This document shows positions 1 through 64,000 of a stretch of DNA of 64,000 nt, in pieces. A program made the position numbers and the translations under genes. The notes beneath the pieces are model-generated. The model searched no databases and was not told where the DNA came from. It worked only from the letters and a program-made list of their open reading frames with translations. This DNA comes from Paramecium tetraurelia. Its lineage: Eukaryota. The first letter of the stretch is position 1. Each line of letters begins with the position of its first letter. Location: the NCBI GenBank assembly GCA_000165425.1, contig CT868163.1, forward strand, positions 372,001 through 436,000, written 5' to 3'.

Positions 1-435
1 GAAAAAGACATCCTAATGAACATGTTTACATTAATAAAATAGTATATTAACAAATAATCATTAAAATTAATATATATTTTTATGAACATTTTAACTTTAT
101 TTAAATATATATATTCAAATATAATACAAAATGACACTAATATTTTGTAAGTCATTTAGTATAATAAATTGATATTTAGAAGTGTTGGGTGTAATATCAT
201 ATAATAATAGGTATGCCATATTAAATCATATTTTATAGGATTTCAATTGAAATCTGTGGATTGTTTAAAGTACCACAATTCAATTGATAAATAACATATA
301 ATTAATATATATATTGACAGCTCAGTAGTGATTTTAATTCATATTGAATCATATATCCGTTCTGATTATGTTAAACATAATCATTGTCATCATTGCAGAT
401 AATTTTTTAATTTTATTATTAATAATAATAATATA

Positions 436-1360
436 ATGTCGATTCAACTTCAATAGTAAATTAAGAATAATGCATTGGAAATCAAAGAATATATACACGA
501 TCTCTATGATTGGGAAGAGTCAGTGAACACAGCTTAAAAGCCATAAAAAAAATAAAATTAACAAATAGATCCAAACTCAGTGCCAATAAGAGGCAAAGTT
601 GAATAGGAGAAGCAATCTGAAATATTAAAGAAATAATTGAAAAGAGATTAGAATTCAGTGTAAAATTATTATGATGCTTGGAATAAAGTGGATGTGGATA
701 AATTGCTAGAAGAATCTGACGATCCCATAGTAATGGATGTTTACAAAAAACCCTAACAAACAAATATTAATAATAAAATAGTAATAAAAGGTGGTAGAAA
801 CGTAATTAAGTCGCAAGTGATTCTAAATAAAGAGCAAGCCAATGAATTATTTAAGCTATAAGAATTTTAAAAAGCCATTGAAAAATACACTGATTGCATT
901 TAAGAATTAAATTAGAAATAGTCCTTAAATGAGGAAGAATTAGAATAATTAGTAATAATTTATTCGAATCGAGCTCAATGCTAATTAAAATTACTTGATT
1001 ACAATCAAGCTTTATTAGATTGTAACAAAGCATTAAGTTTGAATAGCAACCATTAAAAATCATTGCTAAGAAGATCGACAGTTCTTTAAGAACTAGGAAA
1101 ATGGAAGGAAGCCTTAAAGGATAGTGAAAAGCTTGTTTTGTTAGGAGATCAGGATGCCAAACAAATAGTAGCAAAACTCTAGAAGAAAATTTAGGTGAAA
1201 AAGGAAAATGCTAGAAACTAATTGAAATAAGTCAAAGTAATTGATATTTCTAAATTAGCCTTTCATGAATGATTCAGTGACAGTCTAAGTTATTGATTAA
1301 GAAAAAGAAGACATTAATGTGGAGCTTAAATCGAATTATTTAAATGAAATAGACGATTGA
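436..1360 (+). CDS. TPR co-chaperone, RPAP3-like
   Basis: With TAR=Gln: MSIQLQQQIKNNALEIKEYIHDLYDWEE (RPAP3-like N-terminus); TPRs KEQANELFKLQEFQKAIEKYT..IYSNRAQCQLKLLDYNQALLDCNKAL; probable short intron near 1237-1260; TGA at 1358-1360. Confidence 0.75.
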
Positions 1361-1380
1361 TATCATTTATATTATATAAA

Positions 1381-2598
1381 ATGTTTGGGTAATATTTAAT
1401 TATACTCTACTCTTTCTTTAATGTAATTTCGGAAAAGATTGCTTCCAATTCATTCCTACTAACCAAAACCCTCCAATAATCCAATTTTATTAGCTAATAT
1501 GAAGGCATCAATCTACACAACTTTGACAATGAGTACTATGCTTTGACTCTGAGAATTGGAACTCCATTATAATTAATAGAACTCCTTGTTGATACTGGCT
1601 CTAGCGTAAAGAATTATAAATAATGAAGATATTGTGGTTGGCAAATTACACATGTGATAATTGTTCTATCCTCAATCGATATAAACCATATCTGTCATAA
1701 ACATATATAGATTTTAATTAAACTTATACATAAACCTATGGGTAAGGAGAATGTTCAGGCTAATTTGGACAAGAGTTATTTTCAATTGCTGATACACCAA
1801 TTAATACAAACCTCACCTTCCTATTGGCAAATCAAGTCTCTAATTTATCTGTACATCTATATGCATATTAAAGTTATAAAAAACAACATCAGGTATTATG
1901 GGGTTATCTAATTGGGATGAGCATACCAATATCTTTGAATCCGCATATTCAAATGGCTAAATTCAGTCTCCTCTATTTGGATTCTAGTTCTTGAATTCCA
2001 CTAGCGGATCCTAATTATTTTATGGCCAATTTAATTAATCTGTCCTTGACCAGACTATTTGGATTAAAACTAACATGAAAAAAATGTGGGTATCCTTCTC
2101 TACTAAAATTAGTCAACCGAAATTTTGGGAGTTCAAATTAATGAGGATGAATACATATACTTTGATGATCATAGTAGTATCTTTGATTCAGGAACTACTT
2201 GTTTATTATTAGAACAAAATGTCTATAACAAAATTTACAATGATTATCTTAATTGTAATTTAGACTGTGATTGCAATAAAGTGTATCCCAATCTTACATT
2301 CTTTTTTGAGGGTGCTAAGGTAACTGTACCTGATACTGCTTATAAAAGATATTTATATAATGGATCATGTTCAATGTGCATTGGTTAAGCAAAATCAACT
2401 AATATTCTAGGAGACCCATTTATGAAATAGTTTATCTCTATTTTCAACAAAAAAGAATAACTTGTTGGATTATATTAGACTCCAAAGATGTTCAATATTA
2501 GATATTGGTACTTTTACCTTGCTTTAGGAATATAACTACTATTCATTTGTGCATTAGTATACTACTAGATACAAAGAAAAATAATAGCTTTAGAATGA
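1381..2598 (+). CDS. Pepsin-family (A1) aspartyl protease with signal peptide and C-terminal TM segment
   Basis: YYALTLRIGTP, LLVDTGSS and IFDSGTT catalytic motifs, GIMGL, ILGDPFM, hydrophobic tail; several ~25-nt introns. Confidence 0.9.
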
Positions 2599-2636
2599 TT
2601 ATCATTTATGAGAAAATTTATTATATATTTATATAA

Positions 2637-3814
2637 ATGAGATGCTAAGTTTCAATTTAGAATTTACAAAATTACAAATGTTGTATACATATGTAAAATA
2701 ATAAATTCACACTTGCATAAGGAAGGATAAAATGAAATTAGTAGTAAAATTAGATCTGTACTTATGTATTATGGAAGGAAATTTAGGAATAAAAATTCAG
2801 AAGTTGTGCTTGAGTAAAACAATGGTGAACTAATATCAGCTCATAGGCCCTTATCAGCATTAGATGAGGAATTTACAAACAAATAATAAGATTTCACATA
2901 GGATATCTTTATATTTATGCATGCAATAGTTAGAATTCTAAACTTATAATAATCTTAGAGAGTATTTGTGATAACCATAATGTTATGATTAATAATGATC
3001 ATAATTTTTGTAGATATTTATAATCATGCAAATGCTTGATGATCTTATAAGAAAAATTGTTATTTTCTATTGTTTTAATCCTAGCTCTTTTTTATTATAA
3101 CAATGTTTTAATCCTTCCATAAATTATATTACTTTAGACAAATCCACCAAACTCTTTCATTTTAATTTAATTACATACTCACTGACAAATTGGAAAATTA
3201 CTTAATATTTGAATCCTAAACAGTATCTCTTAAATAAACCAAAATCTTTCAAGCCTATTACTAAAGTTTTCATGTGGAAGAGTTGCATCTTATATTTTCA
3301 CTTGGTTATTTTGTTTTCTGATTAAATATTAAAGTTGAATATAAAATAGCAAATTCTGAAGTTGATACAGCATAAAGGTTTCATCTCCCATTGCTAAATA
3401 ATTGGGTTAGTCTTCTCTAAAAATTAAAAACAAATCTATTATTGTTTCTTAAATTCATTATTAAAAAATTAGATGAGAAACTAAGATAGAAGAAAGAATC
3501 CAATGATTTGAAAGTTTAAAAGTACTCATGTATTTAAAAAAAATTAAATCTTTAATATCAGAATAATACCTATTTTTACATTAATTTCAAGTCATTTCTA
3601 AAAATAATAAGAATAAATTTGTTCATTCGTCAGTTGGTGGATCAAATATTCAATTTTCAATATGATATCGATCATAAATATATTAATTAAATGATTAATT
3701 TAGATTTTTATAAGGCTATTAATTAGATAGAAATATCATTTAATGAATTCTAAGCAATTATTAAATATTTTAATACTTAGATTCAAAATAATATCATCCT
3801 CTCTCTTAGAGTGA
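2637..3814 (+). CDS. Hypothetical protein
   Basis: Long TGA-poor frame from ATG 2637 to TGA near 3812-3814; no motif recognised; exon structure not resolved. Confidence 0.45.
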
Positions 3815-3912
3815 GGGGAAATAAACATATTTTGTAAAAAACATCAAAAATTATTTATTATCAACCTGGACAAATATTTTATAATTTTTATTTATTAATG
3901 TACTTTAAACAA

Positions 3913-4555
3913 TCATCTTGCACCCTTTCCTCTTCTTGCAGTGTGGCTAACATATGGCTTAGCATGAGATCCTGGTAGACCTGCTGCTCTGCCGAAATGT
4001 TTTAATTCTTCTCTCACTCTTGGTCCTCTCAATAATATTGTTCCTGTGCCTTAAAATAATTCATATATTATCATACCTGTTGGATTTTATTGTGCTAATT
4101 GATCGAATGTCAATGTTTTTCCACCAGCTGCAAGAATTCTCTTTCTGGCTGTTTCAGTGAATCTAAGTGCACAAATGTTAAGTTTAGGGACAGTAAGAAG
4201 TCGTACGCTAAAGGCATGATAGATATCCTTACTCATCTGTAACAGTGCCAACAACAACTAATGTTCTTGACTTATCTTTAGCAGTATTAATTTATTTGAC
4301 AAGTCTGCTTACACTAATTGGATATCTAGCAGTTCTGGTTTATTAAAGTCTTCTTAAAACTGTTGCATTGAAATTGGAATCTGTTCTTCTGGCTAAGAAT
4401 TTATATAACTATGATTAATTCATTCATTATTACCTTTATCAATAATTTCAAATAGAGGTTAGTTGATGTTACTTTTCTTCCTACATTTCTTTATACTCTT
4501 GTCTTTTTATATGCGTCGACTCCCTACCATGATTAATTGTGATATTCATTACCAT
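3913..4555 (-). CDS. RPL18: 60S ribosomal protein L18 (eL18)
   Basis: M/intron/[85 protein letters not shown]; four short introns. Confidence 0.95.
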
Positions 4556-4919
4556 TTTAAAAATAAATATATCTTTATTTAATTTATGTTATATAAATTC
4601 ACTATATAATTTTCATTATTTCACTTCCATAGAGTTAATTTCTCTCTTCTTTTTATTTCCCTTTGTTCATAATGTTATCTTATCTCAAATATATGTCTTC
4701 TTTATAATACTTGTTTCAATCATTAAACTTCACAATCTCTCAATAATTTTTAGCACAAAAACTAAAACAACTTTTTTTAAATTTTAATGTTTTCTATAAT
4801 TTTTCTTTTTCTATAAAACTATTGATACTAAATTTATATAACTATATTATTGACTAGCCACATAAAACAATTATTTATATTATAATATAAATATTAATTT
4901 CTTTGTTATTTACATCAAT

Positions 4920-6130
4920 TTATTCACATTGCTAAATTTTATTTCATCATAAATAGGGAAATCCTTTAAGCAATTGTATTTAGATTTATATTTTGAAATA
5001 ATCCTCATTTGAATACTATAAGTTTGAAACTCATGAGTTTATTTTTTCCGATCATCTTTCAGATTTATTTCAGTAATTCTTGTATCATAAATCATTACTT
5101 TTCTATTCCAAAACTCTATAGAGATATCTCCAATTGTCTATCTATTCTCCTAAATATTAGCTTACATCATTATAATAAAAGATCTTTTCATCTTCTTAAA
5201 ATTTTATTCTATATGGCAATTTTCATGGGTTTTTTGGAATGGGTCTAATTACTATTCATAATTCATTTTCACATAACCCCCAATAATTTTATATGGTATT
5301 TTCTAGATATTATTATTTCCATTGTAAAATTTAGTTAATGATAATTTGCAAAATTATCTGAAATATTAATTTTAAATCGCTTTCTTAATCATTTTTGTTC
5401 TTAATTCGTTTTAAGTATTCAAAAGCTTTTGATATTTGTTCAAGTTTTTTTGCCAATAAACTCAACTTATTAATTCATGTTAACCTAAAGGGGGAGATTT
5501 GTACTTTTGTTCTCCATAATTGTTATTCTATTATTTACAATTTATCGATAATCTTTTTTGTTCCTTCTAAAGAACTTTAGGGCAAAGAAAATACTAAGAG
5601 TTTTTTGAGATGTTAAAGCGGACTAGGATTATTTATTGAATATGACAATTAAATCAATAATTTAATCTTTTTACACTTAAAAATTGCTATTTCTTTGAAT
5701 GTTATTGACATATAAATATCCTTTCTTAATTTATTTATCTATAATATATCAATTATTAGATAGAAACTTCGTAGAATTCTTTTAAACTATGTTTCAATAA
5801 CAAATAAAGTTTTATGGAAAATCCATCATGAATATCTGCATATACAGAAAATAACTTTAACTAAACAGAATAACCATTTTTTTTAAGCATAAAGTTATTT
5901 GTTTATAGTTAAAAATAAAATTTAGTGTGGCGAGAAATTTCGATTACAATGAATCTGATTAAATTTATAGATATTCTCTTTCCCTTTTGATAATTTTAAT
6001 TTTATATTCAAATTTGAAACTTTTTAAAAATTCTCTTTAATTTTTAACATATTTGCACAAATAACCATTTAGATACCTTCTGTGTTTACAGGAATAAACA
6101 TAGAATGTACCTATTTTTCATTCTTAATAT
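4920..6130 (-). CDS. Hypothetical protein or degenerate gene (boundaries uncertain)
   Basis: Coding-like Gln/Lys/Asn-rich frames on the minus strand; no motif recognised. Confidence 0.3.
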
Positions 6131-7071
6131 AATTGAAATATATTTTCAATCTTCTCTATTAACTACATATGATAATTAAATGTAATTGTATGTAAATATT
6201 AACTTAGTCTCTTATATTTTATCTTAAAAAAAAAAAATGACTGTAATATTTTTTTGTTAAGTCAATCTTAAATACTACATAAATTATTTTTTGAATATCA
6301 TTTTATTTCTATTTATTTTGTGTTTTAAAATGCCACTCCCTATATGCGATGCTTTATCTAAATAATCTACGTATTACTAATCATTTTTTCTTATTATAAA
6401 ATAATTAACCTAATGAGCTTAGCAAAAAATATAGTAGATATAGCACTATATTTGATATTTTGAACGAATTAGAATATATAACAATAATTTTAAGAGATGT
6501 CACTTTTCTATTTTTTCAAATAATTTCTATCTTAAGTTTGTCTATTATTGCTATTGACTTGATAAAGTGTTTTTTACTTGATTTATATAATTGTGATGTT
6601 CAACACTAAATCTCAGTTTTATTCATCTTCCTTTTTCACATAGACTGATAGAGATGAGAGATACTAATGATTTGACAGGTATTCAATAAGAAGTAGAAAG
6701 GTGAGATGTTTCTCCTGACATTATATTATGGGGGGGGGATTCACTATTTTTAAGTTTGGATAATAATCTAATAACATCTATCTAATCATTTAGCCAACAA
6801 TAATTTCTTTATCTAAAAGATGCAGAAGACATTAAAGTCGAGGGATTGGAGTTCTAATCACAAAATGTAAATTTCAGGATTTCATTAACTACATCTGTTT
6901 ACTTACTCTAGGATACCTATGNNNNNNNNNNNNNNNNNNNNNNNNNNNNNNNNNNNNNNNNNNNNNNNNNNNNNNNNNNNNNNNNNNNNNNNNNNNNNNN
7001 NNNNNNNNNNNNNNNNNNNNNNNNNNNNNNNNNNNNNNNNNNNNNNNNNNNNNNNNNNNNNNNNNNNNNNN

Positions 7072-7470
7072 CACATAGACTGATAGAAATAAGAAATACT
7101 AATAACTTGACAGGTATTCAATAAGAAGTAGAAAAATAAAATCTCTCCTGACATCATACATAATTAAGTAATTCACTACCTTAAGTTTGGATAATAATCT
7201 AATAACATCTATCTAATCACTTAGCCAACAATAATTTCTTTATCTAAAAGATGCAGAAGACATCAAAGTCGAGGGATTGGAGTTCTAATCACAAAATGTA
7301 AATCTCAAAATCTCATTAACTACATCTGTTCACTTACTCTACGATACCTATATTCCATGATACTAACTATCAGAACAATTAAAGTCTCAGTAATAAGAAC
7401 CCCCTTAATATCATAATATCTGTTATAACAACCGCAAATCTCTCATAATCATGGGTCATTTGTAATTCAA
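7072..7470 (+). mobile_element. Degenerate APE/EEP endonuclease fragment, possibly a non-LTR retrotransposon remnant
   Basis: Across frames, in order: SPDIIHNQ (~PDIIxLQE), RHQSRGIGVLI (~RxxxGGGVxIL), TYIP, LIIMGHL (ggtcatttgtaat resembles ggtgattttaat, GDFN). Confidence 0.45.
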
Positions 7471-7566
7471 AATATTAATAATTGAATTATAACAATTGGT
7501 GTATCCAAATCTCTTAGGTATTTAAGCTAATTGAAAATCCAAATAAGTACATTAATTAAATAACAA

Positions 7567-7788
7567 ATGAAAGCCTTTCTTTTAGTATGCCTCCTTGCTA
7601 CATCTTTGATGGTTAATGCAGTTGAAATTCCTTAAGATAAAGTCCTAAGCTCACAATCAGATTACCCCAGCTTCCTCCACGTTGAATAAGTATGCCCTAG
7701 TTGTTGCTATGGTGTATGCTGCCAAAACTAAAGTAGCTGTGTTAAAGGAACGTGTAATTCACCAGTTGCCCCTTGGAATTGTATCTGA
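7567..7788 (+). CDS. Secreted cysteine-rich prepropeptide, copy A (73 aa)
   Basis: MKAFLLVCLLATSLMVNA-VEIPQDKVLSSQSDYPSFLHVEQV-CPSCCYGVCCQNQSSCVKGTCNSPVAPWNCI*; intronless; intact paralogue at 9772-9993. Confidence 0.85.
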
Positions 7789-9771
7789 GAATGATCGATT
7801 ATATATTCACATCATAATTAAGGCAATCATTATTATTGTACTTGTCTTCATTATCATTACTTTTTATTTTCTCATGTCTAAAACGAATATTACATATTTT
7901 TGAAATTGTTTAAATTTCAAATTTTTCCTTCTTTTTTTTCTCAATCTCATAGCATTAAAATACCCTTTCCATTCATATTTCCATTACATCTTTCTTCTTT
8001 TCTTTAGTGCATGTTGATTGACAATTCATTATTCTTAAAAGAAATTTTTTTGAACTGAGAATTTGAATATTAAATCTCAGAATTCATATTTCTTTATTAA
8101 GGCCCGAGCTTTCTAATTAGCATGCCAAAGAGATTCATTTAATCCGCTTTATTTATATGTTTGAAAATCAAATTTGTAATATTTATAAAACAAAAGTGTC
8201 TACACATTCTCACTCAAATTCTTTTAGTTAATTCACAATTTAAAGCTTAGACATAGCATATTCTCTAGCATATTTTTCGTAAAGATAAAATAAATCAAAA
8301 TAATTTTCTTTCCGTATAACAAAGGTAAAAATTAGATGGTCAATGCCATTAAATTGCCAAAATAATGTATTTACATTGATACTATATTATAAGCTCATTT
8401 TACTCGAATTTATTTATTATATACAAAATAAAGAGATTTAACATTGGAGGTTTTGCATGATTAAATAATTATATATTTTATNNNNNNNNNNNNNNNNNNN
8501 NNNNNNNNNNNNNNNNNNNNNNNNNNNNNNNNNNNNNNNNNNNNNNNNNNNNNNNNNNNNNNNNNNNNNNNNNNNNNNNNNNNNNNNNNNNNNNNNNNNN
8601 NNNNNNNNNNNNNNNNNNNNNNNNNNNNNNNTTTAGGTTTAGTTCCCCAATTTTGAAAGCCTTAAGCCATAAGCATTTTCTTTCAGGCAATATTTTTTCG
8701 TTAAAGGATAAAAATTAAATCAAAAATAATTTTTCCTTTCCCGTAAAACACAAAGGTTAAAAATTAAGTGGGTCCAATCCCATTTAAATGCCCAAAATAA
8801 TGTATTTACCATTAATACTATATTATTAAGCTCATTTTACTTGAAATTATTTATTAAATATTAATTTAAAGAGTTTTAACATTGGGGCCTTAGCTTAATA
8901 AAATATTTAAATATTTTATAATAAAATGCAATTGGTAAATCCATTTCTTTAATAATTGCCGTCTAATTTTTATTTATTAATAAATAAATTAAAATAGATA
9001 GTTCTATTATAAAAAAAAATGTTGTTAAAACAAAAAAAATTTTTATTGTTAAAATGCTATCTTTATAAATTAAATTACTTGATGTTTGATTATTTTGTTA
9101 AACTGAAATTAAAAAGAACAATTAATTGGATGTATATATATTTTTATAGGTTATTATTAAATGTGCTGCGCGTTGCTCCTTATTTATCGAAATTTCCTTA
9201 TAATGGAAGTTATAAAATCATAATTTATATTTCATTCTAATGCTCATTTAGATAACTTCATTAAAATTTAAGAAGATAGTATTATATTATTAAAAAATTT
9301 TTAAAATGCATTTATTTTCAAAGAATTTGATATTTTAATTTTTATTTAATAGAGTGCTCTATTTCATGTTTATGGTTACTTATTGTGTTATAATTCGGAA
9401 TACCGACCTTCATCAATTATTAATGCTATATCTGAAATAATGAATTTCTGCTTCTCTGCTTTTTTTTTAAAAATATACTAATCCCTTTCTGTTTTCATTT
9501 AATATTTGGTCGAGTCTATATGCATATTCTTGCAAAAATAATCTAGCCCTTCATATTAATTGTCAATTTTAAGACAAGAAAGGAGAATAATTGTTTTGTA
9601 GATCGAAAATCAAAAAATATTCAATTCAACACAATATGAAGTAATGCACAAAAGGTTTTATTTTAAAATTCAATCCATGGCAAAGTTTACAGCCATTGTA
9701 TTTCGAAAAAATGAGATTTTAATGATATAATGATTGTCTTAATTATGACTTGAATATATAATCGATCATTC

Positions 9772-9993
9772 TCAGATACAATTCCAAGGGGCAACTGGTG
9801 AATTACACGTTCCTTTAACACAGCTACTTTAGTTTTGGCAGCATACACCATAGCAACAACTAGGGCATACTTATTTGACGTGGAGGAAGCTGGGGGAATC
9901 TGATTCTACGCTGAATGTTTTCTCTTATGGAGTTTCAACTGCATTAACCATCAAAGATGTGGCAATGAGGCATACTAAAAGAAAAGCTTTCAT
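9772..9993 (-). CDS. Secreted cysteine-rich prepropeptide, copy B (73 aa)
   Basis: MKAFLLVCLIATSLMVNA-VETPQEKTFSVESDSPSFLHVKQV-CPSCCYGVCCQNQSSCVKGTCNSPVAPWNCI*. Confidence 0.85.
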
Positions 9994-10099
9994 TTGTTAT
10001 TTAATTAATGTACTCATTTGTATTTTCAATTAGCTTAAATACCTAAAAATTTGGATACACCAATTGTAATAATTCAATTATAACTGTGATTCCTATTGA

Positions 10100-11250
10100 T
10101 TCTAATTATATAATTCTTATTAACTTTTATAATGCACTCTACCATACATTAAGATGTTTTGGAACTCCAAATCATAAACCTTTCATATTTCTATTACACA
10201 TAAAGCCATTATTTGTGCTCTGAATCTGAAAATTAACAACAAATTAGAATTTTTTTTTTACTTAAAAGCAATTCTAAGTCGAGAATAATTTCAAGGATTC
10301 TTTTAGTTATAGCAAAAGAATTCCTAATGATTAAAAATATATAGATTTTATTATAATTTTGAATAGAAGTGATAGGTTTAGAAGAATTTAGTTATTGTTG
10401 AGAGTTGAACTCTACTAATGGATTATGCAATAAAAATGATATTTATAGAGCTTAGGTGGGTAATTATTACTATTACTGCATATATATTATGTTATTATAA
10501 TATAATGTATATACAAAAAATCCAGTACTTTTATCTTTATGAAAAATATATGTGTCTCAAAAAAATAAGAAGAAGTAATTAGAAAGGTTTGATCAATTTC
10601 TATAATAAAAATTTAAGGGAACACTCTAAATGACATGTTTAAGAAGTTACACTTTGGTAAATTTTATAAGCTATAAAGAATTCAAACTTCATCAAGATAT
10701 CATTTTTAATATGATTTCTTTATAATCTTTTATAGCTTTATATATTCCACTTTGATTTTGTTTTCAATGTTATTAAAATAAATTTGCTAAATAGTTTTCC
10801 TGTTTTTAACATTTTCTAAAATATATATTAATACAAAATAAATTCTCCGTTTAAAAATGAAATCTGATATAATAATAAAGGGGAAAGAATTGCATTAAAT
10901 TGTAAAAATGGAGAATTTCAAAAAAGAGATAAATGAATAAGTAAAAATCTTCTAAATGATAAAATCGTCTTAAATGTATTGTAGTGAATTATTCAAAATC
11001 CTGTTCTAAATATTAATAGAGATTAATTTTTGCTTATTTATGAATTCGAACTATAAATCTCAACTTAAAATTGATTATGATGGATGATTTATATATATGG
11101 ATGATATAATTCATTCTCTTATAAATTAAGATTGCTTTTTTTATGTAGAATATTTGATATGATGATGGAATTGACACATTTAGTTATAAATGAGAGATCG
11201 ACTACCTCTTTGGAATCTTTAAATTTTTATTCCCTTTAAGTTATCCCTAA
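10100..11250 (+). pseudogene. Possible decayed Cys-rich surface-protein gene remnant
   Basis: Scattered fragments (TNGLCNK, RLKCIV, KSCSKY, YDDGI) interrupted by stops and frameshifts. Confidence 0.2.
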
Positions 11251-11980
11251 GAACTTTCAGTGTTTTTAACAATTTTATTATTTTATAATTTGTTTATTTG
11301 CTTAAGTAAATTCGTTTATATGCTTATTACTATCAATGATTTTTGCATTTCGACTTTTTAAATTTGCAAACAAATAATTCCTATGTTGTTTTTTTTGATT
11401 TTTGGACATCTTCTAAAATTTTTATTATTAATCAAGATGAATTCAAATACAATATTTAATAATATAATATCAATATGTTATAAAACAGTGTAACCATAGA
11501 TTGTTCAGAGTTCTTAAATTTTAATCAACTGCTTTAATTTAATAGAGTAAATTGATAAAATAAAATAATTCTTAGTGCACATAGTATTAAATTTGATTAA
11601 AAGCTAATACAAAATAAATAGCTACTAAGGTGTATAAATATCTAATTAATAATTACGGTAAAATTACTAATTTATATCATTCTAAATGACGTTTTTAAAC
11701 TATTCCTTCCTTATGGTTTAAATTATTCTAAAATTTAGACCATTTTAGAGAAGAGCTCTCTACTTGAAAATAAATATTCTATTTAAAATTAACACATCCT
11801 AAAATGAGAATTAGAAATATTCTTTCATAAATTTAAATTAATTGTCTTTGAAATAGGAATTATAAAGATTTATTTAATTGTTTTATATTTTAATCATATA
11901 TTCCTTTAAATTACTGAATTCTAAAATAAAATATATTGATTAAAGATGATTTGAAATTATACTTTTAATAAAATAAATTA

Positions 11981-14900
11981 TCATTAATATGTATCTATCC
12001 CTAGTTCTTCAAATTCTTCTAACCCAAATTATTCTTTCTGATTTTTCGTCTTAAACCATAAAAAAGTTAATGCTGATATGAAAAATATTATAAAAAATGC
12101 TAAAAAAGCATATTCAAATCCAAAAACTATTTATTAGTCAAAATTAAAAGTATAATTAGCAGTCACATTATTCACTAAATTAAAAGCAGTTAATTTGCAT
12201 TAAGTTTATTAATTTTAAAGATGGATTTCAACTTTTAGGCTACTAATGAGATAATTCTATAACTTAGTATATATGAATCCATAGGAACTATTAAATGTTA
12301 AGATATTTTAGTAATAAGCAAAAAAATTTGATATATTCGCAGAAGGTAAAATTGGATATTCTAAATATCCTCCTATTAAATCTAAACCAGAAATATTGTA
12401 AAGAATATTAATAGCAGAATAATTATTCTCATTCAAATAATTTACAAACACTAAATCACTCGAGATAATTGCATCCTTAAATTAAAATGAATTGTTAGGC
12501 ACTAATGGAGGAGAATAATATAATAATCGGTTGAATGCGAGAGTAGATAGGGAAAAATTCCTTTCATTAACCATATAATTTAATCTGATAATAATGCTAA
12601 GCTAATTGGTAAAGCACATTATCGCAATTTGATTTTTATGTTATGAAACTATTAAAAGTCCTTCAATTTAAGATTCAAAATGTATGTAATCTTTAAGCTA
12701 TATATGTTGAGGTAGAATAAACGATATTTATTCACCTTAATAACTGTTTCCTAATTGATAATATAATATTCCTTCATCTTTACATGTATAAATATTGGCA
12801 TAAAAAGAGTAATTAGAATTCTGATAAACGTAGGGCTGAAAGCTCGTCATATTGCATTATGCTTGGATACCATGAGAAATATTCAAATTTATATAATAAA
12901 TTGTAATCTGTTATGGAGAATAAATGTAAAATACATCGTCTAATAATATTGTCTTTAAATAAGAATCACGATTAATACTAGTCAAATATGTCATTTCACC
13001 TAAAGATTAGTTTGTTATATTGATCCTAAATAAGTCATAATAGTAAAGGTGCAATTTAGATATGCAAACTAAAAATATATATTAAGAATTCATTTAGACT
13101 AATCGGCTGGGGAGTGGTTGGCTATAATATTATTAGTTTGTTATATTTTTCCAATTCCCTTTTGGAGTTATATTAAAAATTTATAAATAAATATTTGAGT
13201 TAGTATTATGGTAGATCAAAACTGATTAATTAAACACAGCACTAACAAAACTACCTTAGTTAAGTTTAAACTAATTTGTTTCATTCACAATATTGATAAC
13301 TTGGGAATTAGAATTCCCATCGCAACTTATTGAAAAACCATCCAACTTATCCACTAGAAGTTATATTATCTGATGTTAAAATGACATGATTTTGTGAAAC
13401 ATTATATGTCTAATTCTTCATTAAAATATTCAAAATATCATTCAAAATGATAATTTGTTAATTAGAGGGATAATAAATAACATTTTGTCCACCAATTTAT
13501 GATGAAAAAGAAAAATAATCAATGTAAAAACAAAGTATTATAACATTCATGAACATAAACTGTGTTTTAGGTTGATAAACGTATGATCGAAATGGCGATA
13601 ACTAAAAAAATAACCGCCTTGAGTGATCTCCGAGCGCCTTCTTGTGACGCGCCGCTCTTGAGTTTGTGTCTCTCTCTCGTAGTCGTCGTTGTCAGCTCGG
13701 CTCCATTATCGTTCACTGTTTGACCTCCTGCCGCCTGTTCTCGCGCGCCTGGATTCTCAACCTTGTTTTCCTCTTTCGTTTGAGCATCATCCCCTCCCTT
13801 CTCTGCGCATCATTGAGTATTCTTTGAGCTTTCCCTACTTCTTACCTTCTTTACNNNNNNNNNNNNNNNNNNNNNNNNNNNNNNNNNNNNNNNNNNNNNN
13901 NNNNNNNNNNNNNNNNNNNNNNNNNNNNNNNNNNNNNNNNNNNNNNNNNNNNNNNNNNNNNNNNNNNNNNNNNNNNNNNNNNNNNNNNNNNNNNNNNNNN
14001 NNNNCTAGCCGTCATATTCTCTGATGTTCAAATGACATGCTTTTGTGACACCTTATATGTCTAATTCTTCATCAACATATTCACAAAATCTTTCAAAATC
14101 ATCATTTGTTCATTAGAGGGATCATTAATAACATTTTGTCCTCCCATTTATGATGAAACCGCCCTCTTCATAATTGTTAGACCAAAGTGTTATATCATTC
14201 GTGATCATATTCTGTGTTCTTAGGTTGATAAAAGTATACTAAAGTTGGAGATAACTCATAAAATTAAGAATTGAATGATATCAAAGCGCCATCTTAAGAA
14301 GCACCACTAATAAGATTGAATCTATCTATAGTAGAAGTAGTTGTAAAATAGGATCCATTATAGTCAAATGTATAAAATAATGAAGAATGTTCAAGCACAA
14401 ATGGATAATAAACATAGATTTAATCATTAGTTTGAACATAATAAAATAAATTATCAGCAAATAATTGAATATTATTTGAGTCTTAAATACTTCTCAAATT
14501 CTTTTCAAAATATGGGGAGTTCAAGTTTGCAACATTCCAGACTTAAAAACAAACAAATTAATTCTATTAGCAATAATAACTTAATATCAACCGATTATTT
14601 ACAATCTTAATATCCTATACTTGAGCTTTGACATGTATAATACTATTTATTATATAATAATAATTTGAAGATGCAATTTATCCAACAATAATGTCACTAT
14701 AATTATCATTAATAAATAAAGTCGATGATTATTATTGTTAATTTAATGCTAAACCTACTGGTTTTATAAGATCTTTAATTTTTAAATTATTGCAAATTCC
14801 ATTAAAACGACATATTTATATTATATTTGATTCAAGTAAAAGTACAATCTATTAATAAAATAAATAGAATTATTAAAAGGGTTAAAAAGATAAAATAGAT

Positions 14901-16671
14901 GTTACATTATCAAACTCTTAACAATGATTACATATAAATAATTATTAACTGTTAATTTAAACTCCAAAATAAATATCATTCAAAAAACAATAACCTTAGA
15001 TTTGATTATTAATTCTATTTATCGGAGAATTAATTGTAAAATTCTAAGTAAAATTGAAATAAAATTGACTTCCAAAAGTTTATATATTTAATAACAAAAT
15101 ATTTTGGTTTATTATTACAACAGCATAACTTTTATTTAGAAATTATAAATTTTGAAATGATTAATTTATGGAGCCTACATTTTAAAATGTTATATCATTA
15201 AAGTATCCAAGGCTTGAATTTTCTACTGAAAAATTTACAGTTAAGAGGGAACCTGAAAATTGTAAGATTGATTATAGATGAGGAATTTGAGTTTAAAATT
15301 AATACAAAATTTAATCGCGAAACCCATAAGTTAAGTATATGTTATTATCATTAATTGAGAGAACAGTAACATTTAACTATACCATGCAGTTTTAGCACTT
15401 AGAAGCATCAGTTTAATTTGTCTAATATGGGCTTCCTTGAATAATAAATTGATAATTTGTTTAATTCTAATGAGACTCAAATTTTATCTTAGAATAATCT
15501 ACATAATAAGTCGAAATCTAAGTATCACTAAATATAAATAACAAATTGCTATTATAATCAAAGGAAACTTAAGCTAATGAAGAATTTAATTGTAGCTCTC
15601 CAGTCAATTTGAAATTCTATTTAAACTTTGTATTATTTTTGTAAATCTAGTAATTCTTTTAACTTGTTTCAATCTCATAAATTTCTATTAGATCAAAGTA
15701 TTTTACAATTAAGAACTAATTGCTTAAGAAAATTGATGAGTTTTAGTTAAAACGAATAATAGTTTTATATTAACCATATGAATATGCTGCATACTAATAA
15801 CATACATGCTATTCAAAGCTGTAATCTTTGAGAATTATTTATAAAGTATCGCATTCATAAAATATTATTTATGGATTGAATATTTAAACTGCCATGATTT
15901 AAGAGGGAAATCTATAAATAATATTTGTTGAATTCAACCCATATTCATTAACATTTAATTGATACAAAGTATTATTATTCCATAAGTAAATTGCATTTTG
16001 AGATTAGGATTTATTAGAAACTATAAAGTTAATAAATGGTTATATCCAAATAGAAATATTTTATAATAAATTTTGACTAAATTGAAACTGAGTTAAAATA
16101 TCATAGTCATCATAATATTATGCATATAGAATAGAATTAATAGAATTACTAGTAAATGTTTTAAGGTCAGTATTTTTTGGTTTTTATGGAACTAATACTG
16201 AATAAACAATAGTCCAAGCATTCTCTTGATAATTATAAATATTTAAATTAGTCAAATTGTAGCAGTCTATTATTATTGAATCTTCCTAAGTTAGTAAAGC
16301 ATTCAAACAAGTTTATTGTGGTAATTCCATTTAATTTATGAGATTTAAATAAGTTGAATTCCAAAAATAAAAATTTAATACATGAGCTTATGTAATTAGT
16401 AAGTAGTATGGGAATGAGGAGGATATAGAAATAAATGTTTAATCTAAATAACATATCTAATAATACTATTATTCTATTCAGATATTAAATTTAAGGCCTT
16501 AAGTACTTGAACATTTTTGGGGCAATCCAAAATAGTGAAGTTTAGATTTTTTTCTTTAAATAATTCATTCATTTGTAGGGAATAAGTTTCTCCCTAAGTT
16601 AGGTATACATTATAAGAGGGATATAATGCCTAGCCATATAATGTTATAAATAGACAAGATAAAAAGATCAT
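11981..16671 (-). CDS. Large single-pass membrane protein, paralogue of 52519-56366 (spans an assembly gap and duplicated contig end)
   Basis: MIFLSCLFITLYGQALYPSYNVYLTQGETYSL..; C-terminal TM FEYAFLAFFIIFFISALTFLWF then KTKNQKEQFGLEEFEEL; integrity not fully checked. Confidence 0.7.
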
Positions 16672-17767
16672 TAATTAATAATAAATGAATTTTAAGATTT
16701 TTAATATGTGAAATAGTCACCCTAGTCTTTTTAATATTCTTGCATTATAGATTAGTCATTTTTATTTCTTGAACTTCGTTTTATGCATATACATTTTTTT
16801 TGCATATTAAATTTTGTACAAAATTCACAAATAACATGATATAATTGATATAAATAGTACATAATTATTTTAAATGCTCAATAAATAAATTAAAGCTAAT
16901 TAAAATAGATTATTTAGATATCTAAATGCTTAAGATCTGAATGTTATATAGTGATGCTAATTTGTGTTATCAATTAATATTTGGTTAAAATTTATTCTTA
17001 AATTTAAATCAATTTAATTGAGTTATTGAAGTATTATTATCCTTTATATTTCTATTTCAAAGTTAAGAATATTGTATCAGAAATATTCATAATATTTTAT
17101 TAATTTAAAGTTGTTACAAATTTTCATTATTAAATTTTATGATCATAAATCTTGCATAATACTTAAAAAATAGGCTTAAATTAAGAGACATTAAAATGTA
17201 ATAGTGCCTTTGTAATAGATATAGCAAAAAAAAATCTATTTTATTAAGGAACTATCTGCAGAAATGAAAAAGATAAGACCATATGCGAAATAATTTATTT
17301 AGGAATAGAGAAAGCTCAACTTACTTTAATCGGTGACTCTTAAGAAATCCCTTATAACCTGTAAAAATTAGTTTTAGAATATATAGTTAGTTGTTTAAAT
17401 AAATAGGTTTAAGGCTATAAAATCGCATATAATTTTAATTAAAAGCACTATAGAAATTTGAGTTAAATCAATATTATAAATTGATGAGTCAATATTTGAT
17501 GTCGTCGATAATTTATTGAGGATACTTGGCACCAGCATTTTAATAATAGTTATAAAAAGTTTGAATATAGTGTCCTTTACAGTGAATAAGTACCAAAATA
17601 AAGAGAAGTGATTATAGTATTTGTTTTAAATTGATTTAATTTTAATTTTTATTGAATTATCTTTATTTTAAGAATAAAGAGATAAGAATTAAAAACTGAT
17701 GAAAATTATAATAAAGGATTTATATTTGAATATAAATAAATATGCTATCTACAATTAAACAATTATT

Positions 17768-18157
17768 TCAAAATATGTCTTCCAAATTTATTCTTTAAGA
17801 AATTCTGCTTCTTTATTTTTTCTTCGATTTAGATTTTTTTTGTGGTGATTTCATTCTAGGATTCTAAATATACTCTGGCTTATTAGAAACTTGAGGAGTA
17901 TTCCAAGAAGGAGTTTCTCTGCTATCATCTATGTCATTGAGTTACTCTTCCTTTATGGTGGTTTGAAAGAATATAAAACACTACTTATTAACTTCTATTT
18001 CATTAATTCCTAAATTTATGTCATCAATTTCATCATCATACTAACAGAGTTTAGGATAATATTAGAATGTCTTAGGTACATTAACTGTAATTGTATTATC
18101 CTCATCTAAATATTCAATCTATGATTTCAATTAACTAGAATGGATGAGTGCCCCCAT
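17768..18157 (-). CDS. Hypothetical protein (129 aa)
   Basis: MGALIHSSQLKSQIEYLDEDN..SRISQRINLEDIF*; 390 nt, in frame. Confidence 0.6.
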
Positions 18158-18293
18158 TAATTATGTGTAATATAAAATTATTATTGTTTAAAGATTTATC
18201 AATGAGCATCAATTTATGGAGAACAGTATTATATTAGCAAAATTAAAATAAATTAGAATTGTTTTATATTAGAATGAATTTTTCAATTTAAAA

Positions 18294-19414
18294 TCATTAA
18301 CTATTTTCCTATACTACTAATTACAACATCAAAGGTACAAACTTTTTTGTTTCTTCATGTGTTATGTATTGTAACAAACTCTTGTTATTGCTAATCATTT
18401 TTTCAATTTCTTCTACTTAATATGTCAAAAGATCACTTGGATTATGTTTAATGTTTACTTTAAAGTGTAATTATAGATGTTTTCAAATGCTTCTTTGCTA
18501 AGCACTTGTTATAAATATGATCTTAAGCCTTATGGATTATTAAAGTAATCCAGTCCGACATCTTAGTTTGTTGTTTTAGCAGTTTTTGTTAGATTTAGAT
18601 CGTCTTCATCATCATCATCTTCTAAATCATCAAAATCCAGACCATCTCCAAGATCAAATTATTCCAATATCTATTATCTTTTTTTTTCAAATTAAGGATC
18701 TCATAATTGATTCACAATATTATTAGTTTCCTACACTTCCTCAAGCTAATGATAAATACATTCAACATACCACTTTCTCATACTCCTTACATAAGATTGC
18801 TTATTATAATGCATCTATTTCAGCATCATTTTCCTGTTGTACTAATCCATAATCCATATTTGGTTCGTCTTGATCTTCAAGTTCCGCTTCTTAGAATTGC
18901 TTTTTATTACTCTATTAACCTTCAGCTTCATAAGTTTCTTCTTCACTATTATACTCCTCCAAATTATCATCCAAATTTTCAGGTTATGAGATCGTTTGTC
19001 TAACAATATATTTCGGTTCACTTTCAAGATTTGGTTAACTTTATTATTATTATATTTATTATCTTCTTTTTTGGAGATCCTCTCTCATATCTTTTTATTG
19101 TTATTCTCTCTTCTTTTTTTGATCTTCTTTAAATCTTTTTTTTGCCTCCTCTTCTTATTGCATTTTTATTAACTTTCTCTTTTCCTCCTCTTTTCTTTTA
19201 ATATCAGCTTCTAATTTAATTTACTACATTCTTTTTCTTTCTTATTCTTATTTTTCTACATCCACTAATTTATTCTTGCTGTTATTCCTTTGTTTTTATG
19301 GTTATACAGCTGTATTTGGCTTTTATTATTCACGTCTTGGTTATTACGAATATTATTTTGGAGGTTATATAACATGCTATTAAACTAAAGGTTTTTNNNN
19401 NNNNNTTTTTATTA

Positions 19415-19476
<62 letters not shown>

Positions 19477-20608
19477 GTTATTATTATTATGGTTGTTGCT
19501 ATTGCAATGATGATTATGATTAACTACTATTTTATTTACTTAATAGATTAGGGGGTGGTCTAAGATTATCTTCATCAATTAGCTTTAAATCCGACAATTT
19601 AGCTAAGCAATTTATTTTCTATAATTGTTTTATATTATAATTTACTTATTTATGCAAAATAGTATGAGCAAATTCGACCTTTTATTAACTTTCGGTCAGG
19701 AACTCTTTCATTCTTGCGCTTATTATTGGCATTTCTGAAAGTAATTAAAATTTGTTTTACTTAATATTTAATTTATATTTGGTCTTTTTGATGGTTATGT
19801 TTGTAATAATGTTTTGACCAAATTATTCATTTCTTTGGAATATGTGCTTGGAATTTGTACGAATTGTCCTTTAATAATTTTTAAGGCTAAGAAATGCAAA
19901 CTATCTGCAGTAAAAGGTGGTTTCAAAGCACACAATTCATACAAAATTGCCCCTAGAGACCAAATGTCGCTCTACATTTATTGATATTATTTACCGCCTA
20001 AGAGTAAGGCTTTGATTCAATTATCTCTGGAGACAAATAATAAGGAGTTCCTACTTAAGTCTTTGCTTTTTCTAAAGTGTTTCCTAAAATCTTTGCAATA
20101 CCAAAATCTCCTAGCTTTACTCTATTTGCTCTATTCAAAAATATATTTTATCCTTTCAAGTCTCTGTGAATAATTTTCCTATCGTGAACATGTTTCAGTG
20201 CCAAACAAATTTATGTGAACCAATCCAGTATTTATGATTCTGTAAAGGGTTTACCTTATTAGCTTTTGACTTTCTTATCTAAGTCACCACCTAGCCATAA
20301 AATTATTTATTACCATCAGCATATTCCATTACAATACATAATTTACCTTACTTAGTTGCGAATACATCTTTAAATTTAACTATATTTGGATGATCTAAAC
20401 ATTATAGTATTTTAGCTTCTTTAATTGTTTCTTCCTTTTCTTTTTAGGGCATTGAACTGATATCTATTTATTTCTTAACCCAATAAGTCCTAAGAATAAA
20501 ATAAATGTAGTACCCATCTCGAATATCCTCTACTAATAGTGCTTTACCAAAAGCGCCCTCTCCAAGCACTTTAATCTTTCGAAAAGAATCATAGTCAGGT
20601 GCAGCCAT
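18294..20608 (-). CDS. NIMA-related (NEK1-like) Ser/Thr kinase with polyQ and coiled-coil tail
   Basis: [88 protein letters not shown]. Confidence 0.93.
19398..19490. repeat. (TTA)n microsatellite encoding polyglutamine (TAA codons) in the NEK kinase
   Basis: Run of about 30 TTA/TTG triplets next to a short N gap, within the minus-strand kinase gene. Confidence 0.85.
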
Positions 20609-21065
20609 ATTTGATTTTTATTTAATAATATAAATTGCAATAACTTATATATCTAACTGTTAGAAAACATTTGAATTTAGTTTAATTTATAAATATTAAA
20701 CTTAGTTGTCATTTAATCATAGAGATTTTTGTTTTAAAGATATTGTGTTGATCTAATTTATAAAAGAATTGATAATTTTTTATTATATTTAGATATAATT
20801 TTATTAATGAATTATACATAGTTGTTATGCTTTAGCACCACATCAAGTATATTTAATGATGTAATTGTTATTCTAATAGTTTTCTGAATTTCTATAGCAA
20901 AATATTAAAATCTAATATAAAATCAATATTGCACTTATATTTTAATGTTAATTTATTTCGAATATTAAGCTATAAATAGATCCTTAGTGAACATAGTTTT
21001 GAATAATTAAAAGAAGAGAATAAATGTTTAAATTTAATTGATATGTGTATTATTGCAAAAATGAA

Positions 21066-22680
21066 TCAAATATCTTAAAGTAAATTCAATATTTATTAAG
21101 GTGAATATCTTTATTTAGGATTGATAGCTAACATTCCTTTTAATAATTAAGTTAATAAAGGAGTAACTTGAATACCAGAATAATTTTATTCTCGCAATAC
21201 AAATTCTAGATTAGTCAGTATCTTAATTTATTTTTCAACGATTTTACTAAAACTCCGACCAGAAACAGCAAAGAGACCTTAAGCCATGACTTTCTGACCC
21301 TTATAATTGATTACTTATGTATCATAACTCATCCATAAAGGCAGTCCTGATATGATTTCCAAGACAACACATCCTAATCCCCATATGTCTATAACCCACG
21401 ACTTATCATAATTGACAAGGGATTCAATTAACTGATTATCGTAAGACATCTTGTTCTCTCTAAGTATGAAAGTTAGCATCTCTGGGGACATATACTCAGG
21501 GGTTGCCATTGAAAACTTTTCAAAGACTTCAGCAAATTTGAAAGATGAACCATAGTCTATTATTTTAAATTCGACATCTTATGATCCATAAGAGATAAGA
21601 ATGTTTTCACTTTTAATATCACTATGGACCCAACCAGTTTTGACTAACAATTCTAAAGTTTAGGTGATTCTTTTGATAAACTTGAATAAAAAGACAGGAA
21701 ACTACTTAAAGAGCAAACTTAATTTCTATGGAATTAACTACCATGTATTCTTATTATACCTTATAACTATTATTGAGGGATTCAAAGTCATACAATTAAG
21801 TTCCCAATGAATATCCACAAACTTCATACATTATAAATACATCGTGAGGATCAATAACATAATCTAGCATCTTGCATAAGTATTTAATCCCTTCATTTTA
21901 CTAAAATTAACTCCTTATTTAACCTCCTTTGTTAAAAAACTAAGTGCAAAATGCTAATTCTTTGAAATGAGTTTCATGTTTAGATTTCCTTGGGATCTAT
22001 TTAACAGCACACAAAGCACCTCCCTTCTATTCTTTAGCTAACCAAATCAATGAAAAACCTCCTCTTCCCAATAGTTTCTCCCTTTGAAATCCAAAAGGGA
22101 ACCTATTTCCAAATTTATCCCATTCTTCTATCGTTAACTCAAATTATTAAACAAACGACTTGGCATCAACTATTTGATTCTTATTGACCCCAATAGACTA
22201 AAATAGAGATTACTGTTGCTATCTTTGTTGTTATTATTATTGTTGTATAGAATACGATCTTTATTTTTGACTTGTATATAAGGATTGTCTATTTTAATTA
22301 TTAGGAGATTAATTGTAATCTCCGATACTATTATTTCTTTTAGTCGATATAGATCTTTTTGTTTATGCCTAGCTTTTTTGAGTTAGTTAAATTAATTTCA
22401 ATTGATTTGGGAATTCATTCTCTGAATCTGATTATTGTTGAGTCAACATCCTGTTTGTTCTGTTACCCAATAATCCTTTGTTAATTTTCCACTTATTTGT
22501 ATATACACTTTGATCTATCTTATTTAAAGGAGAATAATTTAAAGAAATCTAAACTTGATAATAGTTACTTACTTGCTTTGTGTTTCGTGTGTCATCTACT
22601 TCAGTTTAGATATTAAGTTTCTATCTGCAATACAGTTATTTTAACTAGAGCTGCTGTTGCTATTTTAAACTCTTCTTCAT
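21066..22680 (-). CDS. Ser/Thr protein kinase (non-RD; HSD and DYG motifs, CMGC/DYRK-like)
   Basis: LLGRGGFSLIWL, CAVKQI, VHSDIKSENILI, IIDYGSS, ATPEYMSPE, DIWGLGCVVLE. Confidence 0.88.
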
Positions 22681-23223
22681 TTGTTTTTACTAATTTATAG
22701 ATGATTATATTTATAAATATATCAAATCATTGGTAATTCTTATCTCTAAAATAAATATATACAAGAATCATTAATTGAAACAATCATAGAAAACTCAGTT
22801 TAAGGTTAACAAATTTGAGTATATTAATCTATTTATTTTAAAATCAACTGAATGAAAGTTATATAGACTTTATCGATCCTCCTACTTCACCAACCATCAA
22901 TACTCCAGTAATTTAGTTTTCAATTTTTGAATGTTGATCTTCCTTTGATATTGTTGCTTAGATTAAGTATAAAATATAGGTTTTCGTTTTTTAGCAACCC
23001 AAATTTCGCTATTTTTATTCAAAAAGATTTGGTGAATTTATACTTTCCTCTGCTTCTAAAACTACAAAATATTTTGATATTTCTTTTACTTTTTTGTTTT
23101 TGTATTTTTATTAAACTTAAAGGTCTTTTTAAGATAGTAAAAATAATTGATAATTAAAATTATGACTTTATTTGTAATAATAATAAATTCATTTTTTAGA
23201 ATGTTATTAAAGTGAAATAATAT

Positions 23224-25062
23224 TCAATTGGATTATCTTAATTTAAGATCAACAATAGGTTATATTACTCTATTTAAGTTAGATCAAATTTTTAACTGAT
23301 TTCATATCTTTAAATCATATTTCTGAATATATCTTTGTCAACTATTTAGATATTTAATTCATCTAGTAGTTGAATTTGATGGGAGAATCTAATATTTGCA
23401 ATTTTTAAATTGATTAGATATTTTTCATATAATATATCATTATAAATGTTTTTTTAGACCAGTCTACTCAATTTAATTTAAGAACTCTTATTTTAATGAG
23501 AGTCCAATTTAGCCAATATCATTTTCTGATCCATTGTATAATATACAATTATCAAACACCAACATGATATCATGATAGAATTCTTTACAATTTTTATATT
23601 GATTTGCATTTAATTTTTGCTATTTAGTATTATATATTGTTAAATACCTTAACAGTTCCAAAATCCATGGGTCTTTTAACAATGTCATAGTAATCATTGA
23701 TGCCATACTTTTTCTCGTCCACAGGATTATGAAATAATTGTGCTCCTTTTGCTTTCCATAATATTTACAACACCTTTTTAGCTACTTTTTCCCAAATATC
23801 ATCATCTTTCATAGAGTTCAAAACATTGTCATCTATTAATTCGTCTGCATTAATTATTAGATTAGCTATTTATGGGTATTACTATTAAAATTTAGAAAAT
23901 TCTGAGGATGTAATCTCTTGAAGATTACCATATTCATCAGTAAACATTAATTTATATGCTTACTTAGGCAAATCCTTATTTTTCTTCTTCTATTATTTAG
24001 GTTGTTCTCCTCTGCTATTCTCATTATTGTAATTAGAATTTTGTTTAAAATCATCTTTATTTTTTCCAAAATATGAATTGAACAGTTCCATCACTTCCTT
24101 CCTCTAAAATCTCTTGGCAAAGAATTAGGCTGTCTTTTTGTGTTGATCTTGATGATTTGGATTGCAACCATTCTATATAGTCTAAGATCTTACATCAATT
24201 AGAATTTTACAGATTTCAGCATTCCCTTCTCTGGCTGAATAGAATAATGCTGTTTGATTTGAGAGGGTATCCACTAAATTGACATTGGCTCCAACTTTAA
24301 CAAGTCTATTCAAATACATGAGAAGTACCTTGTGACAATATCTACTTTATTGTCCCTGGCTGCATAAAATAAAGGAGTTTATCCATATTAATCTTGATCA
24401 TTTATGTTGACTGCATTCTAAGACAATACGAAATCAAGCAATTTCAGTTTACCATCTCTGCATATGTAAAATAATATTGACTATTTTAACGAATCCTTGA
24501 AATTTAAATTAACTCGAAAATCTGTCAATAGAGACAGAAATTTCAACGCCAACCCTTCATTATCAAATTACACTACGATATAGGAGCAAATCTATTTGCT
24601 CTGCTAATCAACTACATTCACCAAATCCATATCCTTGTTTTATTCTAATAATATTCGTACACTCTTTTACATAGAAAATTCACCGCTTTATCATATTCTT
24701 ATCCTTTTAAAAGGGTTTTGAATTCCTCATAAATTTATTGCTGTGATTCTTAAGTAAATTTTTGCTGATTCTAATTTTGATCTACTTGTTAGGGTATGGG
24801 TTATGGAATTTGAGTTGGGAATCTGTAAGTGGGGATGTTTTGAACCACGATACTACGCATAAACTAACTTTAAGCTATATACTTAATTACTTTTACTTAT
24901 TTCATCATCATTCACTTTGGATAACACATTATTTATTTGCATATCATTGTAATTAATAGACTACAACATGGATTTCAAATCAGCCCTAGTTATTTTCCCA
25001 TTTTTTTAGAATTGTTAAAATAAAGCATCATAAGGTTAGTAATACATGTATTGCGTATTCAT
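23224..25062 (-). CDS. Ankyrin-repeat plus bromodomain protein
   Basis: Ankyrin: QTALFYSAREGNAEICKILID; bromodomain: ILWKAKGAQLFHNPVDEKKYGINDYYDIVKRPMDFGTV..DIMLVFDNCILYNG; start codon approximate. Confidence 0.85.
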
Positions 25063-25245
25063 ATATAATAAAAATTATAATTGACATAAAAATAGCATTT
25101 TCTGAGTCATATTTTAAAAATATGTCATGTATTTCTTTTCCGATCCAATTTATTCAGTAAATCACAATTTCCATATATAAACATACCCTTAATTTAGATT
25201 GTTAATCAAAATTATAAATAGTAACTCTTTAAAATATTATCAATT

Positions 25246-25782
25246 TCATTAGAGAGTGAATGATTTTTAGCTTGAATCCCATGGTTACAATCTATCTGAA
25301 GGATCTGGCTCAGGATTAGGTTCAGTATAGAGATCTTACTTTGGCAACGAATGACGATACTTCAACCTCTACGGTTTGCTATTTAGACAATGGAGTTTGG
25401 GAAGGAAACAATCTTTTACAGTTTCAATTTGTTTCCCCTAAATTTCATGAATAGAATTGCAGTATTTCTTAGGACTTTCTGGTTTATCCTTCAATTTTCG
25501 CTTAACTATGTTGTCAATGTAGGACTGATAAACTGTATTTTTTTTGGGTATATTTGTGATCACAAAAGGAGAAGGACTGTCTTATTGGAAATTTGATCTC
25601 CTTGCAATCTTTGAGGGGAATACTTTGAGTTCAATATATTTTGATTGAGATGGTTGACTATTAACGCGATATGTGAAAATTGGAAAGACCTATCCTCTAT
25701 TATTCTATTTTATTAGACCTTTCTTGACAAAGAATTGAAAACTGGGTTCTTAATAAAATGTTTGTTTTTCTTTTGATGCCAT
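25246..25782 (-). CDS. Hypothetical protein (178 aa)
   Basis: MASKEKQTFYQEPSFQFFVKK..LPKL..LQPWDSSQKSFTLQ*; in frame, intronless. Confidence 0.65.
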
Positions 25783-25813
25783 AAAATTAACAAAAAGAAA
25801 TTATTAATAACTT

Positions 25814-26559
25814 ATGATAAAATTATTCGCAACAGCATTTCGACCTGTTATCATGCAGTAACGTTGTTTTCAAAGATAATTTTAATATAATTTTGCGAAG
25901 ATCAGCAAGAAGGATCAGGAAAGGATGGATAAAAAGCAAGAGAAATAAAATCTTGGACTTTCAAAAACTATTGATTTTACTTCCTATCAATCCAAGTTTG
26001 ATCAATATGCTCAGAAATTTTAAGAAGCTCTAAAGAAATTGTAAGTAGGTAAACTAACACCAGAAATGCTGGACAGAGTATCAATTTAAGCTTACGGTGA
26101 AAAATTGCCCTTGTCTTCTCTGGCTTAGGCATCTCAAAAATCGTAAGGAGTCTTGATTCTAAATGTATTTGATGAATCTACATTGATGGATGTAATGAAG
26201 GTATGCATAATTTCATTCATAGGCTTTAGAAAATTCAGACCTTAATTTGTAAGTTAAGAAACAAGACAAACAAATAGTATGTCAATTAGCTTAAGGCAAT
26301 ACAAAGGAGAGCAGAATAATGGCAGTCAATAATTTGAAGAAATTAATGGAAGATGCTAAACAAAACCTTAGACAAATTAGACATGAATGCATAGATGATG
26401 TAAACAATTATTTAACCCAAGTTAAAACCTTATAAAAAAGTCACATCCGAAGATACTATGAGACAGGCAGAGAAACAAATCTAAGATTTATTTGAAAAGT
26501 AAACACAATCTTTGGATTCATTATATAAATCCAAAGAGAAAGAGTTATTGAATAATTGA
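25814..26559 (+). CDS. MRRF: Mitochondrial ribosome recycling factor
   Basis: Targeting-like N-terminus; LKKLQVGKLTPEMLDRVSIQAYGEKLPLSSLAQ, LNVFDES, ALENSDLNL, EDAKQNLRQIRH, SEDTMRQAEKQIQ. Confidence 0.8.
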
Positions 26560-26720
26560 TCATTTTCACATTATTTAAAATTTTATATATATATATAATA
26601 CTCGATTTGCAGCCATCAATAATGCATTCAATAATTTATATCATACTTTTTGTGAGTTGAAATGAATTCATTTATGCATCTCAAAATATCAATTAGAATA
26701 TATACAATAAAATAAATATT

Positions 26721-27664
26721 ATGTATTCTAAATAAACAACAATCTCAAAGTCGCAGAACTTAAAATCTAAGCTTTCTATTAAGGACACAATGTCGAATTC
26801 TCACTAAATTCATAGTCAACCCCAATCTTCTAAGGGCAAGGACCATCCAAAACAAGAAGTATATTTGTTTTAATTTAGAATAAATAAGATTGTAATCAGA
26901 TGAAGAAGAAACTTTGCAACATTTTGGGGAAGAATAGTGAATCACATAAGATATTTAAAGTTTCGCCAACCAACTCGCTTAAGCAATAATATTTCGTCTC
27001 TGCTTCTTTGTAGCAAAAATCGAAGGGTTCTGTGTTAAAATACAATCATACAACTGATAATAATGATTCTCTCAAAACTCTCAAGTGCAACGCTTTGAAG
27101 TTACTCAAACCCAATAAACATAAAGACATTAACAAATATCACGAATTCTTATCGAATAACAATTTTGATATGCAAAAGCAATTTGGTAACTTTGTTCGAT
27201 CTATTGATGAAATTTAAGCTGAGTAATTACCCATTTAAAATACTGAAAGAAGCAGTTTAATTGCACTTTTTGAAAAACTCAATGAAAAAGATTAAAAGTA
27301 AATTAAGCCAAAAAGATAAACTCTTCAACACTCAGAATCTTATTCATAAAAGCAATCTATTGAAGGCGAATTCATTGATTTAAGATTGAAGCAAAGAAAC
27401 AAGTGCAATTTCTCTAATAATTCATCAGGACAATTAGTGAATCCAAATTCAACAACAACATAAATACATTAGAATCCAATAACATCAATTGAACAGAAAA
27501 TTAAAATCGATGAAAACTTATAAACAATTGTCGATAAAACTAAATAGATTTTATTAAAATATCAAGCAAAATTGAAATAAAATGACATTGAAAAGGATGT
27601 ATTAATATAAGAAATATAATATTGGAAATCTAAATACTTAAAATGTAAACAACAATAATTTTGA
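26721..27664 (+). CDS. Hypothetical protein with coiled-coil C-terminus
   Basis: In frame after removing the 20-nt intron gtatatttgttttaatttag; ends WKSKYLKCKQQQF*. Confidence 0.6.
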
Positions 27665-27717
27665 TTTTTTATTTATATATTCAAATTTTGTAATATTATA
27701 TAATAACTTTTACTCAA

Positions 27718-28123
27718 ATGAATAATTACAACTCTGAAGACAAGAATCATGAACAACAGGAAGATGCTATGTCAGAAGAAGAAAGATAATTTGCTGAAGA
27801 ATTAGATTAGAAAATTTAGAATGCATAACAAAAATTGGATTAGTTAGGATTAATATAGAGCAGATTAAGTTGGTTGTAAGATACAATAAAGCAGAGACAA
27901 GAAGAGAATCCATTGACAGATGAGGAAAAGAAAGAGAAATTTTAATAATTGGCAGATAAAGCAATCGATATACCTAGAATGTTGATATAATTTTAGTGAT
28001 ATCAAATTATTATTCTTATTAAACAAATGATAGGAAGAAACTAGCAAGAGAATTAAGATCGCAATTATTGAATAAACCAAATAAAAAGGATCAAAATTGA
28101 GTGTTGTGTATAATTTAATTGTG
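27718..28123 (+). CDS. Small acidic coiled-coil hypothetical protein (3' end uncertain)
   Basis: MNNYNSEDKNHEQQEDAMSEEERQFAEELDQKIQ..; in-frame TGA near 27997 unless spliced. Confidence 0.45.
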
Positions 28124-28153
28124 AAATTAAAATATATTTTTTAAAATTCAATA

Positions 28154-30020
28154 ATGGATCAAAAATATCATGTTAATTGTACTTCCTTTCATCTCTTATC
28201 CAAATATTAAATAAGCATCGGAATTTTTGTATCATAGCTCATATCGATCGTGGAAAGTCTACTTTAGCAGATCGATTCCTAGAAATCACAGGGACAATTT
28301 AGCAAAGGGAAACATGAGTAATATTTGGATAAATTGGAAGTTTAAAAAGAAAGAGGAATTACTGTTAAAGCATAATCAGCAGATATGTTTTATAAGGTGG
28401 ATGGAATAGAGGTAATATTAGTGAAGAAAGTATCTGTATAATTTGATTGATACCCCTGGACATGTCGATTTTACATATGAAGTGTCACGTTAAATGGGAG
28501 CTTGTGAAGGCGCAATCATATTGATTGATGCAACTCAAGGAATCTAAGCGTAAATGCTATCTAATTATATTTTGGCTAAGAAGTAGAATTTAAAGATTAT
28601 ACCCGTTATCAATAAATAGATATGATATCTGCAAATACTGAGAGTGTTATAGAATAACTAGTTGAAAAATTCGATATGAATCCAAATGAGATATTTAAGG
28701 TATCTGCTAAGTAAGGAACTGGGGTTACAGAGTTGTTAAATAATATAGTTACATTGATACCTCCTCCTTAGGATCATAAAGAACTGAAATGTTTTTTGAT
28801 TGACAGTTGGTATGTAAGAGACAAAGGAGTTGTGTTGTTGATATTAATGAAAGGAGGGTATTTAAAGAAAGGAGATTAGATATTATCCTGTGCATTCAAA
28901 AAGAAATATGATGTTTTCGAAGTATTCAAGTTTATTAAATTAGGTAGGGCTTTAAAGTCCAGAGAATGTTCCTTAGGAGAGGTTGGAACCGGGTTAGGTA
29001 GGATATGTGATGACGAATGTGAAGGCAGCAAATGAGGCCAGATTAGGAGATACATTTAGACATCCTCTATCTAAGACTTTGCCTGAAGCTGGTTTTGAGG
29101 AGGTAAAACCATTGGTCTATTGTGGAATTTATCCTGAAGACCCAGATGACTATGCTGAATTAAATAAATCAATATTCAAATTGGCATTGACTGATCCAGC
29201 TGTGATAATTTAGAAGGAGAGTTCAGCAACATTAGGAAATGAATATCTTTGTGGTTTTCTAGGAGTTTTACATATGGATGTTTTCAGAGAGAGATTGGAG
29301 AATGAGTATAATTTGAGTGTCATCTTGATATCTACAAGTGTACCTTATAAAGCAATATTGAGGGATGGAAAAGAGGTAATGGTTGAGAATGCAATTTTGG
29401 CACCAGATGCAGCTGTCATCAAACATTATGAACAACCTATGGCTATTGCTACTATAATGTGTCCAGAAGAGTATAGTGCCACAATATTTTAATTGTGTGA
29501 TGCTAGGAATGGTAGAATAGTAGATTAAGAGAAGTATGATAAATAAGATAGATACACTTTTAAATTCCCTTTGAATGAAATCATCTAGGATTTGTTTGAT
29601 AAAATAAAGAGTGCAACTAAAGGGTATGGGTCATTGGAATACGAATTCTGCGGATTTGAAAAAGCAAACATTGTTAAATTGTTAATGCATTTATGTATGA
29701 TCCAGTGGATGCATTGTCATTTATGGTACCAGAAGAGAGAGCTCATTAATTGGGAAAGAAGATTTGTTAAAGATTGAAGGACAATATCCCTTAACATTTA
29801 TTTGTTGTATCAATTTAAGCTAAGGTTGGTGGTAAAGTGATAGCAGCAGAGAAGATAGGGAGCACAGGGAAAAACGTTACTGCTAATGTTATGGAGGGGA
29901 TTACACCAGAAAGATGAAGTTATTGGATAGATAGAAAGAGGGCAAGAAGTGGATGAGAGAAGTTGGCAAAGTTACTGTTAGGAAAGATATTTTCATCAGT
30001 GTATTCAAAGATGATTTGAA
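28154..30020 (+). pseudogene. GUF1: Mitochondrial translation factor GUF1/LepA (EF-4), multiply frameshifted
   Basis: [80 protein letters not shown]; at least four 1-nt indels. Confidence 0.8.
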
Positions 30021-30031
30021 TTATTGTTGTA

Positions 30032-30976
30032 TCATATTATCATAACTTTTGTCTGTTGTTCACAACCTATTTTATTAATAACCTCTAGGTATCTGATTTA
30101 CATAGCTGCTTTAGAACTTAGAAGTTCAGCAGCTTCTTTCATCAATTTGGCAGACTAAACATTTGATTCGGCGATTAAAATTTTGGCTTATGCAGCTCTT
30201 GAAATTTAAATCAATGTCCATACCTAAGTTCCGTAGCTGCTTATGCTAATGCAGATTTAATTCTATCATCAATCTAAATATCTTTAATCATCATTAATTC
30301 TATATCTATTCCCCAATCATCTACGTGATCATCAACAAACTGTTAAATATAATCTTAAATTTCAGTTCTTTTCTCTAAAACATCTTGTAAGGTATATGCA
30401 CCAATTACACATTTTATTGATGCCAATGTAATTTAAGAAACAGCCATTTGCATATCATAAATATAGAATATAGCCTTCTTTGGTTCCAACACTCTGTAAT
30501 ATACAGATGCATCAACTTATAAGAGAATATTGTCTTTTGTTATCACCTATTGTTTCTCACAGTCTATCATTTAAGTTCTACAATCAATTTTGATCAATTT
30601 ATCAGTGCATGGATTAAAATACTATAAACCCGGAGGCACTAAGATATATTCTATTCCAATACTTGTTTTCACATACTTTCCAAATCTTAAGTAAACTCCT
30701 ACATACCCTTGTTCTATCTTTTTGTATGGATATTCTACAAAGGGATTGCATGGACAAATGGCTGAACAATTTCCACAACATTCTCCACAATTATAGATAT
30801 AATTTTGATAAGATCCTCCTAAATTCAGGTTTTTTTCATTCTCAACTAACTGTTCCCGAGGATATCTCTACTGATCGCTTTTCTGGTTTGAATAGGGATT
30901 CATTTTCTCTTTTTCGATTGCATCCGGATAAACTGTGGAAGCTTATTATAACTCAATTACTTTTAGCTATTTGCAT
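30032..30976 (-). CDS. Stomatin-like SPFH/band-7 protein
   Basis: PGLQYFNPCTD, QVITKDNILLQVDASVYYRV, KCVIGAYTLQDVLEKRTEI, WGIDIELMMIKDIQI, AKILIAE; several short introns. Confidence 0.88.
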
Positions 30977-31016
30977 TTAGTAATGAATTACTTAATATAT
31001 TACTATTATTAAAATC

Positions 31017-31986
31017 ATGAATTTTGAAGATTATTAGTATCTCTTTAAATTTGTATTGATTGGAGACACAGGTTGCATTCATTAATTATTCTTAGGAGTT
31101 GGCAAATCCTGCTTCTTGTCTTAATATGTGAAAGGCAAATTCATCTAGGAGTATGATCCTACTATCGGATTGGAATTTGAAAGCAAATCTATTGAATTCA
31201 ATGATGGTGTTGTTGTTCAAAATCAATTATGGGATACTGTAACTTTTACTATTTTAATTAGTCTGGAAGCTCTCAATTTATGGCAATATAGAAAACATTT
31301 TGTTAAAAGTAATTAATCTTCTTTATATACTCAATCTAGTGCAGCTGCTGCTATTGTTTTCTACAAAATAAATAGTGAAGCCTCATTTAAATCCCTACAA
31401 AATTGGATAAACATTCTTAAATAAGTCTCCTCTGATAAGATTCAGATCGTTATTGTTGCAACTAATAAAGATTTAGAAGATCAAAGGTACACTATAATTT
31501 CTCAATTTAGACAAGTACAAACATCCTAAGGGAGAGATCTTGCTGATTCTTTAGAGGCAAAATTTTATGAGATTTCCAATCATGACAAAGATTAAATAGA
31601 CGGAATCGTTAATTCTATATCCTACAATGTGCTACGTTTAATCAATTCCAGCAAGATCAACCCATTAAACACGGTATTTCCATTTATCATAATAGCAATA
31701 TGGTGTTAAAATGAGTAGGTAATAAGAACAACAATATGCATCTTAAATAGAAAACACTGATGAGAAAGTCATTTAGCAATCACCTTCTCCAAAAAGGAGA
31801 GGTTCAGATATTAAAACCGAATAAAATATGATCTCCCCCAATAAAATATCAGCCTCTCCTTAAAGATCATAACAAGAATAAGAATAAACTCAATAAAATT
31901 AATAATAAGAAAAACCAAAAATTCAGTTAAGACACATTCTGATACCAATAATCGTTGCTTATGTGCTGTATTTAATATTTTTCTGA
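31017..31986 (+). CDS. Atypical Rab2-like small GTPase with C-terminal hydrophobic tail
   Basis: YLFKFVLIGDTGVGKSCFL, YDPTIGLEF, QLWDTSGSSQF, IVATNKDLE, FYEISN; five introns; ends ILIPIIVAYVLYLIFF*. Confidence 0.85.
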
Positions 31987-32192
31987 ATTATTGTGTATTA
32001 AAATGTATATATATAATAATAGCAATTTAATCATTATTTGAATAAGCATTCATTTCTTATATTATAGTTCGAATATTAATCATATAATGAGTGAATTTAC
32101 AGAATTATGCTCTAATTTTGTAGTATAGTTACAATTTACTCTTATTTATGAATAGAAATTAATATGACAAATTAATTATTATAATTATTGTA

Positions 32193-33505
32193 ATGTGTCT
32201 TACTGTTGCATGTGAGGCTGTGTGTTGTGCAGGAACACAAATTTGTAATCTTGCTTGTTGTTGCTGTAAGTACTTTGCTGAAACAACCTTAAAAGAGCAA
32301 ATAAAATTAGCTTACATACTCTTAAACTATTTAATCATGGCATTTACTGTGATTGCATTGTACTACATTTAAGATTTTTATATCAATTATCTACATTATT
32401 TTGGATGTCCAGAAGGAATTTCGAATTTATGTTTGGGAATATCAGGCATCTATAGGATGAGTTTTGTTCTTACAATATTTTATATCATAATACTATTGTT
32501 TATGTGTTAAAAAGGATGGTTGGCTAAGATGATAAACGATGGATTATGGTTGCTCAAATTCATGTAAACATGATTTATATGATAAATAGATTCATAACAG
32601 TGTTTTTTTATGGAACACTCTATATGCCAAACCGATTTTTTGAAGTCTTTGTAGACATAAGTATCGTTGCTTCAGGGATATATCAGCTATTTTAAATAAT
32701 TATCTACATTGATATTTTCTACTTGTGGGCTGAGAAGTGGGCAAGAATGTATGATGACGGAATTGAAGGAATGGGATCAGCTTTGGTAGCTGCAGCTTCA
32801 TTAACATTTACATTAGCTTTAATCCTAAATATCTACAATTTTATTTGGTTCGATCATAATTACATCATCAACCTTATTAATATTGCAATAATAATCTTAT
32901 TAACAGTAGTTTAATTATTTGGATTCAATCCTAACGGATCTCTACTCGCAACAGGGTGTATCTCTTGTTATATAACATACTAGACTTTTAGTGCATTATC
33001 CAGTTATCCAAATGCAGATATCAATATATTTTATGATTCTGAAAAGAACATGAAAGTCTAGATGTTCGTTAATGGAATCTTAAACTTTGTTGCATTGATT
33101 TACATCATATTTGCTACATAAGAACAAAGCAAATAGGCATTAGCAATCTTAGATAAATCAAATGAAAAGAAGAGATCAAATCAAAATTCAAATCAATAGA
33201 TTGAAATCGAAATGACTTCTACTCAATAAATGAATGAAGCTAAGGCTTTAATTGAATAAATTGAATTACAACCTTACTCGACCAATCAATATATTGTATT
33301 CCATATTGTCATGACCTTTTGTTCAATGTATATGGCTATGATGATTACGAATTGGGGTAGTCCGAGCATCAGAGTTGGCACTTTTGAATTGTATATGCCT
33401 AGTCAACTCAGTTATAATGTGAAAATAGGATCAAGTTGGATTTGCTCTGGACTTTACTTTTGGACTTTGATTGCTCCAAGAGTTCTGCCAGATAGATTTA
33501 ATTGA
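32193..33505 (+). CDS. Serinc (serine incorporator/TMS) family membrane protein
   Basis: Cys-rich N-terminus, CLGISGIYRMSF, NDGLWLLKF, NPNGSLL, FHIVMTFCSMYMAMMITNW, VKIGSSWIC..YFWTLIAPRVLPDRF. Confidence 0.92.
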
Positions 33506-33656
33506 TTTATTATAATAGAGGGATTGCAAAGTACTAAATTAATAAAATATTTATAATAAATATTAATATCCGACTTTGTTTTTATTTGTTTTTATTTGAA
33601 TATATGAAATAGGTTGTATATACAAATAAACTCAAAATTTGTCCATCTTTCTATCA

Positions 33657-34154
33657 TCATAGCTATTTGAATGTGGTAAATGAATTCGATCTTTTTCGAT
33701 GACCTTCCTTTTCTTATTTAGTTTATTTGGATTGTTTCAATTACCATACAAATTAATTAGGAGTGCAACTTAATGTACTTTTTTAACATTCAATTTCAGA
33801 TATAGAATAACATGAATCATCCTCATCCTCCATAAATTACTCATTGTTTCTTGGATTTATGTAATTTTCTAAAATAAATTACTCCAACTATCCTTTCTCG
33901 TAAGATTTAAATAATTGCCCTAAATCTTTCGAATCATGAGAAACAACAAAATTCTTCAATTCACTTCTTTCCTCAGCCGTAATCAATTTCTACTGGTACA
34001 TACTTTAAATTGTACGAAGTAATGAGGAATAAAATGGAACTAGCTCTATATTTGAAGACATATTTAAACGAATTATATTAAAATATTGTTTTAGTTTTTA
34101 ACTAAAAATATCTACACTATCATCCATCCTCATTCTCTCCGATCGTACATTCAT
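33657..34154 (-). CDS. Hypothetical protein (~165 aa)
   Basis: Open frame ..FYSSLLRTIQSMYQQKLITAEERSELKNF..RKRSNSFTTFKQL*. Confidence 0.6.
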
Positions 34155-34197
34155 TAATAGATATTACATAAAATATAAATTTATAATCATTAACATT

Positions 34198-34417
34198 TCA
34201 AAATTAATGAGGTTCACCTTAAGTTGGTAATAAACCAAATCTCTTCTTTAATTCAACACGATATTTCTAATTAACATCATCGGGACTAAATCTCGCTATT
34301 CAATTAATTCTAATCTATACCAGGATGAGCATTAAATGTATATGAACCATCATCAAGTGTGTTTTTTAAAGTGTAAACTCTTTTTCCTTCCTCATTCAAA
34401 TAATACCTCAAATGCAT
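34198..34417 (-). CDS. NOP10: H/ACA snoRNP protein Nop10
   Basis: [48 protein letters not shown]; one 25-nt intron. Confidence 0.95.
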
Positions 34418-34998
34418 TTTTATTTTAATATTTAATTTATATTGATCTCTATTCAGATTGAAGAATAAACAAAAACAACATCATCTCTAACTCAAAATTT
34501 CACTCAATTCTAACCTCTATCCATTCCTTTTTTCTATTAAAACTCATACATCAATTCAGAGAATGCTTTATTATTGAAATAACATATATATTTTATCACT
34601 ATTCTATTCATTGTCCAAATTGATATAACACATAAAGATAAGAATGCAAATTATTGCATTCAAATTCCTCTATCTTTTATAAAATTAAAGGATATATATT
34701 GATTATTCAATGTATTATCTCAATCTAAAGTTTATATATTTTGTAGATATTTATTACGTAAAGATTGAATTATTATACCTATTTCTAGCCATATTACTTA
34801 ATTAGAAATTATACACTTGTTTTTAATGTACTTTTTTCAAAGCTATATTCAGAAGATGATCCATTTGATTTTATGATCTTAGCGCAATACTATCAATTTG
34901 GTATATGCATTAAGGTTTCAATTTCCTAATACATGTGATCATGTGATCATGACCTGTAAAACAAAACATGCGTAGATATTTATATAATATAATATGAA

Positions 34999-35278
34999 TC
35001 ATTGTCCTTCAGGGGCAGTTTCTGCTCCTCCTGATCTAAGTTTGCTGAATATGTGTAAGAGCACAACGATTCCCAAATATACAAGACTAATTATAAGTAC
35101 GGTGTTTGGTTGAACTTTTAGGGATGAGACATCTCCAGAATAGAAATTTAATCCTGATTGTCCTCCATTTTCTGTTGCTTTTGATGCTAAATCATGTAAA
35201 CACAAATATCTTACGACTCTTGCCTCCACCTTGTCTTCTCTTTATTGCATCCTTGGCGAGTTAAGCTTTTTCAGACAT
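34999..35278 (-). CDS. SEC61B: Protein translocon subunit Sec61 beta
   Basis: GLNFYSGDVSSLKVQPNTVLIISLVYLGIVVLLHIFSK; one 28-nt intron. Confidence 0.92.
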
Positions 35279-35379
35279 TTATTAAATTAATTAATATCAA
35301 TAATGTGCACGTTGTTTAATTAATAGTTGCATTAAAATCATCAAATAATTCATATTTCATATTATAAGAAATATTATTC

Positions 35380-36561
35380 AAAATTATATGAATTCAAGCA
35401 TTAATTACAACTGAATTCTATTTCTTACCCCGATGCTTAATAAAAGAGACAATTCCTTGTTATATCATTTTTATTTCAAAATTCATATGAAGTGGATTCT
35501 TATCGGATATATTGGAAGTTAAATATGAATTTACTAGAGATTGAATAACAAGTAACATATCTTTTAATCTAAAGTTTAATCTGCTATTTCTACCATAGAA
35601 GTAATAGGATTAGAATTAATTAAAGTGAAGATTGCTAAATAAAACAATGAGTTAAGAGATCAAACATTCTTTATTGCTACTTAATATGATAGTCTTCCTA
35701 ATCTTCATATATGTTCATATTATTTAATATTCCGTAATAGACAACAACATTATAAATTTTATGTCATAGAATACTTATCAAAATTGAAATATTAATCCAA
35801 TATTAATAATAGTTATAGATCAATATTTAAGACAATTTTGTATATGGTATTAACTCAAAGAGATATTAGTATGATAACTTTGATGGATCTTACTTAAGCA
35901 CCTATGAATTTGATTAGAAAGGGATTTGATTTAAAATTGATAATGTATAAAATGGACTGCTAATAAAATTACTTTATCTCTTTTATTATTAATTTCTTAA
36001 CATTATTTTATGTTAATATCGATTAAACCGACATATTACGTATTATGCAGTAATTTAAATCCAAAAAATGAAGCTAATAAATATAATTTAGAATAACTAA
36101 CTATGAATCTAGATCAATATTAATCTACAGAAGAGAATTGGTCTCAATAATCTTGGAATGAAAATGAGTTATTTGATATTTCATCTTCTCCAATACAGTT
36201 TGGTCGTTAAACCCTCAAGATTAAATATGATAATAACTTAAACTATTTAGATTTTCGTAGTTAGATCTAATAGGTTGAATAACTTTCAGAAGATCAGGAT
36301 TGTAATCTAATTTCTATCGATTCTGTAATTCCTTAAACAATAAATAAGATCAAAAAGAATAAGAAAATTAAAAACAAAACAATTACAAATTTATATAAAG
36401 AAATATTTTAAAGAATTATTGACAACACGAAGTCTAAATAAGAAGCCCTTCAAAAATTATAGTAGTGTTAGAATATGAAAGTCATGATAGATGAATTGGA
36501 AAGTTCTTTGATGAAAATTAAGCATGTTCTTCTTCTGACAACTAAAACTAATGAATGCTGA
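35380..36561 (+). CDS. Hypothetical protein (start uncertain)
   Basis: Coding-like frames with short GT..AG introns, ending HVLLLTTKTNEC*. Confidence 0.45.
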
Positions 36562-36992
36562 CTGATATTTGTGTTTTCAATTCTAGAATAATTAATTTAA
36601 TATTTAATTAGCTATCTATTCTCTATTTAGAAGGATTAAATTCTACTTGAATATTCAAGTATTAAGATTTTTACATAGTATTTTAATTTTTTTCAGAAGC
36701 ATTTTCTAAATTTCTGATTTAAAAAAGAGAATTAAATTACAATATATATCACTTTAACCTAATAAAATAAGGTTTAGAACTGGAAACTGTTAGTCATTCG
36801 ATAGTTGGATATTCATATATGGATGTAAATTAATGATAATATTTATCAAATGATTAAATTTTGCTTTTAACAACATAAAGTAAAATGAAGTAACTTGTTT
36901 ATAGGAGTTAAATTAGTATATATCTTTGCTTTTGGATAATTTAATCATTATAAAATATTAAAAAGAAAATACATACAAGTAAGATAATATAA

Positions 36993-37950
36993 TCATTAAT
37001 TAAAAGTGTTCAGAAACCAACCATCCGGGATTATTTATAAATTAGATTCATCAGAACAACTTATTAATTTACCATTTTGCCATTCTCCAAATTTCTTCTT
37101 TCCCTCTTTATTTATCATAAGTCCTTTTCCATGTTATTTTCCATCCAGCCAATATCCTTAGTATTATTTTCCATCAGGCCAATTAAAGATACCGAATCCA
37201 GACTTTTTATCAGCTTCGTATTCCCCATCATAGTATTTACCGTCAATCCACCTATAGAATCCTCTGCCGTGCATTTAATTTCTAGCCCATTAACCGTAAT
37301 AAGACTATGTTCTGAATAATTAATAAATTACCCTACCGTCTGGCCATTCGTATTTGCCAATTCCATTAATCATATTATCCATCCATTCTCCATTATATGT
37401 ACTTTGCTAACTCCACTTATAGATTCCCTTTCCATTCTTTTTTCCATTTTAGAACTCTCCCTCATAAACAGAACCATCTGGCCATACTTCTTTACCAATT
37501 CCATTTGATTTTCCTTGCTTGAATTATCCAGTATAGACAGGTCCTCTTGCATATATACATTTTCCATCTCCTTCTAAATAATTGTTAACGAAACTGCCCT
37601 CATAGATATCGCCATTCGGCATAACTAATCTGCCAAATCCATTTGCTTTATTGTTGAAAATCGTTCCAGTATATATCCCACCACCTTCGAATTTAAGTTG
37701 ATTCTAATAACTTTCAACTTACTCCTGTTTTGATTCTTGGGAAATGTATTACTCTTTAAAAAAGGTGGAAGAGTTGGATTTGCTATCCATTGAAGGTGGT
37801 TTTTCTAATTAAAAAGTAATGATTACAAGGCTGTTTTTCATCTTCCTCTTCATATTCTGGATCAGAATCAGAACTAATTTCTTCTTTTTTATTGATTTCA
37901 CTCTGAACTCCCTCTGATCTCATTTAGCATTTCTAACATTCTTGTCCCAT
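36993..37950 (-). CDS. MORN-repeat protein with N-terminal Gly/Cys acylation-like motif
   Basis: MGQECQKC..; repeats YTGTIFNNKANGFGRLVMPNGDIYEGSF, YTGQFKQGKSNGIGKEVWPDGSVYEGEF. Confidence 0.88.
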
Positions 37951-38003
37951 TGTAATATCGATAAAAAACCTCTTTGATGATATATTATAAATATAATAAT
38001 TAA

Positions 38004-39115
<1,112 letters not shown>

Positions 39116-39193
39116 ACATCTTTTCTATTTATTTTCGTTATTCTACATTCATTTTTTATTTTATTCACCTCTTTAATTATATTATTAACTGAC

Positions 39194-40778
39194 ATGAGTG
39201 AATCCTAGCTAATTGAAAAGCTTCAAAAATATGGTAATAAGAAAGGAATGTATGAGAATGATCTGTTAAATTCCTCCCAAGAATGCAGCTATAAGATTAG
39301 CACAAGTCCTAGATTTCATAAATATCATCATCAATCACCTGTCATTTATCAATCTCCTGCTAATGTTTCATCATCCCTAGAACATTATCCCTTTGATAAA
39401 GAGGATGTATAAATCAAAGACCCTCAAGGTGAAATACGCTTCTTGCTTAACATCATAGATTAATTGTAATATGATTTATAGATATAATACAATGACAGTG
39501 AGATGATTAAAAAGAAGTATTAAGAATTACAATATTAAGTGCAGAAGATGCAAAGCAATGTTTTCAAAGAGTAAGAATAATATGAAACTAAACAATTCTG
39601 TGATTAATTAGAGAAACAAAACAAATAATTAAATAATGAGAATAACACACTCAAAAAAAATTACTAAGAAGTTTAATAAAAATATCTAGATTGCTAAAAG
39701 GAATTAGATAACTTAAAACTGAATGCTTCTGAACTATTAATTTAAAATGAAGGATTATATTCTCTATTAAACTCTTTAAAAGATAAACATCAATTCGATA
39801 TTGACAGTCAAGCAAAACATTTTGAACTTATTAATCAAAAAAAAATTGATGATGAAGTCAATGTCATTCAGAGATAATACAGAAGAGAAATTGAAACTTA
39901 GAATTCTATCTCAGATTCTTACAAAAAAAAAATAGAAGACTTAACAAATGAATGTGAGATTAAATCAAAGAAGCTAAGCTAATAACAAGAGATTAACTTA
40001 AAATAAGAATTAGAAATTGAAATATTAAATGGAAAACTAATAAGATATCAAAAGTTAGAATAAGAGTTAGTTGATATCGATACTCTATATTAATAAAAAA
40101 ATAGATTNNNNNNNNNNNNNNNNNNNNNNNNNNNNNNNNNNNNNNNNNNNNNNNNNNNNNNNNNNNNNNNNNNNNNNNNNNNNNNNNNNNNNNNNNNNNN
40201 NNNNNNNNNNNNNNNNNNNNNNNNNNNNNNNNNNNNNNNNNNNNNNNNNNNNNNNNNNNNNNNNNNNNNNNNNNNNNNNNNNNNNNNNNNNNNNNNNNNN
40301 NNNNNNNNNNNNNNNNNNNNNNNNNNNNNNNNNNNCGTTTAAATTATAATAAAATATCTTGGACAAAGAAAGGAATGACTATATTGATAGGATTAAATAA
40401 TTATAAAAATAGTTAGATGAATTATCAAATGTTAATAATGAATTCAAAAAAAAGGAGTTGGAACAATAAAGATTGCTAAATAAATTATCAGAATATGGGG
40501 ATGAAAACATGAGATTATTGGAATAAAACACTTTTATCTTGGATAAGACCAATGACACAGAAACATTAAGAGTTAATTATAAGAACTTAGTTAAAAAATA
40601 TTATTATTTAAAGAGTGAAAATGATGGATTAGTATAATCAATAAATTAGCATATAACTAATAGTGCTATTTTATAAAGATAACTATCAAATGCAATTATT
40701 GAGAAAAATGAAGTCATTACAAATCTTCATTATACTTAATAATAATTACTTAACTTGTAATATTCAATAAGTCGTTGA
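39194..40778 (+). CDS. Long coiled-coil hypothetical protein (spans N gap)
   Basis: MSESQLIEKLQKYG..; heptad-rich Q/E/K/L sequence on both sides of the gap. Confidence 0.65.
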
Positions 40779-43700
40779 AAAATTATAGTTTAATTATTTT
40801 AGATTAATAAGAATAGAAAATGCTATAAATTATATATATATATCTCTTTCAATTCTTGATGATTATAATAATTAAAAATTATTCCAATTAAATTTATGTT
40901 AAAATTCATTTACTTTAACCTTTATTAATTCTGTCTTACAAAATTAGCTCTAACATTTAGTTCTTCATTATAAATTACTATAAAAATAAGAATTGTTAGC
41001 AAAATGACTCTTTAGTCTAACTGTAAAAAATTGTATCTTATTTTTTACAATTATTTTAGTAAGAATTCCATTCTTTATCACTTCCAACTGAATTGTTATC
41101 ATAAATTCAAGTACTATTATAAAATGATTAAAATTATTATAATTTTTTTATTTTGTCGTTAATATTTCTTCAATTTATTATAAAATTTGATGACCAAAAT
41201 TATATATACAATTTTATGTATTTTTTAGTGAATTTTTGCCCAATTCAATATGTTTGTATTTGATTTTACTCAATTTAAGGGATCGTTGTCTGTACACTTA
41301 CCAATATGATCTAGTATGACAAATTATACCCAATAAATGGTTAAAAAGTCAATATATATTTTGAATATATATTTTTATTCAGCACACCCTCCATCCTCAT
41401 CTATATCAAACTCGTTATTTCAAAAAGTTATTACGGTAAATTAATGACTCAACTTCGGCGATGATAAAATTACATTAAACTTTCTTAAAAATATAATTTT
41501 GAGGACTAATTTTATAAAAACGATATTAATCAAATTTTAGGGCAATGTGAATTCCTATCAATCAATCACACAATTATCTACTTGGTGGATTAATTTAACA
41601 TTTTATATTAGATATTATTTTAGATATCAGAGCTTTAAGCATAAAATTTACAACATCCCAAAGGAATTATTTCAAGAATTAATGTTTGTGAATTTCAAAC
41701 TTCTTAATAAGAAAATATCAAAATTCATTAGATGTGGATTTAATATATTTAAAATAATATCAAATAAGTTATTATATGAGGACAGATATTGAATATATAA
41801 GTCAAACAGAAAAATCGTACTTGTCAAGGCCTGACGGAGTCCTTGTCTTTTGTTAAGACTTAAGCTTTCTTCTTTATATAATAGGGTTCTTTTCAATGGA
41901 ATATTATTTGCTTCGTGATACCGGCGGTGATTGTACCAGGCTTTAAGTTATCAAATATGATTCAAATTTATCAGTTGTAGATTTATTTTGATTCTACACT
42001 ATTTTAGTTTTTGTGACAGAACACCCCATAAATTTTAATTATTATTTTTAATCTTAATTAACAAGTCATAGGAATTTAATTTAAATAAATTCTTTCTACT
42101 GATAGTCAACCCTATCTAATGTTTAATTACAATATAGATTAAGACTCATTTCTCAAGTTTTTTCTTTAATTGAAATATTTGTCAAATGATTTTTCAGATA
42201 TAAAAACATTATCGATTATATGTAAATGTTTAACTTTTGATATATTTGTTGGATTAATCGGTTTATTCCTTAACAAAAATCTATTTTTTAACTGTATATT
42301 TATTTCATAATTTAAATTTAATATGTATTACTTTAAAAACTTTGAAAAATCTCAAAGAATGGCCACTCTTGGTATAAATAATTTGAAAGTGTTATTTTTA
42401 CTCCACAACTATTATCTATTTGTAATTTAAAGTTTAGAATTATGACCCTATCCGTAACTATCATTATAATGAAAAAATAAACATGAATCCAAAAAAATAA
42501 TCTCCTAGTTGTTCTCATGAGTAAACTTGGCGTCAGGGATACATCAAATATAATTGATTATACTAACACATTTATACAAATAATGCAATTGTTTTAATCT
42601 AAAATGTTTTACTGAGTAGAGTAGTAAATCGGAATATATAAAAAATCTAATAACTATATTCTAATTGAAATTTTTTTTTATAAAAATATAATCAAAATAA
42701 AAAAAAATAATCTCCAAGGAATGAAAATTAATTAATTTTACTTTAATTGCATGCATGATTAAAACAAGCAATAATTAATTAAAAATCAAAATTTTGTTCT
42801 CCCATTGATTAAGGATTTATGATATCCAGCAACACAAATTATAAGTATAAAAATATCACTATAATCAAAAATATTATTCTTCTGAGGAGTGAAAAATAAA
42901 ATAAATTCTTTATTAAATAATTGAGAATTTAATTTAACTATTATAAATTTGAGTATATTAATCTCTAGCTAGCTGTTTTCTGAATCCCATTTAAAATTTA
43001 ACTACAATATATCCTTCTTTATTTATCCTAACAAACTACAAAAATATCGTAGACATTATTCAAACCTAAATTAGTGAAAGGAATCAAAAAACTATGTAAT
43101 GTGTCTTATCTATTTCATAATTGTTATCAATTTAACAATTTACACCTTTAAATTCTCTTCAGAGAATAATTACTAAAAATAACTTTAAATAAATTGAGTC
43201 TATTTACACTAAAAGAGAACTTTAAATTAATATTATTGCTGGTTGTTGAAAAAAAGTCATAACCCTTCGGTTTTTATAAATATGTATATATAAAAATACT
43301 TTTTATTATTTTTAGATTAAAATTAACCCTTTTATTTTAATCTGAGTTTATGGAACATCAATTTTTTAGGGTGACAGTTACTTAATATGATATCAAAAGA
43401 TCTTTTTTGTAGGAAGAACAATTATAATAATTTTCGAATAGGATGTAAGCATTTTCAATTCGTAATAATTATATTTTATATTTTATTGGAATTAAAAATG
43501 ATTAAAATTATAATTACCTTTAAAATTGAATTAGTTTATTCGCAATCTTTTTTTCTTTTTACCCTTTATCTGTTAATTCAGCAATTAAGTGAATTTTATA
43601 TCAGTTTCATTAAAATAATCAAGATATTGTTTTCAATAATAATATAAAATATATGAATAATCAAAATATTTTTCCATAATTATAATAGTTCACAAGGTTA

Positions 43701-43787
43701 TGACAACTCATGTATTATAGCCAAGCTTGCGTTTAATACCAGTTTTGATAATTGGAGTACTAAGTGTAATAAGAATTATTATATGAT

Positions 43788-44493
43788 TCATTATTTTGAA
43801 GGGTTTAAAACTCTTAAACTTATTTAGTTTCCACAATAGGTATTTCCTTTGAATTATTGTAATTCTATTATATTAATTCTTCTTTTTATTATTTTAATCT
43901 TCGAGTCCTCCTCTCTTTTTTCCCGACCCGGCCTTCATGTTTATAAAGAGAGAGAATTGCTTTCCCAGTTGAGAATTTAATTCCAAATTATTTAGCTGCT
44001 TGTCTTATTGTACAAGCTCCTTAATTTACTTTTTCGATGAAAGCTCTTCGAGTTTCATTTGAAATTTTGGAGTATTTCATAGATTCTATAAATAATTATC
44101 TTCAATTAGAAAAATAGCTTTTGGTTTTAAATTATTTGGATTTGGATTTCGGCAAGTAAATTATAGATGAGTTAACAATAATTATATATATATAAAATTA
44201 TAGAAACAATTAAAATAGCAAGTTAAAATACTTATATGGCGTATCTGGTTATTGACATGTTTTGTTATCCATAATATCTTTTTGTTATTTCATTCTATAT
44301 TGTAAGGCACTCCATTTTTAGATAATAACTTCCTTCTTATGATTCTATAATTATAGGACATTTAATTTGACCATAAAAAGGGCAGTTATGTGTGATTAAA
44401 TTATTGCTGTGCATTATATAATTTGTGTTTAAATTAATCGAAGGTTAATATATGTATTATTATTTTTTATTATTATGGAAATATGTCAATCAT
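43788..44493 (-). CDS. Helix-turn-helix (psq/homeodomain-like) DNA-binding protein; 5' exons uncertain
   Basis: KYSKISNETRRAFIEKVNQGACTIRQAAKQFGIKFSTGKAILSLYKHEGRVGKKERR. Confidence 0.7.
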
Positions 44494-45503
44494 ATAACTT
44501 TAAACAAATTTAATTTTCTTTATATTTTTTTAAATAATTAAATTCATTTATATATAAGTAATTCCTGCTATCAAAGTTTATTAAGAAATTCTTCTTGAAA
44601 TTTTATGGAAACAGCAACATTTGGCCAATTGTATTAAATAATTAATATCTACATTTTTTTTTAAATTAATTATGATTCACTTAATTATTAAATAAACATA
44701 ACTTAAATTAATGTTAAAAAATACATATCAAAAGATTACTTTATAGCAATCAATCAGATCAAAATTTTAAGGCTTAATTTCATAGTTTAACCAGGCCAAA
44801 TTGTAATTTTTAATATTTTGAAGTATCAACTTAGCAGGGATGGAATTTAACTCATCCTAATTATATAATAATTTTAGAATTGACTTTACCCCATCATTAA
44901 GCAAGTGAGATTGATTTAAACTATTTTTGATGATTAAAAAATACAAAGTAATAAACAAATAATTTAAGCTACTAAAAAGTATTATTATAAATCTAAAATA
45001 AAGAGGCAATCAATGAAAAAATAAATATTGTTGTTATTCTATGTTGAAAATTAAAAATATAGAAACTTATAACATATTCTTAATTTTCTTTATTTAAATT
45101 CGTAAAACTAATTATCCGTACTACCAAATTGATATGAGTGTTTCAAGGTCTTATATTTTGACTGTGATAAAAATGTGAAAATGTAAATTAAATTCATGAA
45201 TATATGAAGTATTCAGATGAAATTTTACTAATGTAATAGATTTTCTTAGAATATTTCAAATTCAATAAGTATTAATACAACGAAAGTGATAATGAATAAT
45301 AGAAAAATGATAAACTATTGTTTTAATGATTAAAGAAAACTTGTAAGCATAATTGATCCTAAACCTTATTAAATAGTTATTCATTCAATCGTACTCATAG
45401 TTGATAACCAGGTTTCAGATGATACAACAATGAAAAAACAAATATGCAATGATAATTTGATAAACTATGAAACATAATTTATATTGATAATTGAACATAT
45501 TTA

Positions 45504-47041
45504 TCAAAAGGCTTTCTCTGATGCTCCTCTTTGATCTATTATTATTCCATGCAATTTATATTAAACAGTTAATTTATTCTCCAAAACGGTCTTTAAATCT
45601 TAAATAGCTATCTAATGAGATCTCTTATCATTAGTATTGGTGTATAATCTTGCATTCTATAAATATTTCTATAAATTACACTACTGTTATCAAGAACAGA
45701 GATTATGTATACTTCCTTAATGTTATATGCATTGCTCATAGTATCTAGATATTATTTTAAGCTTTGTTCTTAAAGAGAATTATTCTGTAAACCAAACACA
45801 CCTCCAGGATATGTGAATACATCGAAATCATCGATACCTCGAGTTCTAAAGAATGCAGACACTTAATTCCTTGCTGCTGAACTGCTATCAGTAATTGCAA
45901 GCACTTTGATAGACTTATTCTAATATTGAACATTTCCTTAGCCTTAGGTATTTCTATAATAATAAAATATGATGCTTACTATCCACCGCCATATTGTTGA
46001 GATACTCCATCAATTCCATAAAATTGCTAGAGATTTTTTTAGAATCTAGGATCCTACTCTAGTCTTTGGAGTTTATTTTATTCAATAGCATTAATTTATT
46101 ATTATTATTGTGATTGTTTGGTTACTTGTTTTTTTGGTTGTGAAGGGTCATCGGCAGCAAAAAATTTATTAAGATTCTTTTAAAAATTGGGATCACTCAC
46201 CAATCTAGGATCAGGAGGAGCATCATTAAATTATTGATATCTTTACTGTTATTATTATGAGTGGCTAGTGTATTATTTTTAAGCAGCAGGTTTTTTGACT
46301 TAGGAGGGATCATCAGCAGCAAAGAATTTATTTAAGTTTTGTTAAAATTGTTGATCATTTTAGCTTCTTGACTATTATCCTTGATATTGTTGTTGGGGAT
46401 AAGATTATTGTGGATATGCATTATTTGCCCTAGAATTACTTTGTCTGATGTTATTATTTTATTTATTGAACTAAGAGGGATCATCAGCCGCAAAAAATTT
46501 GACAAGATTCTTCTGAAATTAAGGGTCTGATGGTATTGAATTGTTTGTTTTGTTATTAGATTTTTATTAGATTTGATTGGGGTCATCAGCAGCGAAGAAT
46601 TTCACCAAATTCTTTTGAAATTATGCATCATTAACACTCCCTCCTGCTCCAATCAGACCTGCTGATGTAGCATAGCCACCAGCATTTTATTGTTGGCCTT
46701 AGGACGAGTATTTGTATTGAGTAGGGTCTTGTTGATAACTAATTGGATTTCTGACAAGAGGGGCTCCCGTGAGGGGATCTAAATTTTGAATATGAATATA
46801 CTAATGGAGCTGGCCTATAAGGCAACCTTCTTATCAAAATTAGAATTATTATATTGCTATTAATTGTATGATTAATCAGGTCTCAACATTGCACCTGTTA
46901 ATGGATCTATATAGGGAATGAATGAAATGTTGATTTACTTATGCTACTAGATTATAAATATAATTATTTTTCTTTAAGATTGATTGAATCCATCGTAGGT
47001 TCTTATTAATATCTAGTTTTGGAACTTGGACGGTTATACAT
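45504..47041 (-). CDS. Gln-rich hypothetical protein with four FQxNLxKFFAADDP repeats
   Basis: MYNRPSSKTRY..; repeats at about 46582-46632, 46478-46528, 46307-46357 and 46145-46195; ends QRGASEKAF*. Confidence 0.75.
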
Positions 47042-47091
47042 TTAATGAATATATATATTAATAATAATTTGAATATAAAACTAACCACAAA

Positions 47092-47941
47092 TCAATAAGT
47101 AATGCTTTAAATTTGAATAAGTTAGGAAAAGAGTTTGGCAGCTTTTACATTGGCAAGTATTGTCTCTTCGTCGAAATCGTGATGTCCTTCGATCTTGCCA
47201 TTTAAAGAGATTTAGTAATCTTCTTCAATCCTTGATAATTTGACTGCCTCTTGGACATCAATCTGATTATTCCAGATCTGAAAAGCCAGAATGCATGACT
47301 TTAAGTTTTCTAGTGATTAATTCAAACATACCAACTTTGGAGTCCAGACAAACTAGTTGCCAACTATTCAACTCCTTAAGAATTGTTTCAATTCTAATTT
47401 AATCATATTATTTTAAGGGTTCTACATCTAATCCAAAATTGGCCTTTAAATGCATACCAAATTTTTGATTGAATAATTTTAATTGAGGGTCTAATTTTTA
47501 CATTTATATTTAGTAAAGTTCTGAATGGGATTGCTCCCTAAATAAAACTGTATCTCTCTCCAGATAACTGATAATCGAATGCTCCATGAATTCCCTCATA
47601 TTCTCATCCGCTTCAATATCCACAGCATTTCTAGCCAACGTCATTAATGGCATAGTGGCAGGGTTAATGAATTCTGCTTATGCACTAAATTCATCAGCAA
47701 TTCGTTAAGCCAATTATGGTGTTGGGATTGACAATTCATTTTTGGAAGGAGTCTTCACTGTTTTCCCATCCAACTAAATATCTCCATGGATTCAATATAC
47801 CTTTACTAGCCATTAGCGATATGGATCAGCCTCTCCGAATGCCATTTCAATTTTAACATCCTTGTAAAACCTCTTGATTTGTAAGGTCTGCGAAGTGGAT
47901 ATCTGTTCTGTAAATCTAAATTTAAGTAATAAACCCCTCAT
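47092..47941 (-). CDS. ATP12: Mitochondrial F1-ATPase assembly chaperone ATP12 (ATPAF2)
   Basis: IKRFYKDVKI, LDGKTVKTPSKNELSIPT, IADEF, MPLMTLARNAVD, YLERDTVLFR, EAVKLSRIEEDYQ. Confidence 0.9.
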
Positions 47942-48011
47942 CTTAAATTATAAAATTAATAAACAACATCATTTATTTTCTATTCACATAATATTAGAAA
48001 TTTAATAACAT

Positions 48012-48693
48012 TCAACCAGATCCCATAAATTGCTAAGCAAAAGTCCTCTTGGCAGATGCGAATACTGAAGAAAATGCTCCTCCTTATATACTAGTGCTTT
48101 CTTGTTTTTCCAAGTTTATGGCTTCAGTATCTCTCATGGTTGCTCTGGCTATGATCACTGATGGATCTATTGTAATGATTATTCTAATATTAATTATTCT
48201 ATCTATTTACATACCCCTGATCACAAATCTCATCAATTATTATTATGACTTGATCAAAGTTCTCTAATAAGGTTTTCTTATTGATATGATCCTTTGTTAT
48301 GTGATTCAATGACTCATAGATTCCATTTATAACTTATGACAATATGATCTCATTTTCCTCAAAGTCACCCAACACAAACAAGTGTACTTCATTAAATGCC
48401 TTCATTACAATGTTAAACTAGCAATATTGAAATATCTCAGCTTTAAAATCATAAGCATCAATCATACTTTCACTTCCCTTAGTCAAACGAGCTCCAACTC
48501 TCTTTCCCTTCTCCCATACATTATGTTCGAATTATTTTTACACGTCAATATTTGTAAGCACACCCTCTGGCACTCTTAATAAATTCTTTGGAAACAACTA
48601 TGGGTAGTATTTCGAGTACAGTCTTGTACCATCCTATGATCTTACGAATATTATTCCAAATATTTTAGATAAAGAAGTAGATAATTAACTCAT
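48012..48693 (-). CDS. COPZ: Coatomer subunit zeta
   Basis: DGTRLYSKYY, VHLFVLGDFEENEIILSQV, KKTLLENFDQVIIIIDEICDQG, IDPSVIIARATM, FASAKRTFAQ. Confidence 0.88.
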
Positions 48694-48724
48694 TCAATAA
48701 TAATATTTATATATATGTTTTAGA

Positions 48725-49696
48725 TCATTATCCAACATACTCAAACATACTAATAAATCCATTGTTCTATCCTACTACCAATTGTTTATTATCATTTGAT
48801 ATATCAATGCATGAAACCAAATCCTTCACCTCAATTGTTTACATAAACACCCATTTATTGTCTTTCAATTATTTCATTATTCTCACTTATGAGCCTTCTC
48901 CAATAAGCAGAATGCTTGAATTCAAATTAAAATAAATCACCTCGATAGTCTTCTCACTCTAATACTGACATTATAATTCATATTTTTAACTTTGTTGGTT
49001 TTTCTCCCAAATAATAGCGTTACCCTTCTAATCAGCACCAACCAATATATCTTTTGAACTGCTAAATCTCACCTTGGTTATAGATCCTTGATGTAATTCC
49101 AATCTCTAATAGATCTACCATTCATTGTTTATTTATTTCCAAATTGATATATGACCATCTGTAAATCCAATTGCAATCTCTTGGGAATCTCGATTAAAAC
49201 TTACGCTTGTTGTAAATATGCATTCATCTTCAGTGAAAGTCTCATTCAAAGAACTTATCTCAACCCATTCTTAATTCTAATTTTCCAAAGCAACGGCAAA
49301 ATCATATAAGCATTACACCATTCTTGTTGATGTGTTATTCAATTACAATTCTAGAATTTGATTGCCTTCAGATTCTCTAATTGTTTTTGACACCCATTTA
49401 TCTTATTCCTAATTATAGCTTAGTTGATCTATTTATCCTTTTTTATGAGCATAAACGAAGCTGCCTAGTGCTTAGCTGAAAGTGCAACATTGTAATTATT
49501 AATTCTCCAAAACTACTTCTTTCAGTGCCCATTCTTTATTTTATTACTCAAGTTTAATAAAATGATCATCCTTTCCTATACTAATTATATTAGTATCATC
49601 CTTAACAAATTTAACCGATAGAATCTTAGAATTCTAATGTTTTTGGTGGCATACTTCTTGATAATAAACCTTCTTGTTTTTTGAATCTTGTTACAT
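48725..49696 (-). CDS. WD40-repeat protein
   Basis: Intronless, 972 nt; TSVSFNRDSQEIAIGFTDGHISIWK, ELHQGSITKVRFSSSKDILVGADQKGNAIIWE. Confidence 0.75.
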
Positions 49697-50053
49697 ATTT
49701 TAATAAAGAAATACAAATCTCGATATCAATTTATATTCTTAAATAAACCAGAATTTATTAGTATTTTCTATAATATAATTAAAGTTTATATTAGCCATCT
49801 AAATATATTACCTAAAACTACTAGAAAATAATATTGTTAACAAAATTAGTGGATGTTGCATCTATATATCATTTGATTTCACATAATTATTGAGATATCT
49901 ATAATTTTTTAACTAAGATAATATTAGATATTAAGAAGATTTAGCTAAGGTGTATGGATAGTTGACTCATCTATATCTCATTTAGTAAGAAAGAAAATGA
50001 TACTTATTTATGAAAGCAATTTATTTTATTTATATATATTTTTATAACTTAAA

Positions 50054-51132
50054 ATGTAAAGAGCTTAATCTGCAGCACCTAATTTTGGTATTTTGAGTAA
50101 CTAAACTAGACTTTCCCATGGAAGATATGTTTAAGATAGCAACTAGACAAACATCAGGTTTTGGAATTGAGGGGTATGAAGCTCCAAAAAAGTACGTTGA
50201 TCCAATTAAATAAATGGAAGATAGAAAATTTTTAACTCAAAAGAAAGGTAGAGTATGATAATGATGATTAAGGTTAAAAAAATAGAAATCATGTCACAAA
50301 ACGAGGACATTATTTAGAAGATTTGAAAAAATTATATGAGAAGTTACCTGCGCCAAACAAATATGATATTGTTAAACCATGGGTTCCACTAAAATAAGAA
50401 GGAAGAGTCAAGAGTGCTCCATAGAAGAGGTAAATATTCTAAATGTATTTTAAATAGATGCACATTTATAGACTAAATATTCAAAGAAGCAAAAGTAAGA
50501 GGAGTTCCTGGAGCTGGTAAATATAATGTGATACCTACTCTTGAGGATGTTTTAAAATAAGTTGAAGAAGATAAGAAAAAAAAAATAGCGTAATCGTTCT
50601 TAAGTTATTAGATAGACCAGTTGAAAGACCAACTTACTTAAATGAAATTCAACATTTAGCTGTAATCAATCCAGGTCCTGGAAATTATAATCCTCATGTA
50701 AGAGTTCTCTTGAATTATAATAGAGAATAGAGAAAAAACTGAAAATGAATGAGACAAAGCCAGCTGATTAAATTGCAAAACACAAAGAATAAGAAAGAAA
50801 GAGAGGCAAATCATGTTTGCCAGATATTGGAACTTATAATCCAGAGCCTGTCGAATTTACATCCTTTAACAAGTTGCAACAACTCTCAAAAAAGAAGGAC
50901 AAATCTGATAAACATGTTAATATTAGTATCCCATAATTTATAGAATTTTGGAAAAGAAGACAGATTTAAGGATCCTAAAAAAACTAAATCGAAGTAACTT
51001 CCTGTACCAGGTCCAGGGTAATATCCTATGATTGTATAATGGGCTGGTAAGGAGAAGGATAAAAACAATCCAAAATAGAAGAACTATTTGGATGTCACCA
51101 CAAGAGGCATTTCTCGTTCAATATATTATTGA
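50054..51132 (+). CDS. SHIPPO/PGPG-Y repeat ciliary protein (ODF3/STPG-like)
   Basis: LPAPNKYD, VPGAGKYNV, NPGPGNYNP, PDIGTYNP, PVPGPGQYP; several short introns. Confidence 0.78.
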
Positions 51133-52518
51133 ATTAAACTTTATTTATTATTATTCAATTTTTCATAATAAATGTAATAAGTGGAATGATGAAGTCTTTT
51201 TATAAAGAAGACAATGTCTTAATCAATTGAAAAATATAAGTGGAGATTTTATGAGGTTGACAATTTAAATTGAGTAGTATTACAATGCCTCCGAATTTTT
51301 CAATTGTGCACGTGCAGATCTTTAAGAATGCTAATTAATATTTTTAATCTAAATGAATAAACCTTATTAATATAATCTCGAAGAGAAGGAACAGTATTAA
51401 AAGAAGAAGCAAGTATATTTAAGATTTTGCCAACTCAAATGTAGGTTTATGTTGCAAAATTAGTTTTCATTGAATGGATTTTGGAAAGTTTAGAATGTAA
51501 ACAAAATAACTAATTATAAAATAGTGAATTTTCCTAACTATTATTCTTAAACAACCATCCTTTAAGTAGCAGTTTATATTAATAGTTGAATCTAAATATT
51601 GTACTCTCTATACTCAAAAATTTATGATTACCAAAAGATGTAATAATTAATTGAATATCAAAATAATTATAGAAGATCTTCATTCGACTTCATTCATCTC
51701 ATCTTCTTTCAACTATCAAAATCCTTTCATATTTGTAAAGGTTAAATCATATAGCTATATTCTAAATTAAACTTAGGTAACTCGGTTTTGATTACCTATG
51801 TTATTAAAGAATATTTAAAAACAATCCTCTATTTTGTTGATTAATCTTTGGTTATAGAACTGTAATTTAATATCACTTCTGTTTTTCTCATTTCAAAGAT
51901 ATATATAGAATATTGACTTTGCTTATCTGATAATAGATCCTTTTAAATCTTTTGTTAGATCAATTGTATTTGCACTATTGCATTCTAATATCCATTCCTA
52001 CTATAATAACTATTTTTTAAGGATCAAGCTAATATCGAAAAGTCTCAAGTTAGATGTTCATAAATGTAAATAAAATTTGTAAATATTTCTGATAAAAAAA
52101 TGATTAATAATAATTAATAATACAAATTATAATAGATATATCAAGGATATTAATACTTAAACGAGGTATCATTAAATTAATTGAATTTTAATAAATTTTA
52201 ACCAAAGAATAATTTAGAATTCAACTTCGTATTACTTTACAATGTTTGATTTAACCAATATCGATATCAAAATAGACTATTTTAATTAGCTTAATTAATC
52301 AAGCAATTAAAAAAAATATATATATTATTTATATTAATTATATCTTGTTATTTGTAATATTGTACAAAATTTCATATGCGCAAAAATATATAAGCTTAAA
52401 ACTTTAATCATTTGAAGTTCAACAAATAAATATTACTAATCAAAAAAGCAAGAATATTTAAAAAGACTAAGTTGACTATTTGACATATCAAAGATCTTAA
52501 AATTCTTATTATTAATTA

Positions 52519-55500
52519 ATGATTTTTTTATCTAGTCTATTTATAACATTATATAGCTTTGCATTATATCCCTCTTATAATGTCTATCTAACTTAGGGAG
52601 AAACTTATTCCCTACCTTTGAATGAATTATTTAAAGAAATAAGACTTAACTTCACTATTTTGGATTGCCCTAGCAATGTTCAATTATTTAAGACCTTAAA
52701 TTTATTATCTGAATAGAATAATAGTATTATTAGATAAGTTATTTAGATTAAAAATTTACTTCAATTTCCTCATCATCTCAATACTACTTACTAACTACTT
52801 AAGTTAATGTATTAAATTTGTATTTTTGGAATTCAGGCTATTTAAATCTCATAAATAAAATAAAATTACCACAATAAACTTGTTTGAATGCTTTACTAAC
52901 TAAAGAAGATTCAATAATTGTAGACTGCTACAATTTGAATAATTTAAGTATTTATTTATATCAAAAGAATTCCTGGACAATTGCTTACTCAGAATTAACT
53001 CAATAAATACCAAAAAAAACAGACCTTAAATAATTTATAAGTAATTCAATTAACTTTATTCTTTATGCATAATATTATGAAGATAATTAAATCTTAACAC
53101 AGTTTTACTTTAGTCAAGATTAATTATACAATTTTTCAATTTGGACATAACCATTTATTAACTTTATTGTTACTAATAAATTGCAATCTCAAAATACAAT
53201 ATACTTATGGAATAATCAATTCTTATATATATTAAATGTTACTGAATATGAGTTGTAATCTACAAATATTGTTTATTTCTCTTAAATAATAGATGTTTTA
53301 TTATTCAATCCATAGAATATGTTTTACTAATGCGATAAGTTATTAATAATTGCTCATGATCAAAGCTTATAATTTCAAGTATGTAATTAGAATACAATGA
53401 TATAAGAATATTAAAATTAGATCAACCTTAATAATGTGAACTACATCTCTTAAGCTTTCTTAAGTAATTAGTTCTTAATTTTATAATTATTTGATCTAAT
53501 AGAGATTTACGAGATTATTGATTTTTATTTCAACTTAATTGGAGGACTTCAACTAAATTCTTCATTTTCTTAAGTTTCATTTGATTATAATAGCAATTAA
53601 TTATTTATATTTAGTGATACTGAGATTACGACTTACTAAGTAGCTTATCCTAAGATAAAATTCGAATCTGATTAGAATTTGTCAAATTATCAATTATTTA
53701 TACAAGGAAGTCCATATTAGATAAATTAAACTGATGCCTATAAATGCTAAAATTGTATGGTATAGGTAAATGTTAGTGTTCTCTCAATTAATGATAACAA
53801 CACATATTTAACTCATGAGATTAGCCATTAAATTGTAATTAATTTTTTAAGTCAACATTACCATAAATTCATCTCATAATACTCAGGTTCCCTCTTAGTT
53901 GCAAATTTCTCAGTTGATGAATCAAGCCTTGGAAACTTTACGGATACAACATTTCGAAATATAGGCTCGATAAATTAGAAATTCGAAAATTTACAATTTT
54001 TAAGTGGAGGTTATGCTGTTGGAATAACAAACCAAACTATTGTTTTAATATCTTTATAAATGTAGCACAATCATTTTAATTAACAAATTATGAATTTTAT
54101 TGAATGTAATTGGGAAATATAACCACAACAACAATTTATATTAACTTTTCTTGAACCATTTTAATAATTCTATTTGCTATTTTAATAAATTGTACTTCTG
54201 CTTGAATCAAACATAATTTAAATTTGTAATTTTTTTGAAGATTGCACAGATTTATAAATTAAAAATGATATAAAACCAGTTGGTATAGCATTGAATTAAC
54301 AATTATGTTCATCAACTTTATATATTAATAACAATCATAAAAGCATTATTGTTGGCTAAATAACATCATCAAATACTTATATTATATTCAGTTAAATAGA
54401 TGTTAAAATTCAAGTTTAAGATATGAAAATTGTAAATAATCGGTTGATATTAAATTATTATTGCTAGTAGAATTAATTTATTTGTTTTTAAGTCTGGAAT
54501 GTTGCAAATTTGAACTCCCCATATTTTGAAAAGAATTTAAGAAGTATTTTGAACTCAAATAATATTTAATTATTTGCTGATAATCTATTTTATTATGTTC
54601 AGACTAATAATTAAATCTATGTTTATAATCCAGTTGTGCTTGAACATTCTTCATTATTTTATACATTTAACTATAATGGATCCTATTTTACGACCACCTC
54701 TATTTAATCTAAGGCTTTCATTTCATTCAATTCTTAATTTTACTAGCTATTTCCAATCTTAGTGTATTCTTATCAAACTACAATCAATATGTTCCAGAAT
54801 GATATAACACTTTTGCTTAACACTTTTAATGCTTCAATTTCAAGTTAAATTGGAACTCAAACTTTTATTGATTATATCTCCAATTAAGATATCATCATTT
54901 TGAATAATTTTTTGTAGATTCAACCGAAGAATTAAACATATAATGTTTCGCAAAGCCATGTAACATTAACATCAGATAATATAACTTTTAGTGGATAAGT
55001 TGGATGGTTTTCAATAAGTTGTGATGGGAAATCGAATTCTCAAGTTATCAATATTTTAAATTTTACCTCTATGCGTAAGAATGTGATTGCTGCATTTAAT
55101 AAGTAAATTTTAGTTTTAGATTACTACCAGTAAAATTATTTAATATGTTACTTATAAGTTTATAATATAACTTCAAAAGGGACAATAAAAAGGGTATCAC
55201 TCTAATAAAAATATCCAAAATATTGTTTAAACAGATTTGCCTAAATGAATGCTTAATATATATTTTTAGTTTGCGCTCAGACTTATTAGCAAAGCTATTT
55301 AGGATATGACTTAGTTATGATCAATATCACAAACGCATCATTAGGTTAAATGACTACCTTATCTAATTTTACAATAATAGAACTAAGTCCAATACTATAG
55401 GATGATACTTTATATATTTGCAATAGATACTAAATTTCAATCTATTATATAAATTAGAATATTTTTTAACGTATCCAAACGTAATGTAATTTGATTAGTT

Positions 55501-56366
55501 TTCAGCTCTTTGTTTATCAGAATTCTAATTACTCTTTTTATGCCAATATTTATTTATGCAAAGACGATCAGAAATTGTATTATCAATTAGGAAAGCGTTA
55601 TTTACAAGAATAAATTTAGTTTATTTCGGTTAAGTTTATATCTATTGAAAATTTCTTCTATTTAGATTCTTATATTGTAGGAATTCTTATAGTCTCAGAA
55701 TAAAAAACCCAATTAGCGATGATGTGTTTTACCAATTAAATTAGCTTTATTATCAGGCTTAACTATACGATTAATGAATCCGATTTTTAGCAATCTACTC
55801 TAGCATTCAAAAATTTATTGTTTTATTCTCCTCCTTAAAGGACTAACTATTTATATTAATTTAAATAGGCAATGATTTCTAGTGGTTTGGTGGTTGTGTA
55901 TTATTAGAGTTATTACCCCCAATACTTGGATTATTATGTTCTTTATAATACTTCTTATTTAAATTTTACTTTAGGAAATTAGGAAAACACATTCTTATTT
56001 TCTGCTATGTAATAATATTCTTGTTGTTAAATTTAATGTATCGTAACTTTCAATAGTTCTTATGGATTCATATTTAATTATGATTAAACCATTCTAATTA
56101 ATAGCTTAAAAATTGAAGTTCATCTTTAAAACAACGCAACTTAATGCAGTTTATAAGCTTTTAATTTAGGATATATGGCTATTTCTAATTACACTTTTTA
56201 TTTTAACAAATAATTAGATTTCGGATTTGAATATGCTTTAATCGCATTTTTGATAATAGTTTTCATATTAGCACTATTTTTTTTATGGTATAGGACGAAA
56301 GATTAGGATTATTAATTTGGGCTACAAGAATTTGAAGAATTAGAGATCGATACATTCTAATAATGA
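52519..56366 (+). CDS. Large single-pass membrane protein (~1274 aa)
   Basis: Signal peptide MIFLSSLFITLYSFA, YLTQGETYSL; removing a 23-nt intron near 52723-52745 gives an in-frame length; C-terminal TM FEYALIAFLIIVFILALFFLWY. Confidence 0.78.
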
Positions 56367-56729
56367 TAATTTAATTTATTAAAATTATAATTTTAAATAA
56401 TCCTTACATCAATCTATTTTTTGTATTAGAATTCAGCAATTTAAAGGGATATAAAGATTAATATTAAAAAAAGTTAAATAAATCTTTATAATTTCTCTTT
56501 CAAAGATAATGAATTTAAATTTATGAATGAATGTTCCTTATGCTCATTCTAGAATGGGTGATTTAAAAAAGAATATCCATTTCAAATAAAAGAATTCCTC
56601 TCTAAATTTCTTTTTTTATAAAAAATAGTTTAGTTAAAACTTATACATAATAGTATTTAATTTTATTCTATTTATATTATCTTATATAATCTTGTTAAAG
56701 CATACATTTTAAAATATATTATCGAATTA

Positions 56730-58296
56730 ATGGCTAGCACGTGTTGGTAAACTAATAAAAATCAGGCTGAATATCAAATATATCAATAGCAAGCTTAAAC
56801 TAAGGCTTAAGCTCAGATTTAATATTTTGTGTTCTAAGACTTATAATATGTTATCAATTTACTCTATTAACTGAAAGCTGTTGCTTAACATTTTAAGAAC
56901 TCTGAACATACTATGGTTAAACTGTGTAATAACAAGTTGATGTTATAGTTAAATATATCATACGGAATACATTTTGATTAATTATAACAATTTCAGAAGG
57001 ATTAAACAAACTTAAACTTTTTAATAGCATAAAGAAATACTGCAAAAGGGATACTTGAGTCCATTATTGGAAAAATGAATCATGATGAGTAGAAATTATT
57101 AAAAGAGTAATTAGAATTTATTGAAGATTACAAAACTAATTGTTTAGGATCGCAATGTAATTTGAAGCAGTATTCATTAAAAAACACAAATTTGACTCCC
57201 TAATTCAATGAGTAAGTATTGCAATAATTAATTCATTCAATCTAATAAGTTGATAATTAAGTAACTCACATAAAAGAAAATACTAATTCTAGCTTTTCAT
57301 TGGAATAAATTGAAAGAACAGCATAGTACATTATTTTTTTATCATTTTAGATAGTATGAAAGAAAAACATAAGATTAATTGAATCTCAATTTTCCAAATG
57401 TGAATAGTTCTTCTTACAATATGCATGATAATCAATTTCCTTAAGGAGATAAACAAAATATAAGAAATTGCAACAATACTTTTAATTTTAATTAAACTAC
57501 TTAATAGAATTAATTAAATAATTAAAAACCTTATTCTCCTTATCCTGATTTAATAAATTCTAATGGTATCACTGATTTTTAGAACTAATCATTAGAATAT
57601 GTCTTATGCTATTTTGAATAATCTAACTTGAACAAAAATACAATATTATAATAAATCTATAATCATTACGAAAGCTGTAGAAATCACGTATTTAATCAAC
57701 TATAAAAATATATTAATTACAATTTATTATTGGATTATTAAGAATAAGGACACTTAAGAGAATAGTTCAAATTTTTTTAGATCTTTAAGATTTATAATGA
57801 TTATTTGCAATAAACAAACTAGAATTAGACCAAACAATTAGCATAGTTCTTGGAATCTTACTCATATAAATATTAGCATTATAACGAATTCATTAATTAT
57901 TACAACCAGTCACAAAATATAATAAATTCAAAGAACAAATATACATATCATAATAATAATCAAACCATTGTGGATTTTTAATATTGTCATGATCTCTATT
58001 AAAAGTTTTTACTTGTATTTTAGTATCAAAAAAGATGATTTATACATATCTATATCAAATATTATATAAAAATTCAAAAAGTTATTTATTATATACCTGA
58101 GGTATTTTGAGTTATTTTAAATAAATTAATAATTATTCTGTTTGAATTTGAGGAACTTAATTAATTTGGGTTTTAATATTTGATAGGCATATGGATTTTT
58201 GAACTCTAAAATTAATTATTTGATTCAAATGAAATCCAGAATAATCAATACAAAATGTTAATGATAAGGTTTATTCGAAATATTATATAAGAATGA
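56730..58296 (+). CDS. Gln-rich hypothetical protein (3' part uncertain, in-frame TGA near 58036)
   Basis: MASTCWQTNKNQAEYQIYQQQAQ..; long open frame. Confidence 0.45.
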
Positions 58297-58978
58297 AAAA
58301 GTTCCGAATTTAACTAAAAAGATCAGTATTTTTTCAGATCAAATATTTCAAGACCCATAAACAGTTGAGAATCGATCTAAATTAATAAGATGATAAGTTT
58401 ATCATCCATCTCAATCAATCTCCATCTTAGTCTGAGATTCATCCAAACTCTGAATACATATCCTTTTCTTTATTTAAGAAAGATTAATTTTTGTTTAATG
58501 TAAATAATAAAATCCATCTAATAAATAAATACATCTCTCATAATATAACCCAATAATTTTTAGGTAGATATTATAATTTAATGATGTAGAAGTTTTTACT
58601 TTACTGTATATATTTGATGGGGTATTAACTTCTAAGTTAATATCAATGGATTTGAAACCATATCAAAATAAATAAATTATTCTTGAAGTTATAAAACTTC
58701 TATATTAGGTTTGATAGATTAAAAGAAAATATTTCTATTAATATAATATAGGGAGGTCATCCAAACACTGTCTCCTCTTTGAATATTATATATTTTATAT
58801 GCACAAGTTGAACTATTTTCAAGTTTAAATTAATAAATCTACTCAAAATATACTGTTTAATTTTTGGCTATTATTAGAAGAGAGAAATACAATCAACAAT
58901 TTTGAATAGTAATTCGTAATAGCTTAGAAATATATTAGATTTTAAATGGTAATAAATTATTTACATAAATAATCTTAT

Positions 58979-60201
58979 TCATCTATCATTATTAACTTGC
59001 ATCTTATGTATTACAACTAGAGGTTAATTCTGACGAACTTTTCTATATTCAAGGTAGTTTTAATAATAATCAAAATCCTCCTTTTTGACTTTTTCATCTT
59101 ATGCTTCTTTAAATTAATATAATGCAAATTAGCCTTCATATTCGCCTTCTAATACTTAAATTAGTGAATTTGAGTTATTCCTGTTGACATTATGGATCAA
59201 AACTACAAATTCAACATTTGAGGATAAATATAAAGTTTCTAGTGAGATAAACTTTTTAAATGTCATTATTTACTTAGCTTGTCTCATTTCCTGGATTTTA
59301 AGTTCTTGAAATTTCAGTTTCTATGTATTGATTATTATTATTTATAGTATCATTGATGCTCTCTATTACTAATTCTTACAATTCTTTTTTAAATATAGCT
59401 TTCTTTTATTCATCTTTGATAAACTAATTCATTAAAATTGTTGATACTTATAATTAAGTTTAGTCTTTAATGGCCGAACTCTCATTGAATGTGGAATTAT
59501 AGTTTGTTCTGTCGATATTAATATTTTCGAGGATAGACTCAGTCTAATTGTGATTTGAAAATTCTTCCTTCTTGATATCTTCATAAAATTATTATTATAC
59601 TTTGATTATTATTTGTGTTGATGATAATTTTAATTTTTTTACAAGGAATTTTAAAATTCTTCAAATTCTAATATTATTCTTGGTTATTGTTAAGAGATTG
59701 TATGGTTTCATTCTAAATTTCACATAGTTTTTAAAAATTTAAAGTAAATTATTATACTTATTCAATTTAGTATATATTTTTATGGGTATCGATAATTTAA
59801 TCTTTTGTCAAGCATTTATTTAATCGAATTTAAAATAATTCTTCCAAACGATTAAAATATTAATTCTTTTAAGGGTTTAACAGATAAAAAATGATTTAAT
59901 AGAGAGTCCAAAATTCAATTGTTTATAAAATTCTTTTCCCACAAAATGTTGTTTGATAAGGAATTTACATTGGAAATTCAATGTGCTTAAGCAATGGACT
60001 AGTGATATCAAAAACATAATCCATTAATCCATCAATTGTCGATTATGATTAATGCTGTGTTAACAAGCATATTTTCTTTTTAAGATATTCAACAATATTA
60101 TCAAATTCATCTCTGAAACTTAATTGTCTTTTTTCATAGGATAACATTCCTCTTTAATGGACGTTCCTGGGGGCAGTCTTCTAATCTGATTTAGAATACA
60201 T
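58979..60201 (-). CDS. Hypothetical protein, possibly degenerate
   Basis: MYSKSDQKTAPRNVHQRG..; coding-like segments fall in different frames and could not be joined. Confidence 0.3.
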
Positions 60202-60237
60202 AATATTATTTTATAAATTCTTATAAATTATTTAATA

Positions 60238-61043
60238 TCAATTATACTCATTTCGATTAGATTATTGATTTACTAAGATGACTTTGATGAATATCATAGC
60301 TTGGTTGAGTTTATATAATAGATTTTTGAAGTGTATCTAATATTGATGGTTTTGCTTGGTTTGTTTAAAGCACTTATTGCTATTATTGGAATTAGTTTAA
60401 CAGCATTTGATATTTCTAATTCAATTCATTATATGATTATTATTTTTCATGAAGTTGCTACTCTAAACTTTTTATTTATCTTCTTTATTATTCTATGGTT
60501 AATCTTAATTCATCACTATTTTATGAAACGTCCTCATCCTGTATTATTATTCCAGAATTTGTTTAGAGTTTTAATTTAGTAATTAGTTTTGATTTATCTA
60601 AATCCAATTATACGATTGTTTCATACTAATTGCAAATTATTTTCACTAGTTCTTCAGTGTATTGATTGCTGTTCTTAAAATCTACTTCTAACTTTTTTTT
60701 CAAATTGTTAATTTACTCTTAGAAATTAGGAGCACTAAATTCCCTCTTGTTGAACGAGGCAAAATTTTAGCATTTATTCCTTAACAAATATTATTACTTG
60801 ATACCTCTCATATTCCAAATCATCATTAAGCACCTCATTCTTATAAATAAGATCGTCACACATATTCCTTAATTCATTAACTGTGGTTTAAAGTTACAAT
60901 ATCTTATCCTCATAATTTATGTTCTATTCATTATTCCCCAGAGCAACTTGCCTTGATTCCAAAAGAGTTTTTATTTGAAATTTCAAATTCATGTTTTCCA
61001 ACTTCAAAGTATTAATTTCTCCTTGCAAGGTTATTTTATCCAT
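60238..61043 (-). CDS. Coiled-coil hypothetical protein
   Basis: MDKITLQGEINTLKLENMNLKFQIKTLLE..LQLQTTVNELRNMCDDL. Confidence 0.6.
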
Positions 61044-61625
61044 AATAAGAAATATCAAATAAATAAATATATAAAAATAAATTTTGTATTTTTAATTACA
61101 CCTCACTTTGAATCCATATCTATTTCTTGAGAATTTATTTAAATTCTATTTCTCTAATATGATGTTCAAATAGTATTATTCTGGTTTCATTAATTAAAAC
61201 AGGATTGCTTCTCTTTTCTGAAAAATAACATATATTTACAAATAATTGATCAATAGAATGCCTAAAGAATTTAATAATTTTACTGAATATTAAGTTCATT
61301 TTTGTTCTGAAGTAGCTTATTAACATATTAATTGATTTCTTTGAATCTAATATCAATTCAGAAAGTCTGTAAATAATTAAAAAGGAAGGAATTTATTAAA
61401 TTAAGAATTCATTAGATAAAATGATAAATAATATTTTCAAGATTATGTGCGTATATCTCTTTTTGTATAATATTTAAGTCTAGATATATAATATCTTATT
61501 AAAGTACTGCAATAAAACTAACAATACGCCTTGATTTTGAACAATTTAGATATATAAAGCATTTTAAAATAAACTTTATAAAACATAACTCTTTATTTCA
61601 TTTTTTAATGAATTAAGTAATCAAA

Positions 61626-63275
61626 TCAAAATTAATTTTTCTTATTAACCATTTTTTCTTTAAAAGATTATTAATTCAAGAATATTCTGTATATTTAATT
61701 TTATTTCTCCAAATTTGTTAGTTCTATATTTTGAGGGGATTATCCTAATGATTTCTTTTTTTAAGAGATGTCATACAAATCAATTGATTTGTTATTTGAA
61801 TGTCTAGTTACTTCGGTAGTCAACATATTGTTTTTTCTTTTATTATGATTTGCACTTAAATTATTGCTCTCTAGAGAAATTTGAGGAGTTTGAACAAATA
61901 ATTCTTTTAATTTAATTATCTAATTTTATATTTTCGCTTTAACATTTTATCCATGTTTTGCATACTCTTATAAATAGTAATCATCTTCTTTATCACCTAA
62001 GTCTTATTCTAAAATGAACTATTTTGGATCAAACTGCTATTATAAATCATCTAGATCATCCCAATTAATATAGCTTGCATCCTTTTAAACAGTCTCATTT
62101 TTTTTTTATTTCATTCTGCATCTTTCAGTCAGATTTACCCTTGGAAAATGAATTTCTACAGTATGTCTTTCTTTTTTGACACTTTCAAATCTTGCATTTG
62201 GTTTTGGAAGCAAGAAAATTTTTCTTTCATAAAGTTTTTCTTGTGTTAGAATTTCACTATGTTCTTTAGAGTTAAATGGTTTACCAATTAATTACATTTT
62301 CCTTCTATATTATTTTGGATCTATTAAGCCCAAATAGTTATAGAATAAATCATTCTGTTCTGGAAAGGTTATTTAAGCAAGCTTGATAATAACCATTTAA
62401 AAATTTTCATATTTCAATTCCATTTAAGGATTTGCATTCTTTTTATATATTTCAACTAAATTAAATTTAGTAACTATAAAGTTTTACTTATGATTGAATT
62501 TAAACTGATTTTTATGCTTATTTATAATTATATCCAATTTACCACCTAACTTAAGGATTAAATCATTAGTAATTTCTAAATCTATTATTTCAAAATCTTT
62601 GCAAAAAAACATAAACTTTTGTAAAATCATAATGTTAGACAATTATAACAGTTTTTCAAAGGTATTATATTTATTTGCTGTGATTGATTATTTTGAATAA
62701 AATTAAAAAATCTCTTTCAAATTTCCAATCATTTGCTTATCAAGTGGTTTTGGTTTAACAACTTCTTCTTGAATAGCTTATTATTCTACTATCTAAACAG
62801 TTTGTTATATATTTTGATTTTAGTTTTTATTGCCAATTTATAACATAACCTACTTATGTTTATCTATCTAATGGTGGGTAGTGTTGTCAGTATTCATGAC
62901 AATTAATTGAGGTGATAATTTCTCTTGATTTGCTGTTTAAATTTCGAATAAATCTTATTAAGAAAAGGGTTATTTATGATTCACCTTATTTAATATTTGT
63001 TTTCCATCAAACTTTATATCATTCTCTTTGACATCAGCTTATGATAAATCACCTGAGCTAATCAAAATATTAGTAACATTTTCTTAATCTTACTAAATCG
63101 CCATATTATGATTCTGAATATCAAATATATTTGCTTTGCTGCTTTGCCAGCTTTAAGTATTTTTAGAGTTTAATGATATTTGATTGGATTGCAAAGATGA
63201 CTATTTTGGATTATTTTACTTTTATGGTTAAGTAAGGTGATTTATTATCATTGATTGCTCAATAATGTTTGTCAT
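61626..63275 (-). CDS. Hypothetical protein with a possible p25-alpha/EF-hand-like segment
   Basis: MILQKFMFFCKDFEII..LKYENFQMVIIKLAQITF; low-complexity flanks; exon structure not resolved. Confidence 0.5.
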
Positions 63276-64000
63276 TAATAATATTTTTTGTTCATTAAAT
63301 CAATTTATTCAATGCTTTCATAATGAATGCTAGGATGAATAATATATATAATAATTTATAAAGTTAAAGAATTATATGGGGTGCTTAATGACAAAAGTGT
63401 TTTAAGATCTAAAATGCAATTACAACATTATTAAGACCTAAAGGAAGCAAAAAATATACCAGTATATTTTATAGATGTATAGGCATGAATTTTTTAATAA
63501 TTTCTCATAAGAGTATCAAGTGATAGTCCAATTAATAAACAGATTTATAAAAAATCTCATTTTAATCAAAAAAATAAATAATATGAAATAAAATGTAGGG
63601 AAACTGAATCCAACATCATAATTACATGAGAAAAAGGTAATCATTTGATTTCAGTAAGGTAACCTTTATTTTTTAACAAGTGAATGAATCAAACTTAAGA
63701 TAATGTTAATAAAAATTAAATAACTAAATGAATACAAAAGTTCATGTTTTTCGCATAGTATTAGTCTTTTTCAGAATCTCCTAACTATTTTCATATTACT
63801 TATCAATCAATTCTAAATCTAAGCATTTTTTGCTTTAGTTTCTTTTGCTATTTTGGTCGCTAAAACTTTTAGCTCTCTAAATGTTATATAGATAAATTTA
63901 AATACTGAACTAAGATACTCATATTTTATTTGGTTTTATTTATTATTGGAATTGTTGATATATTGTATATTTTAAGGGATGTTATTCTAATACAAGGACT

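What the first reader, a model, noticed from the sequence alone, without database searches (positions are those of the whole stretch)
7567..9993. Duplicated gene for an unrecognised secreted 8-cysteine peptide (pheromone/toxin/defensin-like prepropeptide)
Seen: two intact 222-nt intronless ORFs, absent from the standard-code ORF track, each encoding an 18-aa hydrophobic leader ending VNA, a ~24-aa spacer, and a 31-aa C-terminal peptide CPSCCYGVCCQNQSSCVKGTCNSPVAPWNCI (C-x2-CC-x3-CC-x5-C-x4-C-x8-C). Established: this pre-pro-mature layout and size is typical of Euplotes pheromone precursors, conotoxins and defensins, and Paramecium mating is considered contact-based without soluble peptide pheromones. 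Inference: a secreted peptide with up to four disulfides acting in signalling, defence or as extrusome cargo. I do not recognise the family, but I could not search databases.
Basis: partly seen in the sequence, partly recalled or inferred. Interest (0 to 1): 0.85.

Follow-up and report, generated by a model that had tools for sequence, protein, structure and literature searches.

The report
Abundant Paramecium secreted eight-cysteine peptide genes
Two facing copies of a tiny Paramecium gene are transcribed at very high levels and encode a precursor of a small, probably secreted, eight-cysteine peptide from an uncharacterised, fast-evolving family whose function is still unknown.

Summary
Under the ciliate code, 7567-7788 (+) and 9772-9993 (-) are intact 73-codon ORFs in a 355-nt inverted repeat. 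Both are real genes. Stranded poly(A) RNA-seq covers copy A at about 3,000-4,000x and copy B at about 15,000-18,000x, with no introns and untemplated poly(A) tails. The pair takes 0.25-0.31% of all reads read. Relatives were found only in Paramecium and in unnamed environmental contigs. They keep all eight cysteines and nearly the same spacing. None of the 13 members matches a Pfam family, and no solved structure matches significantly. The two window copies share a 125-nt identical tract over the mature part, yet their pro-segments differ at 14 of 72 nt. The same two pro-segment types occur in P. octaurelia. This points to an old duplication with gene conversion of the mature part. Between species, the mature part changes far faster than the A-type leader and pro-segment (14/31 against 2/42 residues, p=8e-5). 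Secretion, processing, disulfides and function are inferred. I favour a defensive or antimicrobial effector. A diffusible signal is the main rival.

The parts
7472..7566 (+). Copy A: conserved upstream block (promoter and short 5' leader)
   Evidence: About 95 nt before the ATG are about 95% identical to the region upstream of copy B, and similarity is lost further out. RNA coverage starts in 7554-7569 (X3 contig from 7554; fragment ends pile up at 7565 and 7569).
7567..7620 (+). Copy A: signal-peptide codons 1-18 (MKAFLLVCLLATSLMVNA)
   Evidence: MK is followed by a 14-residue hydrophobic core (mean Kyte-Doolittle 2.6) and V-N-A at -3..-1. A differs from B by 2 synonymous changes and 1 L/I change. 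Cleavage is inferred; SignalP was not run.
7621..7692 (+). Copy A: acidic pro-segment, codons 19-42, 'A type' (VEIPQDKVLSSQSDYPSFLHVEQV)
   Evidence: It differs from copy B at 14 of 72 nt (8 non-synonymous and 2 synonymous codons). It is 91% identical to the A-type pro-segment of P. octaurelia P0004. The motif D-x-P-S-F-L-H/Q is conserved across the family. The cleavage point is not known.
7693..7788 (+). Copy A: 31-residue eight-cysteine domain (codons 43-73) and TGA stop
   Evidence: The 8 Cys are invariant in 13 of 13 family members. AF2 pLDDT is 79-89 with short beta strands. The domain lies inside the 125-nt tract 7685-7809 that is identical to copy B.
7789..7840 (+). Copy A: 3' UTR up to the poly(A) sites
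   Evidence: Untemplated A runs follow 7832, 7835 and 7840 in X20-X22 (table 7). Depth falls to about 40-50 in bin 7805-7905 and to about 0 beyond it.
7841..9716 (.). Spacer between the convergent genes, silent in the runs laid
   Evidence: Depth is about 0 in every bin from 7906 to 9622 in X20-X22 and X3. The spacer holds the N gap 8482-8631, flanked by a direct duplicate (8230-8481 against 8640-8919, 83% identity with indels).
9717..9771 (-). Copy B: 3' UTR up to the poly(A) sites
   Evidence: Untemplated T runs (+ strand) precede 9728, 9723, 9717 and 9708 in X20-X22. An X3 contig carries a 21-T run at 9728 (table 7).
9772..9867 (-). Copy B: TGA stop and 31-residue eight-cysteine domain (codons 43-73)
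   Evidence: The nucleotides are identical to copy A over 9875-9751.
9868..9939 (-). Copy B: pro-segment, codons 19-42, 'B type' (VETPQEKTFSVESDSPSFLHVKQV)
   Evidence: It is 70% identical to the P. octaurelia B-type P0005 and 66% to the window's own A type. Copy-specific RNA depth is 14,800-18,300 in bin 9825-9925.
9940..9993 (-). Copy B: signal-peptide codons 1-18 (MKAFLLVCLIATSLMVNA)
9994..10088 (-). Copy B: conserved upstream block (promoter and short 5' leader)
   Evidence: RNA depth is 0 from 10027 outward, and fragment ends pile up at 9991 and 9995.

Best explanation
The locus is a convergent inverted pair of intronless genes in a Paramecium aurelia-complex macronuclear genome.

Shown here:
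- Each gene gives a polyadenylated mRNA of about 280 nt, sense strand only, at very high abundance.
- Each encodes a 73-aa member of a family found so far only in Paramecium and in unnamed environmental contigs.
- All eight C-terminal cysteines are invariant across the family.

Inferred from sequence:
- An N-terminal ER signal peptide is cut after VNA18.
- An acidic pro-segment carrying the conserved D-x-P-S-F-L-H motif is removed near Q41. This releases a peptide of about 31-33 residues locked by four disulfides, which leaves the cell or enters a secretory or phagosomal compartment.

Inferred from comparison:
- The A/B duplication predates the split from P. octaurelia.
- Gene conversion keeps the mature-peptide part of the two copies identical within a species, so both genes deliver one product.
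- That product diverges quickly between sibling species.

Function (my commitment, inferred): a stable disulfide-rich effector aimed at other organisms, most likely an antimicrobial or defensive peptide of a bacterivore, acting in the medium or the food vacuole.

I put about 0.9 on 'real, expressed gene pair for a secretory-pathway Cys-rich peptide' and about 0.4 on the defensive or antimicrobial role. The confidence field refers to the whole statement.
For: Genes and code: two intact ORFs with 3 in-frame TAA=Q codons each.

Expression (shares computed):
- In three oligo-dT stranded raw-read runs (X20-X22), depth is 3,026-4,043 (A, bin 7603-7703) and 14,769-18,270 (B, bin 9825-9925). The opposite strand stays at 16 or less.
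- 59,947 of 19,158,139, 68,861 of 22,429,687 and 55,860 of 22,160,365 records were laid, that is 0.31%, 0.31% and 0.25%.
- Only one joint is listed, a low-count backward joint (1-3 reads per run) that is not an intron.
- Poly(A) tails are untemplated at 7832-7840 and 9708-9728.
- A run of a second study (X3) has contigs carrying a 21-T tail.

Family:
- phmmer against 1.84 billion representatives gave 3 hits at E<=0.001, one of them the window's own ORF.
- Profile searches gave 8, then 13 hits. The named ones are P. octaurelia, P. sonneborni, P. pentaurelia and P. primaurelia 'unnamed protein product'. There are also 4 JGI/ENA environmental proteins.
- In the 13-sequence alignment the 8 Cys are invariant, and CC-x3-CC-x5-C-x4-C-x7/8-C is fixed.

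Secretory precursor: the layout is MK, a 14-residue hydrophobic core and a small residue at -1 in 12 of 13 members. The pro-segment is acidic, with 2-5 D/E against 0-2 K/R. Met15 is not conserved, so the leader is translated.

Fold: the AF2 mature part has pLDDT 79-89 with beta strands.

Conversion:
- A 125-nt identical tract (7685-7809 = 9875-9751) abuts a pro-segment with 14 of 72 nt different.
- Mature parts are 100% identical within the window and within P. octaurelia but 51% between them. The A-type pro-segment is 91% identical between species and 66% to the B type in the same genome.

Fast mature part: differing residues, prepro against mature, are 2/42 vs 14/31 for winA-octA (Fisher p=7.7e-5), 0/44 vs 5/32 for pent-prim A2 (p=0.011), and 2/41 vs 7/32 for pent-prim B (p=0.037).

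From established knowledge: a conserved prepro region with a fast-evolving mature part, plus an acidic propiece, is the pattern of many host-defence peptides, venom peptides and Euplotes pheromones.
Against: - No experiment or predictor here shows signal cleavage, propeptide removal, disulfides, secretion or any activity.
- The mature peptides carry only +1 to +2 net charge, low for classical cationic antimicrobial peptides.
- No basic or dibasic processing site precedes the Cys domain, so a 55-residue product without pro-cleavage is equally possible.
- The prepro-slower-than-mature contrast is not significant for the B-type pair (12/42 vs 14/31, p=0.22) or for octA-sonneborni (9/42 vs 13/33, p=0.13).
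- Homogenisation is not universal. In P. primaurelia the A2 and B2 mature parts are only 75% identical.
- Without DNA from the other species I could not compute dN/dS, so relaxed constraint between the cysteines is not excluded.
- All raw-read evidence comes from three similar samples of one study, so nothing is known about regulation.
- RNA 5' ends pile up at or just inside the ATG (7565/7569 and 9995/9991). If those were true starts, part of the mRNA would lack the start codon. I read this as 5'-end loss in library preparation, because an X3 contig starts at 7554, but that reading is an inference.
Confidence: 0.4

Rival explanations
1. The peptide is a diffusible signal. It would be a species-specific autocrine growth or cell-density factor, or a recognition factor, working like Euplotes pheromones. 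Those are also made constitutively from prepro-precursors and have conserved leaders and variable mature parts.
For: The precursor layout is the same, and the mature part diverges quickly between sibling species while the A-type leader and pro-segment stay nearly fixed. Expression in growing cultures is very high. Net charge is near neutral, which fits a ligand at least as well as a membrane-active peptide. From my own knowledge, not checked here: low-density Paramecium cultures are reported to depend on conditioned-medium factors.
Against: There is no sequence similarity to any Pfam family or PDB chain, Euplotes pheromones included. The AF2 model is beta-rich, not a helical bundle. In established knowledge, mating types in the P. 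aurelia complex are set by a ciliary membrane protein and cell contact, not by soluble factors. Both copies give the same peptide, so the locus does not encode alternative types. No receptor or response is known.
Confidence: 0.2
2. The peptide is a cargo or accessory of the secretory pathway and has no outside target. Examples would be a component of trichocysts or the surface coat, or a small disulfide-rich protease inhibitor that protects the cell or its secreted enzymes.
For: A signal-like leader and pro-segment are present, and trichocyst proteins are also made as processed precursors (established knowledge). mRNA abundance is very high, as expected for a bulk structural or stoichiometric product. 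Small four-disulfide domains are often protease inhibitors (general knowledge).
Against: Fast divergence of the non-Cys positions between sibling species is unusual for a structural cargo. No Pfam inhibitor or trichocyst-matrix family is hit in any of 13 members. No localisation data exist.
Confidence: 0.15
3. The peptide is not secreted. It would be a cytosolic metal-binding, metallothionein-like peptide translated from a downstream start.
For: The C-terminal 31 residues are 26% Cys with CC pairs. RNA 5' ends pile up at the ATG, which would favour Met15 as a start on some transcripts.
Against: Met15 is not conserved: it is absent from P0005, P0014 and P0015. The 18-residue leader is conserved at protein level, with synonymous changes between A and B. 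Aromatic residues and fixed Cys spacing fit a disulfide fold. No metallothionein family is hit in Pfam. An X3 contig starts 13 nt before the ATG.
Confidence: 0.03
4. The locus does not code for protein. It would be an abundant small poly(A) RNA that happens to carry an open frame, which is easy under a one-stop-codon code.
For: ORFs are frequent here, with 34 of 40 aa or more in 3 kb, including overlapping alternative frames in both copies.
Against: Thirteen homologues keep the same frame, all 8 Cys, the leader and the length (73-79 aa) while other residues vary. The changes in the leader between A and B are synonymous or conservative. Independent annotations of four other species call the same frame.
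Confidence: 0.02

Closest known systems
Euplotes water-borne pheromones (prepro-pheromones of E. raikovi, E. nobilii, E. octocarinatus)
   Same: Both are ciliate products from a small intronless gene. Both have a signal peptide, a pro-segment and a Cys-rich mature peptide at the C-terminus. In both, the leader is conserved and the mature part varies, and expression is high and constitutive. The Euplotes side of this comparison is from established knowledge.
   Different: No sequence similarity was detected. No Pfam family matched at E<=10 in 13 of 13 members, and no pheromone chain appeared in PDB searches at E<=10. The predicted fold has short beta strands, not the three-helix bundle. The peptide has 8 Cys in 31 residues with two CC pairs. 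Both genes give one identical peptide, not alternative mating-type alleles. Paramecium mating is contact-based.
Hepcidin / LEAP-1 (vertebrate 25-residue, 8-Cys beta-hairpin peptide made from a prepropeptide)
   Same: From memory only, the hepcidin framework C-x2-CC-x-CC-x4-C-x2-CC resembles the first two thirds of this one, C-x2-CC-x3-CC-x5-C-x4-C. Other shared features are the small size, four disulfides, a beta-type structure and a signal-pro-mature precursor.
   Different: The last two Cys are separated by 7-8 residues, not adjacent. No basic furin-type site precedes the mature part. No Pfam or PDB match was found. There is no phylogenetic link. This is a resemblance of form only.
Cone-snail conotoxin precursors (and amphibian skin-peptide precursors)
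   Same: Both show a conserved signal and pro region joined to a Cys-framework mature peptide whose non-Cys residues change fast between close species. Both are small multigene clusters (the conotoxin side is established knowledge).
   Different: The framework C-CC-CC-C-C-C is not one I recall among the numbered conotoxin frameworks. The only conopeptide seen, phi-MiXXVIIA chain 6ppc_A, scored E=5.5, which is not significant. There is no basic cleavage site. The organism has no venom apparatus. Within a species the copies are homogenised, not diversified.
Cysteine-stabilised alpha-beta defensins reported from a ciliate (Laurentiella LsAMP-1/2; PMC10040121, passages read) and the Paramecium caudatum antimicrobial peptide of Cui et al. 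2016 (reference-list entry seen only; paper not held)
   Same: These are the only ciliate peptide-defence candidates I found in print. Like the window genes, they are small secreted precursors from ciliates.
   Different: CS-alpha-beta defensins need a CxxxC...CxC arrangement. The window peptide has CxxxC (C47-C51) but no CxC, and no defensin family is hit. As I recall it, the P. caudatum peptide is a linear helix-forming peptide. I could not check this.

Membership tests
Euplotes pheromones | Signal peptide, pro-segment and C-terminal Cys-rich mature peptide in one small precursor | tested here: met
   The layout is seen in the sequence and in the family conservation pattern. The cleavage sites themselves are not shown.
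Euplotes pheromones | Detectable sequence relationship to known pheromones (Pfam family or solved chains) | tested here: not met
   Pfam at E<=10 gave 0 relevant families in 13 of 13 members. The PDB profile and single-sequence searches at E<=10 gave only unrelated, non-significant rows.
Euplotes pheromones | Three-helix-bundle fold | tested here: not met
   In the AF2 model the mature part (pLDDT 79-89) has strands 45-47, 50-52 and 66-71 and no helix of 4 or more residues. This is a model from 13 sequences, not a solved structure.
Euplotes pheromones | Allelic series at one locus specifying mating types, with a diffusible activity | not testable with these tools
   This needs population data and bioassays. 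The two genes here encode one identical mature peptide.
Hepcidin | Match to the hepcidin family model or to solved hepcidin chains | tested here: not met
   No Pfam hit in 13 of 13 members and no hepcidin chain at E<=10.
Hepcidin | Basic (furin-type) cleavage site before the mature peptide; framework ending in an adjacent CC (recalled) | tested here: not met
   The residues before the first Cys are H-V-[EKQ]-Q-V, with no dibasic site. The last two Cys are 7-8 residues apart.
Conotoxin superfamilies | Match to a conotoxin family model or solved conopeptide | tested here: not met
   Pfam gave none. The best conopeptide row was E=5.5.
Conotoxin superfamilies | Conserved prepro region with a hypervariable mature region between close species | tested here: inconclusive
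   The contrast is significant for 3 of 6 pairs at p<0.04 (2/42 vs 14/31; 0/44 vs 5/32; 2/41 vs 7/32), borderline for one (p=0.045) and not significant for two (p=0.22, 0.13). There is no DNA for dN/dS.
CS-alpha-beta defensins | CxxxC ... CxC cysteine arrangement and a family model match | tested here: not met
   CxxxC is present but no CxC occurs in any member. No Pfam match.
Metallothioneins | Cytosolic protein without signal peptide; family model match | tested here: not met
   A conserved hydrophobic leader is present in 13 of 13 members. No Pfam match.
Paramecium surface-antigen Cys repeats | Match to the Paramecium surface antigen repeat model (its presence in Pfam is recalled) | tested here: not met
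   No Pfam family at E<=10 other than three unrelated single-member chance rows.
New Paramecium 8-Cys prepropeptide family (defined here) | MKA[FL]LL[VI]CL leader, D-x-P-S-F-L motif, and C-x2(5)-CC-x3-CC-x5-C-x4-C-x7/8-C in a 73-79-aa protein | tested here: met
   Both window ORFs and 11 database proteins share all of these features. The environmental member has Q-S-F-L and x5 in the first gap.

The most novel reading that the evidence does not exclude
Paramecium, long taken to communicate only by cell contact, releases an abundant, species-specific, fast-evolving four-disulfide peptide into the water as a diffusible self or species signal. It would act as an autocrine growth or density factor, or as a recognition cue between sibling species of the aurelia complex. 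It would work like Euplotes pheromones but be built on an unrelated new fold. The two gene copies would be kept identical in the signal-encoding part by gene conversion.
Probability: 0.17. Interest if true: 0.8.

Novelty: new variant of a known kind. Interest (0 to 1): 0.55.

Why it matters
If the peptide is secreted, it is one of the most abundantly encoded products of a classic model cell, yet it has no name, no family and no paper that I could find. It is missing as a protein record for this genome: the exact sequences are not in the 15-billion-protein collection.

It offers three things.
- It is a candidate first disulfide-rich defence or signalling peptide family in Paramecium. That would open the question of how a bacterivorous ciliate handles its prey, competitors or kin chemically.
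- It is a compact natural example of mosaic concerted evolution. The product-encoding part is homogenised while the pro-segments keep an ancient A/B split, and the product turns over fast between sibling species.
- It is a 31-residue four-disulfide scaffold with a cysteine framework that matched nothing solved.

It is also easy to test, since RNAi by feeding, tagging and peptide synthesis are routine for this organism.

Tried and rejected
Searches and look-ups that gave nothing:
- No whole genome is held for the window, so paralogues elsewhere in this genome could not be sought.
- The look-up of sequencing runs: no RNA holder is listed on record. 18 contig rows of 9 studies hold half or more of the sampled words, but their kind is only guessed. 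I laid 4 of the 24 runs.
- Two metagenome scans for family DNA found no confirmed relative (64 and 312 pattern matches, 0 confirmed). So no DNA of other members was obtained and dN/dS was not computed.
- ESM Atlas did not accept the window protein because it needs the ciliate code. I sent nothing else there.
- Foldseek against PDB gave 0 matches at E<=10. VIA-align wide gave 0 of 48,161 chains at Z>=2. The domain is very small, so this does not show a new fold.
- PDB by sequence gave only non-significant rows: acyl-CoA thioesterase at E=0.45, conopeptide phi-MiXXVIIA at E=5.5 and the P-selectin EGF region at E=6.8.
- Earlier findings of this scan returned nothing by place, sequence or words.

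Literature:
- Eight full-text searches found no paper on this family. The terms covered secreted and cysteine-rich peptides, secretome, antimicrobial peptide, pheromone, autocrine factor, two leader and pro motifs, three accession numbers and PcAMP1.
- The PcAMP1 search returned only unrelated plasmid names.
- Cui et al. 2016 is not held.

Considered and dropped:
- An assembly duplication of one gene is excluded by copy-specific reads and by the P. octaurelia pair.
- A link between function and neighbouring genes was dropped. The flanks hold TPR, kinase, Serinc, MORN and WD40 proteins and unnamed large membrane proteins, with nothing suggestive.
- C-terminal amidation of the ...CVQG tail is not conserved, since the window peptide ends ...NCI and the environmental one ...ITTL.
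Full report
**What is there.** Read with the ciliate code (table 6), 7567-7788 (+) and 9772-9993 (-) are two intact 73-codon ORFs.
- Each has three in-frame TAA codons, so both are invisible under the standard code.
- They sit in an inverted repeat with arms 7478-7833 and 9727-10081. The genes are convergent.
- A tblastn search under code 6 finds only these two copies in the 64-kb window, which has 25.6% G+C and five N gaps.
- With a single stop codon, open frames are cheap: 34 ORFs of 40 aa or more lie in these 3 kb. The case for a gene therefore rests on RNA and on conservation.

**Expression.** I laid three raw-read, oligo-dT, stranded RNA-seq runs of one study (X20-X22) and the contigs of a run from another study (X3) on 7300-10300, at 97% likeness or better.
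- Copy A reaches a mean depth of 3,026-4,043 in bin 7603-7703. Copy B reaches 14,769-18,270 in bin 9825-9925.
- The opposite orientation stays at 16 or less. The spacer and outer flanks are at about 0.
- The pro-segments differ too much for 58-nt reads to cross-map, and no variant letters appear there. So both copies are separately transcribed, B about 4-5 times more than A.
- The only joint listed is a low-count backward joint (1-3 reads per run) that does not fit an intron, so the genes are intronless.
- Untemplated A runs follow 7832, 7835 and 7840. Untemplated T runs precede 9728, 9723, 9717 and 9708. This gives 3' UTRs of about 44-64 nt.
- An X3 contig carries a 21-T tail at 9728, so that run is RNA too, which makes two studies.
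- Coverage begins at 7554-7569 and at 9991-9995 or beyond. The pile-ups at the ATG are probably 5'-end loss in library preparation, because an X3 contig starts at 7554. That reading is an inference.
- The pair takes 0.31%, 0.31% and 0.25% of all records read (from the counts). For two mRNAs of about 280 nt in a genome that I recall as having about 40,000 genes, this would be of the order of 1% of mRNA molecules. That figure assumes a mean transcript of about 1.2 kb, which I did not measure.

**Relatives.**
- phmmer against 1.84 billion representatives gave three hits at E<=0.001, one of them the window's own longer ORF.
- Word-seeded profile searches raised this to 13 hits.
- The named ones are all Paramecium 'unnamed protein product'. 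P. octaurelia has CAD8165083 and CAD8165085 on one contig and CAD8211026 on another. P. sonneborni has one. P. pentaurelia has four on one contig. P. primaurelia has two.
- Four further proteins come from unnamed environmental contigs. Three of them are truncated at 40-41 aa. One 79-aa protein is complete.
- The exact window proteins are not in the 15-billion-protein collection.
- In the alignment of 13 full-length members, the leader MKA[FL]LL[VI]CL.AT, a D-x-P-S-F-L motif and all eight cysteines are conserved. CC-x3-CC-x5-C-x4-C-x7/8-C is fixed. Only the first gap varies: x2 in most members and x5 in the environmental one.

**Precursor anatomy (inferred).**
- The leader is MK followed by a 14-residue hydrophobic core (mean Kyte-Doolittle 2.5-2.7). 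A small residue stands at -1 in 12 of 13 members.
- Between copies A and B the leader has two synonymous changes and one L/I change. Met15 is not conserved. So the leader is translated.
- The next 24 residues are acidic. No basic processing site precedes the Cys domain, so where, or whether, the pro-segment is cut off is unknown.
- Most other members end in ...CVQG. The window peptides stop two codons earlier, and the DNA reads TGA GAA TGA. A TAA(Gln)-to-TGA change would explain this. I could not check it without DNA from the other species.

**Fold and family tests.**
- AF2 on the 13-sequence alignment gives pLDDT 79-89 for the Cys domain, with short strands at 45-47, 50-52 and 66-71. The leader and pro-segment are below 50.
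- Foldseek against PDB gave nothing at E<=10. VIA-align wide gave nothing at Z>=2 among 48,161 chains. For a 31-residue domain this says little.
- Pfam at E<=10 gave no relevant family for any of the 13 members.
- PDB sequence searches gave only non-significant rows.
- So the peptide is not a detectable member of the Euplotes pheromone, conotoxin, defensin, hepcidin, metallothionein or surface-antigen families.
- The cysteine framework resembles that of hepcidin as I recall it. That is a resemblance from memory, not a test.

**Evolution.**
- Within the window, the two copies are identical over 125 nt: 7685-7809 equals 9875-9751, running from codon 40 to 21 nt past the stop.
- They are about 95% alike over the 95 nt upstream and the leader. 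They differ at 14 of 72 nt in the pro-segment, with 8 non-synonymous and 2 synonymous codons.
- The two pro-segment types (A 'EIP...', B 'E/DTP...') recur in P. octaurelia, P. pentaurelia and P. primaurelia.
- The window A-type pro-segment is 91% identical to the P. octaurelia A type, but 66% to the window B type.
- The mature parts are 100% identical within the window and within P. octaurelia, and 51% between the two species.
- The simplest reading is an old duplication, with gene conversion homogenising the product-encoding part and the 3' UTR.
- Homogenisation is weaker elsewhere. The P. pentaurelia pair is 93% identical in the mature part, and P. primaurelia A2/B2 is 75%.
- Between species the mature part changes faster than the prepro region. 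The counts are 2/42 vs 14/31 (p=7.7e-5), 0/44 vs 5/32 (p=0.011), 2/41 vs 7/32 (p=0.037) and 10/42 vs 15/31 (p=0.045).
- The contrast is not significant for the B-type window-octaurelia pair (12/42 vs 14/31, p=0.22) or for octaurelia-sonneborni (9/42 vs 13/33, p=0.13).
- Without coding DNA from the other species I cannot separate positive selection from relaxed constraint.

**What it most likely does.**
- Shown: a real, very highly expressed gene pair of a family known so far only from Paramecium and unnamed environmental contigs.
- Inferred: the product enters the ER, is trimmed and is exported as a four-disulfide mini-protein.
- A stable disulfide-rich product, an acidic propiece, huge expression in bacteria-fed cultures and fast turnover between sibling species fit best with an effector aimed at other organisms, antimicrobial or defensive. 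I put about 0.4 on this.
- The low net charge of +1 to +2 weakens the classical antimicrobial-peptide picture.
- The main rival is a diffusible species-specific signal, at about 0.2. It would be the more surprising result, given that Paramecium mating is contact-based.
- Cargo or inhibitor roles get about 0.15. Metallothionein-like and non-coding readings are unlikely.

**Novelty.** I found no paper on this family in eight full-text searches. The nearest items in print are in-silico CS-alpha-beta defensins from another ciliate (PMC10040121, passages read) and a P. caudatum peptide paper that I could only see as a reference. The kind of thing, a secreted Cys-rich prepropeptide, is well known. 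This family, its cysteine framework, its abundance and its mosaic concerted evolution are not described as far as I could see.

**Limits.**
- No genome was available for the window's organism.
- No DNA of other family members was obtained.
- The Atlas search was not possible.
- Only one physiological condition was sampled by raw reads.
- No supplementary files were consulted.

Noticed in passing
window 8230-8481 and 8640-8919 (flanking the N gap 8482-8631): About 250 nt before the scaffold gap recur directly after it at 83% identity, with many small, mostly homopolymer-type indels. This looks like the same sequence assembled twice from poorer reads. If so, the true spacer between the two peptide genes is probably about 400 nt shorter than it appears.
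   Followed up: partly
window 9772-9993 versus 7567-7788: Copy B is covered 4-5 times more deeply than copy A in all three raw-read runs, although the 95 nt upstream are about 95% identical. The few upstream differences (7507-7545) or sequence further out may set the level.
   Followed up: no
window 7786-7794 (and 9766-9774): The stop is followed in frame by GAA TGA. Most other family members are two residues longer (...CVQG). The window species therefore seems to have gained an earlier stop, which a TAA(Gln)-to-TGA change would explain. Both copies share it.
   Followed up: partly
window 11981-16477 (-) and 53319-56366 (+): Two long ORF sets encode clearly paralogous large proteins with no Pfam match. 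Both are rich in N-x-S/T sites and end in a hydrophobic segment followed by a shared acidic tail (...FGLEEFEELGIDTYQ and ...FGLQEFEELEIDTFQQ). They look like a duplicated type I membrane protein family (translations).
   Followed up: no
window 1-1272, 21066-22046, 32405-33505, 36993-37853, 48725-49861: Ordinary neighbours identified by Pfam: a TPR protein, a protein kinase, Serinc, a MORN-repeat protein and a WD40 protein. Nothing suggests a functional link to the peptide genes.
   Followed up: no
run X13: One run labelled with a different organism code (organism B) holds 61% of the sampled words of copy A. This could be a very close sibling species, a mislabel or a mixed culture.
   Followed up: no
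P. octaurelia, P. pentaurelia and P. primaurelia accession order: Family members lie two to six accession numbers apart on one contig in each species (083/085; 878/882/884; 393/397). So the locus is a conserved small cluster, with two pairs in pentaurelia and primaurelia. P. octaurelia also has a third member on another contig, possibly a whole-genome-duplication copy.
   Followed up: partly
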